This document shows positions 1 to 64,000 of a stretch of DNA of 64,000 nt, piece after piece. The stretch is from assembly GCA_030390025.1 (NCBI GenBank), contig CM059431.1, positions 125,428,001-125,492,000 of the forward strand, written 5' to 3'. Source of the stretch: Squalus acanthias. Lineage: Eukaryota. The notes beneath the pieces were generated by a model, which was not told the origin of the DNA, ran no database searches, and worked only from the letters and a program-made list of their open reading frames with translations. Made by a program: the position numbers and the translations under genes. Every line of letters begins with the position of its first letter. Within the stretch, counting starts at the first letter, position 1.

Positions 1-1299
1 GTCCTGGTGGCGTTGCACGAGGGATCTGGGACCAATTTGTAATCCTGGTGCGGCGGTGCTGCTTCCCCGAGCATCTGTGTGTGAGGCTGTGAAGCTCGCA
101 ATGCATTGTCGACAGTGAGGCACACTGAAATTTAAAGGGACCATGCACATTGAAGCAAGACAAAATAAAATGCACTGATTCAATACATTTTTCAGCCCTT
201 TCTGTCTTTTTACAAATATTCAATATTTAAAAGAAGTTCCAAATGTGATTATTCATCTCTTAAAGCTGAATTACCTTCCTAAACTAAACAAATTGGAAGA
301 CTGCCTCAGCACTAACAAGAATGGCTCAGCAAGCCAGGGAAGAGGCACCCAGGGTCTCGCACGCAGCACTCCAGCTTTGTGCAGGGTGTCAACACTGCAA
401 GACTGGCCCTCTACCCACAGGGGCTGGGAGGCCCTCCAGAAAAAACAATGTGGGAGTACATCACCGAGGCCATCACTGCCAGCAGTGTCACCCCCACCAC
501 CTGGCTCCAATCCCCATAGAAGCTTCATGACCTCAGACCACTGGTCAAGGTTAGTGAATGCATCTTCAAAAGCTGTCACCTACCAACTACACCACGAGCC
601 TCACACACTGCTCAATGCAGGACGCCCAATCACTCACCTACCAACAATCTGCACCAATGACGAGACACATCTACCATTCATAGCATCACCTCACCCCCTT
701 GGAGGAAACGGTGCAGGCCATTCTTGGCAGGTGCATGGCTGAGCCCTTGGCCAACGGCAGGGCTGAAAGGATACAAGATGCGGGTATCCTTGTCGTTATC
801 TGGCATGTACCATAGTTTTCCTGCCTTCCCATCAGCACAACTCTACCCTTGTGCCTTCCTCATTTCACATACCCAAGAAATGCAGCCTGCCCAGCCAGTG
901 GGTCAACAAGAAGAGGTCACCTGCCCAGCCAGTGAGGCCGCAGGCGGATGATTCATTCCCGGATATCCCGGCCACGAAGGGGCTGTCTAGGATGCATCCT
1001 TCTGTTTGATTCCTCCTCTTCTGCGTCTTGCTCTTCTGCGTCTTCCTCTTCCCTCTGCAAGCAGATTCTGTAAATGTGAAATGACAGCATAAGATGCTGC
1101 AAATACTCAGTTGGTCAGGCAGCAAGTCAACCTGACACGTGAACTCCATGGAGGTAGCGTGACCTGCTGAGTATTCACAGCATGTTCTGTCTTCTCAAAG
1201 GCATTCACTTACCACCCAAGCCCTTGCAAGCATCCAGCAGCACTCCCAAAACACTTAGAAAAACTTTTCACAAATATTGCAGCAAGCCACCACTTCAAT

Positions 1300-1527
1300 A
1301 AAATCCAAAAAACCAAGTCCAAACCCTTCCACTCAAACTTACCTGATTGACGTGTGTGTCCCTTTAACAGCTGCAGCTATCATCTCTCAGCGTCTGTCAA
1401 CCTGCTTAGGACCCAGCGCTGAATTGAGCGCTAGGATCGAAGTTCGTGTAGGTGACGTTAAGTTGGCGTTGCACGCCGACTGTCGTTAACAAGCTGCCAT
1501 TTTTTTTTACAGCGCACTGCCGGTTAC
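1300..1527 (+). repeat. Left copy of ~220-bp direct repeat flanking the RTE (long target-site duplication)
   Basis: AAAATCCAAAAAACCAAGTCC...CTGCCGGTTAC recurs at 4780-4996, immediately after the RTE tail. Confidence 0.85.
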
Positions 1528-4500
1528 CACCCTTCAAAATAAAGTTCGGGACTTGGAACGTCAGGACCCTCATGGACAACCCCAACAGGGACAGACCGGA
1601 ACGCCATACTGCTATTGTTGCCCTGGATCTCAGACGTTTTGACATAGACATCGCCGCCCTAAGTGAGACCCGGCGGGCAGGGAAGTCCAGCTCAAGGTGC
1701 AAGGCAATGGTTACACCTTCTTCTGGAAAGGCAAGCCTGAAAAAGAACGCCTCCTCCATGGGGTAGGCTTCGCCTTAAAAAATGAGCTAGTTGGACATTG
1801 CAGAGATTCCCCGTGCGGAATAAACAAACGCCTCATGACTCTTCAGCTCACCCTAGCCCGGAACCAGTGCGCTACGGTCATCAGTGCGTACGCCCCAACA
1901 CTGGAAGCTACAGACGAGACCAAAGAGGGATTCTACTCCAACCTCGAACAATCCCTGTCCCGAGTCCCAACGGGCGATAAGCTGATCCTCCTTGGCGACT
2001 TTAATGCCAGAGTTGGAAAGGACACAGACCTCTGGGGAGGTGTGATCGGCAGAGAGGGGGTAGGGAAAGCCAACTCCAACGGTACCCTCCTCCTGACGAA
2101 ATGCTTAGAACATTACCTTGTCATAACCAACACCTTGTTTCGTCAGAGAGACAAGTACAAGGCTTCATGGCAACACCCTTGCTCCAAGGACTGGCATCTG
2201 CTGGACTACGTCATTGTCCGAGCGAGGGACTGCAAGGACGTCCGCATCACCCGCACCATGACAGGAGCTGACGACTGCTGGACAGACCACCGCCTAATCC
2301 ACTCTGTCATCTCCATCAATGTAGCCCCAAAACAGCGGCGGCAACAGAAACAATGCCGCAGGAAAATCAACACAGGAGGACTCAAAGACCCTGCTAAGAA
2401 AGCCCTATTCAGCCTGCACCTCACAAACAACCTGACGACTCCCAGTGATGCAGAGACACAGAGTGTCCACAGCGCCTGGTCTGCACTCAAGGTCTCCATA
2501 ATCAGCACCTGTGAAGAGACGCTCGGTCACTCGACCAGGAAACACCAAGACTGGTTCGATGAGAACAACCAGGAGATCCAGGAGCTAATAGGCCGCAAGT
2601 GCAAGGCATTCCTGATCTAGAAACAGCAACAGAACTCGAGAGCAAGAAAGCAGCTCTACAGACGCCTGAAGGCCGAGGTCCAACAAAAAACTCGCGACCT
2701 AAAGAACAGATGGCGGGTGCAGAAAGCGCAGGAGATCCAGCAGCTAGCCGACAACCACGACGTGCGTGGATTCTTTAGCACAGTCAAGACTACCTACGGC
2801 CCAAGCACCCAAGGTCCTACCCCACTGCGGGCCAAGAACGGAGAGGTACTCATCAAGGACAGAGCGGCAGTCAGTGCCCGCTGGAAGGAGCACTTTGAAG
2901 ATCTCCTTAACCGAGACTCTGTCTTCGACGCGATTGTCCGCAACTCCATCCTGCAGCATGCTACCCACCACCATCTCAGCACAACCCCAGCCCGGCATGA
3001 GCTTGAAAAGGCCATCCGACAACTGAAGAACAACAAGGCCTCAGGAGCAGATGGAATCCCTGCCGAGGCACTAAAGCATGGCGGAGAAGCACTATTGGTG
3101 CGAATACATGAACTCATTTCTCTTATTTGGAAGGAGGAGAGCATGCAGGGGTTCTCAGAGATGCCGTAATCGTGACCATCTTCAAGAAAGGTGACAAGTC
3201 CAATTGCGGTAATTACAGAGGAGTTTCCCTGCTGTCTGCCACAGGGAAAGTCATCACAAGAATCCTCCTCAATTGCCTTCTCCCAGTGGCTGAAGAGCTC
3301 CTCCCAGAGTCGCAATGCGGATTCCGCTCACTAAGGGGCACAATGGACATGATCTTCACCGCGTGTCAAATACAAGAGAAATGCAGGGAACAGCACCAAC
3401 CGCTGTACATAGCCTTCTTTGACCTCACAACGGCCTTCAACACTGTCAACCGTGAGGGATTATGGAGTGTTCTCCTCAAATTCGGCTGCCCTCAAAAGTT
3501 TGTCACCATCCTCCGCCTGCTTCACGATGACATGCGAGCTGTGATCCTGAACAACGGATCCACCACAGACCCAATTCACGTACGGACGAAGGTCAAGCAA
3601 GGCTGTGTCATCGCAGCAACACTCTTCTCAATCTTCCTTGCTGCAATGCTCCATCTCACCCTCAGTAAGCTCCCCGCTAGAGTGGAGCTAATTTACAGAA
3701 CAAACAGGAAACTGTTCAACCTCCATCGCCTCCAGTCCAGATCCAAGGTTGTCCCATCCTCTGTCGTCAAATTACAGTACACAGACGATGCTTGTGTCTG
3801 CGCACACTCGGATGTCGAACTAAAAAAACCATCATCAACACCTTCACCGAAGCGTACAAGAGAATGGGCCTTACACTAAACATTCTTAAGACAAAGGTCC
3901 TCTACCAAACTGCCCCCACCACACAGAACTGCCCCCCGATTATCAAAATCCGCGACGAAGCCTTGGACGACGAAGCCTTGGACAACCTCGGGAGCCTACT
4001 GTCAACAAGGGAAGACGTTGATGATGAAGTCCAACACCGCCTTCAGTGTGCCAGTGCAGCCTTCGGTCGCCTGAGGAAGAGAGTGTTTGAAGACCATGAC
4101 CTCAAACCCAGCACCAAGCTCATGGTCTACAGAGTAGCAGTGATACCCGCCCTCCTGTATGCTTCAGAGACATGGACCATGTACAGCAGGCACCTCAAAG
4201 CACTGGAGGGGTACCACCAACGCTGCCTTCGCAAGATCCTGCAAATCCATTGGCAGGATAGGCGCACCAACGTCAGTGTTCTCGCTCAGGCCAACATTCC
4301 CAGCATCGAAGCTTTGACCACGCTCGATCAGCTCCGATGGACGGGCCACATCGTCCGCATGCCCGATACGAGACTCCCAAAACAAGCGCTCTACTCGGAG
4401 CTCCGACACGGCAACAGAGCCCCAGGTGGGCAGAGGAAACACTTTTAGGACACCCTCAAAGCCTCCTTGAAAAAGTGCAACATCCCCTCCGACACCTGGG

Positions 4501-4779
4501 AATCCCTGGCCCAAGACCGCTCAAAGTGGAGGAGAAGCATCCGGGAAGGTGCCAAACACCGCAAGTCTCTTCACCGGGAGCAAGCGGAAGCCAAGCGCAG
4601 GCAGCAGAAGGAGCGCATGTCAACCCAAGCACCCCACCCACCCGCCCCTTCAACCATCGTCTGCCCCACCTGTGACAGATACTGTAGGTCCCGCATTGGA
4701 CTCATCAGTCACCTGAGAACTCATTTTTAGTGTGGAAGCAAGTCATCCTCGGTTCCGAGGGGCTGCCTAAGAAGAGAAG
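1528..4779 (+). mobile_element. RTE-clade LINE, near full-length ORF (APE endonuclease + RT + C-terminal C2H2) broken by several frameshifts and stops
   Basis: Endonuclease motifs GTWNVRTL, ALSETR, SAYAPT, LLGDFNARVG, LLDYVIV, TDHRL. RT motifs NYRGVSLL, ESQCGFR, KVKQGC, LQYTDD. C-terminal CPTCDRYCRSRIGLISHLRTH. Short AAG-type 3' tail. Confidence 0.92.
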
Positions 4780-4996
4780 AAAATCCAAAAAACCAAGTCC
4801 AAACCCTTCCATTCAAACTTACCTGATTGACGCTTTAGCAGCTGCAGCTATCACCTGTCAGCGTCTGTCAGCCTGCTTAGGACCCAGCGCTGAATTGAGC
4901 GCTAGGGTCGAAGTTCGTGTAGGTGATGTTAAGTTGGCGTTGCATGCCGACTGTTGTCAACACGGCGCCTTTTTTTTACAGCGCGCTGCCGGTTAC
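4780..4996 (+). repeat. Right copy of ~220-bp direct repeat flanking the RTE
   Basis: Matches 1300-1527 with scattered substitutions and one ~9-nt indel. Confidence 0.85.
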
Positions 4997-5131
4997 TGGC
5001 AGTGCAAAGGGGCCCATGAGTATGGTGGCCGCCGTGGGGACCGCCTCCAGCTGGTGCAAGAGTGGCAGCCACCATTTTTTCAAGAATCGCTGGTGCTAAC
5101 AGGTGGTGGTAAGTATATGAATTTCTCGCCC

Positions 5132-5625
5132 TCTCTTTTTGGAGATGGTACGTGTGTGGCGTGAATGTTACTTACCACTTATCAGCCCAAACCTGAATGT
5201 TGTCCAGGTCTTGCTGCATACGGGCATGGACTGCTTCATTATCGGAGGAGTTGCAAATGGAACTGGACACTGTGCAGTCATCAGCGAACAGCCCTACTTC
5301 TGACCTTATGTTGGAGGGAAGATCATTATGAAGCAGCTGAAGATGGTGGGGCCTAGGATACTACCCTGAGGATCTCCTGCAGTGATGTTCTGGGGCTGTG
5401 ATGATTGGCCGCCAACAAGCAGAAACATCTTCCTTTTTGCTAGTTATGACTCCAGCCAGTGGAGAGTTTACCCCCTGATTCCCATTGACTTCAATTTTAC
5501 TAGCATTCTTTGATAACATACTCAGCCAAATGCTACCTTGATATCAAGGGCAGTCACTTCACCTCTGGAATTCAGCTCTTTTGTCCATGTTTGGACGAAG
5601 GCTGTAATGAGGTCTGGAGCCCAGT
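5132..5625 (-). mobile_element. Degraded CR1/L2-group LINE RT fragment
   Basis: Minus strand reads NDLPSNIRSEVGLFADDCTV. The same family occurs on + at 43330-43915. Confidence 0.7.
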
Positions 5626-5883
5626 GGCTGCTGTGCGTGCGTTCAGCTGCCAAGGCTCTAAGCTCTGGAATTCCTCCCTAAACCTCTCTGCCTCGGTACT
5701 TCTCTTTCCTCCTTTAAGACACCCTTTAAAAACTACCACTTTGACCAAGCTTTTGGTCATCTGTCCTAATATCTCCTTATGTGGTTCTGTGCCAAATTTT
5801 GTTTGATAACACTCCTGTGAAGCACCTTGCGATGCTCTACAACGTTAAAGGGGCTATATAAATACAAGTTGTGTTATTGTTGT
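5626..5883 (+). mobile_element. L2-type LINE/SINE 3' tail fragment
   Basis: TTCAGCTGCC...CTCTGGAATTC...GCTATATAAATACAAGTTG(TTG) tail. Paralog at 37537-37911. Confidence 0.6.
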
Positions 5884-6257
5884 TTTCTCTCATGAAGAAG
5901 GCAACCATAGCAAGTTTTCAGTGTGTATAGAGATTAGAGGGTCTCTTGTGGAATTACACATAGTAAGGCACATTATACTCTATTTTATAATTACGGGAGT
6001 GATATAATATGTGATACACAATGCATTATACAGCTGCATTTTGTATCTATGTCCATTTAAGGCCACAAAGTCTAATGATGGTATTTTCTACTTCTTCCTT
6101 CTTTTAAAAATGTTTTTGATGTGTTACACAGAAAGTAGATTTGCTAACAGACAGGCATGTGACAGACAAAACAAATGTACAACAGATCAGCCAATGCTGT
6201 GTATGGGTTTGCCACAATCTCTTTGCTTTTGTATGCTATAGCCTGGTTATAAAACCT

Positions 6258-7409
6258 GGGGCTAAAAATTCGGGGGTTCAGCACCACCCGTTCCTGCACG
6301 CGCTGAAATTATTGTAATGAGTCGGAGTGTGATGTCAATCGGCGTGCAACGCCAAGTTGACGCTCGCTCATCCATTTTGGATTTTGCGGCTCCTATTGCC
6401 ACCCTCGTTAAAAGCACGCCCGTGACTGCAGCCGCTAAAGGCGCTTCAGCAGCATTAACGGCCTTGAGGAGTCTGGCAGGACTCGGCACATTGTATATTA
6501 GGATGGAGGCTGGCACGTGGAAAACACCTCAGATGGATGCCGGAACTTCAAACGCCTCCTTTGTCAAGGTTCTTTTTTTACACTTTCATTTTCTGCCCAT
6601 CAGTGGGGGTTGTTGCGGGGGTTGCATTTTCTGGTGGTTTTCCAGGAGGACTGCAGTGTTTGTGGGCCAGTAAATCAATGGGTGAAACCTTGTGGAACAA
6701 GCTTTTAGTTCGGAACTGAACGCCTGCACAAAGCTGCAAATCCCTCGGCGGATTCCCAGCAAATAAAAAAAATGAATTCCTAAAGAGCAGCAGATTGGCT
6801 AGAACTCCATTGCAACGTTTGAAGAGCATCTCTGATAAGATCTCTTTATGATAGCATCACTAGAACGTCACCCCTTAGCAAATCTGGACTCAACTGCTTG
6901 AGATTTTAAGGAATTATAATTAATTTATTCAACATTCCACAACCAATTGTTTATTAAATAATTATTTTGTGTCGAGTATTCAAGACCCACTAAAAGCTGA
7001 CATGGTTACTACATATTTAAACACTTTCAAGAGTAACCATTGGAGAAAGATTAGTGTTACAGAGAATGCAGATGCATTCATTTCATGAACGATTAAAATA
7101 TCAACAAACGTCAGGTGGCAGGTAATATTTTTGTACCAAGTACGGCAACTGTTCCATACATGGCCTACAGGTTTGCTCATTTCTTCCCTGTTCCCCTTCA
7201 GTGCAAGCAGGAGACAGACGCAACCTTCGGTCTCCTGCTGAGCTTAGCGCTGGAAAGAGCGCATTCCACCACAAAATCAATGCTCCGCTGATGTTAATTA
7301 ACAGGCAGCACCAAAATACTGGTGTTGCCTGCGCTCTCTCGCCGGGCGCCACTAGCCTTGGCCGGCGCTGTTACCGGCATGTTTCCAGCATCCTTGAATT
7401 TTTAGCCCC
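6258..7409. mobile_element. Non-autonomous Harbinger-like element (MITE-like, ~1.15 kb)
   Basis: 14-bp TIRs GGGGCTAAAAATTC / GAATTTTTAGCCCC. No recognisable coding capacity. Confidence 0.7.
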
Positions 7410-8758
7410 TAGTATCCCATTGCTAATTTGTACAGCTTTATTAACTTACCTTCTCAATTTTAATGATTTTTCTGTCTGAACTCTTAAGACTCTTTGCTAC
7501 TCACCTATTTCTAGGGGGTTATTTTGGCCAAAGGGTGAAAATAGACGCTAAATGGGTGCAGTGCTAATAAGACACACCTGTTTGAAAGTTTGGATTTAAC
7601 ACGCAATTTGGTCCCAGTTGCTGATTGCCATTATTTTAACTTGCCTGGAGGTGCTAAACCAGAAACGTGCAGATATATCACTCAAGTGCTGATTGGACGC
7701 AATTTCCGTGGAACAATATGGCCGGAATTTTCCCGCTGCCTTGTGTGCGGGTTTGGAGGCGGGTCAGCAGTAAAATTTGCAGAAGATGGAAGCGGGTCAG
7801 GAATGCACCGTCACCCCATCTCCTCGTGCCTTTATCTCGGGCAAGTTTGCCAGAGCATCACAGACCCGAACGGCAGAGGCGGGTGACCTAGTTAATCTCA
7901 TTAACTCTTTGTTGTGAGACCCTTAACAGAGAATTCAACCAGACCTTTTGAATTTCACTGGATGATCACGGGAATCACGCAACTCAGGAACCATGTCTGT
8001 CAACCTGAGGCGGAAGCTCAGTGGCCATTGTGCGAGGTCATTAATGCAGAGCATGGAAATCCCAATAAATACAGCTACATGATACCTCATTACTTGCTTA
8101 TGGGAAAGGCTCTTGCTACTCCATTTTGTGCACAAGTCTTTTCTGCAAACCACTCTCACCACATTGCTAGTAACTATCGCAACATTGACAGATTGCTCCT
8201 CTGATCTCTACTTGACCTACCATCTATTACATCAGCATTGGTGCCGTTTATACTGTCTCACCTTGATCCTCAGAATCGGACCAGGATAAGCCCCACCAGC
8301 AGCAGCAGGCTCACCAGCAGCAGCAGCAACAACACCAACAATCTTCTCCTCAATGACTTGATGCTGCACAGCACAGAGGGCATCAGCGCAGGGCTGCACC
8401 CGCCAGAGGCAATACCCCCAACACAGGGTATATAGGCAGAGGATGAGCAAGACCTTTTCCACAGATGAAGCTAGTGTTACTGAGCGGGCGCTCAGTTTTG
8501 CCACTCTGACTGGCTCCCCACGGGTGCAGGGAATCATTGACTGCGCACATGTGGCCATCAGGGCACCCCCAACACCACCTGGTCTGCAACCATAGGAAGA
8601 TCATGATGCATGTGTGCATCAAATTCCCTGGCGTGACTCTTTCGTCCTGCGCCAGTCCACCCTCCCACAGCTCTTAGGACCGCCAAACAGGCATATCGGC
8701 TGGCTGCTTGGATACAAGGGCTATCCACTGAAGATTTGACTTATGACACCCTTGAGGA

Positions 8759-10196
8759 TGTAAGGGATGACCTGCGGCTCTGTGCTTAGCCTGGGTGCTA
8801 GGGCGGGGTTAGGCCTTGTTGCCTGTTCTGGTCTCCAGCCAGCCTGATAACACTAGTCACCTGTGAGTGGTTCGACCCACTCGCCCTTATGGTTCTGACA
8901 CTGGACTTAGGTGCGAGAGCAATAATGCAGAGAAAGACTCAGGTAGACCCGGTTGAATAGTGCGAAATGGAAAATCTTTATTGCATATTATTCAAGATTA
9001 TGAGATACATGTCATAAGCATAGATTAATGACAGTACAATCTTACACACAGTTATGAAACTAATTTTAGGGAAACGAGGAGCGCATGACACATCGTAAAA
9101 GGGGACACACATTATAATTATCCTTAAAACTTAAACCCTCCCCTATCAATACCTGTCCTAATCTAGATTTGTAGGATCGAGACTCATGCTCACCACTCGT
9201 GATAACTCGGAGAATTCCGAAACTCTGCTCGGATGGTTTTACCGCAGCACCTGACTATCCACGTGTTGATCAGGGGTCTCTGTACCCCACTTGTTTACTC
9301 GTTTCTGCTCCGGCTAGCAGGCTGGACCGTCTGCTGTCATGAAGATCTGTGTTGCCCTCGGAGTTCGGACACCACTCGAAAAAGAGTCTTCCTGTGCCCT
9401 ACACCAGTTGCCTGTAGAACTCAAAGAAGGGTCTTCCTAGGCCAGTTGTGGAGTAGCCGATAAAATTCAAAGCCACGAGGTTGATCCTAGCGGATCAGAG
9501 TCCAGAGCCGTCAGGCAAGAGAATAAAAGTTCAGCAGCCTTCCAGCGAGTCAAAGCAGCAAGAGAAAGATGGACGGTTGTACCTTACAGTTATAGTGCTG
9601 TAATTCCTCTTTTCCCACCCAATCTTAATGTCTATCTTTTGTCAGGGTTTTGGCGCTCAAACTTCTTGTATGGGGTGATCTCAGTCTTTAATGGGTTTCG
9701 GTGACACTTATAACTGTCTGAGTACCCATTAATATTTCTCCCATTGTGGAACCGGCTAGTAGTCTCCTTGGAGGGGTTTTGGGGCTTCCAAATGCTTGCT
9801 GTAAGTACCTGCAAACGGCTCTCTCATCGTAGAGCCGTGGTGATTTTGCATATTAATGTCTTTGGATGGGTCCTTGATCGCTCAGTACAATAGCCCTTGT
9901 TTGCACCTGGGAGACCGATTCCAGTATTTATGTTTAAAATGCAAACCCATCATGTCTTGGCAATTATCTCAAATGTGCTGAGTCCTGTTCGATCTTGCTG
10001 AAATGTTTATTGGAACGCCATCTTGTCTGCCCACTGAAAGTCTAGAACTTTCTGCCACGAGGCGTGGCGGCCATTTTACAGGCTGTTTGTGTCCGTTTTG
10101 AAACCTGACAGCATTCTGCTGAAATAAAGCTGTTTGTACGAAACTTTATGTCTCCTTCTTATTTTATAAAATCGCGATAATTTTGCGAATTCTACA
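8759..10196 (-). mobile_element. Solo LTR of the loki-like retrovirus family (divergent variant)
   Basis: Termini TGTAGAATTCGC...ATCCCTTACA (minus strand) as in the provirus LTRs. 4-bp TSD AGGA at 8755-8758 and 10197-10200. Splits the H1 transposase. Confidence 0.92.
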
Positions 10197-11020
10197 AGGA
10201 GGCTAAGCAATGAGGCTGAGGAGCACCACATATCCACCAGATGTGTCAAAGAGCAAACAATAGGCATGCTGAAGATGCGTTTCAGATGCCTTGACAGATT
10301 TGAAGGAGCCCTTCAATACGCACCAGCCAGGGTCTCCAAAATCGTCGTCATTTGCTGCGCGCTGCACAACATAGCGCAGCAATGAGGATTACAGGTGCAC
10401 GAGGAGCAAGGTGCAGAGCGCTTAGCCTCTTTAGAGTAGGAGAAGGAGGAGGAGCAACAACTAGAAGAGGAGGAGGAGGAGCAGGAGGAACCTGAGGTCC
10501 ACATGCCAGCAGCACCGGAGCACATTGCTGCCCGGGATGCCAAGGATGGCCTCTTCATGGCCAGATTCAGTTAACTTCCTGCATTGCACCTATATGGCTG
10601 CCACATGCTGTGCCAAGATTCCCCCCGCCTCCCGCCAACAACACCATAAAGCATTCCTACAGTAACCAAGCCATTCCTCTCGCACTGACCCCCATTGCTG
10701 GAGGTAACGTTATGTCTCACCACTCACTCCAACTCACTAAGCCACTTCCAAAGTAGCAGACAATAATGGGCATGACCGGAAAGGGTGAAAATAAATACTT
10801 TTATATGTGTCAAAACAATAACGGAAGCTTAACAATAACACTTCTTTAAACACCCATGTGCATACCCTTGTGCATCTAATTCTGTGTCATTTTTCTTTTT
10901 CGCATGCTTCTATGAGGTGCAACCCCTGTGGATTCAGCAGAGGTAGAAGGAGGCTGCTTATTTACCTGCTGCGACTGTGTAGACACTTTTGGAGACGTCC
11001 TCTGGGCTTTAGAACCTCTG

Positions 11021-11851
11021 ATGCAGTATAATGTGGATAAATGCGAGGTTATCCACTTTGGTGGCAAAAACAGGAAGGCAGATTATTATCTGAACGGCAA
11101 TAGATTGGGAAAAGGGGAAGTGCAACGAGATCTGGGAGTCCTTGTGCACCAGTCGCTGAAGGTAAGCATGTAGGTGCAGCAGGCGGTTAAGAAGGCAAAT
11201 GGTATGTTGGCCTTCATAGCGCGAGGATTCGAGTACAGGAGCAAGGATGTCTTGCTGCAGTTGTACAAGGCTTTGGTGAGACCACACCTTGAGTATTGTG
11301 TGCAGTTTTGGTCGCCTTATCTGAGGAAGGATGTTACTGCCATGGAGGGAGTGCAGCGAAGATTTACCAGACTGATACCTGGGATGGCAGGAATGACGTA
11401 TGAAGAGAGATTGGGTCGATTAGGCTTATATTCGCTAGAGTTTCGAAGAATGAGAGGGGATCTCATTGAAACTTATAAAATTCTAACAGGACTAGACAAA
11501 CTAGATGCAGGAAGGATGTTCCCGATGGCGGGGGAGTCCAGAACCAGAGGTCACAGTCTAAGAATAAGGGGTAAGCCATTTAGGACTGAGATGAGGAGGA
11601 ATTTCTTCACCCTGAGAGTGGTGAACCTGTGGAATTCTCGACCACAGAAGGCAGTTGAGGTCAATTCATTAAATATATTCAAGAAGGAGATAGATATATT
11701 TCTTAAGGCTAAAGGGATCAAGGGATATGGGGAGAAAGCAGGGACAGGGTACTGAATTTGGATGATCAGCCATGATCTCATTAAATGGCGGAGCAGGCTC
11801 GAGGGGCCGAATGGCCTACTCCTGCTCCTATCTTCTATGTCTATGTCTATG
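11021..11851 (+). mobile_element. 5'-truncated CR1 (HER1-like) LINE
   Basis: KCEVIHFG, LVRPHLEYCVQFWSPY, RRMRGDLIETYKI, RVVNLWNS. 3' UTR ends in (CTATGT)n. Confidence 0.92.
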
Positions 11852-13829
11852 GCCCCTGCGAATGTGCAGCAGCAGACTAGGCCATCGGGATCCGAGGAGG
11901 CATCTGGGGCTCTGACTGCGGGTGGGGCAATGGTGGAGAAGTGTGAGTGCTTTGAGAGTAGCCCCCACTTCCATGTCCCCTGTCACCATCATCCCTCTCA
12001 TGGGCCACCGGCATTTCCCTGCTAGCAAGGTGCTGGAGAGCACCGCACAGCAGTGGGGCCATGAAAATCCAAGTCTACATTGACATCCCTCCTAGAGAGG
12101 AGGTCTATGGGCCTCTGCCATCTGTTGTCCACAGATAGCATGTGCTCATGTGAGTGATGCATTAGCTGCTCCATGCAAGTAGCCATCCATTCCATGGAAG
12201 AGCACACTGTCGCCATCGTCTGTGACATGGTGGTGCTCATGTTGGAGATGCACTCCTACATTCTCTGCACATTTGCAGACATCGCGGCTGCAAAACCTGC
12301 CAAAGCCTCCTGCATTTCTTGCTGCACCTCCAGGATCACCCCCTTTTTGGATGGCCCCCGAGGCTCAGCATCTGCATGCAGCTGAGCAGAGCTGGGAGCG
12401 TCCTGCGCCCTCCGGCGAGGAGTCTCCACTGCTGTCCCTGTCTCCACCATCTGCTCTTGCTCACTTGTGACTTGTGACACACCAGGTGACAACACTACTC
12501 TAGCTCGCATAGGACTCACTGAGGTGTGCGTATCTGCGCTGGTGCTGGGAACGCTTGGGTCTGCTGATGGTGCACCTCAGCGGCTGGAGGCTCCTTTGAG
12601 GATTCGTCTTCCTCCTCCGGCTGGACAATGGGGGGCGGTGCGGGGGGGAAGGCGTGGTGCTCTTGATGGACCTGTGGGAGAGTAAAGAGATGATTTTGAA
12701 CTCTTATATTAAGAATGGGTAATGATACTATTATGCACATGATGAAAATTCACTGACTGCTGACATCAGTCACCATATGAGTGACTGCTGTATGCCATTT
12801 GGCTGTATGAGATTTAATTCTGTCACCAGGTTGCTGAGAGGTCCCCTTCTCTCTGTCTCTGCAGCTCTTCAGACCTTCAGGGTCTGAAGGATGGAGGGCC
12901 ACCTCTGTTTCTCTCCCTCTCCCTGTTGTTCTGCGCTCTCTTCTCCTGCAAGGAGGGAAAGAAGAGAAGTTTGAGAGAGTGATGGCATGAGTGTAAGGAT
13001 TGTATGTGTTACATCTGTAGAGGGTGACTGTGAGGGAGTGGGGTGCCAATGCCAAATGGCCTCCTTCTGTGGTGTTAGTTGGTTTGATTGCATTAGAATG
13101 AGGGTCAGTGTGAGGGTTGCTTAGTCAGATAGGGATGTGAGTATGTACATAGAGAGAGAGGGATGGGTGGACGTGCAAGGTATGTTGGTGTGAGTAAGGA
13201 TGTGTAGGAGTAGGCTTGGGAAAGCAGAGTGATGGGGATGTGGTGACAGGTACATCAGGAGGAAGGTGAGTGTGGCTTTGCATAATGAGATCATTGAAGC
13301 ACTTCCGGCACTGCACTCAAGTCCGCCTCACCACATCCCTGCTGTTGACCTCCTCAGCTATTTGGAGCAAGGCTCTTTTTGTCTCCTGGGGAGGTTTCTT
13401 CCTCCCATTCGCAGGGCAGAGGACCTCCCTGCGTGCTCTGACTCCCTCCACGAGAATATGTAGGGAGTCATTGGAAAACCTGGGTGCCGCCCTCTGTCTT
13501 TGGGAAGTCATGTTTACAAGTCTCAGCAATAACAAGATCCTCCAGTATACTCCCTCCACTCTCCTCGATGAACCTTCAAATGTGATGCGGCCAAGGCTGC
13601 TTTAAATATCCCCACTGGAAATGAGTCATCGATGACATCATCAGACCTGCACCATTTAATAGGGCCGGGAAACATGCATGTCTGCCTTAATAGACTCTAT
13701 TAACTGAAAGTTGCTCTAGGGAGCTGGCTCATCAATATAACGCAGTACCCACCCATCACGTGGCCCGCATGCACCAGACCCGACTCGGTAAGGAAAATTC
13801 TGGCCTATATGTGGGCTCCTCACTCCCAC

Positions 13830-14719
13830 TCCATTGAAGGTGGGGAGTGCTCTGGCTGGCATACAGCGGCACATTGCAGAATGGCTCAGCGACCGAGGGA
13901 AAGGGTGTACAGATTCTCGGATGCAGCACTAGAGGCTCTGCTGGAGACATTTGCGGGATCTCGCAGTCGGTGGCACACAAATGCATAAGGCAGGCGACTG
14001 ATGCCTTGTTTGCCAGGGCTGGCAATTATGTCAATTTTTCCTGCAATGAAGCCAGTCAGGTTTGCGGTTCTGGCTGTCTTCCCACAGGTGCAAGGCATTA
14101 TTGACTGCAAGCATGTGGCACTTAAGGCACCCATAGATCACCCAGGTGTGTTCAACAACTGCAAGGGCTTCCACTCCATCAATGTGCAGCTGGTGTGCAA
14201 AAATATGTTTATGCAGGTGTGCGCAAGATTCCCAGGCAGCTGCCATGATGCTTTACTCCTGCGCCAGTCCACCCTCCCTGACCTCTTCGCACCTCGAAGT
14301 AGAGTTACCGGCTGGCTGCTTGGAAACAAGAGATATCCACTTCAAACGGGCTGATGACACCTCTCAGAAACCCAAGGAATGAGGCCCAGGAACAATAAAA
14401 TGAATGCCATATAACCGCCAGATGTGTCATCGAACAAGCCATCAGCATGCTGAAGATGCGCTTCAGGTTCCTGGACAGATCTGGAGGCACCCTTCAGCAC
14501 GCACCAGCCAGGGTGTCTAGAATGGCCATGTTGTGCTGTGATCTGCACAACATTGCGCAGCAGCAAAGTTTGGACCTGCAGGAGGAACAAGGCACAGAGC
14601 TCAGAGCCTCTTCAGACAATTCTGAGGAGGAGGAGGAGGCAGAAGGTGATGTGGTCAATGCACCACCAGCGGCGCACATTGCTGCCCGGGATGCCCTCAT
14701 TATTGCGAGGTTCACTTAG
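13830..14719 (+). pseudogene. Harbinger (HARBI1-like DDE) transposase remnant of H0
   Basis: [56 protein letters not shown]. Confidence 0.85.
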
Positions 14720-16062
14720 GTTCTAGCAGTGTACCCATCTAGCAACCACATGCAAAAGCCACTTTTGCTCCTTCCCCAATTGCCACTAACACAAAGCAGT
14801 CCTGAAAACAACCTATCCTCCATTTCACAGCTCCCCCATTGCTTGATGTCAATTCATGTCTTCAATTTCATCATCACACAACTGAAAAGGCCACTTGCCA
14901 GCCAGCAACCAAGAATGGACAAGAGGGGAAACTGATGCAAAACAATAATATTTATGTGGCTCAAATATAAAACAGAAACTTAACATTCTAACAACTTGCA
15001 ACACACCCATGTGCATACCCTTGTGCAATTACAAATCTTTACTCTTCCTTTTCTGAGCATTTCTATGTGATGTAACCACTGTGGCTTCAGCACAGGTAGA
15101 GGCAGGCTGTTCAGAGCCCCGTTCTGATTGCTGAGATGCTCTTGGCTGACGTCCTCTGGGTTTTGGAGTCTGGGAGGGCACCGCCAAAGACAGCTCCAAC
15201 TGCCCCTTTGCAGGGGCAGACTCAGCCATCGGGTCAGGAGGTAGCATGTTGGGGGGGCAACAGGTGAGAAGTGGAAGAGCTTTGAGCCGAGGCCCCAATT
15301 CCATGTCCGCTTTCACCATCATCCCTCTCATGGCCCAGCCACACTTCTTTGCTAGCAATGTGCTGGAGAACACTTTGCTGCAGATCAGTTGGGGGATGAA
15401 AGGCCACGGTTAGGGTATCATTCATCCAATTTTATATGCAAGCCATTGGTGAACGCTTGCATGCACTCGTGTGATTGCCGTGTTTGATGCTCCATGGATG
15501 AAGACATCATCGCAAAGGCCTGCGACATCATGCCACTCATGTTTGAGACGGACTCCTCCAATCTCTGCAATTGTGCAGCTGGAACACCTGCCAGTACATT
15601 ATAGATTCTCTGCTGCTGCTCAAGTAGTATCCTATCCATCTGCGGCCCCCGGGGTACAGCATCTGTGTCCAGCTTGGAGAGTCCTGCACCCTCCGATGTG
15701 AATTGTGGGTCCTGAGGTCAACGGCTGTCCGAGACAACGCTTGCCGGGTTCCAGGGCTCTTACCAGACGCCGTTCCAATGGATCGGCGCTGTGAGGTTCC
15801 TGGGGTATTTTCTCAGCTTTATGACTTTTTCCCGCTCGTTCAGTATTGGGCCCCACCCCCTGCTCCAGCTGTCCAGCTCACTGCGCGGCATGTGAATTTA
15901 AGTGTATGGGAGCTTACAGATCCATCCGCACACCTTAGAGAGAACATAGCAGAACATCCCTCCTTCTCTGGACCTCCTCCCCCAGGACCTCCAATGCCAC
16001 ATCCGAGAACCTGTGCGCCCTCTCTCTCCAACCCTGAGCCATCCTGAAACCTGCCACTGTGT

Positions 16063-17380
16063 GTAATCAAGGGCCCATCCAAAAGACATTAATATGTAAA
16101 ATCCCAACGACTCTACGATGAGAGAGCCGTTAGCGGGTAGTTATACAAAACACTTGGAAGCCCCAAAACCCCTCCAGGGAGAACACCGACCGATTTAACA
16201 ATGGGAGAAATATTAACAGGTACTCAGACAGTTACGAGTAGCCCCGAAACCCATTAAGAACGGAGATCACCCATACAAGACATTTGAGCGCCAAACCCAA
16301 ACAAAAGAAAGGACATTAAGGTTGGGCGGGAAACGGAAGATTTTGTACTATAATTACAAGCTCCAACCGTCCATCTCTCTCTTATTCTCTTATCCGATCG
16401 ACTCGTAACCTCGTGGCTGCTCCTGTGTTTTGACTCGTAGTCTTGTTCCTGCTTGCCTGGTGCCTCTTTGAAAAAGACTGTTGAACTTTCTGATCCGTTC
16501 GGATCTACCTCGTGTCGCGTAACGAAGACCTGTATTGGTAACCGGTATCGGAACCAAAGGCCCGAGATGAGATGAGATGAGATGAGATGAGAAGAGAGGA
16601 AGACCATACTCATCGCCACGGTCAGTAAATCCCGACCGCGCCCGTAGGTCGAATAGCCAAGTTTTCCTTGCCAGGAAGACTTCTTTGAACTTGCAAGAAC
16701 GGATTATCACCGATGATATTGACTGGTCTGGATTCGGACAGTGCCTGTTAAACCAACCAACACAGATCTTCATCACAGCAGACGTTCTAGCCTGCTAGCC
16801 GGAGCAGAAGCAAGTAAACAAGTGGGACCAGGAGATCTCCTGATCGACACGTGGGTGCTGCGGTGAAAAACATCTGATCAGCTATTCGGAATTTCTCCGA
16901 GTTATCACGAGTGGTGAGCATGAGTCTCGAATTCCTACGAATCTAGCTAGGACAGATATTGATAGGGGAGGGTTTAAGTATTAAGGATACTTGTAATGTG
17001 TGCCCCTATTTACGGTGTGTCGTTCGTTCCTCGTTTCCCTAGGATCAGCTATATAACTGCTTGTAAGATTGTACTGTCATTAATCTGTGCTTATGACATG
17101 TATTTCGTAATCTTAAATATCATGCAATAAAGATTTTCCATTTCGTACCATTCAACCGAGTCTACATGAGTTTCATCTCCATTACTGCTCTCGCATCTAA
17201 GTCCAGTGTCTAGAACCGTAAGGGCGAGTGATTCGAACCACTCACAGGTGTGTCTAGTGCTCCCAGACTGGCTGGAGACCAGAACAGGCAACAAGGCCTA
17301 AACCCGCACTGACATACAGGCTGCACAGAGCCGCGTGAATCTCACAGGCTGCGAGACACGCAGGGTCAGAATCCCTTACA
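16063..17380 (+). mobile_element. 5'-truncated LTR of the same retrovirus family, very close to the LTR at 54946-56630
   Basis: Aligns to 55263-56630 and ends ...ATCCCTTACA. No PBS follows. About 315 bp of the U3 end and the TSD are missing. Confidence 0.9.
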
Positions 17381-19029
17381 AGCCAGCACACTCCACACCT
17401 TCAGTGGAAGTGAGTGCGTTGAGCCCACATATACCACTCCATGAAAATCGTGTTTAATCAGCTCGAGTGCTAAACGCGCAGGTTTTGGTTTCAGTGTCTT
17501 CAGGCACGTTTAAATCATGCTAATCATCAATTAGCCTGAAAATTGCATGCTAAATCCACACTTTCAAACAGGTGTTTCTTATTAGCAGCACCCATTTAGT
17601 GCCTGTTTTCACCCTTTCATCAAAATAACTCCCAAAACGTTTTATATTCTGCTAAGTACAAGCAAACATTTAAAAGTAGTCATACATAAGACATTAATGA
17701 AACCAACCGTGTTTCTTTTTCTGTGACAGTGTTTCTGGAAGTCCTAAATAAAGTACCATCACTTGAAGAATAGAAATCTACATCTTATTTGAAGCCAATC
17801 TCTACATTTTTACATCAAATAATCTCTCAGCTGGCATCCAGCTAAGGACTCTCTGAAGTATCAAAGCCTCAAATACCAAGAGTGTAAGCACAGATTCTGT
17901 CTTCTTATTTGGCAGGCACACAATTCCCAGAAATGGCCAATCATCTCTGCTCTAAAATCCTAACAGGCATTATAAAAATATTGCACATTTAATATTAAGC
18001 TGCTGAGCATGTCATGTGTGCTATGGCAATGGCATAGTATCACTTGCTAAGTATAAATTGATTCAGGTTTGTAAACACGATACATTTCTTTTTACAAAGC
18101 TCTTTGTTGAATCAGCATTTGGGGAGGGGCTTTTGACTGTACAATGATTCATGCTGTGAAACAGCCAAAAACCAAACCACACGCAGTCTTATCGCACTGT
18201 AATGCAAGAGATTAATAAATAAGAGCCTTTTTATCATAAACTTTGCACACAACAAGCTTTGTTGTTTGCCTCACTGCAGATTGCATTGAAATGTAAATCA
18301 ATTCCAGTTTATTGATTGATGTTACCTGGTAAAATTGCTTCCTTAAATCAAAATGATTAATTTCTACCAATATAATTATATAATGTAAAGCAAATGACAT
18401 GTTGAATTGATATATAACATAGTGGCCCTCCACACAGTATATTTTATGGTATAGGTACAATTTAGATCAAAGACTAAATGATACATGGGCCGGAATTTTC
18501 ATTCGTCCGTGCGTGCGGGATTGGAGGTGGGTCGGGAGTGAAAGTGGAAATAAATCACAGCGGGTCAGGAACCTGCCGTCATCCCACCTCCTCACGCCTT
18601 TAACTCGGGCACGTTTGCCAGAGCGGCAGCGAACCAAACGGCAGAGGCGGGCGAACTAATTTAGATCATTATCAGCTTATTGTCAGACCCTTAACCATCT
18701 TTTTAACCATACCTTTTAAATTTCACTGCATGACCATGGGAATCACAAAGCTGAGGAACCACGTCTGTCAAGCTGAGGCGGAAGTTCAGTGGCCATTGTT
18801 CGAGGTCATTACTGCAGAGCATGGAAAGCACAATAAGTACTGCCACCTGCTTACTTTCCTAAGTGAAATGCTTTTTCTGAGTGCATTTTCAGCACAGATT
18901 TAGGTCTCTAGAATTTGCAAGTCTTTTCTGCAAATTCAGAAACCACTGCCACCTCATTGCTACTACCTATCACACCATTGACAGATTGCTTCTCTGATCT
19001 CTACTTGACCTGCCATCTATTACATCAGC

Positions 19030-20372
19030 ATGGGTGCCATTTATACTGTCTCACCTTGGTCCTCAGAATCGGACAACGATGAGCCCCAACACCAGCAGCA
19101 CCAGGCACACAAGCAGCAGCAGCAACGACACCACCAACCTTCTCCTCAAAGATCTGATGCTCCAGAGGACAAAGGGCATCACAGGGTATACAGACAGAGG
19201 ATGAGATTTGCAACATGACTGAGCAGCAGTGCCAAAGGAGGCTCAGGCTATCACACCAGGTCATCGCAGACATTTACACGTTGCTGGAGCAAGACCTGCA
19301 GCCCAGAAGACCTGGTGGACACGCCTTACCAGTGCTTGTCAAAGTCACCAGCACCCTCAACTTCTTTGCCTCAGGCTCCTTCCAGGGATCTGCAGCAGAC
19401 ATTTGCGGCATCTCGCAGTCGGCCACCCACAGATGCATCACACAAGTCACCGATGCCTTGTTTCACAAGTCAGCCAATTATATCAACTTTACCACTGATG
19501 AAGCCAATGTTACTGAGCGGGTGCTGGGCTTTGCCACTCTGGCTGGCTTCCCACGGGTGCTGGGCATCATTGACTGCACACATGTGGCCACCAGGACACC
19601 CCATCATAACCCAAGAGTGTTTGTCAACCGCAAGGGCTTCCACTCCCTCAATGTGCAGCTTTCTGCAAACATAGGAAGATCATCATGCATGTGTGCGTCA
19701 CATTTCCTGGCAACTGTCATGACTCTTTTGCCATGCACTCGTCCACCCTCCCTCAGCTCTTCACTCCTCCAAACAGACTTTCCAGCTGACTGCTTGGAGA
19801 CAAGGGCTATCCACTGAAGACGTGGCTCATGACACCCTTGAGGAAGCCAAGTACTGAGGCCCAGGAGAAATATAATGACAGCCACATGTCCACCAGATGT
19901 GTCATAGAGCAAACAGTAGACATGCTGAAAATGAGCTTCAGATGCCTAGACAGATCTGGAGGAGTCCTTCAGTATGCACCAGCCAAGATCTCCAGAATCG
20001 TCATTATCTGCTGCGCGCTGTACAAGACCTGATGCTCCAGAGGACAAAGGGTATCACAGGGTATACAGACAGAGGATGAGCTTCCTCAACATGACTGAGC
20101 AGCAGTGCCAAAGGAGGCTCAGGCTATCACACCAGGTCATCGCAGACATTTACACGTTGCTGGAGCAAGGCCTGCAGCCCAGAAGACCTGATGGACACGC
20201 CTTACCAGTGCATGAGGAGCAAGAGCGCACAGCCTCTTCAGAGGAGGAGGAGCATCAGCTGGAAGATGAGGAGGAGGAGCAGGAGGAGCCTGCGGTCCAG
20301 ATGCCATCAGCACCTGAGCACACTGCTGCCTGGGAAGCCAGGGATGGGCTCATCATGGCCAGATTTACTTAA
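19030..20372 (+). pseudogene. Harbinger transposase pseudogene of H2 (frameshifted, with internal duplication)
   Basis: [53 protein letters not shown]. Confidence 0.88.
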
Positions 20373-20688
20373 CTTCATGCATTACACCCATATGGCTGCC
20401 ACATGCTGCACCAAGCTCCCCCCGAAAGCCCCCCCCCCCCCAACGCACAACAACTCCATAAAGCATCCCTACAATGACCAAGCTATTCCTTTCACATTGA
20501 CCTCCATTGCTGGAGGTAACGTTCTGTCTCACCATTCACTCCAACTCACAAAGCCACTTCCAAAGTAGCTGACAAAATTGGGCATGACCTGAAAGTGGTG
20601 AAAATAAATAGTTCTATATGTGACAGAAGAGTAACGGAACCTTAACAGAAACAGTTCTTTAAACACCCAAGTGCTTACCCTTGTGCAT

Positions 20689-22517
20689 CTACTTCTGTGT
20701 CATCTTTCTCTTATGTGTGCTTCTACAAGGTTCAACCCCTGTTGTTTCAGCAGAGGTAAAGGCAGCCTGTTCCTTCCCTGCTGCGACTGCATAGACATGT
20801 TTGGCGGACTGGTGGATGTCCTCTGGGTTTTGGAGCCTGTGATGGCCCCGCCGAAGTCTGCTCGTCCTGCGACTGTACAGGGGCAGACTCCGACATCGCA
20901 ATCCCAGGAGACGTCTGGGGCTCTGATTGAGAAGGAGGAAACAGGGGATAAGTGTGAGCACTTTGAGAGGAGCCACAACTTCCATGTCCCCTCTCACCAT
21001 CATCCCTCTCATGGGCCACCATCACGTCCCTGCTAGCAAGGAGCTGGAGCACACCTTGCTGCACAGCAGTGGGGCCATGAGGACCCAAGTCTACGTTGAC
21101 ATACCTCTTAGAGGTCTATAAGCCTCTGTCATCTATTCTCCACAGATAGCACGTGCTCATGTGAGTGGTGCATTAACTGCTCCATGCAGGTGGCCATCCT
21201 ATCCATGGATGAGCCTACAGTCGCCATTGCCTGCACATTTGCAGACATTGCAATCGCAAAACTTGTCAGATCCTCCTGCATGTCTTCCTACAGCTCCAGG
21301 ATCACCCTCTTTCTTGATGGCCCCCAAGGCTCAGCGTCTGCATATAGCTGAGCAGAGCTGTGAGCGTCCTGCGCCCTCCGGCGAGGTGTCTCCACTGCTG
21401 TTCCTGTTAACACCATCGGCTCTTGTTCACTTGTGACTTTTGAGACACCAGGTGACAGCACTACTCTATCTCACATAGGACCCACCAAGATGAGCGTATC
21501 TGCGCTGGTGCTGGGTACGCTTATGTCTGGTGACGATGCACCCTCAGAAGCTGTAGGCTCCTCTGAGGAGTCGTCTTCCTCTTCTGCCTGGACAGTGGAG
21601 GGGGGCTCTTGATTGACCTGTGAGAGAGTAAAGAGATTATTTAGAAATGTCATATCAAGAATGGGTAACAATACCATTCTGCACATGATGAACATTCACT
21701 GGCTGCTGACATCAGTCCCCATATGAGTGACTGCTGTATGCCATGTGGCTGTATGAGAGGTAACTCTGTCACCAGGTTGCTGAGATGTCCCCCTCTCTCC
21801 GTCTCCCATCACCAGCAGCTCGGCAGCTCCTGAGACGTCCAGGGCGACCTCCTCTGCTGGAGTCAACATGGCCATTGATGGAGGGCCACCTCCGGTTTTC
21901 TCCCTCTCCCTCTTATTGTGGGCTCTCTTCTCCTGCAAGGAGGAAAGAAGAGAAGGCCGAGTGAGAGTGATTGAATGAGTGTGAGGAATGGATAGGTAAC
22001 ATATTTAGAGGGTGACTATGATAGAGTGGGGTGGCAATGCCAAATGGCCTCCTTGTGTGTTGTTCGTTGGTTTCATTGCATTAGGATGAGGGTGAGTGTG
22101 AGGGGTGGTTAGCCAGGTGGGGATGTGATTCTGTAGATAGAGAGAGAGGGATGGGTGGACTTGCAAGGTATGTTGGTGTGAGTAATGATGTGAAGGAGTA
22201 GGCTTGGGAAGGCAGAGTGATGAGGATGTGATGAGAGGCACAGCAGGATAAAGTTGAGTATGGCTTTGCACTCACCTTATCAGATCTAATGAGATCATTG
22301 AAGCGTTTCCGGCATTGCACCCAGGTCCTCCTCAAAACATCCCTGCTGTTGACCTCCTCTGCTATTTAGAGCCGGGCTCCTTTGGTCTGCTGGGAAGGTC
22401 TCTTGCGCCCATCGAAAGGGAAGATGACCTCCCTGCGTGCTCTCACTCCCGCCACAAGGATATATGCAGGGAGTCATCTGAGAACCTGTGTGCAGCCCTC
22501 TGCCTCTGTGCAGTCAT
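20689..22517 (-). pseudogene. Harbinger Myb/SANT-like DNA-binding partner gene of H2 (about 3 exons, decayed)
   Basis: MTAQRQRAAHRFS..., RTWVQCRKRFNDL, EKRAHNKREREKTGGGP. GT-AG junctions near 22275, 21933/21772 and 21618. Convergent on the transposase. Confidence 0.75.
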
Positions 22518-23119
22518 GTGTACAAGGCTCAGCAAGACCCAAAAGCTAAAATGTACAGCCTGCCCACTCCTAGATGAACCTTTAAATGCAATGTGGCTAA
22601 GGGTCCTTTAAATATCCCGAGTGGAAATGAGTCATCAATGATGTCATCAGACCCACACCATGTAATAGGGCTGGGAAACACGCTGGCCTGACTTAATAGG
22701 CGCCATTACGGGAAAGTCACTCTGAGGAGCGTAATGAAAAGAACAACGGAGCTGATAAGTCCCCGGGTCCTGATGGACTTCATCCTAGGGTCTTAAAAGA
22801 AGTGGCTAGTGAGATAGTTGATACGTTGGTTTTAATTTTCCAAAATTCCCTAGATTCGGGGAAGGTTCCATTAGATTGGAAAATAGCGAATGTAACTCCT
22901 TTATTCAAAAAGGGAAGGAGACAGAAAGCAGGAAACTACAGGCCAGTTAGCTTAACATCTGTCATAGGGAAGATGTTAGAAGCTATTATTAAAGACGTTA
23001 TAGCAGGGCATTTAGAAAAGTTCAAAGTAATCAGGCAGAGTCAACATGGTTTTGTGCAAGGGAAATCATGTTTAACCAATTTATTGGAGTTCTTTGAGGA
23101 AGTAACATGTGCTGTGGAT

Positions 23120-24716
23120 TGTAAGGGATACTCTCCTGACCCTGCGTGTCTCGTGGCCTGTGAGGTTCACGCGGCTCTGTGCAGCCTGTATGTCAGTGCG
23201 GGTCTAGGCCTGGTCTCCAGCCAGTCTGGGAACACTAGACACCCCTGTGAGTGGTTCGAATCACTCTCCCTTACGGTTCTAGACACTGGACTTAGATGCG
23301 AGAGCAGTAATGGAGATAAAAACTCATGTAGACTTGGTTTGAACGGTACGAAATGGAAAATCTTTATTGCATGATACTTAAAATTATGAAATACATGTCA
23401 TATGCACAGATTAATGACAGTACAATCTTACAAACAGTTATAATCACTCTTAGGGAAACGAGGAACGACCAGCACAACGTAAATAGGGCACACATTACAA
23501 ATATCCTTAAACTTTAAACCCTCCCCTATCAATAACTATCCTAAAACTAGCTTCGTAGGATCCCGAGACTCATGCTCACCACTCGTAATAACTCGGAGAA
23601 AATCCCGAATAGCTGATCGGATGTTTTTCACCGCAGCACCCACGTGTTGGTCAGGAGATCTCCTGGTCCCACTTGTTTACTGCTTCTGCTGCTCGGTCAG
23701 TCGGCTGGACCGTCCGCTGTAGTGAAGACCTCTGTTGGTTGGATACAGGGTATGGTGGAGCACCGTTGTCAATATCGCTGATACGATGTGTTTGCACAGT
23801 CCAGTTATCATCGATGCAATATGTCTTGTTAAAGAAGAAAACTTCCTGTCGAGAAGACTTGGCTGATCGACCTACAGGCGCGGTCGGGATTTACTGACCG
23901 TGGCGATGGATAAGGTCTTCTTCTCTTCTCCTCTCATCTCATCTCATCTCATCCCGGGCCTTCGGTTCCGCTGCCAGCTACCAACATAGGTCTTTGCAAC
24001 AGTCTTTTACCCAGGAGCAGCCACGATGATAACAGCAGCAAGCGGCAAGAGTCAAGAGCAAAAGAGCAAGAGTCACGAACACGAGGCAAGAGAGCGAATG
24101 GACGGTTTGGGCCTGCAATTATAGTGCACAGTTCTTCCGTTTCCCGCCCAACTACAATGTCCATTCTTTTGTTTAAGGTTTGGCGCCCAAAAATGTCCTG
24201 TATGGGTGATCTCTGTCCTTAATGGGTTTCGGGGCTACTCCTGAATGTTTGAGTACCTGTTAATATTTCTCCCATTGTCAAATCGGTCGGTGTTCCCCCT
24301 GGAGGGGTTTGGGGCTTCCAAGTGTCCTGTATAACTACCTGCTAACGGCTCTCTCATCGTAGAGCCGTTGGGAGTTTACATATTAATGTCCTTTGGATGG
24401 GCCCTTGATGGCTTTCCTTTGTACCTGGGAGACCGATCCCAGTATCGATGTTTATACTGTAAACCCATAATGTCCTGTGTATTGTCTTCACTGTGCTGAA
24501 TCGTTATCGATCCTGCAAAAAAATGTTTATTGGAACGCCATCTTGTCTGCCTGCCGAAAAGTCTCGAATGTTCTGTCACGCGGTGCGGCGGCCATTTTAC
24601 AGGCTGCTTGTGTCCAATTTAAACCTGACAGCATTCCGCTGAAATAAAAGCTGTTTTGAACGAAACTTGTGTTTTCTCCTTATAAAAATGAAATCGCGAT
24701 AATTGCGAATTCTACA
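23120..24716 (-). repeat. 3' LTR (1597 bp)
   Basis: Appears identical to 34095-36131 apart from the SINE. AATAAA on minus at 23363-23368. (GAGAT)n microsatellite near 23930. Confidence 0.95.
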
Positions 24717-24728
24717 GTCCCTCCTGTT
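24717..24728 (-). other. Polypurine tract
   Basis: AACAGGAGGGAC abuts the TG of the 3' LTR. Confidence 0.75.
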
Positions 24729-25140
24729 GATGCGAATAACTCCGCTTATCGTATCAAAAACTCAGTGGTGAGCAATCTTATCTCGATTTCACTCCGAATC
24801 CAGTAAATTAATCCCATAAAATTTTAACTTCACTAGGGTCTCTGTGTCGTCCTTATTTCCCAAGAAAATCACACTTTATATCACCATAGGCATCATTTGC
24901 CCTTAAACTTACACCACTTGTTTTCCTTCCCGGCGTAACCAGGCCGATACCTCACGCATCACCTGTATATTTATCTTTTATTCAAGGGAAGGAAAAACAA
25001 AACCCAAAAAACCAAACAATCAACACCATCACCAAAATAAACAAATCCCGACTCTTAAACATGTCGAGTTTCCAACGTATTTACACTGAGTACAAACTTC
25101 CGCGGCGCACGTGGCGAGCGGGAGTGACGCCGTTTTCCCA

Positions 25141-27492
25141 TTACACTGCGCTCTCATCGTGCACGCGCACGTAACGTTCTCGCCACTCTCCCGTGTTCTC
25201 ATGCTTGGTGAGGCGCTTGTCTCTTTTACAATGTATGAACAAAAGGTATACTACAATAAACACTTGACAGACGACTAAAATGTGGGAGGCTATTCTGACC
25301 CATGAGGGCACTTCAATATTCGTGAACAGATTCCACCACGGTGGAACCACTATGTCCAAAATGTCTGTACCTATCTCGACGGTTTTCTGTTCTAATGTAT
25401 AGAAATGCTTTTGTGACACCGCGACGGCTTTCAGAAGTTTGGTTAAATGCTCGGGGAGAGGGGGAATGAGGTACCCAAAATGTGCGACAAATCGCTGCAA
25501 GTCGGTAAAATTCTCTTTTACTGTGAGATGAACAGTGGATGGTTCAGGGATTGGGATAATTCGCTGTTGTGCTACTTGAACTTCAGCCCTGGGTTTAAAA
25601 CAGAAACTGCTGTCACTCACCGGACACCGGCTACGGTTTCCATGCTGGTAGTGTTGCGCTGCAGTGGTAACACAATATGTTCCACCCCCGATGTATGCTA
25701 CCTGCGGAGGCACATGATCTTGTGCCATTGCCTCCATGGTGCAATTCATGGACTTGGCGTCAGCCGTTCTGAACCCGCACTGTGGTGTTAAAAAGGCATT
25801 CAAGTGCTGGGGGCACAGTATTATGTGTGCTCCCCTGCCACGACAACCAGAGAGATCTGTACCTGTCATCGTTTGCTCCCAGCGGATGACGTAAGGTGGA
25901 ACCGCTGCATAACGAATGTGGGCTCCCCCCTGAATGACACCAATGTTCTCTACCCGATATACCGGGGCGGGCTTTGCTGTGTTGCCCAAAACCGGCATGC
26001 GTAATACTATTCCCATAATAGTATGGTTTGAACGTCCGCAGTCCACGGGGACTGGGTAAGCTTCTGAAGCTAGCCTGAGCTGGCACGGACTTAATGCATT
26101 CTGAAAAGGGTGGAGCGCCCGCAGGTGTTTGTTACTTATCCAGGACGGGACCAAACCTTGTTTTAAATCCTCCAAATTACTGCGGCCCTCGCCCAGTAAC
26201 CACGCCCCGTAAAGCACGCACACCTCGTTCTGCGCAGCTTGATCGGATGCATTCCGATCTTCCCTAATCAGGGCATTTACCGTACGCGCATGTTTCTCCA
26301 GCTCTGCTATAATCTCTTTTAAATGTAGTGTCATGGCTTGGTCCTCGTGCAGACCCGACCCTACCACTTTATTCTCATCTGTAAGAATATCCTTTAACTG
26401 TGTTTTTAAACCATTAATCTGGGTCTGCAGCTCCACACTGTCTAGAGCGTTGACCACAGATGTCCCTGTGTTAAAAGCAGTGAACGCATCGTTCACCAAA
26501 CCCCTTCTTTGCCTCCCTACTTGGTCCAAAACTTCCTGCGGTGCGGTGTATAAACTTGTCTTATCGATTTCTGCAAAATCAAACTCGTAAAATTGCCTGA
26601 ACATCTTGGTCAACAGGACCTGGTACAACTGTTCCGTCTTTTTGGGGCACCACTCTGGTAACCGTACCTCAGTGAGATTTAAAATCACCGAGGCCACCGC
26701 GTAATGTACCCCCTGAAATAGTATCTGGTCTGTGGGGACCAGTACCAAACCGTTCCCGGGTCCCTTACTAGTTTTAGGGCACCCTTCTTCCTCAGTTAGA
26801 ACTACCGGAATCGTGGGCGGGGCTTTGCGTGGGCGCGTAATGAGCTCAGTGGCATTTACTGGGATCGGAGAGTATGGGGCTCCGCACCCCCTGGTGCTCG
26901 CATCCCACCTCATCCCCTGTCCGTTATCCTGCCACTGGTTAATAAAGAATATGGAGATGCCTTTGGGGCAAACGTACTTTGACCCCCACATACAAACATA
27001 AATCCCCTCATCTGGTTCCCACCATTTGTCCCAACAGACTTTCACTTGTCCATCTGTCCCCGTAATTGTCCGATGGGTATTATTACCCAGTCGCTCCCAC
27101 TCAACCGAAGAGTTCCTCATAGTTTTGCTCAGCTTTCGCAGCCACCACCATCGGCTCAATGGGACATTCCCACTGCAGGTCAAACAAATCCGTTTGCCGA
27201 CGGTGACGCTGATCCTGGGTGCGATAATCCGTACTTTGGGGCACATTAAAGAAGTCTCTCTGTAGGCGAACCCCGATGTGCTGGAATACTCCGTTGAGTT
27301 CGTTCCCAGCCATCCTGGCCACCTTCCCTTGTGGAAGTAGGTGCTGGTCCCTTCTGCCTTCCGTCTTCCGGTCCCATCCACCGCGATGGGGGCCGTGTCC
27401 CCGGAACATCCAAACACCACGACATCCTTGGTGAGGCCCCGATAGGCCAATCCACATCCGATTGCCACGAGCAAAACTAGAAGTCGTTCCAT
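25141..27492 (-). CDS. env: Envelope glycoprotein, 783 aa, intact: signal peptide, Ig-like domain, F-like class I fusogen, TM
   Basis: Hydrophobic N-terminus, furin site RQRR/GLV (aa 327-330), heptad repeats, Cys-rich region, TM (ILVVCQVFIVVYLLFI), several NxS/T sequons. Candidate splice acceptor TCTATCTGATCACAG|G lies 13 nt upstream of the ATG. Confidence 0.9.
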   Translation of the reverse strand: MERLLVLLVAIGCGLAYRGLTKDVVVFGCSGDTAPIAVDGTGRRKAEGTSTYFHKGRWPGWLGTNSTEYSSTSGFAYRETSLMCPKVRIIAPRISVTVGKRICLTCSGNVPLSRWWWLRKLSKTMRNSSVEWERLGNNTHRTITGTDGQVKVCWDKWWEPDEGIYVCMWGSKYVCPKGISIFFINQWQDNGQGMRWDASTRGCGAPYSPIPVNATELITRPRKAPPTIPVVLTEEEGCPKTSKGPGNGLVLVPTDQILFQGVHYAVASVILNLTEVRLPEWCPKKTEQLYQVLLTKMFRQFYEFDFAEIDKTSLYTAPQEVLDQVGRQRRGLVNDAFTAFNTGTSVVNALDSVELQTQINGLKTQLKDILTDENKVVGSGLHEDQAMTLHLKEIIAELEKHARTVNALIREDRNASDQAAQNEVCVLYGAWLLGEGRSNLEDLKQGLVPSWISNKHLRALHPFQNALSPCQLRLASEAYPVPVDCGRSNHTIMGIVLRMPVLGNTAKPAPVYRVENIGVIQGGAHIRYAAVPPYVIRWEQTMTGTDLSGCRGRGAHIILCPQHLNAFLTPQCGFRTADAKSMNCTMEAMAQDHVPPQVAYIGGGTYCVTTAAQHYQHGNRSRCPVSDSSFCFKPRAEVQVAQQRIIPIPEPSTVHLTVKENFTDLQRFVAHFGYLIPPLPEHLTKLLKAVAVSQKHFYTLEQKTVEIGTDILDIVVPPWWNLFTNIEVPSWVRIASHILVVCQVFIVVYLLFIHCKRDKRLTKHENTGEWRERYVRVHDESAV

Positions 27493-27775
27493 CCTTCCTT
27501 GGTTCCTGTGATCAGATAGAATGAGGTAGCCAGCCTCGCAAAAAGTCTCTGGCTTTTGTGAAGGGTGAGCGGGTCCCCTGACCTCGCCTCACGTAAACTT
27601 CAACGTTTGCTAAATAGACTTCCTCTAAACCTAGCCTTAAAACTCCCATCATTTTATCGTTATCTGTTAAAACACTACAAACTTAACCTTCTTAAAACTA
27701 CTTAAAACTTTAAACTAAAACTTAAAACCTTAAACTAATAACTTTACAATGCCGCCCGTTCTCAGGGCGGCCCCT

Positions 27776-30700
27776 TTAAATCCTGAGAAGGCTGCTGCGA
27801 GCTCTTCCCGACGGTGGGAGGGCACTGACCCTTCCCTCTGATCTGCCGCAGCCTGTTGCTGCGCTGACCCTTTCCTCTGATCTGCCGCAGCCTGTTACTG
27901 CTTCGATGTGGCCTGTCTCTACCCGGGTTATCTTAACCTGAAACTTACGCCCTGGGGCAGCCTGTGGACCTGACCACGTCTTCCTGGGCTGGGGTACTCT
28001 GCTTGACCTACGGGGAATTGCTATGGGCGGGGGCTCCGTGACGGACGGACCGGGTCCCGAGACCTTCAACGGGATGACCTGGGGTTCCATCACAGGCGCC
28101 AGCCCCGCCTCCGCTGACTCCGCCTCCCTAACCTCGGGGCTGGCAGTTCGGGGCCCCGCCCTGCTCGGCCCAGCAGGCGGCCCTTCACTCGCGAACTCTG
28201 CCTCCCCTGAGGACTGGACGTTCAGAGCGGGCGGCCACACCTCTGGGAACCACATAGCGGCTGGCCCGGCCTCCTCTAGCTCCTTCCTCCTGCTGTCGGG
28301 ACCTGCAGCTTGTGTGTCCACCCCGTATGGATCTCTACCTAGCGGCCCCAATCCTTCCAGACCGTTCCTCTGAAACCACCCGTCATCATCACTATGCTCA
28401 TCTGCACTATCCTCATCTGACCAGGGTACCCTGGGGTCCTCGTCATCTAACCCCCAACTCCAGAAAAACGCTGCATGATCGTCCGGGATGTCCCTTCCCC
28501 TGATGCAAGCTGCTACGCCTGCCTGTGTGCCTTGTGGTCCTACCTGGGGCTGTGTTTTCCCATTGGCGGGATTTACCCCTGTAGTTTTCCCTTGCGCACC
28601 CGGCTGGTACAGTTTACATTGGTTTATGTGGAACCACTTAGTGCGCCGAGGTACTTTTACGGCGTAAACCATGGGACTCGCCTTGTCTACAATGTTGTAG
28701 GGTCCCATATACAGTGGTTCCAGACTCCCTACTCTGGCGTAGTTTCTGACCATGACCTGGTCTCCTACTTCCCACTCCCGCGTTTTGCGGGGTTCCAGCA
28801 ACAAGCGATTGCCCTGGTGCTGCCTTCCCATGTTCCCAGCCGCCTGCTCATAAACTTGCTTCAGGCGCTCCAAGAGAGTTTGGGCGAACTTGTCCCTGCT
28901 GATCTCTTGAAGCTGACCCTCAGTGAGCACCGGGGCTAGCACATGGGTGGGGGTTCGCATGAGCCTGCCGGTCATTACCTCGTGCGGGGAGTACCCCGTA
29001 CTTTTTGACTGACTGGCCCGGACCCCCATGAGGACTAAAGGCAGAACTTCCGCCCATTTTTGGGGCGAGTTCCTAGTCTCTTTCCTCAATTTCTCCTTCA
29101 GGGTCCGGTTCATACGTTCAACAATCCCGGATGACTTGGGATTGTGTGCTACGTGCCACTTCCCTTCAATGCCCAAAAGCATGAGGGTGTTCTGCATCAC
29201 CTGGCCGGTGAAATGACTCCCTTGGTCTGACTCCACGAAACGGGGGAGTCCCCACCGCGAGAACACTTCCCGGACCAAGATTTTTGCTGTACCCAGTGCC
29301 GTAGCTGTTCGACAAGGGAAGGCTTCCACCCACTTGGAAAACACATCCACCAGGACGAGGCAGTACTTATAACCTCCCTGGGTGGTGGGCAGGGGTCCTA
29401 TATAGTCGATCTGTATCGACTGCCATGGTCCCTCTACCCTTCTTACGTGTCCCATGGGCACCTTCCTTTTCTGGGGGTCTGGGTTGTTTGCAGCGCACAC
29501 AAGACAGTTTGCACAGAACTCGCGGACTTGTTCCCTGAGCCCTGGCCACCATCCCGCTTGCTCTACCCGTTGCCAGGTAACCTCGGGCCCGGGGTGCCCT
29601 GCCCCTGGTCCCTCGTGAGCCAACTGGAGGAATTCCCTCCTGTGCTGCTGCGGCACAACCCACTGCTCCTCGCGGAACAGCATGCCTTCCTTAACTGAGA
29701 GGGTTGCCGTACTGTACGGACCTTCTACCTGCCTCCCCTCAGCAATCGTTTTTAGGACTGCTTTTAGGGCGGGATCCTGGGCTTGGACGGTCTTAAGGTC
29801 TAGGGGCAATGCTACCCTGGTGTTCCCGGTATTCCCGTCCCCACCTCGGACCGCTGCTATGGGTCCGGTTCTATAGGGGTTCCAGAAAGTACCGTCGCGG
29901 GCACCCTCCCTGGCTAGCGCATCCGCCTGCCGGTTGCCCTCCCCACGGGGCTCTGTGGAGGAGTGAGCTTTCACCTTATGGATGAAAATCTCCCCTTCCT
30001 CCCCTACTGCTGCTGCTAAGATCTTCTCCAGCAAGGGCTTTACCGTTAAAGGTCGCCCGTCCGCGGAGGTGTATCCACGGCGGGACCAAATGGCCAGGTA
30101 TTCCGTACACGAATTGCAGGTGAACATACTGTCCGAGCAAATCGTGTATGGGGTTGGGAAAATGTCTGGGTGGGTTACCACGTACACCACGGCAGACAGC
30201 TCAGCCTGCTGCGCGCTCATGGTGCTAGGGAGCTTGATCGCCAGGGCAAGGTCTGCCGCAGGGTCATAAACTCCACACCCTGTGAGTCGCTCGCCAGCAG
30301 ATACTGTGCTAGACCCATCAACATAAATCTCGCGCCCAGTGGGATGTATCCCGGCCCGTAAACCTATGTTGACGTCCCACACCCCCTCCACCGAACACCG
30401 GTGGGCTGTACCGGGGTATACCAAATTGGCCGCAAGCCTGGGCTCGCAAAGACCTTTTACTCTGATGTCCAACTGGGAGAGAAGAAGGGTCCAACGCGCA
30501 ATGCGTGCGCTGCTTACGGTCCCGTCTTTAATCCTCCCATCCAGAAGCATCTTAGTTGGTGTGTGATGTGTGAGGAGAGTGATGGGAGAGAGCCCTGTGA
30601 AGATCGCTGATCTTTTCACAGCCCAATGCGTGGCTAAAAGGTGCCTTTCGCAATTGGAAAAACTTCTCTCCACATCCGTTAATACCCTGGATGAATAGAC

Positions 30701-32278
30701 AACCGGCCTCAGCTTGCCGTGACGCTCTTGGAGCAGCACGGCGCTTAAGCTGTCTCCGCTGGCAGCTACCTCCAGGAAAAACTCCTTCCCCCCATCTATG
30801 GCCCCTAAGGCTGGCGCGGTCTGCAGATCCCTTTTTAACTTCTCGAAGGCTGCTTGGCAGCCCTCGTCCCAAAGCCACTCTACTCCCTTATGGAGGAGTC
30901 GGAGGAGCGGTGCCGCTGTGGCCGCATAATCCTCGATAAAATCCCTGCAGTAACCGGTCAGTCCCAAGAAGGACCTCACACCCCTTACGTTGTTGGGAAT
31001 CGGTAATTCTTGCACCGACTCCCTCCTTGCTTTGTCTATGGCTCTTTCCCCAGCGCGTAGGGTCAGTCCCAGGAATTTTACTTCCTGCTGACCGATACGT
31101 GCTTTCTTTGGGTTTACTTTAAAACCCTTTCTCGCTAACAGCTCCAATAACTCGTCCAGCAGTGGTCCGTGCTCCTCCCTTGAGTCCGTAAATAGGAGCA
31201 AATCATCCACATACTGTACTATCTGATTGGGCTGACTAAACTCCTTTAAACTTCCTGCCATACACTGGTGAAAAATACTGGGGCTATTGTGGAAACCTTG
31301 TGGCAAGCAGTTCCACGTGTACTGTTGCCCTTTAAACGTAAAGGCAAACTTGTACTGGTCCTCTCGCCGCAGCGGGATGGACCAAAAACCGTTCGAGATA
31401 TCCAGCACCGTGAACGTGGTCGCGGACGCTGGGATGCTCCCTATTAGGTCAGCAACTGCTGCTACTGTGGGCGCGCAGGCGGGGATGTTACTGTTAAGGA
31501 CTCTGTAGTCCACCGTGGCTCTCCACGAATTATCCGGCTTCCTAACCGGCCATAATGGGGAGTTCACGTGTGTGGCTATCGGCCTCAACACGCCCTGCTG
31601 CACCAAGGAAGACATTGCTGCCTCCATATCGGGTTCTGCTTCTTTGGGGAAGTTATACTGCTTTTGGGGTCGGGTCATGGGGTCCCCATCTACGCTGACC
31701 TCAAACCCGACCACCCTCCCACAATCGTGCTTGTGGGTTGCAAACGCGTGCATATTATCTGTCACGTACGTTTGCATGTCCGTTGGGACATCTGCGACCA
31801 TAAGCCTGAGGTCGTAGCCTCCGGATGGCTGTACGGTACACAGGACCCCTGTTTCTTCCTCCCCTTGAATTACCATTACCTCGCCTTTTTCCCCTTTAGC
31901 CCCCCAGAGACAGTGATTTCTGAGGTCCACGAGGATCCCGTGTCCCGCTAGCAGATCGGACCCGAGAATACCTCTTCCACCCCCCTTTTGCCATGCCATC
32001 AGTATACACTTCCACTTAAGGCGAAGTGTCCCTAAACGAATGGATAGCGGGAGGGAAAACGTGCCAGCCTGTTCTTTCCCTGTGAACCCTGCTAGCGTGA
32101 ATGGGACCTTGGTAGATAGCGGCGAGTCAAAAGGGTCATCTGTATGGATTATGGTGCAAGAAGCTCCCGTGTCCAACAAATAACTGCCCTTTTGTTTCTC
32201 TACCTCCATCTCCACCACAGGTCACCTCCACGCATCATAGCTGAGCGGACACAGGTAGACGGGCTGTGCTGGTTCTAG
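27776..32278 (-). CDS. pol: Pol (PR-RT-degenerate RH-RNase H-IN plus long C-terminal tail), in frame with gag. One extra TGA at 32222-32224; open from 32218
   Basis: LLDTGAS; LPQGF, YVDDLL; IYVDGSS/SAQQAEL/CSDS/GNRQAD; HHCC zinc motif; IDYIG, ESDQG, VERMNRTLK; GPY. Confidence 0.93.
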
Positions 32279-34090
32279 TCATGGGGCACTATTAGACGGT
32301 CCTGCGGCACCTACGGGGCCGGTTGCGACCGCCACCTGTCCACGCGCATTCAAAACCATCTTGCGCATGACTCCTAACACTGCCTCGAGGTCTTCGGGAG
32401 AGGTGGGTGCCTTTGCTTCCTTAGCCGGGACAGGCGCCTGGGCTCGGACCGCGGGATTTTTATCCTTGGAATCCTTCCAAGGGTTCCTGCAGTGCTTGCG
32501 CCAGTGCCCTGTCTTCCCACACCCGTAACAGGCATTACTTGCCTGTGGGGCGCGATTACCCTCCTGATGCCACTCTCTTTGAGCCGGGGCTGCGGGTCGT
32601 ACCTCATGTACTCTTCCCTTAAAGGGACGTGTTGCCATACCCCTTATGTTACGGTAACCTAACGTGAGTCGATTCAAGACCGACTCTTCCGTAAGGTTGA
32701 GGTCATTGGGATCGAACCAGGCTTTTGCCTGCTCTCTAACGGCTGGTAAACTGTTGGCTATTATGCACCTAAGCCAATGAATTAAAGCGGCGCCTTCCAC
32801 ATCTTCGCGCTCGGGCGCACCTAGACAGCTGCGCTCATATACTGGCCACAGCCTGTCGGCAAAAACCTTCGGGGGTTCTCCCTCCATCTGCACTGTCTGT
32901 CCCACTCTAGCAAACGGACCTCCGTCGTTCGCTCCCACTACTTCTAGGACCTCATTTTTCAATTCCTCATAACTTTTATTACCCCTCTTGCTATCGCCTG
33001 AGAGACACTGAAGGACCGAGCTATCTAATGAGAACAGCAGCATTTTTGCTGTCTCCCCATCATCGCAGCCGTTGATGGCTGCGGCTTGCTCAACTTCCCT
33101 AAAATGTACGGAAGGGTCGTCTATCTCGGTCAGCTTCCTTACGTGGTTTATCATAGCCCTCAGCTGATGTGAACTGTGAGGCAACACCAGCTGTCCGAGG
33201 AGATCCCCCGGTTCTTCCCCACCGTTTCTGCTTGGGCCCCTTTTAATCCCCGTTACTGGATACAACGATCCCTTTTCTACCTCCTTTTCAACGGGCTCTT
33301 TTGTTTCTTCCGTTGCTTCCTCCCTAACCCAGGTTTCTGAATAGCTGGGTGGCGCGGAGGGCGCAGTGGCTACTACCTCTTCTGCTTTACTTGGTGGGGA
33401 ATTTCTAAATCTCTCATTTACTAGCGGCTGGCGTGCCGACGGATTAATAAGGCACACCATGCCGTTCGCATTATTCACGGCCTTTTTGAGGCTCTCTATC
33501 TCTTTTTCGCAGGCGCTATGGTCGGCTCCCTGAAACTTATCCTCAAGGGCCAACTTATACGCCGACCTAACCCCCATTAAGCTCTCTTCTTGAGTTCTTA
33601 TCTGGGCAGCTTGACGGTTACATCTTTCCTTCATCCTACTCTCGTTTAATTTTGCTTCAGTGATCTGGCACTCGAGATACTCTACCCTTGTTTTAAGGTA
33701 ACTGGAGACTTCCTGGCTTTCCTGGCGTAACTCATTTAAACTCTTAATGAGCGCCTCCCCTCCAGAAACCTTCTCCTCCATTTCCTCCTCTAACTGCTTG
33801 ATTCGAGCGGTTAGCGCTGTATTGGTCTGGTTTGAAATCTGAACCTGCCTTTTGTAGCACATAAGCCAGACTGCTTTCTCAACTGCCTTTTTATGCTCCT
33901 TACTATCCGTCCACCTTTCAGCTGCCTCTAGTGGGCTCTTATCCGCTAACAGTTCGCTTATCCACTTTTTCGTTAGATTAACCTTTCCAAATACGTAATC
34001 CGCTATCTTTTCCTGCATCACATTTCGTACAGTCATTCCAAAATCTAACACACTACCCTCTCGCTGCCAGTGTCCTGCCGCGGTCGCCAT
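32279..34090 (-). CDS. gag: Gag, 603 aa: coiled-coil N-terminal half, late motif, capsid-like region, one CCHC zinc knuckle
   Basis: CYGCGKTGHWRKHC knuckle, PSAPPSY motif, position between PBS and pol. Close paralog at 56635-58443. Confidence 0.9.
   Translation of the reverse strand: MATAAGHWQREGSVLDFGMTVRNVMQEKIADYVFGKVNLTKKWISELLADKSPLEAAERWTDSKEHKKAVEKAVWLMCYKRQVQISNQTNTALTARIKQLEEEMEEKVSGGEALIKSLNELRQESQEVSSYLKTRVEYLECQITEAKLNESRMKERCNRQAAQIRTQEESLMGVRSAYKLALEDKFQGADHSACEKEIESLKKAVNNANGMVCLINPSARQPLVNERFRNSPPSKAEEVVATAPSAPPSYSETWVREEATEETKEPVEKEVEKGSLYPVTGIKRGPSRNGGEEPGDLLGQLVLPHSSHQLRAMINHVRKLTEIDDPSVHFREVEQAAAINGCDDGETAKMLLFSLDSSVLQCLSGDSKRGNKSYEELKNEVLEVVGANDGGPFARVGQTVQMEGEPPKVFADRLWPVYERSCLGAPEREDVEGAALIHWLRCIIANSLPAVREQAKAWFDPNDLNLTEESVLNRLTLGYRNIRGMATRPFKGRVHEVRPAAPAQREWHQEGNRAPQASNACYGCGKTGHWRKHCRNPWKDSKDKNPAVRAQAPVPAKEAKAPTSPEDLEAVLGVMRKMVLNARGQVAVATGPVGAAGPSNSAP
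34072..34089 (-). other. Primer-binding site, tRNA-Arg(TCG)
   Basis: TGGCGACCGCGGCAGGAC is complementary to the 3' 18 nt of vertebrate tRNA-Arg-TCG (…GTCCTGCCGCGGTCG-CCA, recalled from memory). It starts 5 nt after the LTR end. Confidence 0.85.
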
Positions 34091-34094
34091 TTTC

Positions 34095-36131
34095 TGTAAG
34101 GGATACTCTCCTGACCCTGCGTGTCTCGTGGCCTGTGAGGTTCACGCGGCTCTGTGCAGCCTGTATGTCAGTGCGGGTCTAGGCCTGGTCTCCAGCCAGT
34201 CTGGGAACACTAGACACCCCTGTGAGTGGTTCGAATCACTCTCCCTTACGGTTCTAGACACTGGACTTAGATGCGAGAGCAGTAATGGAGATAAAAACTC
34301 ATGTAGACTTGGTTTGAACGGTACGAAATGGAAAATCTTTATTGCATGATACTTAAAATTATGAAATACATGTCATATGCACAGATTAATGACAGTACAA
34401 TCTTACAAACAGTTATAATCACTCTTAGGGAAACGAGGAACGACCAGCACAACGTAAATAGGGCACACATTACAAATATCCTTAAACTTTAAACCCTCCC
34501 CTATCAATAACTATCCTAAAACTAGCTTCGTAGGATCCCGAGACTCATGCTCACCACTCGTAATAACTCGGAGAAAATCCCGAATAGCTGATCGGATGTT
34601 TTTCACCGCAGCACCCACGTGTTGGTCAGGAGATCTCCTGGTCCCACTTGTTTACTGCTTCTGCTGCTCGGTCAGTCGGCTGGACCGTCCGCTGTAGTGA
34701 AGACCTCTGTTGGTTGGATACAGGGTATGGTGGAGCACCGTTGTCAATATCGCTGATACGATGTGTTTGCACAGTCCAGTTATCATCGATGCAATATGTC
34801 TTGTTAAAGAAGAAAACTTCCTGTCGAGAAGACTTGGCTGATCGACCTACAGGCGCGGTCGGGATTTACTGACCGTGGCGATGGATAAGGTCTTCTTCTC
34901 TTCTCCTCTCATCTCATCTCATCTCATCCCGGGCCTTCGGTTCCGCTGCCAGCTACCAACATAGGTCTTTGCAACAGTCTTTTACCCAGGAGCAGCCACG
35001 ATGATAACAGCAGCAAGCGGCAAGAGTCAAGAGCAAAAGAGCAAGAGTCACGAACACGAGGCAAGAGAGCGAATGGACGGTTTGGGCCTGCAATTATAGT
35101 GCACAGTTCTTCCGTTTCCCGCCCAACTACAATGTCCATTCTTTTGTTTAAGGTTTGGCGCCCAAAAATGTCCTGTATGGGTGATCTCTGTCCTTAATGG
35201 GTTTCGGGGCTACTCCTGAATGTTTGAGTACCTGTTAATATTTCTCCCATTGTCAAATCGGTCGGTGTTCCCCCTGGAGGGGTTTGGGGCTTCCAAGTGT
35301 CCTGTATAACTACCTGCTAACGGCTCTCTCATCGTAGAGCCGTTGGGAGTTTACATATTAATGTCCTTTGGATGGGCCCTTGATGGCTTTCCTTTGTACC
35401 TGGGAGACCGATCCCAGTATCGATGTTTATACTGTAAACCCATAATGTCACGGTGGCATAGTGGTTAGCACTGGTGCTTCACAGCGCCAGGGACCCGGGT
35501 TCGAATCTGGACTCGGGCGACTGTCTGTGTGGAGTTTGCACATTCTCCCCGTGTCTGCGTGGGTTTCCTCCGGGTGCTCCGGTTTCCTCCCACAGTCCAA
35601 AAATGTGCGGGTTAGGTTGATTTGGCTATGATAAATTGACCCTTAGTGTTAGGGGGGGATTAAATATGTGGGGTTACGGGGATAGGATGGGATATGTTAG
35701 GGGGAATTAAATACGTGGGGTTACGGGGATAGGGTGGGATATGTGTTGGTGCAGGCTCGATGGGGATTCTGTGTGAGAAAAGCAGGGACAGGGTACTGCA
35801 TTTGGATGATCAGCCATGATCGTATTGAATGGTGGAGCAGGCTCGACGGGCCGAATGGCCTACTCCTGCTCCTAGTTTCTATGTTTCTATGTTTCTATGT
35901 CTTCACTGTGCTGAATCGTTATCGATCCTGCAAAAAAATGTTTATTGGAACGCCATCTTGTCTGCCTGCCGAAAAGTCTCGAATGTTCTGTCACGCGGTG
36001 CGGCGGCCATTTTACAGGCTGCTTGTGTCCAATTTAAACCTGACAGCATTCCGCTGAAATAAAAGCTGTTTTGAACGAAACTTGTGTTTTCTCCTTATAA
36101 AAATGAAATCGCGATAATTGCGAATTCTACA
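34095..36131 (-). repeat. 5' LTR (2037 bp including an inserted SINE)
   Basis: Same sequence as the 3' LTR on both sides of 35450-35900. Confidence 0.95.
35450..35900 (+). mobile_element. tRNA-derived V-SINE (HE1-like) with CR1-derived tail
   Basis: A box TGGCATAGTGG, B box GGTTCGAATC, V-domain TGTGTGGAGTTTGCACATTCTCCCCGTGTCTGCGTGGGTTTCCTCCGGG, CR1 3' UTR and (ATGTTTCT)n tail. Confidence 0.9.
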
Positions 36132-37536
36132 GGATAAAGGGGAGCCGGTGGATGTACTGTACTTAGATTTCCAGAAGGCATTTGATAAGGTGCCACATCA
36201 AAGGTTATTGTGGAAAATAAAAGCTCATGGTGTAGGGGGTAACATATTGGCATGGATAGAAGATTGGCTAGCTAACAGGAAACAGAGAGTAGGCATAAAT
36301 GGGTCATTTTCTGATTGGCAAGATGTAACAAGTGGTGTGCCACAGGGATCAGTGCTGGGGCCTCAACTTTTTACAATTTATATAAATGACTTGGATGAAG
36401 GGACCGAAGGTATGGTTGCTAAATTTGCTGATGACAGAAAGATGGGTAGGAAAGTAAATTGTGAAGAGGACATAAGGAGGCTACAAAGGGATATAGATAA
36501 GTTAAGTGAGTGGGCAAAGATCTGGCAAATGGAGTATAATGTGAGAAAATGTGAAGTTGTCCATTTTGACAGGAAGAATAAAAAAGAAGCATATTATCTA
36601 AATGGTGAGAGATTGCAGAGCTCTGAGATGCAGAGGGATCTGGGTGTCCTAGTACATGAATCGCAAAAGGTTACTATGCAGGTACAGCAAGTAATTAAAA
36701 GCTAATAGAATGTTATCGTTTATTGCGAGGGGAATTGAATACAAAAGTAGGGAGGTTATGCTTCAGTTATACAGGGCATTGGTGAGACCACATCTGGAGT
36801 ACAGTGTACAGTATTGGTCTGCTTATTTAAGGAAGGATGTAAATGCAGTTCAGAGAAGGTTTACTAGACTAATACCTGAAATGGGCGGGTTGTCTTATGA
36901 GGAAAGTTTGGACAGGCTAGGCTTGTATCCGCTGGAGTTTAGAAGATTAAGAGGTGACTTGATTGAAACATATAAGATCCTGAGGGGTCTGGACAGGGTG
37001 GATGTGGAGAGGATGTTTCCTCTTGTGGGAGAATCTAGAACTAGAGGTCACTGTTTAAAAGTTTAAGGCAGAGATGAGGAGAAATTTTTTCTCACAGAGG
37101 GTCGTGAGTCTTTGGAACTCTCTTCCTCAGAGGGCGGTGGAAGCAGAGTCTTTGAATATTTTTAAGGCAGAGGCAGATAGATTCTTGGTAAGCAAGGGGG
37201 TGAAAAGTTATCGGGGGTAGGTGGGAATGTGGAGTAATCGGATCAGCCATGATCTTATTGAATGGCGGAGCAGGCTCGTAGGGCCCAGTGGCCTACTCCT
37301 GCTCCTAATTCGTATGTTCGTATCCCGATCCACCACACCAACCACCCGCTCCCGACCCGCCCAGGTAAAGAAAATTCCGGCCATGGAGTTTGAAGTAGTC
37401 GTAATGAACAGTCAGTTTACTTACAATATGATGAATCACCCCGAATCCTCAAATTTAAAAACAATATGGTCAAATTTAATGATCCTGCCAGGCAGGAAAT
37501 GGGTGGCAGTGGGTTGGCTGCCCAGTTTATACACTG

Positions 37537-37911
37537 CCTAAAATTAAAAAATGCTCATCCTTGTTTTCAAATCCCTCCATGGCCTCACCCCTCCCTATCT
37601 CTGTAATCTTCTCCAGCCCTCCGAGATCTCTGCGCTCCTCCAATTCTGGTCTCTTGCGCATCCCCGATTTTCTTGGCTGCACAATTGGCGGCTGTAGCTT
37701 CAGCTGCCTAGGCCCTAAACTCTGGAATTCACTCCTTAAACCTCTTTGCCTCTCCACCTTTTTCTCCTCCTTTAAGACGCTCCTTAAAACCTCTTTGACC
37801 AAGCTTTCGGTTTTTTGTGGCTCGGTGTCAAATTTTGTCTGATAATACTCCTGTGAAGGGCCTTGGGATGTTTTACTATGTTAAAGGTGCTATATAAATG
37901 CAAGTTGTTGC
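37537..37911 (+). mobile_element. L2-type LINE 3' end fragment
   Basis: KIKKMLILVFKSLHGLTPPYL-like ORF end, AFS/PKLWNSL-type motif, GCTATATAAATGCAAGTTGTTG tail. Confidence 0.7.
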
Positions 37912-38207
37912 TGCCCACTTCAATGGAAAGGAAAATAAGGCGAGCCCATGTCCTTTTCCCACCGAGTAGGAACAGTAAAAATCAACCTGAATGTTAAGAT
38001 ACATCCCAAGCCCAAAGATAACTAAGTACAGCTATACCAATGAGGAGTAGGTTCAAGCCCTTCATATGTTTCTGTGATCAGACTGTGACCTTACTGCCAT
38101 GTGGTGTCTTGTGGCTTTGCTATAACTGATTCGAATAAAATAAAGAATTCTATTTTAATAGTACCTTATTGTGTCTCAGAAACATATCAATATACTTAAA
38201 ACACAAA

Positions 38208-39002
38208 GGGGGAGAAATTCAGTATCGCCCCATTTGGGGCGCAATTATCGGCCGGGCACAAAGATTAGCGCCTGGTGCTAATTATCGCCACCGACTGCAA
38301 ACTTGACTTTTATCGCCCCTGGAGGTGATTGCAGCGCTAAATCAGGTGCTTCACACCTGTCTTAAGGCGCACAGGCCGAGGAGCGAGGCGCTACCTCAGA
38401 GCGCTGGCGAAGCTCATGTAATGTCAGTCAGCAATGGAACACACACACAATGGCATGGGCCAGTTCTTAAAGGGGATGGTTAATCTTGCTTTCCATCCAC
38501 ATCCTGCTCATTGCAGCCTTGAATCTCGGCCTGGAGAGACCTGCACATCAAATGTGCTGGAAAGAACAATGGAGAGTACCAGGCAAAGAGCTCAGAGTGC
38601 AGCCCCCACAGTCTCTGCTAAATCGATACAAGGAATGGCAAATCAAAATGAACCTGCAAAGTGCTGCTCAGTACCCAAAACTCCTTCACACAACGTTGAA
38701 TCTCTCCAGAAGTCTCTCCCTCTCTCTCTCAGAATGCGTAGTTCAAAAATGGCACCAACAATAAAAGGCAGGAAGCGGTCACCTTTAAATAGCGCTCCCC
38801 CTTTCCCTTCATGACTGCAGAACGCTCCCCTCAACCTGTCGTTGCTAGCGTCAGGCGGTAAGGCAGGGGGCGCCACTCAAAATGTCTAGTTAATTTCACG
38901 AGCGGCGCAAACTTCGCCGCGCCTGGGCGCTAGATGCTTTGCGCCCCATTAGCGCCCTCTTAAGGCGCTAACGGGAGGCGCAACCAACTGAATTTTTCCC
39001 CC
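38208..39002 (-). mobile_element. Non-autonomous Harbinger deletion derivative (795 bp) of the H5 family
   Basis: TIRs GGGGGAGAAATTCAGT / ACTGAATTTTTCCCCC, TSD AAA. Its interior is an inverted homolog of ~62634-63140. Confidence 0.82.
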
Positions 39003-39530
39003 AAAGGGTTAAATAATATAAAAAGGGCTGCCAATTCGCTATCACCCATTTTACACTATGACACAAAGTCAAGATCTACCACAATTAATTACTTTGAAGT
39101 GTAGTGCCTATAATGTATGCAAATGTGACAGCTATTTTGCACACCACAATAAGCCACAAACAATATTGAGCTGAATGAGCAGTTAGTGTGCTTGCAGTGT
39201 TGGTTGAGGTTTAGAGAGGAATATTGGCCAGGATCTCGGGGGGTAGAATTTGCATGGTGGTTCTTCTAATCTCCTGCCGTAATTCAACAGGAGATCAGTG
39301 AAAACCCCAGACAGTTTACACTGCAGGGTTTCTGTTCATCTTCCGCCAAAGTTATGGTAGAAAATTGGGAGAACCAACAAGGAAATTCTACACCACAGTT
39401 GTCACCACAAAAGCTTCATCAGGAGAAAGGAGGCAGAGATTCAGGAGTTTGCTCTGTATCCCCATTTCTTTTGGGGGACTGTGGAAGCTGTTTCTATGGT
39501 ACCCCTATTCAAGCTGTAAACAGTTACCAT

Positions 39531-42500
39531 GGGGGGAATTTGAAACTGAAGGAGGACGTGGGGTTAGGTGCAGGTGGGGGGCTTAATTGCGTCAAAAATG
39601 CGAGCGCATTGGGAAGCCCGCTCCAACCCATCGACTTCCACGTTTAACTCAGACGTGTTAGGCTGGTTGCTGTATCCCGCTTGGGAGAGGCAGGTTGCCT
39701 ATTAACATATGCTAATCGCTTAATTGGAGCGATATTTCAACACACTTTTAAGTTTAACGTTGCATCCAGGGGTTCCAGGGCTTCCTGAAAGTTCATGATC
39801 CTGAAAGTTGCCATTGAAAGCAAGATGAGAACACAATGGCAATTCAGGGGCTGATTCAAACTCATGGAACTATTGCAATAAATACTCAGTACTCACAGCT
39901 GCTTTCTTACCTGCTAGTAGGAAACGGTTTGTTCACAATATTTTAGCTGATATTTTCCATACTTTGGAAGTTTTCTGAATTACAGCAGGATGGGTGGTGC
40001 CTTGGCTGCCTTAGACTGGACTTCAGACGAGGGGCAATATGACCAGCAACAGCACCAGCACCAGCACTCTGCTGTTGAGAGACCTGCAGCTGTACAGCAG
40101 AGAGGGGAGCAGTAGAGGGGGGGGGGGGACCAGCAGAGGGGTGCAGCTCACAGGAGGCACTACCCACGACACAGGGTATACAGGCAGAGGCTGAGTTTCC
40201 TTGGCATGTCAGAACAGCAGTGCTTTTGGAGGCTCAGGCTGTCACGTCAGGTGGTGGCAGACATCTGCAGCTTCCTAGAAGACCTGCTCCCTGCTGGACC
40301 TGGTGGTCATACATTACCAGTCGCTGTGAAAGTGCCTACTGCCCTCAACCTTTTTGCCTCTGGATCCTTCCAAGGCTCTGCCAGAGACATATCTAAAATC
40401 TCCCAGTCAGCGGCACACAAATGGATAAGACAGGTGACTGATGGGTTGTTTGTCAGGGCTGCCAATTATGTGAACTTTGCCTGCGATTACGCCAGTTGGG
40501 TTTGTATCTCTGGCTGTCTTCCCAAAGGTGCAGGGTATCAACGACTGCACACGGGTGGCAATCTGCACACTCCCAGGTCAACCAGGAGTATTCGTGAACT
40601 GCAAGGGCTTCCACTCCATCAATGTGCAGCTGGTGTGTAATCACAGAAAGATATTTCTGCAGGTGTGCACAAGATTCTTGGGGAGCTGCCATGATGCTTT
40701 TGTCCTGCGGCAGTCCAAGCTCCCCGACCTCTTTGAACCTGCAAGCACACTTCAGGGGTGGCTGCTAGGAGACAAGGGATACCCACTTTAAACTTGGCTG
40801 ATGGCTCCTGTCAGAAACCTGACCAATGAACCCTAGCAGCACTACAATGACTGCCATATGGCCATCAGATATATGATCAAACAAGCCATCAGCATGCTGA
40901 AGATGCATTTCAGGTGCTCAGAAAGATCTGGAGGCACCCTTCAGTACTCACCAGCCAGAGTCTCCAGAATGGTCATGGTTTGCTGTGACCTGCAAACCCT
41001 TGTGTAGCAGCGAGGTTTGGACCTGCAGGAGGAACAAGGCGCAGAGCGCAGATAGTCTGTGGACGATTCCAAGGAGAAGGAGGAGGATGGTGATGAGGGC
41101 AATGCAGCACCAGCTGCTCACATTGCTGAGAGGGATGCCAGGGATGCCCTTATTAATGGATTGTTCACTTAGGTACCACCAGAGGACCAATGTCATCACC
41201 ACATGCAACAGCCACACTGTCATCCTATTTAAGAACATAAGAACATAAGAAATAGGAGCAGGAGTAGGCCATTCGGCCCTTCGAGCCTGCTCCGCCATTC
41301 AATGAAATCATGGCTGATCTTCTGCCTCAACTCCATTCACCGGCCCTATCGCCATTTCCCTTGATGCCTTTACTAGTCACAAATCTATCGACTTCTGTTT
41401 TGAATATACCCAATGACTGAGGCTACACAGCCCTCTGGGGTAGAGAATTCCAAAGATTCACCACCCTCTGTGTGAAGAAATTTCTTCTCATCTCAGTCCT
41501 GAATGGCCTACTCTTTATCCTGAGGCTGTGGCCCCTGGTTCTAGACTCTCCAGCCAAGAGAAACATTCTCCCAGCATCCACCCTATCAAGCCCTGTAATA
41601 ATTTTATATGTTTCAATGAGATCCCCTCTCATTCTTCTTAAGACGTCAGACATGTTGGCATCCAGAATCTGCACGGCCGTGGTCCAGGCTTGCATCGACT
41701 CATTTGATTGCCACGTTTGATGTTCCACGGCGCTGGCCACTCTATCCATGCAAGAAGATATCATTGCAATGCGACATCAACACGCTCATGCTTGAAGCGG
41801 ACTGCTACATTCTCTCTGCAATTGTGATCAGTGTGCTTGGAAGGCCAATCAGTACATCACATATTCTCTGCTCCTCAATGATGAACCTTTTCATCGACAG
41901 CTCCGGAGTACAGCATCTGCATCCAGCTGAGCAGAGCTTTGAGAGGGCTGTGCCCGCCGATGTGGATTCTTCACAGCTGTCCCTGCCACCACCATCTACT
42001 CTGGCTCATGTGTGAAGTGTGAGTTACCAGGTGAAAACCAAACTCTCTGTCTTACTGATTCTACCAAAGTGCGAGTATCTGAGCTGGTACATGCTGAGCA
42101 TAGGTCCTGCGATGGTGCACCCTCAAAAAAAATCACCTTCTCTGTTTTGTCGCCCGCGAGGTCCATGGATTCCTGCTGCATGCGTGAAGGCCCTATCGGA
42201 GATAAAATATATGAATTAGTACTGGCAAGGTAAAAATGTCGCAACTTATCATGATGAAGATGAGTATATTTCAGTCCCTACTGAAATCAAGTCAACATGA
42301 CTGAGTGTTATATGACGTGTGTGCAGTATATTTGATTCTGTCACCAGGTAGCTGTGGGGTCCCCATCTCCCCATCTCCGATGACCAGGGTTGCCAAGATA
42401 CCACTGGCTCCAGAGCTTCCTCCTCTGTAGTTGTCATGTGTGGAATCTGTGGAGGCCCAACTCCAATTATCTCCCTCTCCCTTGTGTTTTGTGCCTTTTT

Positions 42501-43314
42501 TTTCCTGCAACGGTGGAAAGAACAGACCCATGAGTGACTGTAATGGCATGTGTTCACCCGGTGGATGGAGTGCATTTGGTGAGTGTGGCTATCAGGGAGA
42601 GGCAGGAAATTGTATAAGAATGATGGTGAGTGGGAGTGATGGATGGATAGATGGGGATGTGAGGAAGTGCGTAGAAAGAGAAGGATGGGTGTGCTTGCAA
42701 GGTAAGTGGGTGCGAGGAGTGATGTGATGAAGTAGGCTTGACATGGCAGAGTGGGGAGCGCAGCACAATGCTCCTGCTACTGACCTCCTGCGCCAAATCC
42801 AGCCACGCCTTCTTTGTGGCAGCAGCATGTTTCTACCTTCCATTGCTGGGGAAGAGTATCTCCCTCCAGCACCTCACTGCCCCCAGCAGTACATCAAGGG
42901 AGGCGTCATTAAAACAGGGCACAGCCTTTGACCGTCCTGAGTCCATTCTCACAGTTTATCTTATCTTGTTTCCAACTCCTCCGAATTCCATCTTTTATTT
43001 GGCCCTTTAAACACTCCAGTTGAGGTCGTCGGCCAAGATCATCTCAGCAGTCAGAGCAGGGATCTGAGCAGTCTCCCTCTATGTCTGCTGAATCCACAGG
43101 CGCTGCTCCATGTAGGAGTGGTAGGAATAGGAAGAGTAGTTATCACGCCCGCTGCCGCGCAATCGACACCAAACCCAGAAGTAAATGATAATGAGCTGGC
43201 TACGCTTAAATGCCACTGAGACAGACATTCTGAACTTACTTCCGGGTTTCCCACGGGATATCCTCCTGCCACCAGCCACGCTCCCAATGTGCCTGCGAGT
43301 TAATACTGGGGCCC
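39531..43314 (+). mobile_element. Decayed Harbinger transposon H4 (ends approximate)
   Basis: Transposase remnants ~40100-41170 ([31 protein letters not shown]). Myb-like remnants on - to ~42950. No clean TIR pair found. Confidence 0.7.
41231..41640 (-). mobile_element. CR1 LINE 3' fragment inside H4
   Basis: RRMRGDLIETYKI...RVVNLWNSLP on minus, with the tail at 41231-41250. Confidence 0.88.
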
Positions 43315-43329
43315 AAATTGCTATCATTA

Positions 43330-43915
43330 TGAGATTCTTCAGCTGCTTCATCCATGATCTTCCCTCCAACATGAGGTCAGAAGTGGGGATGTTCGCTGAT
43401 ACTGCACAGTGTTCAGCGCCATTCACAAATCCTCAGATAATGAAGCAGTTCGTGCCCACATGCAGCAAGACCTGGACAAAAATCAGGCTTGGGCTGATAA
43501 GTGGCAGATTACATTCACGCCACACAAGTGCCAGGCAATGACTATCTCCAACAAGAGATAGTCTAACCACTGCCCCTTGATATTCAATGGCATTGCCATC
43601 ATCGGACCCCCCACTATCAACATCCTGGGGGGGTCACCATTGACCAGAAACTTAACTGGACCAGCCACATAAATACTGTGGCTACAAGAGCAAGTCAGAG
43701 GCTGGGTATTCTGTGGTGAGCGATCCATCTCCTGAATCCAAAAAGCCTTTCCACCATCTACAAGGCACAAGTAAGGAGTGTTATGGAATACTCTCCACTT
43801 GCCTGGATGAGTGCAGCTCCAACAATACTAAAGAAGCTTGACACCATCCAGGACAAAGCAGCCCGCTTGATTGACACCCCATCCACCACCTTAAACATTC
43901 ACTCCCTCCACCGCC
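43330..43915 (+). mobile_element. Degraded CR1/L2-group LINE RT fragment
   Basis: FSCFIHDLPSNMRSEVGMFAD and MEYSPLAWMSAAPT...LDTIQDKAARLI. Confidence 0.7.
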
Positions 43916-44486
43916 AATTATTTGCTTCAGATTTCTTTGTTATTCTCTCCCACGATCCAGTTTTAGTCAGTCCATTTCCTGTGAACTCACTCGGCGAGGG
44001 TTCAAGAGCACGGTGGCTCTTTGAAAGCCCATTAAGTGTCTTCCTATTGTTTTCATGAAAGCTGTTCAGCAATGTCCAGATTCCTGTCACAGACTGAATA
44101 TGAGTGTTTGCATTTCAACTATTTCAAAATAACACAATGGGTTAATCAAATTGCTTACTACATGGATGCATAATATCCAAATATATTAACCTCTGTAGTT
44201 TAATGCTCACCTCAGTACATAAAGGAAGTTCATTAAAGTCTCAGTCCTTTCATCAGTAATTGAAATGAAATATATGATTGAAATTGAAATCTCAACACAC
44301 ATTATGAACATGAGTAAGAATCATTACCACTTTAACTTGAATACACAGATTGAATAGTAAGTTGGGTGGATGGAAGCTAGAAGTTGCAAAGGGACATAGG
44401 CAGACTGGCCTGGAGTTTCCGCTAGCTTGCGCTGTTTTTTTTAGCATAATTCACCCAAAATTGACCAAACCAACACAAAAGATCGA

Positions 44487-47400
44487 GGCCAGAATTTTCT
44501 GGTGTTGGTGTGGGCAGGAGTGAAAGTTGAAATAACTTGGAGCGGGCTGGAAGCCCGCCACCATACCACCTCGACGCGCCTTTCCCTCGGGCGCGTTTGC
44601 CAGCGCAGCAGTGACCCGAACGGCAGAGGCGGCCGAGCTAATTTAGGTCAGTATTAGGTCAGACCCTTAAGTGTCTTTTTAACCCTACCTTTCTAATTTC
44701 ACTGGATGACCACGGGAATCACGCAGCTCGAGAAGCACATCTGTGAACCTGAGGTGGAAGTTTAGCAACCATTGATCCAGCTCATTAGTGCACAGCATGG
44801 AAAGCACAATAAATACTCCCACCTGACACCTGGTTACTTTGCTAAGGCAGATGCTGTTGCTGAGTGCATTGTCAGCACAGATTTAGCTTTCTAGAGGTTG
44901 CAAGTGCTTTCAGCAAAGTAGGTATCCACTGTCACCTCATTGGTACAACCTATCACACCATTGACAGATTGCTTCTGTCAGCTCTACTTGACCTGCCATC
45001 TATTACATCAGCATGGGTGTCGTTTACACTGTCTCACCTTGGTCCTCAGAATCAGACCTCAAAGGGCCCCAACACCAGCAGCACCAGGCACACCAACAGC
45101 ACCAAAAATAACACCACCAACCTTCTCCTCATCGATCTGATGCTCCACAGGACAGAGGGCATCAGCACAGGGCTGCACCGCGCAGGAGGCGATACCTCCT
45201 ACACAGGGTATACAGGCAGAGGATGAGCTTCCTCAACATGACTGAGCAGCAGTGCCAAAGGAGGCTCAGGCTATCACGCCAGGTTGTTGCAGATGATTGC
45301 ACATTGCAGGAGCAAAACCTGCAGCCCAGAGGAGCTGGTGGACATGCCTTACCAGTGGCTGTCAATGCCACTAACACTCAACTTCTTTGACTCAGGCTCC
45401 TTCCAGGGATCTGCAGCAGACATTTGCAGCATCTCACAGTCGGCTGCCCACAGATGCATCACACAAGTCACCGATGCCCTGTTTGACAAGTCAGCCCATT
45501 ATATCAACTTTGCCACTGATGAAGCCAGTGTTACTGAGCAGGTGCTCGGCTTTACTGCTCTGGCTGGCTTCCCACAGGTACAGAGCATCACCCAGGAGTG
45601 TTTGTCAACCACAAGGGCTTCCACTCCCTCAATGTTCAGTTTGTCTCTAACCATAGGAAGATCATCATGCAAGTGTGTGCCAAATTCCCTGGCAGCTGCC
45701 ATGACTCATCCTGCGCCAGTCCACCCTCACTCAGCTCTTCACTCCTCCAAATAGACTTTCCAGCTGGCTGCTTGGAGACAAGGGCTATCCACTGAAGACG
45801 TGGCTCATGACACCCTTGAGGAGGCCAAGCACTAAGGCTGAGGAGAGATATAATGACAGCCACATGTCCACCAGATGTGTCATAGAACAGACAATAGGCA
45901 TGCTGAAAATGCGCTTCAGATGCCTTGACAGATCTGGAGGAACACTTCAATACACACCAGCCAGGATCTCCAGAATCATTGTGGTCTGCAGCACCCTGTA
46001 CAACACAGCACAGCAGTGAGGATTAGCACTGCATGAGGAGCAAGGTTCTGAGCGCACAGCCTCTTCAGAGGAGGAGGAGAGGGGGAGGGGGTGGAAGAGC
46101 AGGAGGATCAGCTGGAAGATGAGGAGGTGGAGGAGGAGGAACTTGCGGTCCAGATCCCACCAGCACCCGAGCACATTGCTGCCCTGGAGGCCAGGGATGG
46201 CCTCATCATGGCCAGATTTACTTAACTTCAGGCATTACACCTATATGGCTGCCATAGGCTGCGCCAGGCTCCCAACACCCTAAATCATCCCTGTAATGAC
46301 CAGGGCATTCCATTCACACTGACCACCATTGCTGGAGGTAACGTTATGTCTCACCATTCACTCCAACTCACAAAGCCATTTCCAAAGTTGCAGGCAGAAT
46401 TGGCCATGACCGGAAAATGGTGAAAATAATAATTTTTATCAGTTACATCAGATTAACGGAAATTTCACACAATTAATAAAACACCCAAGTGCTTACCGTT
46501 GTGCATCTACTTGTGTTTCATCTTCCTCTTACGTGTGCTTCTACAAGGTGCTACCCCTGTGGCTTCAGCAGAGGTAGAGGCAGCAGGCTCACTTCCCTGC
46601 TGCGACTGCATAGACACTTTTGGCGGATGTCCTCTGGGCCTTGGAGTCTGTGATGGCCCCACCAAAGTCTGCTCCTCCTGCGACTGTGCAGGGGCAGACT
46701 CGGCCACCGTGATCCCAGGAGGTATGTGAGGTTCTGACTGAGGATCAGGCAACTGGGGAAAAAAGTGAGCTCTTTGAAAGGAGCACCCACTTTCATGTCC
46801 CCTCTCACCGTCATCTCTTTCATGGGCTACCGCACTTCCCTGCTAGCAAGGAGGTGGAGAGCACCTTGCTGCACAGCAGTGAGGCCATGAGGACCCAAGT
46901 CTACGTTTACATCCTTCCTAGAGAAGAGGTCTATGACTGTCTGCCATTTATTCTCCACAGATAGTCATCTATTCTCCATAGAGACCATGTGCTCCTGCGA
47001 GTGACGCATTCGCTGCTCCATACAGGTGGCCATCCTATCCATCGAAGAGCCTATATTCACCATCGCCTGCGACACGGTGGTGCTCATGTTGGAGATGGAC
47101 TCCTCCATTCTCTGCACATGTGCAGACATCATGGTCGCAAAAGCTGTCAAAGCCTCCTTCACTTCCTCCTACACCTCCAGCATCGCCCTCTTTCTGGATG
47201 GCCCCCGAGGCTCAGCGTCTGCATGCAGCTGAGCAGAGCTGGGAGTGTCCTGCACCCTCCGACGAGGAGTCTCCACTGCTGTCCCTGTCTCCACCATGTG
47301 CTCTTGCTCACTTGTGTCTTGTGACACACTAGGTGACAACACTACACTATTTTGCATGGGACCCACCAAGGTGTGGGTATCTGCGCTGGTGCTGGGTGCG

Positions 47401-48678
47401 CTTATGTGTGGTGATGGTGCACCCTCAGAGGCTGGAGGCTCCTCTGAGGAGTCGTCTTCTCTTCCTCCTGGACAGTGGGGGGGACTCTTGATGGACCTGT
47501 GGGAGAGTAAAGAGATGAGTTAGAAATGTCATATCAGGAATGGGTAACAATACCATTATGCACATGATGAACATTCACTGGCCGCTGACATCAGTCCCCA
47601 TATGAGTGACTGCTGTATGCCATGTGGTTGTATCAGATGTAATTCTGTCACCAGGTTGCTGAGATGTCCCATCTCTCTGGCTCCCACCTCCAGCTGCTCT
47701 GCGACTGCTGAGACTTCCAGGACGACCTCTTCTGCTGCAGTTAAGGTGGCCAATGATGGAGGGCCACCTCCAGATCTCTCCCTCTCCCTCTCCCTCTTAT
47801 TGTGGGCTCTCTTCTCCTGCAAGGAGGAAAAGAAGAGAAGTTTGAGTGAGAGTGTTGGAATCAGTGTAAGGAATGGATGTGTTACATCTTTAGAGGATGA
47901 GTGGGATGCCAATGCCAAATGGCCTCCTTGCGTGTTGTTAGTTGGTATGATTGCATTAGGATGAGGGTGAGTGTGAGGGGTGGTTAGTCAGATGGGGATG
48001 TGATAATGTAGATAGAGAGCGATGGGTGGACGTGCAAGGTATGTTGGTGTGAGCAATGATGTGCAGAGCAGGCTTGGGAAGGCAGAGTGATGGGGATGTG
48101 ATGAGAGGCACAGCAGGATGAAGTTGAGTGTGGCTTTGCAGTCGCCTTTCCTGATCTAATGAGATCATTGAAGCGTTGCCGGCACTGCACACAGGTCCTC
48201 CTGACAACATCCTGCTGTTGACCTCCTCTGCAATCTCCGACCAGGCTCTTTTAGTCTGCTGGGGAGGTGTCTTCTGCCCTTCGGAAGGGAAGAGGAGCTC
48301 CCTGCGTGCTCTCACTCCCTCCACAAGTATATGGAGGGAGTCATCTGAGATCCTGGGTGCAGCCCTCTGCCTCTGTGCAGTCGTGTTTACAAGTGTTTGG
48401 AACACTCCAATGCTGCAGTACAGTGCCTGCACACTCCTAGATGAACCTTCAAATGCAATGTGGTCATGGCTCTTTTAAATATCTCGGCTGAAAATGCGTC
48501 AACGATGACGTCATCAGATCCGCACCATTTAACAGGGCCGGTTAACATGCAGGGCTGCCTTAATAGGCGCCATTAAGAGAAAGTTGATCTCAGGAGTGGA
48601 ATGAAATGAGGAACGGAGTCACGACCCGCCACGGTGACCACCCACACCCGACCCACCCAGGAACAGAAAATTCTGGCC
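44487..48678 (+). mobile_element. PIF/Harbinger transposon H3 (4.2 kb, uninterrupted but decayed; same family as H1 and H2)
   Basis: TIRs GGCCAGAATTTTC / GAAAATTCTGGCC, TSD CGA. Transposase remnants ~45013-46225 on +. Myb-like gene ~46507-48385 on -. Confidence 0.9.
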
Positions 48679-49453
48679 CGAGGAATTTCAAGTGCAAATT
48701 ACATTCAGCGCAAATTGAGTTTCCATGATCTTTTGCGCTAATTTATAAAACATCGCACTAGAAGCTGGCCCCGCCGACAAAACTGACCATGCCCCCAGAT
48801 TGAATTATGAGTTTCCGCTAACTGTGCCCATTTGCACGCCTTCGAGGAAGCTCCTAAAGTTAAGCTTTTTTTTTTAGGCGCAAGTACACTTTAAAAGCAC
48901 TTAAATATTAATAATTTACTAAGAAACTGACTACTGTACACCAGTGAAACTAATAAATGGTTCTGTATAGATTTTTAAAGTCAGTTTCAGTTATTTAAAA
49001 TTGGGTTACTCACAGGTGGTGGACTGGACACTTTCATTTAAAATGTTTATTTTTTGTGATAAACCCATTTTCAGCTGTATTAATAAAATTGCCCCAGGTT
49101 ACCACTCTTAAATATCAAGGAATATTTTTAATGCTAAATAAATGTAAATAATTACATTTTATAATGCTGCCCGATTGGCAGATTTTACGTTCGGTGATAT
49201 GCAAATGAGTTTGAGTGGAATCTTGAACAAAATTGCTGATTGCACACAAAGCTATGGGGTTACAGCACAAATTCCCCAAAATGATACCAGTGCTTAAAGG
49301 ATTAAATTCTGAGGACAGATTTCATAAAATTGGCTTGAGATTAGAAAGTTGAGGGGTGACCTAATAAAGGTTTTTAAATGATAAAGAAATTCAATAAGGT
49401 AGATACAAAGAAACTATTTCCTCTTGTAGTGGATTCGAGAACAAGAAGACATT

Positions 49454-51666
49454 GGCCTAGAAATTCGTGGCCGCCACCAGGGTTGCTGGTATCACCGGCA
49501 ACTTGGGTTAACGGCCGCTGAAAATGAAAGCAGTAATACCCGAGAAAAATTTGTGCTGGGGGCTGAAAAATTTTAGCACAGCGCTAACTTACTGTGCAAT
49601 GCCCTCATGGTGGCGTTAGTGCAGGCCTGCAAGTCAAAGTTCCCGTCCTGAAGTGGCATTCCAGCTTCTAACAGCCTCTGGGAGCGAGGCTGTGGAGTTT
49701 GCAAGGAATTGTGGGTAATTAAATGGGCTATGAATTAAAGGGGCAAAGCGTTCAGAAATAAAACAAAGTGAAAAAAATGCAGTTTTCAGCCCTTACTGCC
49801 TTTAAATAAAATTAACATTAAAAAGAAGTTCCAAATGGGAGTCTACAGCACTTAAAGTTGAATTCCCTTCCGAACCCCAAAAATGGGAAAAGTGCTTCAG
49901 CACTAGCACAAATGGCTCAGCAAGACAGGGAAGGGGCACCCAGGCCCTTGAACACAGCACTCCAGCTTTGTGCAGGGGGTCAACATTGCAAGAGAGGTCC
50001 TCTACCCACAGGAGGCCTCCAGAAAGGAGGATGTGGGAGCAGATCACCGAGGTCGTCACTGCTAACAGTGTCACCCCCCACCACCTGGCTCCAGTGCCCA
50101 AAGAAGCTTCAGGACCACTGGTCAAGGTCAGTGAATGCATTTTCAAAAGCTGTTTCCTACCAATTGAATCATTAACCTCACACACTGCTCAATGCACGAC
50201 TCCACCCTCCCCACCCCCCACAATCACTCACCTGCCAACAATCTGTACCAAGCAAAAGGCACATCTTTCATTCCTAGCCTCACTTCACCCCCTTGGAGGA
50301 GACGGTGCTGGCCATTCTTGGCAAGGGAATGGCTGAGCCCTTGGCCAGCGGCGGGGCAGAAAGGATACAAAATGCTGGTATCCTCGTGCGTTAACCTCAT
50401 TCTAGTATGCACCTCTTGCTTTCCCGCCCTCCCTTCATCACAACTCCACCCTTGTGCCATCCTCATTTCACACACCCAAGAAATGCAGCATGCCCAGCCA
50501 GTGGTTGGCCAAGAAGAGGTAGAGAAGAGAGAAGAAGAAGAAGAAACACCATCACTCGATTTGACAGTCCCAGCCACCAGCTCCTCAAGATTGACCAGCA
50601 AGGCCATTTGCAGTGTCCCCCACTGAAAGTAAGCAGCCTTCCACCAGCCATGCTGCAGCCACTGGGGGAGTACTGCGTGATATCAGTAGGAGAGGCAAAG
50701 GCACACATAAGACAGTCACTAAGAGAATGCATAAGGGTGATGAGTTGATTTCTTGATGTCATATTGAATGGATAGATGTATAAATTTGGATTGGAAAGTT
50801 TTCTTTGTGGCTGCTTTTATTTCAGCATCATTGCCAAGAGGACGCTGTGATGGTCAGTAACAGAGGGAAGATAAGGTATGGGGCTAATGTTAAAAAGGGA
50901 ATTAAGGTTGTGGTCACTGGGACCGCAGGCAGATGATACCATCCCGGATATCCAGGCCAGAAAGGGGCTGTTTGGGTTGCGTCCTTCCTTCTGCTTTGTC
51001 CTCTTCTGCATCTCTCCTCTTCTGCATCTTCCTCTTCTGCATCTTCTCTTCTGCATCTTCCTCTTCCCTCTGCAAGCAGATGCTGTAAATCTGAAATGAC
51101 AGCATAAAATGCTGGAAATACTCAGCAGGTCAGGCAGCATCTCGACCTGAGACATGAACTCAGTTTTTCTCTCTCCACGGATGTTGCCTGACCTGCTGAG
51201 TATTTGCAGCATTTTCTTTCTTCTCAGAAGCCTTCCTTTACCATTCGAGGCCTTGCAAGCATGCAGCAGCACTCCTTACACACATAAAAAACTTCTAACA
51301 TCAATTGCAGCAAGTCACTACTTCAATAAAATCAAAAAAGTCCAGTTCAAAAGCTTAAATGCAAACTTACCTGAAAGATGTGTGTGTCCCTTTAAGAGGT
51401 GCTGACAGCACCTCTGTTAGTCTGCTTGCACGCTGGGTTTACTGAACTCAGTGCTGGGGTTGAAGCTCACCGTGGTGATGTTATTTCGGCGTTGCACACC
51501 AACTGATGTCACCACTCCACCATTTTTCTTTGCAGGGCAATACTACTTAACAGCAGCGCTACCAGGACTTCGAAAATGGAGGACTAGCGGGCGGAAGAGC
51601 GGAGGCTGCTTTTTTCTCGACATTAAGCCTTGCTAACAGGTGCCGCAAACTATGCGAATTTCTAGC
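49454..51666. mobile_element. Non-autonomous Harbinger-like element inserted in an old CR1 3' fragment (~49290-49453 and ~51667-51910)
   Basis: Ends GGCCTAGAAATTCG / CGAATTTCTAGC. Homologous to the element at 1-5131. CR1 sequence resumes on both sides. Confidence 0.68.
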
Positions 51667-52961
51667 TTAAAATTGGAGCTAGGCCATTTCGGAGTGAAAT
51701 CAGGAAACACTTTTTCACAGAAAGGGCAGTAGAAATCTGGAACTCGCTCCCCCAAGGGGCTCTGCCAGCTGGGTGAATTCAGATTCTCAAGACTGAGATC
51801 AATAGGTTATTATTGGGTAAGGATATCATGGGATATGAAGAAAAGACAGGTAGATGGAGGTGAGGAACAGATCAGCCATAATCTGTTTCAATGTGGAACA
51901 AGCTCGAGCGGCTGACCGTCTGCTGTTTCTATATCACTGTCATGAGGTCACCTGTATTACTCTACACATAACATTAGTTGGAATGTTATCGCTATACCAC
52001 AGCCATAAACTCTTCATTAAACTATTGCAGACTGAATGGATTTACAACTAACACAAAGCTGCCACCCGATTTCCTTGCATTATGGGCCAGATTTTCTGAT
52101 TCTGATTAAAATAGGTTCGTGCAGGCTCAAGTCTTGGACGCACCCAACTCTTACCATGGGGGATTGGAGGGGGGTGGGGGGGGGGATGTGTCCAATTTTC
52201 TAATATAAGCGCCACGCCTTATTTTGACTTGGCTACACAGGAGCCAGGCCTGCAGCACACTTCGCTGGGGATTGGAAAATTGGCCACTATTTGCCTGTTC
52301 CACTCCTAACAGCAGAGGTATGCGCAATTTTTCTCGCATTCAACTAAGTTTTGTAGATGCTGTATATAATGATAAACTCAATGATTACCTTGGAACTTAA
52401 TTAGCCGCTAGAGAAAACACAGAAATCTATTTGCTCCGATTCTTTATAAATTGCGACAGCAAAACAATTATGTGACTTGCATTTCTTTCCAAAGGAGAAT
52501 GGTATCACTTTATGCATTGACATAACAGCAGATACATACCAACTGTCAATGTTTTTGTTGAACGAGTTTCTGAAAGAATCATTACTGATTTAAATTTTCT
52601 CAGTCTCCCTTATGAAGAGCCAAGGCATCATAAAATGAGCTCGATAAAATCTGGAACAGTAACAGATGAATTTAAAACAAAAAACAAAACACAGAAAATG
52701 CTGCAAACACTCCACAGCATGTGTGGAGAGAGAAAGATAGGATGAATATTTCAGGTCAATCCTTTTGTCAGGACAGAAAAATTAAATATTGTTTTTTATT
52801 CATTCTTGGGGTGTGGGCATCATTGGTAAGGCTGACATTCATTGCCCATCCCAAATTGCCCTGAGAAGATGGTGCTGGGTCAACTGATGACTTACTAGTT
52901 CACTGCAGAGGGCAGATAAGAGTCAGCCATGTTGGTGTGGGACTGGAGTCATATATACGCC

Positions 52962-53895
52962 AAACATAAGAACATAAGAAATAGGAGCAGGAGTGGCCAT
53001 TTGACCCTTCGAGCCTGCTCCGCCATTCAATAAGATCATAGGTCATCTTCTACCTCAACTCCACCTTCTCGCACTATCCCCTTATCCCTTAATTCCCTTA
53101 GTTCCCAAAAATTTATTGACCTCTATCTTGAATATACTCAACGACTGAGCATCCACAGCTCTCTGGGTGAGAATTCCAAAGATTCAGAACGCTTTGAGTG
53201 AAGAAGTTTCTCCTCATCGCAGTCCTAAATGGCCGACCCATTATTCTGAGACTGTGACACCGTGTTCTAGATTCCCCAGCTGGGGAAACATTTTCTCTGC
53301 ATTAACCCTGTCAAGCCCCTTAAGAATGTTATATGTTTCAATTATATCACCTTTCATTCTTATAAACTCTAGGGAATATAGGCCTAGTCTACTCAATCTC
53401 TCCTCATAGGGCAATCCCCTCATTCCAGGAACCAGTCCAGTGAACCTTTGTTGCACTCCCTCTAAGGCAAGTATGCCTTTCCTTAGGTAAGGAGACCAGA
53501 ACTGTAAACAGTACCCCAGGTATGACCTCACCAATGCCCTGTATAATTGTAGTAAGACTTCTTTACTCTTATACTCTAATCCCTTTGTAACAAAAGCTAA
53601 CATACCATTTGCTTTCTTAATTGCTTGCTGTTCCTGCATGTTAACTTTCTGTGATTCATGTACAAGGACACCCAGGTCCCTCTGAATGCAAACATTTCCC
53701 AGTCTCTCACCATTCAAAAAATATTCTGCTTTTTTGTTTTTCCTACCAAAGTGGATAACTTCACACTTCCCCACACTGTATTCCATTTGCCATGTTCTTG
53801 CCCACTCAGTCAACCTGCCTATAACTCTCTGCAGCCTCTTTGCGTGCTCCTCACAGCTTACTTTTGCACCTAACTTTGTATCATCAGCAAACTGG
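52962..53895 (-). mobile_element. 5'-truncated CR1 LINE
   Basis: QFADDTKL, WARTWQMEYSVGKCEVIHFG, LYRALVR. Tail at 52962-52980. Confidence 0.9.
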
Positions 53896-54349
53896 TAAGG
53901 ACAGCAGTTTCCTTCCCTGAGAACATTCATGATCCATTAGGGTGTATACGACAATCCAGCACCTTCATGGTCTATTTTACTGATACCAGCAGTTTTTTTC
54001 CAAGTTTTTTTTAAACTGAATTCAAATTCTCAAACTGCTCTGGTGCAATTTGAGCTCACCACCTCTGGATTATTAGTTCAACCCTCTGAATTGATAGTCT
54101 AGTAACATCACTGCTATACCACCATTCCCTTCTTAAATCTGAATAAGTGTAAATATTTCACATTGGAAGAAAGAAGGATGATGTGTAGCTAAGGATAAAA
54201 TTGAAGGAAATCAGAAGATGCTGATAGACGGGACGATTAACATGGGCAGTCACAGTGGAGCAAGAATCAATCAAAAAAACTACAGAATCATGTTGCTAAG
54301 TAAGAGGATGCCATACAAGACTGTACAATGCACTGGTTAAACGCCTTTA

Positions 54350-54945
54350 GGGGTAAAATTTGGGTTGGTTTGTGCCTCTCGTTAGCTCCCCCGGGGGGCG
54401 CTAACAGGGCGCAAATCCCCGAGCGCCTGGGCACGGTGCCACTAATGCCTCCTGCGAAATTCAGCGGGAGGTTAGCGGCAGCGGTCGCCGGTAGCACCCC
54501 GTGGTGCTGCGCCGCCGGCAATGACATCATCGCCATGTGCAACGCCCCGCATGCGCCCCGGCCGCAAACTTCCCTTGTGCCCCCTGACCTATCGCTGGAT
54601 GATATGTCTGACAGCATCAGGGGGCGTTGTTGCAGCGCCGGCAGCACTACTTAAAGGGCAGGTGTTGGGTGGCCATTTTTATTTTGGCTGACTGCCCGCA
54701 CCTGTCTCCTTTCCCTTTTGTATCCGGGGTGCCGGCCGCGTTTGCTCAGCCCGGCACTCCTCTTGAGTGCTGGGCTATTTTCATGGCACCCCACTCCTCG
54801 GTGGTCCAGCAGGGCGCAGCACGAGGCCCCTCCTTTTTAATCAGGGGAGGAGGCCTGTAATGACGCGGCGCAATGTGCCACCACTCGTGGCGCTGTTGCA
54901 CGTAGCGCTGCGATCTTCAGTAGTAGCGCCCCAGGAAGGAGGTGG
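54350..54945. mobile_element. One end of a GC-rich Harbinger-like element, target of the second provirus
   Basis: Starts TTA|GGGGTAAAATTTGG...GCCTCTCGTTAGC, resembling the H5 and 38208-39002 termini. The partner end was not found. Confidence 0.55.
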
Positions 54946-56630
54946 TGTAGAATTCGCAATATATCGCGATTTTATAAATAAGGAGAAAACACAGAGTCTC
55001 GTTCAAACAGCTTTTATTTCAGCAGAATGCTGCCAGGTTGTTCAAAGTGGACACAAGCAGCCTGTAAAATGGCCGCCGCACCTCGTGACAGAACATTCTA
55101 GACTTTTCGACAGGCAGACAAGATGGCGTTCCAATAAACATTTGTGCAAGATCGATTAAGATTCAGCACAGTGAAGATAATACACGAGACATTATGGGTT
55201 TGCAGTATACACATAAATACTGAAATCGGTCTCCCAGGTACGAATGAAAGCTATTGTACCGAGTAATCAAGGGCCCATCCAAAAGACATTAATATGTAAA
55301 ATCCCAACGACTCTACGATGAGAGAGCCGTTAGCAGGTAGTTATACAAAACACTTGAAGCCCCAAAAACCCCTCCAGGGAGAACACCGACCGATTTAACA
55401 ATGGGAGAAATATTAACAGGTACTCAGACATTTACGAGTAGCCCCGAAACCCATTAAGAACGGAGATCACCCATACAAGACATTTGAGCGCCAGACCCTA
55501 ACAAAAGAAAGGACATTAAGGTTGGGCGGGAAACGGAAGATTTTGCACTATAATTGCAGGCTCCAAACCGTCCATCTCTCTCTTATCCTCGTGGCTGCTC
55601 CTGTGCTCTTATTCTCTTATCCGATCGACTCGTAACCTCGTGGCTGCTCCTGTGTTTTGACTCGTAGTCGGGTTCCTGCTTGCCTGGTGCCTCTTTGAAA
55701 AAGACTGTTGAACTTTCTGATCCGTTCGGATCTACCTCGTGTCGCGTAACGAAGACCTATGTTGGTAACTGGCAGCGGAACCAAAGGCCCGAGATGAGAT
55801 GAGATGAGATGAGATGAGATGAGATGAGATGAGAAGAGAGGAAGACCATACTCATCGCCACGGTCAGTAAATCCCGACCGCGCCTGTAGGTCGAATAGCC
55901 AAGTTTTCCTTGCCAGGGAGACTTCTTCGAACTTGCAAGAACGGTTCATCATCGATGATATTGACTAATCTGTGAACCCGGCTCGGAAAAGTACCTGTTA
56001 AACCAACCAACACAGGTCTTCATCACAGCAGACGGTCCAGCCTGCTAGCCGGAGCATAAGCAAGTAAACAAGTGGGACCAGGAGATCTCCTGACCGACAC
56101 GTGGGTGCTGCGGTGAAAAACATCCGATCAGCTATTCGGAATTTCTCCGAGTTATCACGAGTGGTGAGCATGAGTCTCGAAATCCTACGAATCTAGTTAG
56201 GACAGATATTGATAGGGGAGGGTTTAAGTATTAAGGATACTTGTAATGTGTGCCCCTATTTACGGTGTGTCGTTCGTTCCTCGTTTCCCCAGGATCAGCT
56301 ATATAACTGCTTGTAAGATTGTACTGTCATTAATCTGTGCTTATGACATGTATTTCATAATCTTAAATATCATGCAATAAAGATTTTCCATTTCGTACCA
56401 TTCAACCGAGTCTACATGAGTTTCATCTCCATTACTGCTCTCGCATCTAAGTCCAGTGTCTAGAACCGTAAGGGCGAGTGATTCGAACCACTCACAGGTG
56501 TGTCTAGTGCTCCCAGACTGGCTGGAGACCAGAACAGGCAACAAGGCCTAAACCCGCACTGACACACAGGCTGCACAGAGCCGCGTGAATCTCACAGGCT
56601 GCGAGACACGCAGGGTCAGAATCCCTTACA
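54946..56630 (+). repeat. 5' LTR of provirus 2 (1685 bp)
   Basis: Conserved termini. AATAAA at 56376-56381. TATA-like candidates at 55549 and ~56300. (GAGAT)n at 55791-55830. Confidence 0.93.
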
Positions 56631-56634
56631 GAAA

Positions 56635-58443
56635 ATGGCGACCGCGGCAGGACACTGGCAGCGAGAGGGTAGTGTGTTAGACTTTGGAATGACTGTACGA
56701 AATGTTATGCAGGAAAAGATAGCAGATTATGTGTTCGGAAAGGTTAATCTAACTAAGAAATGGATAAGTGAATTGTTAGCGGATAAAAGCCCGCTAGAGG
56801 CAGCCGAAAGGTGGACAGATAGTAAAGAACATAGAAAGACACTCGAGAAAGCAGTCTGGCTTATGTGTTACAAAAGGCAGGTTCAGATTTCAAACCAGAC
56901 CATTACAGCGCTAGTAGCTCGAATCAGTCATTTAGAGGGAGAAATGGATGAGAAGGTTTCTGGAGGGGAAGTGCTCATTAAGAATTTAAGTGAGTTGCAC
57001 CAAGAAAGCCAGGAAATCTCCAGTCACCTTAAAACAAGGATAGATTATCTCGAGTGCCAGGTCACTGAGGCAAAGTTAAATGAGAGCAGGTTAAAGGAAA
57101 GATGTGGCCGCCAAGCTGCCCAGATAAGAACTCAGGAAGAGAGCTTAACGGGGGTTAGGGCGGCATATAAGTTGGCCCTTGAGGATAAGTTTGAGGGAGC
57201 CGACCATAGCGCCTGCCAAAGGGAGATAGAGAACCTCAAGAAGGCCGTAAACAAAGCGAACGGCATGGTGTGCCTTATCAGTCCGTCAGCACACCAGCCG
57301 TTAGTAGGTGAGAAGTTTAAGAAATCCCCACCAAGTAAAGCAGAGGAAGTAGTAGCCACTGCGCCCTCCGCGCCACCCAGCTATTCGGAAACCTGGGTAA
57401 GGGAGGAAGCAATGGAAGAAACGAAAGAGCCCATTGAGAAAGAAGTGGGAAAGGGACCATTGTATCCAGTAACGGGTATTAAAAGGGGCCCAAACAGAAA
57501 CGGTGGGGAAGAACCAGGGGATCTCCTCGGACAGCTTGTGTTGCCTCACAGCTCACACCAGCTGAGAGCTATGATAAATCACGTACGGAAGCTGACCGAG
57601 TCAGACGACCCTTCCGTACATTTCAGAGAAGTTGAGCAAGCCGCAGCCATTAACGGCTGCGATGATGGGGAGACAGCAAAAATGCTGCTGTTCTCATTAG
57701 ACAGCTCGGTCCTTCAGTGTCTCTCGGGCGAGAGCAAGAGGGGAACCAAGACTTATGAGGAATTAAAGAATGAGGTCCTGGAAGTGTTGGGGGCGAACGA
57801 TGAAGGTCCGTTTGCTAGAGTGGGACAGACAGTGCAGATGGAGGGAGAACCCCCAAAGGTTTTTGCCGACAGGCTGTGGCCAGTATATGAGCGCAGCTGT
57901 CTAGGTGCGCCCGAGCGCGAAGATGTGGAAGGCGCCGCTTTAACTCATTGGCTTAGGTGCATAATAGCCAACAGTTTACCAGCCGTCAGAGAGCAGGCAA
58001 AAGCATGGTTTGATCCCAATGACCCCAACATTACGGAAGAGTCGGTCTTGAATCGACTCACGTTAGGATATCGCAATATAAGGGGTATGGCAACACGTCC
58101 CCTTAAGGGAAGAGTACATGAGGTACGACCCGCAGCCCCGTATCAAAGAGAGTGGCATCAGGAGGGTAATCGCGCCCCACAGGCAAGTAATGCTTGTTAC
58201 GGGTGTGGGAAGACAGGGCACTGGCGCAAGCATTGCAGGAACCCTTGGAAAGATTCCAAGGATAAAAATCCCGCGGTCCGAGCCCAGGCGCCTGTCCCGG
58301 CTAGGGAAGCTAATGCACCCACCCCTCCCGACGACATCGAAGTAGTGTTAGGAGCCATGCGCAATCTCTTGAGTGCACGTGGACAGGTGGCGGTCGCAAT
58401 CGGCCCCGTAGGTGCCGCAGGACCGTCTAATAGTACCCCATGA
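56635..58443 (+). CDS. gag: Gag, 602 aa, intact
   Basis: Colinear with 32279-34090. Has PSAPPSY and the CCHC knuckle, and ends TGA-CTAG. Confidence 0.9.
   Translation: MATAAGHWQREGSVLDFGMTVRNVMQEKIADYVFGKVNLTKKWISELLADKSPLEAAERWTDSKEHRKTLEKAVWLMCYKRQVQISNQTITALVARISHLEGEMDEKVSGGEVLIKNLSELHQESQEISSHLKTRIDYLECQVTEAKLNESRLKERCGRQAAQIRTQEESLTGVRAAYKLALEDKFEGADHSACQREIENLKKAVNKANGMVCLISPSAHQPLVGEKFKKSPPSKAEEVVATAPSAPPSYSETWVREEAMEETKEPIEKEVGKGPLYPVTGIKRGPNRNGGEEPGDLLGQLVLPHSSHQLRAMINHVRKLTESDDPSVHFREVEQAAAINGCDDGETAKMLLFSLDSSVLQCLSGESKRGTKTYEELKNEVLEVLGANDEGPFARVGQTVQMEGEPPKVFADRLWPVYERSCLGAPEREDVEGAALTHWLRCIIANSLPAVREQAKAWFDPNDPNITEESVLNRLTLGYRNIRGMATRPLKGRVHEVRPAAPYQREWHQEGNRAPQASNACYGCGKTGHWRKHCRNPWKDSKDKNPAVRAQAPVPAREANAPTPPDDIEVVLGAMRNLLSARGQVAVAIGPVGAAGPSNSTP
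56636..56653 (+). other. Primer-binding site, tRNA-Arg(TCG)
   Basis: TGGCGACCGCGGCAGGAC, identical to the PBS of provirus 1. Confidence 0.85.
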
Positions 58444-61400
58444 CTAGAACCCGCGCAGCCCGTCTACCTGTGTCCGCTTAGCTATGATGCGTGGAAGCGA
58501 CCTTTGGTGGAGATGGAGGTAGAGAAACAGAGGGGTAGTTATTTGTTGGACACGGGAGCTTCTTGCACCATAATCCATACAGATAGCCCTTTTGACTCGC
58601 CGCTATCCACCAGGGTCCCATTCACGTTAGCGAGTTTCACAGGAAAAGAACAGGCTGGCACGTTCTCCCTTCCGCTATCCATTCGTTTAGGAGCACTTCA
58701 CCTTAAGTGGAAGTGTATACTGATGGAATGGCAGGAGGGGGGTGGAAGAGGTATTCTCGGGTCTGATCTTCTATCGGGACACGGGATCCTCGTGGACCTC
58801 AGAAATCACTGTCTCTGGGGGGCTAAGGGTGAAAAAGGCGAGGTAATAGTGATTCCGGGGGAGGAAGAAACAGGGGTCCTGTGTACCGTACAGCCATCCG
58901 GAGGCTACGACCTCAGGCTTATGGTCGCAGATGTCCCAACGGACATGCAAACGTACGTGTCAGATAATATGCACGCGTTTGCAACCCACAAGCACGATTG
59001 TGGGAGGGTTGTCGGGTTTGAGGTCAGCGTAGATGGGGACCCCATGACCCGACCCCAAAAGCAGTATAACTTCCCCAAAGAAGCAGAACCTGATATGGAG
59101 ACAGCAATGTCCTCCTTGGTGCAGCAGGGCGTGTTGAGGCCGATAGCCACACACGTGAACTCCCCATTATGGCCGGTTAGGAAGCCGGATAATTCGTGGA
59201 GAGCCACGGTGGACTACAGAGTCCTTAACAGTAACATTCCCGCCTGCGCGCCCACGGTAGCAGCAGTTGCTGACCTAATAGGGAGCATTCCAGCGTCCGC
59301 GACCACGTTCACGGTGCTGGATATCTCGAACGGTTTTTGGTCCATCCCGCTGCGGCGAGAGGACCAGTACAAGTTTGCCTTTACTTTCAAAGGACAACAG
59401 TACACATGGAACTGTCTGCCACAGGGTTTCCACAATAGCCCCAGTATTTTCCATCAGTGTATGGCAGGAAGTTTAAAGGAGTTTAGTCAGCCCAATCAGT
59501 TAGTGCAGTATGTGGATGATTTGCTCCTATTTACGGACTCAAGGGAGGAGCATGGACCACTGCTGGACGAGTTATTGGAGCTGCTAGCGAGAAAGGGTTT
59601 TAAAATAAATCCTAAGAAAGCACGTATCGGTCAGCGGGAAGTAAAATTCCTGGGACTGACCATACGCGCTGGGGAAAGAGCCATAGACAAAGCAAGGAGG
59701 GAGTCGGTGCAAGAATTACCGATTCCCAACAACGTAAGTGGTGTGAGGTCCTTCTTGGGACTGACCGGTTACTGCAGGGATTTTATCGAAGACTATGCGG
59801 CCACAGCAGCGCCGCTCCTCCGACTCCTCCATAAGGGGGTGGAGTGGTCTTGGGACGAGGGCTGCCAAGCAGCCTTCGAGAAGTTAAAAAGGGATCTGCA
59901 GACCGCGCCAGCCTTAGGGGCCATAGATGGGGGGAAGGAGTTTTTCCTGGAGGTAGCTGCCAGCGGAGACAGCTTGAGCGCTGTGCTGCTCCAAGAGCGT
60001 CACGGCAAGCTGAGGCCGGTTGTCTATTCATCCAGGGTGTTAACGGATGTGGAGAGAAGTTTCTCCAATTGCGAAAGGCACCTTTTAGCCACGCATTGGG
60101 CTGTGAAAAGATCAGCGATCTTCACAGGGCTCTCTCCCATCACTCTCCTCACACATCACACACCAACTAAGATGCTTCTGGATGGGAGGATTAAAGATGG
60201 GACCGTAAGCAGCGTGCGCATTGCGCGCTGGACCCTTCTTCTCTCCCAGTTGGATCTTAGAGTAAAAGGTCTTTGCGAGCCCAGGCTTGCGGCCAATTTG
60301 GTATACCCCGGTACAGCCCACCGGTGTTCGGTGGAAGGGGTGTGGGACGTCAACATAGGTTTACGGGCCGGGATACATCCCACTGGGCGCGAGATTTATG
60401 TTGATGGGTCTAGCACAGTATCTGCTGGCGAACGACTCACGGGGTGTGGAGTTTATGACCCTGCGGCAAACCTTGCCCTGGCGATCAAGCTCTCCAGCAC
60501 CATGAGCGCGCAGCAGGCTGAGCTGTCTGCCGTGGTGTACGTTGTTACCCACCCAGACATTTTCCCAACCCCATACACGATTTGCTCGGACAGTATGTTC
60601 ACCTGCAATTCGTGTACGGAATACCTGGCCATTTGGTCCCGCCGTGGATACACCTCCGCGGACGGGCGACCTTTAACGGTGAAGCCCTTGCTGGAAAAGA
60701 TCCTAGCAGCAGCAGTAGGGGAGGAAGGGGAGATTTTCATCCATAAGGTGAAAGCTCACTCCTCCACAGAGCCCCGTGGGGAGGGCAACCAGCAGGCGGA
60801 TGCGCTAGCCAGGGAAGGTGCCCGCAACGGCATTTTCTGGGACCCCTATGGGACCAGACCCATAGCAGCGATCCGAGGCAGGGACGGGAATCCCGGGGAC
60901 ACCAGGGTAGCATTGCCCCTAGACCTTAAGACCGTCCAAGCCCAGGATCCCGCCCTAAAAGCAGTCCTAAAAACCATTGCTGAGGGGAGGCAGGTAGAAG
61001 GTCCGTACAGTACGGCAACCCTCTCAGTTAAGGAAGGCATGCTGTTCCGCGAGGAGCAGTGGGTTGTGCCGCAGCAGCACAGGAGGGAATTCCTCCAGTT
61101 GGCTCACGAGAGACCAGGGGCAGGGCACCCCGGGCCCGAGGTTACCTGGCAACGGGTAGAGCAAGCGGGATGGTGGCCAGGGCTCAGGGAACAAGTCCGC
61201 GAGTTCTGTGCAAACTGTCTTGTGTGCGCTGCAAACAACCCAGACCCCCAGAAAAGGAAGGTGCCCATGGGACACGTAAGAAGGGTAGAGGGACCATGGC
61301 AGTCGATACAGATCGACTATATAGGACCCCTGCCCACCACCCAGGGAGGCTATAAATATTGCCTCGTCTTGGTGGATGTGTTTTCCAAGTGGGTGGAAGC

Positions 61401-62409
61401 CTTCCCTTGTCGAACAGCTACGGCACTGGGTACAGCAAAAATCTTGGTCCGGGAAGTGTTCTCGCGGTGGGGACTTCCCCGTTTTGTGGAGTCAGACTAA
61501 GGGAGTCATTTCACCGGCCAGGTGATGCAGAACACCCTCATGCTTTTGGGCATTGAAGGGAAGTGGCACGTAGCACACAATCCCCAGTCATCCGGGATTG
61601 TTGAACGCATGAACCGGACCCTGAAGGAGAAATTGAGGAAAGAGACTAGGAACTCGCCCCAAAAATGGGCGGAAGTTCTGCCTTTAGTCCTCATGGGGGT
61701 CCGGGCCAGTCAGTCAAAAAGTACGGGGTACTCCCCGCACGAGGTGATGACTGGGAGGCTCATGCGAACCCCCACCCATGTGCTAGCGCCGGTGCTCACT
61801 GAGGGTCAGCTCCAAGAGATAAGCAGGGACAAGTTCGCCCAGACTCTCTTGGAGCGCCTGAAGCAGGTTTATGAGCAGGCGGCTGGGAACATGGGAAGGC
61901 AGCATCAGGGCAATCGCTTGTTGCTGGAACCCCGCAAAACGCGGGAGTGGGAAGTAGGAGACCAGGTCATGGTCAGAAACTACGCCAGAATAGGGAGTCT
62001 GGAACCACTGTATATGGGACCCTACAACATTGTAGACAAGGCGAGTCCCATGGTATACGCCGTAAAAGTACCTCGGCGCACTAAGTGGTTCCACGTAAAC
62101 CAATGCAAACTGTACAAGCCAGGTGCGCAAGGGAAAACTACAGGGGTAAATCCCGCCAGTGGGAAAGCACAGCCCCAGGTAGGACCACAAGGCACACAGG
62201 CAGGCAAAGCAGCTTGCATCAGGGGAGGGGACATCCTGGAAGATCATGAAGCGTTTTTCTGGAATTGGGAGTTAGATGAGGGAGAATTCAGGGAACTCGA
62301 GTCAGATGAGGATAGTGATGACGACGAGTGGTTTTGGAGGAACGGTCCCGTTTTCGATATGGGGAGAATACGGGCTGCAGATAGAGATCCACACAGGGTG
62401 GACACACAA
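58444..62409 (+). pseudogene. pol: Pol of provirus 2: nonsense TAA at 61498-61500 in the integrase core, and 3'-truncated
   Basis: In frame with gag. Reads ESD*GSHF where provirus 1 has ESDQGSHF. The frame continues as ORF 61522-62418. Confidence 0.92.
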
Positions 62410-62633
62410 TTCACTTAATTTATTATTGATAAAACATTAACATTGTGATCGGGCTGTTGGTAGTATGGAGGAGGGTACCTTTTAATGATACAGGCTCAGC
62501 ATCCAACACTGCAGCCACATGGCGAGCCGCTCGGCCCTAATTCTTGCAGGGTTTGTATTGTTTGTCTAAAGCTACTCTTCAGGTCATCCCCCTCTAATTC
62601 TACCTCACCCAGATTATTCTGCTTAAACACCTT

Positions 62634-64000
62634 GGGGAAAAAATTTGGTTGCTTAGAGCCTCCCGTTAGCACATTCGGGGGGCGCTAACGGGGCGTTAGG
62701 AAGTTAGCGCCCGAGCGCGGTGATGTTCGTGCCGCTAGCGAAATCGACCAGACATTTTGCAGCGGCGCTAAACACTACCACCACGACCTCTTGCGCCCGC
62801 AGATCATGACGTCAGTTGAGCGTGCAACGCCCCGGTAGCGCCCCGGACTGGATATTGAGTCGCGCCACCTGCCTTTCCACCTGCCGCTATAAACAACAGG
62901 TAGAGGGGAACGTTTTGCAGTCGGGAAGGGGCTGGGGGAGCGCTATTTAAAGGTGGCCACTTCATGCCTTTTTTTGTTGGTGAAATTTTTGCACCACGCA
63001 TTCTGAGAGGGAGAGAGATGTCTGGAGAGATTCAACGCTGTGTGAAGGAGTTTTGGGTCCTGAGCAGCACTTTGCAGTTTCATTTTGATTTGACCTTACT
63101 TGCATTGATTTAGAAGAGACTGTGGGGGCTGCACTGATTCGGGGCGTCGTCCTGCACCTGCAGAATCGGAGGAAGCAGAGACGCAGAGAGAGAGTGGCAA
63201 ACATGGCCAGAGGGAGGAGGGCCAACAGGCCTCTGCACAGGAAACCTTACCCTCCCAGGGTATTCAGGGAACAGTTTTCATACCTTCATTTGTCTGAGGA
63301 GCAGTGTTTGCGCAGGCTGCGCTTCAGCAAGGAGGTGATCATTTGAGCTATGCCATCTGCTGCAACCAGATCTGCAGCCTCAACTCAGGACCAGGACGTC
63401 TCTGTCGGTGGCAGTGAAGGTGACAGTGGCTCTGAATTTTTATGCCAGCGGCTCCTTTCAAGCTTCTACTGGGGACATCGCCAATATATCCCAGTTCGCT
63501 GTCCATTGCTGTATCCAGGAGGTGACAAATGCCCTGTATAAAAGGAGACGCCAGTACATCTCTTTCCCGGGCCAAACAGCATGAACACGCATGTGGCTTT
63601 GCTCGGATAGCGGGCTTCCCCATGGTGCAGGGCACCATTCCCTCCATGAATGTGGCATTATGGGCACTGCATGAAAAGGCAAAGGTATTCCGAAACCGCA
63701 AGGGCTACCACTCCTTAAACATCCAGTTGGTCTGTGACCACACACAGCTCATACTCGCCGTCAATGCTCGCTATCCTGGCAGCAGCCACAATGCTTTCAT
63801 CCTGCGCCAGACCTTTTCCAGGCACCGCATCACCCAAGTGGATGGCTCCTCGGGGACAAGGGTTATCCACTCTGCACGTGGCTGATGACACCGCTCCGTA
63901 ACATGAACACCCCTGCCAAGCTGCGGTATAATGAGAGCCATATCGCCATCAGGAATATAACTGAGCAGACGATCGGCATGCTCAAGCAACGGTTCCGCTG
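62634..64000 (+). mobile_element. Harbinger transposon H5: left end and transposase pseudogene (from ~63122), runs off window
   Basis: [79 protein letters not shown]. Confidence 0.85.

Follow-up and report, generated by a model that had tools for sequence, protein, structure and literature searches.

A very young endogenous retrovirus with a predicted F-type envelope protein in an elasmobranch genome probably belongs to a deep canonical lineage beside SnRV and not to the lokiretroviruses

The nearest named grouping to the element described here we take to be snakehead retrovirus (SnRV) with the SnRV clade/clade Huo ERVs (Xu et al., 2018), and CmiERV lineage I (Han, 2015). ERVs related to SnRV have already been reported from cartilaginous fishes in two earlier papers (PMC4422223; PMC6001957). 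Lokiretroviruses have an Env that is detectable by Pfam PF00523, and in the screening table of the same paper the class to which the present host belongs was negative, with 0 of 3 genomes of Orectolobiformes positive (Wang and Han, 2020/2021). The locus under study lies in a 64,000-nucleotide stretch of DNA (the window, analysed as a whole) and had been described, in a sequence-only reading, as a lokiretrovirus-like provirus in a cartilaginous-fish genome. Indeed, it shares with lokiretroviruses a class I F-type Env by fold, the occurrence of copies with identical LTRs, relatives in frogs, which are known loki hosts, and a dual RNase H, the last being a trait of all retroviruses and so not discriminating. 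Its RT falls in a different clade, its RT motifs are LPQGFHNSP and QYVDDLL vs CPFGYANSP and IYVDDIL in the supplement of the lokiretrovirus paper, and, unlike lokiretroviruses, it is without an smc-like gene.

The provirus occupies positions 23120-36131 of the window on the minus strand (13,012 bp) and is flanked by the 4-bp target-site duplication GGAT, read directly at 23116..23119 and again at 36132..36135. It integrated inside a LINE RT gene, making this duplication: the left half of a LINE-type RT reading frame (22700..23119, plus strand) matches positions 5-55 of the Pfam RVT_1 profile, the right half (36136..36705, plus strand) matches positions 71-199 (1.4e-20), and the two halves are in phase with each other across the duplication. 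The 3' LTR (23120..24716, minus strand) measures 1,597 bp, with TG...CA ends read directly, and the 5' LTR (34095..36131, minus strand) 2,037 bp. A pairwise alignment of the two gave 0 substitutions over 1,589 aligned bp (1,355 + 234), so that of the identical ~1.6-kb LTRs first described the identity stood and the common length did not. The 5' LTR is longer because a 448-bp tRNA-derived SINE (35450..35897, plus strand), inserted in its U3 after integration, takes the place of 8 bp; the SINE apart, the LTRs are identical. This SINE is private to the provirus at 23120-36131, the 30-mer across the LTR-SINE junction having 1 occurrence in the 3.71-Gb genome and a second provirus copy within the window having a SINE-free LTR. 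The sense-strand upstream neighbour of the 3' LTR is a polypurine-rich tract (24717..24730, minus strand; sense sequence ...AGGAGGGAC), which by its position is presumably the PPT. The substitution-free LTR pair and the gag-pro-pol-env layout support a young provirus, structurally complete in its layout, as had been proposed.

Measured from stop to stop, the minus-strand ORFs comprise 620 aa (gag), 1,481 aa (pol) and 815 aa (env). The gag gene (32282..34036, minus strand; frame open from 34141, start codon uncertain) encodes a coiled-coil region at the N terminus and one CCHC zinc knuckle (CYGCGKTGHWRKHC), whose profile matches to nucleocapsid-type knuckles are weak. The Gag of SnRV likewise combines an N-terminal coiled coil with one CCHC knuckle, and its coiled-coil part is 24% identical to that of the shark element over 191 aa (E 4e-4 in a small search set). 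Furthermore, gag and pol of SnRV are likewise in one frame with a single stop between them, which is UAG-GGC in SnRV vs UGA-CUA in the shark element. This UGA (32279..32281, minus strand), beyond which pro-pol carries on in the same frame, was also found in 29/29 sibling copies and in the second copy of the window. As UGA CUA is a listed type II readthrough context (PMC13517186), pro-pol would be expressed via stop-codon readthrough, by analogy with gamma- and epsilonretroviruses and SnRV; the readthrough gag-pol layout and the YVDD RT are also common to WDSV and WEHV. Folding of 145 nt starting from the gag stop revealed no excess of RNA structure (z = +1.04, 176/200 shuffles folding as well).

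A further in-frame stop codon lies 19 codons past the gag stop, in the N-terminal part of the protease (32222..32224, minus strand). It is private to the provirus at 23120-36131: over 321 bp, 29/29 fetched siblings differ from this copy at window position 32224 only, and the protease codon is open in all 29. The copy is very young, with 0 LTR substitutions, and damaged by the private protease stop and the SINE in the U3 of its 5' LTR, and the initial estimate that it stood one mutation from intact was too mild.

The primer-binding site (34072..34089, minus strand), 5 nt past the 5' LTR, complements the 3' end of host tRNA-Arg(TCG). While the bare 15-nt word of this site met a tRNA gene at 0/8 sampled loci, the tRNA was found once the T-loop had been added: the resulting 20-nt T-loop-plus-acceptor pattern was met 435 times across the host genome, with tRNA-Arg(tcg) as the ARAGORN call at these sites. 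Reverse transcription would, on this complementarity, be primed by host tRNA-Arg(UCG). The primer-binding site of SnRV is likewise for a tRNA-Arg, with ACG vs TCG in the shark element.

The pol domains that had been noticed by eye were all recovered by Pfam. They comprise the reverse transcriptase core with QYVDDLLL (31058..31546, minus strand; RVT_1, PF00078, 9.6e-36), which was also placed in the RT trees given below, and two RNase H-like domains, namely the tether, a degenerate first RNase H-like domain (30473..30871, minus strand; RT_RNaseH_2/RT_RNaseH, PF17919 2e-21, PF17917 4.6e-18), and the true RNase H domain (29900..30331, minus strand; PF00075 2e-19). They are followed by an integrase (28607..29656, minus strand) with H2C2 (PF17921 1.6e-17), an rve core (PF00665 5.5e-15) and, at the C terminus, an SH3-like domain carrying the GPY motif, over which the SH3-type match is weak (PF24626 4.6e-4, under its own cut-off). 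The best solved relative of the integrase is that of PFV (5e-33). The RT motifs LDISNGFWSI, QY.FAFTF and LPQGFH.SP are common to the shark element and SnRV, with a Pol identity of only 32%. The best single PDB match for Pol was Ty3 Gag-Pol, and F-type Envs occur in errantiviruses according to a preprint (10.1101/2023.10.26.564294), both of which would suit an env-bearing, errantivirus-like Ty3/gypsy element instead of a retrovirus. This explanation is hardly credible in view of the RT, which is split from 18 gypsy rows at 100/99 and so does not fall inside Ty3/gypsy, of the tether and added RNase H, and of the absence of a chromodomain.

The careful RT tree from which this separation is taken contained 57 rows, with these 18 gypsy rows and one loki reference (L075), a contig of metagenomic origin that contains a single internal stop and is the sole loki sequence in the trees. 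Eight metagenome loci with the loki motif had been fetched, RT being encoded in 1/8, and a search for related loci with a broad Pol alignment yielded no further reference genomes; the comparison with lokiretroviruses by tree is one of RT only, no loki reference covering RNase H or integrase. Odin elements, published SnRV-clade ERVs and epsilonretroviruses besides WDSV are not among the rows. In the 57-row tree, a 38-row clade unites the shark element with all canonical retroviruses and leaves L075 outside (support 100/99), and inside this clade the shark lineage groups with frog ERVs (94/88). With WDSV added, the same topology was obtained (corresponding clade of 32 rows, 100/98), WDSV being placed inside an 18-row gamma/epsilon/class II clade from which the shark lineage is excluded (99/99). 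The foamy RT clade (100/100) excludes the shark element as well, Foamy_virus_ENV PF03408 found no match in the element, and the zinc knuckle of its Gag argues against Spumaretrovirinae.

A forced clade of the shark lineage and the loki reference was rejected (AU p=0.0137, lnL difference 24.5). A forced clade of the shark lineage and SnRV was not rejected (AU p=0.33); the two are not sisters in the RT trees or in the whole-Pol tree, the latter being a quick search only, and in the RT trees the order in which shark lineage, SnRV and the remainder branch has weak support (87/56 and 89/80). We consider it likely that this germ-line provirus stems from a retrovirus of canonical, non-loki type and belongs to a deep lineage of elasmobranchs and frogs, at the base of the sampled retroviruses beside SnRV. 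That it is a lokiretrovirus, or the closest relative of one in a shark, appears very improbable. Such a label could draw on the F-like fold of Env, on the dual RNase H and on the frog relatives, but it is largely refuted by the position of L075 outside the canonical clade and by the rejection of the joint clade. Moreover, the RT motifs differ as given above, PF00523 gives nothing with the shark Env, the Envs printed in the loki supplement bear no evident likeness to it when compared by eye, and it is with WDSV and SnRV Env that the shark Env is homologous.

The env gene (25141..27492, minus strand) has 783 codons from the first Met in an open frame of 815 codons, vs open frames of 1,134 codons in SnRV and 1,229 codons in WDSV. 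From its N terminus, the product has a signal peptide, then an SU that may contain an Ig-like domain, and then an F-like core (residues ~277-690), beyond which come heptad helices and a membrane anchor with a short tail; it carries a furin site, RQRR (residues 359-362, window 26503-26514), and 10 N-X-S/T sequons. The Env had been said to be without a gamma-type TM, which agrees with the absence of CX6CC in a motif search and of a TLV_coat match in Pfam, vs 9/9 reference Envs matching TLV_coat. Searches of Pfam and of PDB sequences with the Env found nothing beyond Ig-type matches that were weak, with E close to 1, and PF00523 gave no match at E<=0.1 to it or to any of 12 family members.

The F-protein-like layout that had also been noticed was borne out by structure prediction. 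Foldseek with an AF2 model of Env, whose mean pLDDT is 59 and of which the core alone is confident, returned 232 PDB matches at E<=1e-3, with hPIV3 F on top (1ztm, 1.5e-11), and VIA-align superposed residues 277-690 of the model on Nipah F with Z 12.1 and an rmsd of 4.9 A over 286 residues. A separate AF2 model of the N-terminal 215 residues of SU was poor (mean pLDDT 44.6). The model shows that Env would be a furin-cleaved class I fusion protein, the core of which (residues ~277-690) has the predicted fold of paramyxovirus/pneumovirus F. On both sides of the furin site the predicted core-domain fold is the same as in these F proteins, and so is the order after the site, which runs from a hydrophobic peptide through two heptad helices, the first of them long, to the membrane anchor. 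In contrast to paramyxovirus F, the shark Env has an extra N-terminal extension of ~220 residues, possibly Ig-like, before the F2-like part, and its gene is of retroviral origin; to paramyxovirus/pneumovirus F no sequence-family match was detected in Pfam or in the PDB sequence search. In an ESM-feature search, the TM half of Env was nearest to the PF00523 and Baculo_F clusters (0.93), which on its own would favor the lokiretrovirus label.

The structural matches also included the predicted Envs of WEHV-1 (1.8e-11), WDSV (4e-9) and feline foamy virus. By hhalign, in which the probability against a single sequence should not be read as a distance, the shark Env matched WDSV Env with 96.6% (E 6e-10, 457 columns) and, at moderate strength, SnRV Env with 82.4% (E 1e-5, 337 columns), vs 15.9% for a foamy Env and 4.4% for an MLV-length reference Env as controls. 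Judged by sequence profile, the shark Env is homologous to those of WDSV and SnRV, none of the shark and SnRV Envs being in any Pfam family. An F-like Env is no marker of lokiretroviruses, because the fold is common to the predicted Envs of WEHV-1, WDSV and feline foamy virus and the profile homology extends to WDSV and SnRV. The better profile match to WDSV than to SnRV, together with an RT outside the WDSV-containing clade (99/99), might point to a recombinant, with pol from a basal lineage neighbouring SnRV and env captured from an epsilonretrovirus-like virus. We regard this as rather unlikely. SnRV Env matches too, and this type of Env may therefore be ancestral to these lineages; the frog relatives combine this pol type with this env type, which suggests that the pairing of pol and env is old. 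Relatives of the Env were far better sampled by exhaustive search (49 proteins) than by word-index search (3 proteins).

The host is an elasmobranch to judge from RAG1, in keeping with the cartilaginous-fish genome first supposed: the six best named matches are all elasmobranchs (82-90%), and the next matches reach 75% or less. An env 30-mer, searched with <=2 mismatches, has 1,918 occurrences in the genome, vs 0 for a control, and the family is a swarm of roughly two thousand near-identical copies, as counted by word and first-look searches. Env is open over 815 aa in 55/55 scored copies, and in a comparison of 29 siblings with this copy each showed 4-25 mismatches per ~3.3 kb. Among ten siblings sampled for LTRs, which were best-scoring matches and hence biased towards the youngest, seven had an LTR pair where expected; each of these pairs had 0 substitutions and four were fully identical. 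A matching 4-bp duplication, each time a different word, was present in 5/7 as extracted, and that of a sixth sibling probably matches also, after correction of a one-base extraction offset.

Copy number could also have arisen by segmental or tandem duplication or by assembly redundancy instead of retroviral amplification. Many matches are indeed on small contigs, and three env matches on one contig are spaced 19,389-19,390 bp apart, with PBS matches of the same period; some copies thus lie in a tandem array of 19.4-kb period, and the copies are therefore not all independent integrations. As a general explanation this is quite unlikely, since five of the seven siblings have their own distinct 4-bp duplications, this copy has GGAT, and copies are spread over many large contigs. 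More probably, reinfection or retrotransposition has kept amplifying the family in this germ line up to very recent times.

These results document that a retrovirus with intact env was amplified very recently, and on a large scale, in a cartilaginous fish; in the part of a 2,004-genome screen for identical-LTR ERVs that was consulted, cartilaginous fish are not singled out (PMC10435555). For work on how a germ line is invaded, and how such invasion is controlled, a host that evolves slowly and carries near-identical proviruses by the thousand would lend itself naturally. It is conceivable, if doubtful as a whole, that the retrovirus is still invading or amplifying in the shark germ line, as a rare env-keeping "superspreader" (env word ~1,900 times, at least 55 open env), and that its Env is of one F-type fusion-protein stock with those of WDSV/WEHV, SnRV, foamy viruses and lokiretroviruses. 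If such a single stock were true, the F-type Env would be ancestral to retroviruses and the gamma-type Env a later replacement. The lokiretrovirus label was attractive but wrong, as F-like fold and homology reach WDSV, SnRV and the shark and frog lineage, which bears on a question left open in the lokiretrovirus paper, namely whether an F-type Env was already present in the common ancestor of retroviruses. A literature search for F-like Envs in epsilonretroviruses or SnRV found only that paper to bear on the matter.

The shark element further differs from its described relatives. WDSV carries cyclin-type accessory ORFs, which the shark element is without. SnRV has a 3'ORF, whereas no sense-strand ORF of >=100 aa lies between env and the 3' LTR of the shark element, and the LTRs of 1.6 kb are also unlike those of SnRV. 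Moreover, pol ends, 3' of the GPY domain, in a C-terminal extension of ~275 codons (27776..28606, minus strand) that found no family match in Pfam; it is acidic and proline-rich, with a short tandem peptide repeat at its end. The pol frames of the frog relatives are shorter overall, with 1,212-1,331 aa vs 1,481 aa in the shark element.

The element at 23120-36131 (13,012 bp, minus strand) adds a new member to the known retroviruses of lower vertebrates that branch deeply and neighbour SnRV, the snakehead retrovirus, and its F-type Env and the very large number of env-intact copies deserve further study. An earlier, sequence-only reading had proposed a cartilaginous-fish host, and this is borne out by the RAG1 of the genome, which is closest to that of Heterodontus (90%), Rhincodon (87%), Scyliorhinus (86%), Amblyraja (86%), Hemitrygon (82%) and Narcine (82%), with all further matches listed at 75% or less, and which places the host among the elasmobranchs.

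Self-comparison of the window revealed two direct repeats of 100% identity, 23120-24474 versus 34095-35449 (1,355 bp) and 24483-24717 versus 35898-36132 (235 bp). The LTR termini, read directly, are TG...CA, and since the final matching base of the repeat (24717/36132) lies outside the LTR, the limits were set at 24716 and 36131. This gives a 3' LTR at 23120-24716 (1,597 bp) and a 5' LTR at 34095-36131 (2,037 bp), both on the minus strand and enclosed by the target-site duplication GGAT (23116-23119 and 36132-36135), the 4-bp duplication noticed before. The flanks are two consecutive, in-phase halves of a single LINE-type RT frame, which fits a clean insertion. The LTRs differ in length because 8 bp in the U3 of the 5' LTR have given way to an insert of 448 bp (35450-35897); it has a tRNA-like head at its start, a short tandem tail at its end and putative box motifs, and is read as a tRNA-derived SINE. 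The LTR-SINE junction occurs only once in the 3.71-Gb genome and the second family copy in the window lacks the SINE, therefore the SINE arrived after integration of the provirus. Being located within a provirus with substitution-free LTRs, it indicates that its own family was also active very recently.

The LTRs had been described as about 1.6 kb long and identical; alignment of the pair, as that reading suggested, showed 0 differences over 1,589 bases, so that the identity stands, while the 5' LTR is longer owing to the SINE. The 95% upper bound of the insertion age is approximately 0.4-4.3 million years at 2.2e-9 to 2.2e-10 per site per year, the low rate being the value assumed for a chimaera in PMC4422223, and the proposed youth of the provirus is thereby confirmed. 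It is, however, further from intact than the one mutation that had been thought possible, since in addition to the SINE a second TGA is present 19 codons past the gag stop, immediately before the protease LLDTGAS motif. Over 321 bp all other scored copies (39/39) differ from this provirus by one base. In 29 of 29 fetched sibling copies this base is window position 32224 and the codon is open, as it is in the second window copy. This TGA is private to the provirus, which is genuine and very young but has been damaged and is no longer intact.

All genes lie on the minus strand. Gag has a coiled-coil part at its N-terminus and a single CCHC knuckle, and beyond its terminator (TGA-CTA) pro-pol continues in the same frame. 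The Pol domains follow the order RVT_1 with QYVDDLLL, tether, true RNase H, integrase H2C2 and rve, and an SH3-like end that bears GPY, in agreement with the YVDD, two RNase H-like domains and GPY integrase noticed in the first reading. The pol frame remains open for about 275 codons beyond the integrase (27776-28606, minus strand); this acidic, proline-rich stretch, which ends in a short tandem peptide repeat, matched no family and may represent an extra domain or accessory product. Pol of the frog relatives is shorter overall (1,212-1,331 aa versus 1,481). The primer-binding site (34072-34089, minus strand) matches the 3' end of the host tRNA-Arg(TCG) genes. The genome has 435 occurrences of the 20-nt tRNA-Arg 3' pattern, and contig C26 carries at ~38.99-41.88 Mb (loci L138-L140) long tandem arrays of ~1.6-kb period with tRNA-Arg(TCG) and tRNA-Ser(GCT) genes.

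Searches of solved structures were not decisive for classification, as RT-RNase H was about equally close to MLV/XMRV, foamy virus and Ty3, and the integrase was nearest to PFV; therefore complete retrovirus genomes from IMG/VR were assembled as references for trees. Gamma-type references were labelled by TLV_coat Envs and foamy references by Foamy_virus_ENV and spuma Gag families, while the delta, lenti and class II labels are based on genome length and clustering only. SnRV (L069) was recognized by an RT identical to the SnRV row in the supplement of the lokiretrovirus paper (Wang and Han 2020/2021) and by its length of 10,688 nt, equal to the GenBank length in PMC12193657; the epsilonretrovirus WDSV (L143) was identified by its length of 12,708 nt and the sequence context of its gag stop, both as given in PMC13517186. 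The single loki reference (L075) is an environmental metagenome contig located by the motif CPFGYANSP; its RT (minus strand, 2463-3857, one internal stop) resembles the Loki-Sri and Loki-Sme rows and is nearly identical to the fish loki consensus rows in that supplement, so the contig is probably fish DNA.

The sequence-only reading had taken the element for a member or relative of the lokiretroviruses. In the RT tree of 57 rows and 277 columns, which included loki, foamy and other retroviruses and was rooted with 18 Ty3/gypsy rows, loki fell outside a 38-row clade (100/99) of all other retroviral rows, the element among them. The two window copies and one Logan protein formed a group (100/100) that joined three frog 'NYNRIN-like' proteins and one further protein (94/88), and the sister group of this 7-row lineage (87/56) comprised SnRV together with the foamy, gamma/epsilon-like and class II viruses. 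The same overall picture was obtained with WDSV added (43 rows, 15 left out), where WDSV was placed in a 99/99 clade excluding the lineage. A clade uniting the lineage with the one loki reference was rejected (AU p=0.0137), whereas one with SnRV was not (p=0.33). In a quick whole-Pol tree without loki (36 rows, 975 columns) foamy viruses branched first and the lineage second (97), sister to SnRV and the rest (97). The element and SnRV have LDISNGFWSI and LPQGFH.SP in common, unlike the lokiretroviruses, whose RT rows read ASGFWTIP and CPFGYANSP in the supplement. These motifs agree with the trees. The element is thus a canonical retrovirus that branched off very early, and the loki label was wrong. 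The published SnRV clade 'Huo', to which the element may belong, is reported from all major vertebrate lineages (PMC6001957) and the SnRV-related CmiERV lineage I from elephant shark (PMC4422223); the hosts named in the lokiretrovirus paper are lampreys, bony fishes, amphibians and reptiles, the range also given in the first reading, and its table gives 0 of 3 Orectolobiformes genomes as loki-positive.

The Env frame is open over 815 codons, with a signal peptide, RQRR at residues 359-362, ten N-glycosylation sequons and no C-x6-CC. An exhaustive protein search gave 49 Env relatives. A look-up by cluster covered nine Env relatives and a single relative of Pol (P0007, Logan), ten proteins altogether; the seven Env relatives with names come without exception from sharks or frogs (Mustelus, Chiloscyllium, Heterodontus, Scyliorhinus, Pelodytes, Mantella, Xenopus), and further protein matches came from skate and sawshark. 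With these relatives as input, AF2 gave a model whose core is confident, although the mean pLDDT of the model is 59. Its best 50 matches listed in the PDB are all paramyxo- or pneumovirus F proteins (VIA-align, residues 277-690 versus Nipah F: Z 12.1, rmsd 4.9 A, 286 residues), and the F-like layout noticed earlier is right at the level of the predicted fold. Among predicted viral structures, F-like glycoproteins of mononegaviruses, baculovirus F and paramyxovirus F0 were matched, as were the Envs of WEHV-1, WDSV and feline foamy virus. The Env profile matched WDSV Env (96.6%, E 6e-10, 457 columns) and SnRV Env (82.4%, E 1e-5), neither of which has a Pfam family, with foamy Env (15.9%) and an MLV-length gamma-type Env (4.4%) as negative controls, in keeping with the proposed lack of gamma-type features. 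The Envs of these exogenous fish retroviruses are thus, by profile comparison, homologous to the shark/frog family, and an F-like Env does not point to lokiretroviruses. Foamy-virus Env is reported to resemble F in recent cryo-EM work. No statement that epsilon- or SnRV-type Envs are F-like was found in the literature searched, including the available part of PMC13709493. The SU segment at 26944-27306 (residues ~95-215) shows Cys-Trp-Cys spacing and a D/E-x-G-x-Y-x-C motif, hallmarks of Ig domains that hint faintly at an Ig-like domain here. Of 14 family members, 3 were matched by Ig_3 (best E 0.0085); antibody and JAM rows from the PDB reached only E near 1, and 'Ig-like domain-containing protein' is the name of one shark relative. 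The AF2 model of this part is poor.

An env 30-mer occurs 1,918 times in the genome (control 0); the env DNA matches that were scored, 40 of 40, extend over the full length with an identity that rounds to 100%, and all 55 scored protein matches are open over 815 codons. Magiorkinis et al. are said to have found in 2012 that high-copy ERVs usually lose env. Siblings (n=29) differ from this provirus by 4-25 mismatches per ~3.3 kb. Ten siblings were chosen from large contigs for their top-ranking env matches; in seven of them both LTRs were at the expected place, and in three one was missing there. All seven pairs were substitution-free, four fully identical. Each has a 4-bp duplication of its own, evident directly in the extracted sequence for five and, once an inferred offset is corrected, for a sixth. 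All these samples are biased to the youngest copies. Some copies lie within a tandem array of 19.4-kb period: on contig C1 (~115.39-115.56 Mb) env and PBS words repeat at this period, a larger block having been duplicated in tandem and the proviral copies with it.

The second family copy in the window (54937-62317, plus strand) is older, 94% identical over 6.3 kb, and consists of a 5' LTR, a gag gene and a pol gene that carries an in-frame stop at 61498-61500; its similarity stops near 62317, so that env and 3' LTR are absent. LTR-like stretches of the same family at 16063-17380, 8774-10196 and 54937-56630 (79-94% identity) suggest older insertions or solo LTRs, and together with the truncated copy they show that the family has a longer history. 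The window is also much duplicated between ~8-22 kb and 40-56 kb (75-88%).

Follow-up and report, generated by a model that had tools for sequence, protein, structure and literature searches.

An immunoglobulin-like domain probably precedes the F-like fusion half of the envelope protein in a young endogenous retrovirus of sharks and skates

The most familiar F-type fusion proteins are those of the paramyxoviruses, in which binding to the cell is carried out by a second protein; paramyxovirus F has a short F2 and is usually paired with a separate attachment protein, whereas the F-type proteins of retroelements and baculoviruses function without one. How a retroelement protein of this type finds its target cell is the question raised by the envelope gene of an endogenous retrovirus of Squalus acanthias, situated in the 64-kb stretch of DNA that was analysed here (the window). 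The original prediction placed an immunoglobulin (Ig)-like domain ahead of an F-like fusogen in this protein and suggested that a single polypeptide could combine attachment and fusion. Taking all parts of the reading together, we estimate a probability of roughly 55% that the product is an F-like class I Env with an Ig-bearing, receptor-binding N-terminal addition, belonging to an elasmobranch lineage.

The element is located on the minus strand. Its 5' LTR (34095..36132) and 3' LTR (23120..24717) are 100% identical over 1355 + 235 nt, the 5' copy carrying about 448 extra nt at 35450-35897. They enclose gag (32279..34090), which encodes 603 aa from the first ATG with an N-terminal half rich in coiled coil and a single weak CCHC knuckle, pol (27776..32209) and the env ORF (25141..27492; 783 aa plus stop). 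Pol comprises protease and RT, followed by a degraded and a second RNase H and by integrase, and ends in a long tail of low complexity. Pfam assigns RT_RNaseH/RT_RNaseH_2 to residues 447-579 and RNase_H to 627-770, and the RT-RNase H of MLV aligns over 182-770. The set of RT, degraded RNase H tether, second RNase H and integrase that is expected of a lokiretrovirus is thus complete, and this dual RNase H order is common to lokiretroviruses and canonical retroviruses. The bit scores of Pol against Ty3 RT (244), MLV-type RT (239) and foamy RT (217) are near-equal and decide no placement; they would be compatible with a deep branch.

The genome holds thousands of copies of the element, and env has diversified into subfamilies inside this one genome. 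The endogenous retrovirus is very young and very abundant in its shark or skate host. That env is a decaying relic, its domain being without present function, is a view to which the many divergent genome copies with stops or truncations lend some support; it is very improbable in the light of the scored env copies of this subfamily, which all have a full open frame at ~100% identity (57/57), of the identical LTRs of the provirus, and of a between-subfamily dN/dS well under 1. Sequencing runs labelled with several different organisms also contained the element in near-identical form. In the contigs from such runs only two joints were seen, skips of 106 and 155 nt in pol and gag, each in one contig of one run. 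With respect to expression, the listed runs with the element included no RNA dataset, and the contigs indicate presence only.

The env product starts with a hydrophobic, signal-peptide-like N-terminus (aa 1-19; 27436..27492, minus strand, as are all segments of env). It is followed by an N-terminal extension (aa 18-243; 26764..27441) with nine conserved cysteines at positions 29, 84, 103, 106, 153, 167, 175, 203 and 238. Within the extension, a probable Ig-like domain of the V/I-set type occupies aa 85-185 (26938..27240) and contains N-glycosylation sequons at N127 and N137. A linker at aa 204-245 (26758..26883) carries a further sequon at N213 and C238, and with 9 Pro and 5 Thr among its 42 residues it is indeed the Pro/Thr-rich spacer before the fusogen that had been described. 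The F2-like segment (aa 244-330; 26503..26763) begins with GPGNGLVLVP (aa 244-253), includes C282 and ends in RQRR, a furin-type site at aa 327-330 (26503-26514) where cleavage may be expected. Next come a hydrophobic stretch resembling a fusion peptide, from G331 to aa 350 (26443..26502), a putative helical region like heptad repeat A at aa ~352-434 (26191..26439), taken from a low-confidence model, and a putative pre-membrane helix like heptad repeat B at aa 683-715 (25348..25446), suggested by the same model and by sequence. The protein ends with a transmembrane anchor (aa 731-755; 25228..25302) and a 28-aa tail.

Whether the fusion half can be called F-like depends on the type of evidence that is considered. 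The arrangement of a multibasic site, hydrophobic peptide, HRA, Cys-rich and beta-rich core, HRB and transmembrane segment agrees with the F layout, in part through a low-confidence model of the whole Env that has helices at 352-372, 383-434 and 681-711 and strands at 479-632. The order of segments from F2 to the transmembrane anchor is that of paramyxovirus and pneumovirus F0 (PF00523), and the subunit left after cleavage (Env aa 331-783) would be of similar size. In the ESM Atlas, clusters labelled 'Fusion glycoprotein F0' (PF00523) were the nearest to aa 245-745 (0.92; 206 and 201 shared features), which we treat as a lead only, and Baculo_F and Gypsy were among the neighbours. HMMER, on the other hand, found no match to PF00523 at E <= 10 in the five full or near-full Envs (that of the window and four relatives), and a PDB profile search with Env yielded no F protein. 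Thus, the term F-like holds for the layout and for the language-model features, where the fusion half looks F-type, but not for similarity that is detectable with HMMER.

A related point is whether lokiretrovirus Envs are already known to carry the Ig-bearing extension as an ordinary component. The gene had been called a loki Env, the dual RNase H layout of pol fits lokiretroviruses, and, as in the accessible text on these viruses (PMC7947760), a retrovirus-like element with dual RNase H carries one env gene. Its Env shares with loki Env a signal peptide, a GP-x-x-G-[ILV] start, an F2-like segment of ~90 aa, a multibasic cleavage site, a hydrophobic peptide, a coiled coil and a transmembrane segment (PMC7947760). 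Compared by eye with the published consensus Envs in that accessible material, however, the window Env differs by the ~225 aa with the Ig-like domain that are inserted between the signal peptide and the F2-like segment, ahead of the GP motif. All 21 of the 21 N-terminally complete consensus Envs lack such an extension and leave no room for it: they proceed from the signal sequence to a GP-x-x-G-[ILVT] motif within about 15 aa, with R-x-K/R-R about 90-100 aa past it (PMC7947760). The domain is therefore not a standard part of these Envs. The terms immunoglobulin and Ig-like do not occur in the accessible lokiretrovirus-related papers searched for them, and we found no description of the architecture either. 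That we are dealing with an ordinary loki component is consequently extremely improbable. By eye, the short GP-x-x-G-[ILV] start motif is the only sequence feature common to the window Env and the loki Envs as far as these are accessible. The similarity to Mononegavirales F that would be expected of a lokiretrovirus Env was not seen for this Env with HMMER, while the Env of Loki-Str is reported in the consulted part of the paper to match PF00523 with an E value of 2.2e-7 (Wang and Han 2020, PMC7947760).

The case for an Ig-like domain begins with the signature residues. Translation of 26938-27240 (minus strand) gives Env aa 85-185, running from PKVRIIAPRISV to GISIFFIN, in which ICLTC ends at C106, RWWWL provides W115-117 and DEGIYVC corresponds to residues 161-167, exactly at the positions that had been given. 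The tryptophans lie at the distance from the first cysteine that is expected for strand C (~10-15 residues), DEGIYVC conforms to the D-x-G-x-Y-x-C of the E-F turn and F strand, and the C106-C167 spacing of 61 falls inside the ~55-75 expected for the B- and F-strand cysteines of V/I-set domains. Both cysteine columns are invariant across 17 aligned relatives with 54-74% identity, and the motif residues as a whole are invariant or nearly so. In the six frames of the window, D-x-G-x-Y-x-C occurs a single time, at this domain. We infer that C106 and C167 form a disulfide.

Sequence searches pointed in the same direction with individually weak results. Ig_3 was the only Pfam family that matched the domain, with an E value of 0.013 over positions 5-74 of the 78 in its profile. 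The HMMER comparison with Ig families that had been advised thus returned an Ig family, but at a sub-threshold score of 16.4 bits against the curated cut-off of 30; all Ig_3 scores seen were in the range of 13.5-16.4 bits. The same family was found at E <= 1 in 17/17 aligned relatives (best E 4.3e-4) and was the only one to recur, the next two Pfam families being found in one relative each. When a profile of the 17 relatives was searched against 177,635 solved sequences in the PDB, the best match was the IgV domain of CRTAM (4h5s_A, E 0.0044; 3rbg_A, E 0.0096). The alignment covers the whole domain (profile positions 17-108 on chain residues 7-97) and keeps Cys-B, Trp-C and D/E-E-G-x-Y-x-C in register. 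The third-ranked protein was not of the Ig type (ArfGAP1, E 0.034). In a single-sequence PDB search, the top three of 5 rows were Ig domains with E values of about 1, in a database where Ig rows are favoured by number due to the abundance of antibodies. For aa 75-195, each of the ten best family-bearing matches in the ESM Atlas belongs to an Ig family or clan, at scores of 0.88-0.90.

AlphaFold2 produced no reliable model: it reached a mean pLDDT of 40.1 for aa 18-250 (19 sequences) and of 30.5 for the whole Env (16 sequences), from alignments that span 36-80% identity to the query and are probably too shallow. With the poor N-terminal model, Foldseek found no PDB match at E <= 0.001, and its weak rows were mostly of the Ig type, Necl-2 being among them. 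VIA-align of this model against 48,161 chains yielded a top-50 consisting almost entirely of Ig-type sandwiches, among them titin, NCAM2, LAG3, CD8alpha and Ig-beta, with Z values of 4.0-4.6 over 81-100 residues at an rmsd of 3.0-5.0; no row reached Z >= 5, and values under 8 may reflect a common arrangement only. It could be argued from these data that there is no Ig fold and that the motif is a coincidence in a new Cys- and Trp-rich beta domain, since every HMM score is sub-threshold, the models are of low confidence, the fold-search scores are within the range that the tools themselves call unreliable, and the additional cysteines 103, 153 and 175 as well as the WWW/WW richness are unusual in Ig domains. 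Moreover, when this Cys/Trp-rich Env was shuffled 20,000 times with its composition preserved, the pattern C-x(8-14)-W-x(30-65)-D-x-G-x-Y-x-C arose in 10 of the shuffles. We nevertheless regard coincidence as unlikely, because Ig and nothing else emerges from four methods (the Pfam HMM, the PDB profile, the language-model features and the alignment of the modelled structure), and because the CRTAM alignment extends over the complete domain with Cys, Trp and the D-x-G-x-Y-x-C motif all in register. Taken together, several independent results are best read as an Ig-type domain at aa ~85-185, and the segment probably adopts an Ig fold, although its Pfam scores stay below the Ig_3 cut-off.

The Ig-like domain is under purifying selection, with dN/dS values of 0.07-0.27 in the 4 of 8 pairs that have a finite dS. 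It is also the most conserved part of the extension: between families its identity is 62-64%, whereas aa 18-84 reach 54% and aa 186-245 reach 57-60%. Word-seeded searches for relatives of the Env returned 3, 3 and 14 proteins, the named ones all from Rhinoraja, Pristiophorus or Scyliorhinus, with the reservation that such searches need common 5-residue words and more distant relatives can escape. When 1.84 billion representatives were searched exhaustively with phmmer, 13 proteins were obtained at E <= 0.001, which were six relatives, two multi-Ig CD22-like proteins with confirmed Ig content (P0010, E 1e-8 over 8 stretches; P0013, E 1.4e-4) and five repetitive proteins. Four of the latter were inspected and taken as spurious (the fifth is P0015). 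Within the word-seeded and exhaustive phmmer searches, the Ig-bearing extension was found only in what appear to be elasmobranch elements.

The domain may, as had further been suggested, have been captured from a host. In this exhaustive search of 1.84 billion representatives, no donor closer than generic Ig repeats was found. When hhalign compared the domain profile with one CD22-like protein, and with 8 Ig repeats taken from two such proteins, the probabilities were 11% and 4.6% and the alignments were limited to 30-35 columns in the A'-B-C strands. The CRTAM/nectin-like IgV type (4h5s, 3rbg), which aligns over the full domain with Cys, Trp and D/E-E-G-x-Y-x-C but lacks the extra cysteines 103, 153 and 175 of the Env domain, is far too distant at E 0.0044 to be named as the donor.

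The explanation that we propose is that the product of env is a class I fusion glycoprotein laid out like paramyxovirus F, in which the F2-like subunit would be lengthened by ~225 residues. This addition would consist of a short Cys-containing segment, one V/I-set-like Ig domain and a glycosylated Pro/Thr-rich stalk, and it would be specific to a clade of elasmobranch endogenous retroviruses. After cutting of the precursor at RQRR(327-330), the Ig-bearing subunit may remain joined to the fusion subunit, much as F2 is to F1 through a disulfide. Placed at the membrane-distal end, it could bind a cell-surface receptor, and binding would then release refolding of the fusion subunit. The receptor-binding role is the most conjectural element of this scheme, and no receptor was found for the Env; the Ig-like domain is probably, as predicted, a built-in attachment module.

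The domain might also have a job other than attachment. By mimicking a ligand of the host's Ig superfamily it could act as an immune decoy or modulator; alternatively, it could form a cap over the prefusion core and shield or stabilise it, much as glycan caps and mucin-like domains do on other class I proteins. Most other viral captures of Ig-superfamily domains are immunomodulators. That the closest solved sequence is a domain of an immune-cell Ig receptor, CRTAM, would suit such a role, as would the high conservation of the domain within the extension, since receptor-binding parts often vary more. We consider it rather unlikely, as the domain is covalently part of the sole envelope protein of an element that has reached thousands of copies, and as no second module for binding is obvious in the F-type core, whose F2 measures only ~90 aa. 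Mimicry of one particular ligand is not indicated, because the similarity to CRTAM is too weak.

Comparison of the proposed attachment module with known systems shows where the new part lies. Receptor binding on an Ig-like beta sandwich is known from the receptor-binding domain of gammaretrovirus SU and from herpes simplex gD, but these sandwiches are not known to carry the Cys-Trp-DxGxYxC signature that is canonical in cellular Ig-superfamily domains. Furthermore, gammaretroviral SU partners a short gamma-type TM, and gD is separate from the fusogen gB. The Ig-like domain II of F itself sits in F1 and is not N-terminal. As the F-type envelope proteins of errantiviruses (gypsy) and baculoviruses, which have invertebrate hosts, likewise combine an F-type fusogen with the lack of a separate attachment protein, the contrast with paramyxoviruses in the original prediction was overstated: the novelty is in the Ig-type module and not in the single-polypeptide design. 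An Ig-type N-terminal module is not mentioned in the accessible part of a paper on errantiviruses (10.1101/2023.10.26.564294).

The thousands of copies, of which dozens have an intact near-identical env, and the identical LTRs enter into a wider reading, which we offer tentatively and at slightly less than even odds. It holds that an undescribed lineage of retroviruses with F-type Envs, active now or very recently in sharks and skates, carries a canonical Ig-superfamily domain at the tip of its Env and performs attachment and fusion with one chain, which would make it the first F-like fusogen known to have a cellular-type Ig receptor-binding head. The element would extend the F-type-Env retroviruses to the cartilaginous fishes, for which the original lokiretrovirus screen, in its accessible text, reported 0/6 positive genomes (PMC7947760). 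With many intact env copies, purifying selection and subfamilies in one genome, it is a useful natural system. If the reading is true, a class I fusogen has clearly grown here by domain accretion, and an Ig head between signal peptide and F2 would provide, for one lineage, a testable answer to the question of how target cells are recognised by the F-type Envs of retroelements.

The minus-strand interval 26938-27240 translates as residues 85-185 of Env, and the residues on which the original prediction of an immunoglobulin (Ig)-like domain was based are in place: C106, W115-117 and DEGIYVC at 161-167, with a spacing of 61 between C106 and C167. The predicted Pro/Thr-rich stretch was also confirmed, at aa 204-245, where Pro and Thr account for 14 of 42 residues. 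By chance, the combined Cys-Trp-DxGxYxC pattern appeared in 10 of 20,000 shuffles of the window Env, and D-x-G-x-Y-x-C has no second occurrence in the six-frame translation of the window.

A HMMER search, proposed earlier as a check, did find an Ig family, but under its curated cut-off: the sole Pfam match for the domain is Ig_3, at E 0.013 and 16.4 bits against a cut-off of 30 bits, with profile positions 5-74 of 78 covered. When 17 natural relatives (54-74% identity to the window) were aligned, all 17 matched Ig_3, with a best E of 4.3e-4, and other families were matched by one member each. Searched against PDB sequences, the profile of these relatives ranked the IgV domain of CRTAM first (E 0.0044 and 0.0096), in an alignment that spans the whole Env domain and has the B-strand Cys, the C-strand Trp and E-E-G-x-Y-x-C in register. 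The rival reading, that the domain has a non-Ig fold, finds a point in its favor in the same ranking, where the non-Ig protein ArfGAP1 is third (E 0.034). The single sequence reached only E about 1 against the PDB, the best three of five rows being Ig domains. Among 1.84 billion representatives, an exhaustive phmmer search retrieved six relatives, followed by two multi-Ig proteins of fish (E 1e-8 as a sum over 8 repeats, and E 1.4e-4). Features in the ESM Atlas for aa 75-195 pointed to Ig families only, with scores of 0.88-0.90 that are a lead by the tool's own grading.

The AlphaFold2 models reached a pLDDT of 40.1 (aa 18-250) and 30.5 (whole Env). Foldseek with the low-confidence N-terminal model produced 0 rows at E <= 0.001 and many VL/VHH rows with TM 0.39-0.47. 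With the same model, VIA found no row with Z >= 5 among 48,161 chains (best Z 4.6), and almost all of its best 50 rows are Ig-type sandwiches. We estimate the probability that aa 85-185 form an Ig fold at about 0.8; the C106-C167 disulfide is putative.

The sequence landmarks of the minus-strand Env are a signal-like N-terminus (aa 1-19), an extension with nine conserved Cys (aa 18-243), GPGNGLVLVP (aa 244-253), C282, RQRR (aa 327-330), a hydrophobic peptide (aa 331-350) and a TM segment (aa 731-755); the landmark list further holds a helical region up to aa ~434, a Cys-rich beta region (aa ~470-631) and a helix (aa 683-715). For comparison, 22 of the 23 lokiretrovirus consensus Env proteins printed in the supplement of Wang and Han (2020; PMC7947760) were inspected by eye, and 21 were usable, Loki-Lch being without its N-terminus. 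All 21 carry GP-x-x-G-[ILVT] within ~15 residues after the signal sequence and R-x-K/R-R ~90-100 residues further on. The window Env has an equal motif-to-cleavage spacing (244 to 330) but ~225 more residues ahead of the GP motif than these published proteins, and the Ig-bearing arm is therefore inserted after the signal peptide and ahead of the F2-like segment. The part of the arm that precedes the Ig-like domain also has a strongly conserved motif, GRWPGWLG-x-NST-x-YSS (aa 56-63; 27304-27327, minus strand), several residues of which are invariant across 19 sequences and for which no known family matches were found.

The description of the Env as F-like held for its layout and its ESM Atlas neighbours, which support an F-type fusogen, but not in HMMER, where PF00523 was absent at E <= 10 from the window Env and four relatives. 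In the ESM Atlas, F0/PF00523 clusters came first (0.92; 206 and 201 shared features), with Baculo_F and Gypsy env next; an F protein was absent from the PDB profile search. Pol scored at a similar level with Ty3 (244 bits), MLV-type (239) and foamy (217) reverse transcriptases and far lower, ~57, with that of HIV, values that fit a deep branch, although bit scores are not a phylogeny. The original lokiretrovirus screen (PMC7947760) reported 0 of 6 cartilaginous-fish genomes as positive, Scyliorhinus torazame among them, yet the annotation of this shark includes P0026, a 200-aa fragment 64% identical to the fusion half of the window Env. The element may therefore represent either a divergent loki or a lineage of its own.

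The 783-aa ORF (25141-27492) is the env of a complete minus-strand provirus with gag (32279-34090), pol (27776-32209; by Pfam protease, RT, a degraded RNase H-like tether, a second RNase H and integrase) and two LTRs (23120-24717 and 34095-36132). Over 1355 + 235 aligned bases (1590 in total), the two LTR copies have 100% identity. About 448 nt at 35450-35897, including a 47-nt tandem repeat (35647-35744), are present in the 5' LTR and absent from the 3' LTR, the remainder being identical. In the gag frame, the first ATG comes only 4 nt past the LTR end (…TTACA GAAA ATGGCGACC…; 34077-34095, minus strand); since it overlaps a TGG-starting stretch at the expected position of the primer-binding site, translation of gag may really begin at a later Met. 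The N-terminal half of Gag is long and coiled-coil-like (aa ~80-210) without a Pfam family, and one weak CCHC knuckle was seen (Pfam, E 0.31); for Gag of the loki-related zebrafish element BHIKHARI, a coiled-coil N-terminus is described as well (10.1101/2024.03.25.586437). After the integrase SH3-like domain, Pol continues with a low-complexity, Pro/Gly/Ser/Glu-rich tail of ~280 aa (27779-28620, minus strand), with a 39-nt tandem repeat at 27825-27901 and no family match past the integrase C-terminal models. The provirus adjoins a fragment of a LINE-like reverse transcriptase (RVT_1, E 5.3e-7; 22802-23371, plus strand), and an older non-LTR element was therefore probably its insertion site.

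A further rival reading would take env as a relic gene. In the 3.7-Gb genome of the organism itself, all 57 scored env matches (12,923 first-look candidates) are ~100% identical with open frames, and the family to which the provirus belongs is both very large and very young. With an N-terminal fragment of 52% identity as genome query, all 150 scored rows, out of 5,829 candidates, were matches. The genome holds at least three Env subfamilies, all of which keep the motif; dN/dS of the Ig region between them is 0.07-0.27 in the four of eight pairs whose dS was finite, the remaining four being saturated. Amino acid identity to the window is 62-64% in the Ig region, 54% in aa 18-84, 57-60% in aa 186-245 and 85-87% in aa 347-560.

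All named Env relatives are of elasmobranch origin (Rhinoraja, Pristiophorus, Scyliorhinus). Three sawshark gene models (P0004, P0005, P0017) join Env pieces to zinc-finger, Niban-1-like and cadherin-related proteins, most likely as annotation chimeras from proviral insertions. Fourteen public runs (7 studies, six coded organism labels), none with RNA recorded as its type, contain 53-75% of the env 31-mers. In four of them, under four labels (X1, X5, X9, X10), contigs with 90-100% identity to the internal region 24718-34200 cover 29-30 of its 30 bins, including the Ig bin, and over half of the env words are present under two further labels. These matches suggest that the proviral family is common to several related hosts or has spread between hosts.

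The terms 'immunoglobulin' and 'Ig-like' have 0 occurrences in the searched passages of PMC7947760, 10.1101/2023.10.26.564294 and PMC13709493, and 'immunoglobulin' is likewise absent from those of PMC9040795 and PMC12440569; broader literature term searches gave nothing relevant. Within the arm, C103 and C153 may form a second disulfide, because they lie on the outer faces of neighbouring B/E strands in the CRTAM alignment, and the odd Cys count in the extension suggests a single bond with the remainder of Env. The arm could, as a rival reading has it, serve as a decoy or shield. The most likely reading, at about even odds given an Ig fold, is that the arm acts as the receptor-binding head in an Env that combines attachment and fusion in one chain; a glycosylated Pro/Thr stalk would carry the arm, which would stay linked to the fusion subunit once Env is cleaved at RQRR.

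Follow-up and report, generated by a model that had tools for sequence, protein, structure and literature searches.

A predicted F-type envelope protein with a probable Ig-like head in a young, likely SnRV-like endogenous retrovirus of the shark Squalus acanthias

Envelope glycoproteins (Env) of the F type have been reported for lokiretroviruses, foamy viruses and invertebrate errantiviruses, as described in the accessible parts of the respective papers (PMC7947760; PMC11468914; 10.1101/2023.10.26.564294; PMC9040795; PMC12583693). Wang and Han, in the available text of their study, left open whether the F-like Env was gained by lokiretroviruses only or is ancestral (PMC7947760), and the structures of foamy Env, as far as the accessible text describes them, later linked a true retroviral lineage to F (PMC11468914). 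The errantiviral proteins, which belong with baculovirus F (PF12259; 10.1101/2023.10.26.564294, available portion), share with the Env described here the F fold, the furin site and the fusion peptide in an LTR element, but their carriers are Ty3/gypsy elements of invertebrates, whereas the Pol of the present element falls among vertebrate retroviruses. A survey of anamniote Env proteins screened, according to its accessible text, gamma- and beta-type Env only (10.1101/2021.11.23.469661). Lokiretroviruses were recorded in none of six chondrichthyan genomes in the available part of the Wang and Han study (PMC7947760), and SnRV-like endogenous retroviruses are known, from the accessible text of three reports, in elephant shark, coelacanth and amphibians (PMC4422223, PMC4977317, PMC12193657), the Gag of SnRV being described in a further partly available paper as carrying a coiled coil and one zinc finger (PMC2717909). 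Literature searches whose scope ended at subscription papers and closed preprint supplements returned no report that the SnRV clade has an F-type Env or that such an Env carries an Ig head, and the accessible portions of PMC12440569, PMC11089739, PMC13709493 and PMC10435555 contain nothing on either point.

The window, a stretch of 64,000 nucleotides from Squalus acanthias, was found by ORF listing to contain a minus-strand env frame of 783 aa plus stop, running from an ATG at 27492 to a stop at 25141 (Table 1). The reading preferred here, with a probability of roughly 0.8, is that this Env serves a young SnRV-like endogenous retrovirus of a cartilaginous fish as its entry protein, that it has the F fold and that it has not been adopted by the host. 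The frame is more than a chance ORF, because its 783 codons are open and 49 homologues were retrieved at E ≤ 0.001 in a search of 1.84 billion representatives; the nearest named ones come from skate (73–75% identity) and sawshark (59–74%), and other sharks and frogs supplied the more remote ones. An earlier, sequence-only reading had placed an F-type Env at 25141–26770, an interval that covers aa ~241–783 but omits the first ~240 aa with the probable Ig-like domain. The features that it named (RQRR at 26514–26503, the following segment, the heptads, the Cys motifs and the TM) were all recovered at their places, its distance of ~400 aa between furin site and TM was measured as 405 aa, and its tail of ~30 aa was counted as 30 aa. 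The TM (aa 735–753, KD19 2.47) is the single strong hydrophobic stretch of the protein, the Cys motifs lie at aa 549–631, the two heptad repeats are ~230 aa apart, and ten N-glycosylation sequons are present. The order of parts is thus basic site, fusion peptide (by position), heptad A, beta domains, heptad B and TM, and the basic cleavage site is common, at the same position, to most of the long homologues. Directly after RQRR follows GLVNDAFTAFNTGTSVVNAL (aa 331–350), whose hydrophobicity reaches the 91st percentile of the Env's own 20-mers; the segment is only moderately hydrophobic, the putative fusion peptide was assigned by position, and its earlier description as fusion-peptide-like holds for its place right after the cleavage site but less well for its hydrophobicity. 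It is also less hydrophobic than the lokiretroviral fusion peptides printed in the part of the Wang and Han supplement that was available. A motif scan of the 783-aa Env found neither CX6CC nor an immunosuppressive-domain (ISD-like) motif. An AG at 27507–27506, 13 nt upstream of the env ATG, marks the candidate splice acceptor.

Table 1. Features of the provirus and its env, with a second copy of the family (positions in the 64,000-nt window).
Feature	Position	Strand	Basis or remark
env ORF, 783 aa + stop	25141–27492	-	ORF listing and translation
Signal-peptide-like N-terminus, aa ~1–18	27439–27492	-	hydropathy only
Probable Ig-like (V/I-set) domain, aa ~87–190	26923–27234	-	weak concordant matches
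F2-like segment, aa 238–330	26503–26781	-	model aligns to F from here onward
Furin-type site RQRR, aa 327–330	26503–26514	-	sequence; kept in most long homologues
Putative fusion peptide, aa 331–350	26443–26502	-	position; moderate hydrophobicity; low pLDDT
Heptad repeat A / long helix, aa 349–444	26161–26448	-	sequence and model helices
Cys-rich beta region (F domains I/II-like), aa 470–650	25543–26085	-	model, structure matches
Heptad repeat B, aa 679–714	25351–25458	-	sequence and model helices
Transmembrane helix, aa 735–753	25234–25290	-	hydropathy
Cytoplasmic tail, 30 aa	25144–25233	-	sequence
Candidate env splice acceptor	27505–27507	-	sequence only
3' LTR, 1597 bp, TGTA...TACA ends	23120–24716	-	self-comparison of window
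Purine-rich tract directly before 3' LTR	24717–24729	-	sequence
5' LTR, split by insertion	34095–36131	-	self-comparison of window
SINE-like insertion (presumed label), 448 bp, LINE-type 3' tail, in place of 8 bp of 5' LTR	35450–35897	+	sequence
Primer-binding-site-like 18-mer	34072–34089	-	5 nt past LTR, overlaps first gag ATG
gag ORF, 603 aa, long coiled-coil region, one CCHC knuckle	32279–34090	-	ORF listing, Pfam
pol frame (PR, RT, tether, RNase H, IN), in frame with gag	27776–32221	-	Pfam
Second in-frame stop, 19 codons past gag stop	32222–32224	-	breaks this copy's gag-pol read-through frame
4-bp target-site duplication, left copy	23116–23119	+	sequence
4-bp target-site duplication, right copy	36132–36135	+	sequence
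Second family copy: LTR, gag, most of pol	54946–62409	+	92% nt identity; broken, truncated, no env

The F-type organisation proposed for this Env was evaluated on a predicted structure, for which aa 225–745 were aligned with 35 database proteins and then folded (pLDDT 68, pTM 0.50). Foldseek searches of the PDB with this model gave 252 matches at E ≤ 0.001, and all of the best 38, which were listed, are paramyxovirus or pneumovirus F proteins, with F of hPIV3 first (E 3.2e-12). When the model was compared with 48,161 representative chains, F or foamy Env took the first 16 places (Z 11.5–6.2), the first unrelated row following at 5.5; among them NDV F gave Z 11.5 (rmsd 18.3, 359 aligned), hMPV F Z 9.0 (rmsd 6.2, 280 aligned) and foamy Env Z 8.3 (rmsd 6.4, 273 aligned). 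Re-alignment to F structures raised Z to as high as 12.7, with postfusion Nipah F at Z 12.0 (rmsd 5.3, 292 residues). The TM-scores are only ~0.4, as is to be expected of a monomer model whose domain placement is uncertain, and the putative fusion peptide has low pLDDT. Among the predicted viral proteins of BFVD, 55 matches were obtained, including lispivirus G, baculovirus F (E 5e-12), respirovirus F, feline foamy Env and two walleye retroviruses. For these two, walleye epidermal hyperplasia virus 1 (WEHV1) and walleye dermal sarcoma virus (WDSV), the predicted Env matches the F-type model at E 4.5e-9 and 4.8e-5, respectively. SnRV Env is absent among the 50 of the 55 BFVD matches listed, which has no bearing on its fold. 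Sequence profiles were less sensitive: Pfam Fusion_gly (PF00523) and Baculo_F (PF12259), the profiles by which the fold had been expected to be confirmed, gave no match at E ≤ 1 for this Env, one homologue matched PF12259 below threshold (E 0.0011), and comparison of solved F proteins with the Env core, by phmmer and with a 36-sequence family profile, gave nothing at E < 0.1. Compared with paramyxovirus and pneumovirus F (PF00523; 1ztm, 3maw, 8dmj, 3rki), the Env is alike in predicted domain topology, in F2/F1 cleavage geometry and in its two heptads, but differs in its 6–17% identity, which is below Pfam detection, in its own N-terminal head and in being encoded by a retrovirus. The conclusion that Env aa ~238–715 has the predicted paramyxovirus/pneumovirus F fold (domains I–III) is well supported, and the organisation put forward in the sequence-only reading is borne out by the structure matches of the model. 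The accompanying argument, that orthoretroviral TM ectodomains are far shorter, needs qualification in view of the two walleye epsilonretroviruses, whose predicted Env matches the same fold.

By analogy with F and foamy Env, whose mechanism is set out in the accessible text of PMC11468914, a spliced env mRNA would encode a type I glycoprotein, which would form trimers and be cleaved behind RQRR. Of the two products, the N-terminal one would comprise the Ig-like head and the F2-like strand with its helix, and the other would be an F1-like TM part. Triggering would cause heptad A to extend and insert the fusion peptide, after which heptad B would fold back and the membranes fuse. The Ig-like head would probably, and this step is proposed more weakly than the others, bind the receptor and trigger the change, as a built-in attachment module replacing the separate attachment protein of paramyxoviruses; N-terminal modules of the coronavirus spike and IgV-like domains of gamma-type Env act in this way (the latter in the accessible text of 10.1101/2024.03.17.585361). 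The Env is plausible as a possible fusogen. It is unlikely that the F-type fold is retained by a protein no longer working as a fusogen, an intact passenger of a family that spreads inside the cell, as could be argued from the polar residues in the putative fusion peptide and from the second copy lacking env; the same polar pattern recurs in shark and frog homologues, the signal start, furin site, cysteines, heptads and TM are all retained, and silent env variants are in excess.

The front end of the Env, ~220 residues long, probably holds an Ig-like domain at aa ~87–190, to which several weak lines of evidence point, none of them significant alone. A B-strand Cys (106), a Trp run (115–117) and a D-x-G-x-Y-x-C motif (161–167) are present, and the B-strand Cys, the C-strand Trp and D-x-G-x-Y-x-C are retained in the four close homologues listed. 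Pfam Ig_3 matched the head with E 0.42 and that of the close homologue P0126 with E 0.0085, the top three rows of a phmmer search of the Env against the PDB were Ig domains (E ~1), and the ESM Atlas neighbours of the head that carry a family label are of Ig type (0.88–0.90). The head model is poor (pLDDT 36) and matches, weakly, almost solely Ig-like sandwiches (Foldseek E 0.02–0.06, Z 5.2). F-type cores with 17–31% identity were found in the shark and frog homologues P0129, P0135, P0151, P0164, P0128, P0139 and P0153, with heads that cannot be aligned with that of this Env. Those of P0129 (by UniRef name), P0151 (V-set, E 0.045) and P0135 (Atlas, 0.90) are Ig-like, those of P0128 and P0139 are Cys-rich, and P0153 has none. 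Profile comparison of the head of this Env with the Chiloscyllium and frog heads gave no alignment, and a common origin of the Ig-like heads is for that reason not established. Foamy Env (8rm0, 8rm1; class Ib fusogens in the accessible text of PMC11468914) is likewise a retroviral Env with a binding module on an F-type core, but its RBD is inserted between the subunits, whereas the additional module is N-terminal here, as in the coronavirus spike, and is preceded by a simple signal peptide. The IgV-like receptor-binding domains of gamma- and alpha-type Env (10.1101/2024.03.17.585361, available portion) are similar in being N-terminal Ig-like modules, while the fusion subunit of gamma-type Env is a short TM with CX6CC and that of this Env is of the F type.

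The element is likely to be an SnRV-like retrovirus, as judged from its sequence relationships; membership in the SnRV clade is likely rather than firm because SnRV is absent from the trees, which were built without SnRV and foamy sequences and with a single loki-type row (Labeo protein P0013). The nearest Pols, labelled NYNRIN-like, are from frogs and coelacanth, with 43–45% identity over RT–RH. An RT motif of the window element is shared with SnRV and absent from the loki rows of the Wang and Han supplement, as available, and a hand count against SnRV RT as printed in the accessible source gave 69 identical residues of 132 positions (~52%). Scanning of IMG/VR for SnRV or relatives returned 0 loci. 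Of the SnRV features, the Gag coiled coil and the single zinc knuckle were found, the coiled coil being judged from weak Pfam coiled-coil matches, and a 3' accessory ORF and a long Env tail were not. In the available descriptions of the SnRV clade (SnRV; CmiERV lineage I; PMC12193657, PMC4422223, PMC4977317), RT, Gag, provirus size and the fish, coelacanth, amphibian and shark hosts are alike, and the Env tail has 136 aa in SnRV against 30 aa here; the present element additionally differs from SnRV in its LTR of 1597 bp and in having no long ORF after env (longest 71 aa).

The element was suspected at first to be a lokiretrovirus, which would be the first in a cartilaginous fish and would make this Env simply a loki Env; this candidate was dropped on the placement in the RT tree and the RT motifs, and it is now considered very unlikely. 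Dual RNase H and an F-related Env are both present, and the nearest Pols, NYNRIN-like by label, come from loki host species. The accessible account of lokiretrovirus Env (PMC7947760) also describes a signal peptide, R-x-K/R-R, fusion peptide, coiled coil, beta region and TM, in the same motif order by eye, with a dual-RNase-H pol. Nevertheless, the nearest Pols depart in their RT and IN motifs from the loki rows of the same species (Loki-Xtr, -Lch and -Rca) in the available part of the Wang and Han supplement, loki motifs being found in P0013, and the RT of the window element is 35% identical to P0013 by BLAST, against 53% to the amphibian/coelacanth group. In the first RT tree, from a quick search, 114 of 117 Pol hits were used, and in the careful tree 31 of the 117, selected by the authors. 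The careful tree grouped the window clade with the other ERVs to the exclusion of P0013 (support 100/97), the quick tree agreed, and a grouping of the window clade with the loki-type P0013 was rejected at p-AU 0.004, a test that used one loki row and a group defined once the first tree had been seen. The RT accordingly lies outside the loki clade as this one row represents it, and the whole loki Envs are printed, in the accessible source, without the ~220-aa head with its probable Ig-like domain.

The preferred reading, a young SnRV-like element, agrees with the state of the provirus around env, which is full length on the minus strand (5' LTR, gag, pol, env, 3' LTR). The two LTRs are identical across 1355 + 234 bp, save for the 448-bp insertion in the 5' LTR, and the insertion of the provirus is very recent, as these identical LTRs indicate. 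Since the SINE-like element, a family label that is our assumption, splits an otherwise identical LTR, host retroposons were active after the very recent provirus insertion, or the assembly homogenised the LTRs; Rfam gave chance matches only for the 448-bp sequence. The provirus lies in a CR1-type LINE, whose RT frame resumes across the insertion. The 18-mer past the 5' LTR presumably resembles a tRNA-Arg primer binding site, tRNA-Arg being the primer of SnRV, and ARAGORN found no tRNA. The first gag ATG overlaps this 18-mer, 5 nt past the LTR, in both copies in the window (34072–34095, minus strand; 56630–56655, plus strand). As no leader separates the primer binding site from gag, the signals for packaging and the splice donor must be located either in the long LTR or within gag. 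A dual RNase H (tether and RNase H) was identified in pol by Pfam, and the pol frame continues for ~270 low-complexity residues beyond the integrase C-terminal domain (28300–27776). The stop following that of gag is absent from the second copy of the element and is due either to damage in this copy or to an error in sequencing; no variant was found at it among the rows listed, which were contigs only.

The second copy, which has a stop at 61498, gave with the first a dN/dS of 0.19 for gag and 0.24 for pol, and these low values therefore speak for constraint on the whole virus. Two LTR-like remnants with ~78–80% identity were seen at 16063–17380 and 8774–10196, and four insertions of the family lie within the 64-kb window. 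The env stretch was present with at least half of its words in 20 of the 24 sequencing runs listed, from 11 studies and 7 organism codes, and none of those with the stretch is recorded as RNA. When four runs were mapped on 22800–34094, none of the 30 bins remained uncovered and variant contigs were numerous (15,054 in one run); what the runs have in common is a set of family variants rather than a single locus. Among the best-supported 40 of 510 variants, which were those listed, 14 lie in env, and 10 of these 14 are silent, against 23–34% expected (p 0.0002–0.004). The excess of silent variants together with the large number of variants is the pattern of a family that depends on Env and has been spreading recently. 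No splice joint to 27505 occurred among the rows listed, which comprise contigs only, two of the mapped runs being RNA by guess only.

Adoption of env by the host, as a syncytin-like or receptor-blocking gene, is the least probable reading and a decidedly remote one, for although some sharks are placental, env is open while the gag-pol frame of this copy has an extra stop, its variants are mostly silent and near-identical env sequences occur in several organisms, the identical LTRs leave no time for host selection to show, gag and pol are also long open frames under constraint, and the runs share a variant family rather than a single locus. The earlier suggestion of a syncytin-like co-option is not supported, given the complete provirus, the identical LTRs and the multi-copy family; a syncytin is recognised by an old, fixed, orthologous locus in a decayed provirus, and here the LTRs are identical and the provirus is complete. 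The Env thus provides no evidence for a shark syncytin. On the preferred reading, the open state of env reflects the short time since insertion and the reliance of the family on Env for its spread, rather than adoption by the host.

An F-type Env on a basal SnRV-like Pol, together with the fold matches of the walleye epsilonretroviruses, adds lineages to the side of an ancestral Env, and the question of an ancestral or a gained Env can be tested in a phylogenetic analysis that treats RT and Env jointly. The probable Ig-like head offers a handle on cell binding by an F-type fusogen without a separate attachment protein. It is tentatively proposed, at odds that for all parts jointly fall somewhat short of even, that SnRV-like retroviruses of sharks, skates and amphibians combine an F-type chassis with N-terminal heads that can be exchanged (an Ig-like one in this Env and in the Chiloscyllium and frog homologues, a Cys-rich one in others and none in a single case), a retroviral counterpart of coronavirus S1 on S2; that, with the loki, foamy and walleye Envs, the F type may be the ancestral vertebrate retroviral Env, which gamma- and beta-type Env would later have supplanted; and that the family may still be entering the germ lines of cartilaginous fish.

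Some further observations concern the database homologues. The shark gene models P0002, P0003 and P0155 join pieces of the Env family to Niban-1-like, zinc-finger and F-box exons, and these fusions are probably prediction chimeras rather than real exonisation. An N-terminal family profile (A3) that matched zinc fingers only was discarded, being contaminated by the zinc-finger columns of a chimeric gene model. The cluster of P0164 (Mantella aurantiaca) has 16 members, mostly full-length at 677 aa, so that a related F-type env has recently expanded in this frog.

Follow-up and report, generated by a model that had tools for sequence, protein, structure and literature searches.

A UGA-CUAG stop joins gag and pol in probable SnRV-like endogenous retroviruses of Squalus acanthias and is a candidate type II read-through signal

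Two related proviruses in the 64,000-nucleotide stretch of Squalus acanthias DNA analysed here (the window) have gag and pol joined by one in-frame UGA followed by CUAG, and programmed type II read-through of this stop is very probably the best account of Gag-Pol expression, judging from sequence comparisons. The joining of Gag and Pol by a single UGA-CUAG, as proposed in the original prediction, was borne out by seven identical nucleotides in both proviruses. The accompanying description of an unusual recoding choice held for the type II CUA(G) context but not for UGA as such, which is already known between retroviral gag and pol in SSSV (UGAAGA), ZFERV (UGACGA) and RMEV (UGAAGU; PMC13517186) and in XtERV-S (TGA; PMC8278194). 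In those viruses, which belong to other clades, the UGA also lies between in-frame gag and pro-pol and is presumed to be read through, but the contexts of SSSV, ZFERV and RMEV lack CUA, unlike that of the window's virus. Unusual here is the type II context at a retroviral gag-pol junction, to which the analysis adds the presence of the motif in lokiretroviruses. A 2026 review lists the UGA-CUA context for no retrovirus, and no report of it at a retroviral gag-pol junction was found in the literature searched, a set that excluded most subscription papers; term searches of PMC9040795, PMC9447858, PMC4299795, PMC8672886, PMC11521997 and bioRxiv 2023.10.26.564294 added nothing on read-through. Retroviral read-through is described as verified only for gammaretroviral UAG with a pseudoknot (PMC13517186). 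A retrovirus setting its Gag:Pol ratio through the host-type UGA-CUAG would be a third setting for type II signals, in addition to RNA viruses and genes of vertebrates, and would bear on Pol expression in the earliest retroviruses; a short reporter cassette suffices to test the signal directly.

The features of the two proviruses are collected in Table 1. In provirus 2 the TGA ends an open reading frame of 602 codons, and the same frame continues for 1018 codons encoding PR, RT, tether, RNase H and IN. In provirus 1 it ends a 603-codon Gag, and the frame meets a second stop 19 codons on before 1481 open codons; this second stop was absent from the original prediction. Type II signals are defined as UGA followed by CUA or CGG (PMC13517186, section 2.1), and both proviruses have this context as well as a long conserved in-frame reading frame past the stop. 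CTAG makes up 13 of the 5781 4-mers of provirus 2, CTA is used for 17 of 177 leucine codons in the provirus frame, and TGACTAG occurs four times on the two strands of the window, two of these being the gag-pol junctions. The copies are 92.4% identical across 6.7 kb and, being related, are not independent draws in judging whether the motif arose by chance. Contigs of four runs (three organisms) spanned 30 of 30 bins, and among the variants listed from them (40 of 431) none fell within the seven nucleotides of the provirus 2 junction, while one at 58439 was present in all four.

Table 1. Features of the two proviruses in the window
Feature	Position	Strand	Basis or remark
Provirus 2 5' LTR, 1685 bp, TG...CA ends	54946..56630	+	matches copy 1 LTRs
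Putative primer-binding site, overlapping gag start codon	56636..56653	+	begins 5 nt past LTR end
Provirus 2 gag, 602 aa, one CCHC knuckle (58195-58236), TGA end	56635..58443	+	ORF; homologues P0110/P0111 with zf-CCHC
UGA-CUAG gag-pol junction of provirus 2, type II read-through context	58441..58447	+	motif function per PMC4132726, PMC13517186
Provirus 2 pol in gag frame: PR (DTG 58549-58557), RT, tether, RNase H, IN	58444..62418	+	ORF and profiles
Stem of the original prediction, +8..14 paired with +44..50	58451..58493	+	not conserved in copy 1
Long hairpin, +71..+162, predicted in both copies	58514..58605	+	32 pairs, probability > 0.4 in both
Provirus 1 5' LTR, insertion at about 35897-35450	34095..36131	-	100% identity to 3' LTR, two pieces (1355 + 235 bp)
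Provirus 1 gag, 603 aa, TGA end	32279..34090	-	ORF
UGA-CUAG junction of provirus 1	32275..32281	-	sequence search
Provirus 1 pol, second in-frame stop (32224-32222), then 1481 open codons	27776..32278	-	ORF and profiles
Env, 783 aa, RQRR site at 327, C-terminal membrane helix	25141..27492	-	model resembles paramyxo/pneumovirus F
Provirus 1 3' LTR, 1597 bp	23120..24716	-	LTR match

The in-frame arrangement is conserved, and coding sequence is constrained on both sides of the stop. Between the copies, dN/dS was 0.20 in gag (dN 0.050, dS 0.249) and 0.15 in pol (dN 0.015, dS 0.105), and the first 10 codons 3' of the stop carried two synonymous changes and no replacement changes. The copies thus diverged under purifying selection, and the stop that they share is older than rounds of replication. 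Two Gag homologues among 7999 candidates (P0110 and P0111, 51% and 44% identical) both end at the position of the window's Gag, as did, at the aligned position, both further members compared from the skate cluster (a third, of 334 aa, was left out). The bases 3' of the stop are represented in this virus family by the two copies, the other Gag relatives having been compared as proteins; searches for related loci with DNA context gave none among viral contigs and two weak, unrelated ones among metagenome contigs. Divergence under selection and the stopping of 44-51% identical Gag relatives at the same site indicate that the stop belongs to the virus and is not decay. It is accordingly scarcely credible that the UGA arose as an inactivating mutation, for example by CpG decay, in a formerly fused Gag-Pol frame and was spread by defective copies. 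Further nonsense stops do occur in both copies, a sense codon occupies the homologous site in one lokiretrovirus consensus, and 10 of 24 such sequences are labelled as a single gag-pol gene, but decay would leave unexplained that CTA follows the codon in both copies and in all nine lokiretrovirus junctions that could be read (which are related and do not count as independent), and this explanation is already largely refuted.

The proposal that Pol is made by read-through of UGA-CUAG is well supported by the comparative evidence; the read-through itself, its level and the inserted amino acid are inferred. Unspliced genomic RNA would be translated from the gag AUG, with the majority of ribosomes terminating at the UGA and releasing Gag. 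The CUAG would weaken termination, such that perhaps a few percent of ribosomes would incorporate a near-cognate residue there, by analogy Arg, Cys or Trp, and continue into Gag-Pro-Pol. The Gag:Pol ratio would be fixed as it is by UAG read-through in MLV, but via a sequence-context signal of type II, apparently with no conserved structure beside the stop. In an earlier study UGA-CUAG gave efficient read-through in four of seven human genes tested, UGA-CUA alone gave 1.5%, and the AQP4 extension was traced back to cartilaginous fishes (PMC4132726). Against the read-through account, Tca2 shows that a gag-UGA-pol junction may not direct read-through unaided (PMC2194720).

It is very unlikely that Pol is instead made apart from Gag in a foamy-like manner, either through splicing of a pol mRNA or through re-initiation at an AUG that lies 24 codons past the stop, with UGA-CUAG an ordinary terminator. 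In favour of this, the AUG (58513) is flanked by G at both -3 and +4, the gene call of the nearest Pol relative (P0001) starts in the same Met region, and the LTRs are, at 1.6 kb, long, which is a trait of foamy viruses. Starting there, however, would cut off conserved protease sequence. The Met sits 12 residues ahead of the catalytic Asp. The match to the RVP profile begins at residue 17 and homology to the coelacanth protein P0005 at residue 9, both before this first Met (24), and the codons preceding it are under protein-level constraint. First-Met starts in databases are gene-calling artefacts. Neither an acceptor-like site (11 of 14 pyrimidines plus YAG) nor an XXXYYYZ slippery heptamer was present within -300 to +120/+110 of the stop in either copy, and no leader-to-pol joint was among those listed from the contigs of the four runs, a data type unable to exclude one. 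Foamy Gag is not known to carry a CCHC knuckle, whereas the Gag relatives have one. The Pol in the gag frame and the CCHC in Gag do not fit membership of the Spumaretrovirinae, a subfamily in which Pol has a start of its own apart from Gag (described in part in PMC8278194).

A weak stem (CCGCGCA/TGCGTGG) had been put forward as a helper of read-through, but it is not conserved: copy 1 differs at two of the seven bases of its 5' arm, which breaks both pairs, and in copy 2 it is present in the minimum-energy fold of 175 nt and absent from the 100- and 147-nt folds. Nor did the 100 nt after the stop, whose folding had been suggested as a check, fold better than shuffled sequence (z -0.22 and -0.08), and the bases at +7 to +15 pair with different partners in the two copies. 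An extended 3' stem-loop near the stop, as in alphaviruses, was not seen in the two sequences compared. As no conserved stimulatory structure was found, the level of read-through may be low. The long hairpin is probably too distant from the stop to act on the UGA. Recoding through some special route, whether selenocysteine insertion, RNA editing or a long-range structure such as this hairpin, strikes us as extremely improbable. The hairpin is predicted in both copies, and three of its 32 shared pairs are kept via one-sided changes, but it begins 71 nt downstream, shows no two-sided compensatory change, and has a z of -5.4 in copy 1 and only -1.7 in copy 2, while two of 32 other scanned pol windows fold equally strongly (z < -4.5) in both copies; no Rfam family, SECIS included, reached gathering score anywhere in the window.

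Type II read-through places the junction beside several known systems. The alphavirus nsP3/nsP4 UGA-CUA and the triatovirus PSIV have the same type II stop context with an in-frame polymerase downstream, and the vertebrate genes OPRL1, OPRK1, AQP4, MAPK10 and MDH1 share the stop and its +1 to +4 context; unlike these signals, the one in the window sits in a retroviral gag-pro junction and showed no conserved stem-loop near its UGA. Like the window's virus, MoMLV and WDSV have a single stop to suppress in frame behind the zinc knuckle, but MoMLV does so with UAG, an 8-nt spacer and a pseudoknot (PMC13517186). In SnRV, the nearest named virus, gag and pol are likewise joined by one in-frame stop, which is UAG-GGC there (PMC13517186) and UGA-CUAG in the window. 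In CmiERV lineage I, an SnRV-like virus of the elephant shark, a text search found TGACTA inside pol only and none at the junction, although a match disrupted by a line break or by decay would have escaped it.

The virus is probably an SnRV-like endogenous retrovirus with an Env that resembles paramyxovirus F by model; it is not a gamma-, epsilon- or lokiretrovirus. Its RT grouped with frog and coelacanth Pols (support 99/89; 50-54% identity to members of this clade) inside Retroviridae (100/98), in a tree of 67 rows (three of 70 were removed as too short) that did not contain SnRV and had two loki-like rows, identified by visual comparison with the lokiretrovirus supplement. Counted by hand, the RT agrees with that of SnRV at 69 of 132 positions, a level similar to that seen for the frog and coelacanth clade members, and the RNase H motif is the same. 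SnRV is said to have an Arg tRNA primer site and a coiled coil in Gag. Identity was at most 38% to gamma-like rows, 34% to the foamy row, and 30% and 35% to the loki-like rows. Lokiretrovirus identity, our first guess, was rejected as the tree puts this RT inside Retroviridae and apart from the loki-like rows, whereas lokiretrovirus RT is sister to Retroviridae; a gamma- or epsilonretrovirus with UAG-GGN and a pseudoknot was rejected because the stop is UGA and the RT lies outside that clade. Dual RNase H and an F-like Env are shared with lokiretroviruses, from which the window's virus differs in the CCHC knuckle of its Gag. The tether and second RNase H in the window's Pol are a trait of all retroviruses.

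As to conservation of TGACTAG, the copies in the window agree and Gag relatives stop at the aligned position, and the finding proved broader than foreseen, as the motif recurs in published sequences of fish lokiretroviruses. Of the 24 lokiretrovirus consensus sequences published (PMC7947760 supplement), 7 have TGA-CTA(G/A) in frame at the gag end, another carries TGN-CTA and a further one CGA-CTA, with frames assigned by eye; CpG decay can convert CGA to TGA in consensus builds such as these. Some alphaviruses carry a CGA sense variant, as does this one lokiretrovirus at the homologous site. The survey by Wang and Han, in which none of three chondrichthyan genomes was positive, does not mention read-through in its main text (PMC7947760), and its supplement begins the pol genes at arbitrary downstream TTG, CTG or ATG codons; UGA-CUA read-through would supply the missing expression mechanism for lokiretrovirus Pol. 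We consider it possible but doubtful that UGA-CUA read-through is an old Gag-Pol route common to lokiretroviruses and SnRV-like viruses, the deepest lineages of retroviruses and both with an F-type Env, with opal/CGA switching as in alphaviruses, and that it was replaced by UAG-pseudoknot and frameshift signals in later retroviruses. Against such common ancestry stand the UAG-GGC of SnRV, the lack of a match in CmiERV lineage I, the annotation of several lokiretroviruses as a single frame, and the possibility that so short a motif, of 6 nt, arose by convergence.

The Env model (mean pLDDT 57) had hPIV3 F as its best Foldseek match in the PDB (E 5.5e-12); a PDB sequence search gave no matches, Pfam gave no Fusion_gly match, and for the window's Gag and Env it gave none at E 0.01 and sub-threshold matches alone at E 1. 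A crude heptad scan of Gag yielded one window, at residue 129. The complement of the putative primer-binding site, which may be for tRNA-Arg(UCG), matched the T-arm, acceptor and CCA end of two phage tRNA-like genes that ARAGORN left without an anticodon assignment. Both copies are also broken elsewhere in pol, an observation that speaks against the read-through account, with a premature stop at 61498-61500 in provirus 2. Neither env nor a 3' LTR was found downstream of provirus 2 pol within the window, where similarity to copy 1 stops at 62409. Provirus 1 is flanked on both sides by a 4-bp target-site duplication, ATCC.

The two related endogenous retroviruses (ERVs), copy 1 on the reverse strand and copy 2 on the forward strand, carry the same TGACTAG at the end of gag, as originally noted. 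Copy 2 Gag runs for 602 codons from an ATG at 56635 to the closing TGA, after which protease, reverse transcriptase (RT), tether, RNase H and integrase follow in the same frame, bearing out the proposed continuation into protease; copy 1 has this gag-UGA-pol layout plus env and two LTRs. Both are disrupted, copy 1 by a second in-frame stop 19 codons past the junction and copy 2 by a stop within integrase and a missing 3' part. CTAG accounts for 13 of 5781 4-mers in copy 2.

Coordinates of proviral features and flanking repeats
Feature	Position	Strand	Basis
gag-pol junction TGACTAG, copy 2	58441-58447	+	sequence
gag-pol junction TGACTAG, copy 1	32281-32275	-	sequence
Provirus, copy 1	23120-36131	-	
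Env model	25141-27492	-	
Pol tail beyond integrase, copy 1	27776-28310	-	
gag start and primer-binding site, copy 2	56631-56653	+	
gag start and primer-binding site, copy 1	34094-34072	-	
pol window at +486	~58930-59090		
pol window at +1126	~59570-59730		
3' break of copy 2, stretch compared	62250-62418	+	
Decayed repeats	1667-4448, 11174-11755, 19158-19817, 22700-23374, 36118-37323, 52966-53936		ORF text

The copies are 92.4% identical, and dN/dS between them is 0.20 over 602 gag codons and 0.15 over 1228 pol codons; their divergence occurred under purifying selection. A Gag homologue search over 7999 candidates gave two matches, one from skate (51% identity) and a second protein (44%), and, compared as proteins only, both terminate at the aligned position, as do the two skate paralogues fetched of three listed. 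A stop held in one place across relatives 44-51% identical argues against decay as the origin of the UGA, a reading to which we give very little credence; by these alignments the stop is a real, conserved viral feature.

Sequence scans near the junction found no slippery heptamer and no acceptor-like site in either copy. The latter result counts against separate translation of Pol from Gag, which is improbable also because homology begins upstream of the earliest AUG in the pol frame: that AUG is residue 24, 12 residues ahead of the catalytic Asp, whereas the RVP profile match begins at residue 17 and a coelacanth Pol relative aligns from residue 9. Over codons 1-10 past the stop the copies differ by two synonymous and no replacement changes. 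Given this early homology and synonymous-only change, the post-stop stretch looks like translated protein, evidence in favour of read-through. The available part of PMC4132726 reports read-through in four of seven human UGA-CUAG candidates tested, upholding the claim of a vertebrate motif, with 1.5% for UGA-CUA alone and one UGA-CUAG case dating back to cartilaginous fishes. Pol is thus very probably, on sequence grounds, made by programmed type II read-through (UGA followed by CUA or CGG) of UGA-CUAG; comparative evidence favours the predicted route, of which we infer the read-through itself, its level and the inserted residue. Ribosomes reading the UGA would insert Arg, Cys or Trp, the residues mostly inserted at UGA (PMC13517186, in part). 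Recoding by a special route is highly doubtful. The junction would work as in alphavirus and OPRL1/AQP4 read-through, and would serve the same role as UAG suppression in MLV.

The weak stem proposed as an aid (CCGCGCA/TGCGTGG) did not hold up: it is present in the 175-nt fold of copy 2 and absent from shorter folds, copy 1 disrupts two of its seven pairs, and the first 100 nt past the stop fold much like shuffles (z -0.22 and -0.08). A hairpin at +71..+162 can form in both copies, with three one-sided pair-keeping changes; it lies, however, far from the stop, its z differs between the copies (-5.4 against -1.7), and two other windows of 33 scanned fold equally well. We count the read-through signal as sequence context, the role of the distal hairpin being unproven. 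Two 160-nt pol windows (+486 and +1126) are much more stably folded in both copies than their shuffled versions (z -4.9 to -6.8, 25 shuffles each).

In the accessible text of a 2026 review (PMC13517186), retroviral UGA junctions are those of SSSV, ZFERV and RMEV, none with CUA; animal-virus type II is listed only for alpha-, colti- and triatoviruses, and no word beginning "loki" occurs. XtERV-S likewise has TGA (PMC8278194, in part). The snakehead retrovirus (SnRV) junction is UAGGGC (PMC13517186), in contrast to UGA-CUAG here. The supposedly unusual recoding choice is therefore known as regards UGA. What is new at gag-pol, to judge from a literature search that took in few subscription papers, is the CUA(G) context, although earlier work on SnRV-like ERVs may have described the junction.

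Pol shares 44-47% identity with "NYNRIN-like" proteins of frog and coelacanth, against 33% with two proteins of lokiretrovirus type. An RT tree was built from 67 rows (three of 70 were dropped as short; the 67 did not include SnRV), with group labels partly assigned from protein names and domains. It places the RT within Retroviridae (100/98), where it groups with the Pols of frog and coelacanth (99/89) and away from the loki-like, foamy, class I and ERV-L/S-like rows; a lokiretrovirus identity was rejected on this placement. By hand count, 69 of 132 RT positions match SnRV, and the RNase H motif agrees (PMC7947760, part of supplement). SnRV-like ERVs are known in elephant shark and coelacanth (PMC4422223; PMC4977317; both in part), and the virus is probably SnRV-like. 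Its host would be a shark or ray, to judge by those Gag and Env homologues that carry a species name. Its Env model (mean pLDDT 57) matches paramyxo-/pneumovirus F (best PDB E 5.5e-12); the predicted models for the Envs of WEHV1 and WDSV match too. Env homologues were found in sharks and frogs. F-like Env was put forward as a lokiretrovirus feature (PMC7947760, in part), and here it belongs to a virus inside Retroviridae.

Lokiretrovirus junctions were located by term searches, with frames judged by eye, in 24 consensus sequences from the part of the PMC7947760 supplement at hand. These are mutually related consensus builds, in which CpG decay can raise the share of TGA at the expense of CGA. 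At the gag end, TGA-CTA-G occurs in four (Ofa, Cne, Pyo, Sau) and TGA-CTA-A in three (Dcl, Lro, Bsp), all seven in frame with protease, or for Bsp with a conserved peptide before it. Tfu reads TGN-CTA-A and Pfl CGA-CTA-A in one open frame; gag is missing in four (Aro, Ape, Lch, Rca), and the other 11, with junctions not resolved, include nine labelled as one gag-pol gene. Term searches gave no hit for readthrough, stop codon, frameshift or suppression in the main text portion searched, nor for readthrough in the supplement. A text search of the SnRV-like elephant-shark ERV (PMC4422223, part of supplement) found TGACTA inside pol only, which counts against universality of the motif. The frog proteins Loki-Xla, Xtr and Npa have F-F-R or F-L-G around the gag end (PMC7947760 supplement), reminiscent of a U-rich -1 frameshift site.

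The copy 1 LTRs are 100% identical, insertion excepted, and flanked by a 4-bp target-site duplication, by which its insertion is recent; despite this age it carries an early pol stop and a ~440-bp insertion in the 5' LTR, presumably SINE-like, of shark HE1/CR1 type. Beyond integrase, its Pol continues into a long tail rich in acidic residues and proline. Copy 2 ends abruptly at ~62409, with neither env nor 3' LTR within the window. In both, the primer-binding site, 5 nt past the LTR, shares bases with the gag start codon, leaving no leader between LTR and gag, and the skate Gag relative begins at the same Met. The site may fit tRNA-Arg(UCG), a tRNA that can also read UGA as a near-cognate. The flanks are decayed repeats, presumably LINE (CR1- and RTE-like) and Harbinger-like.
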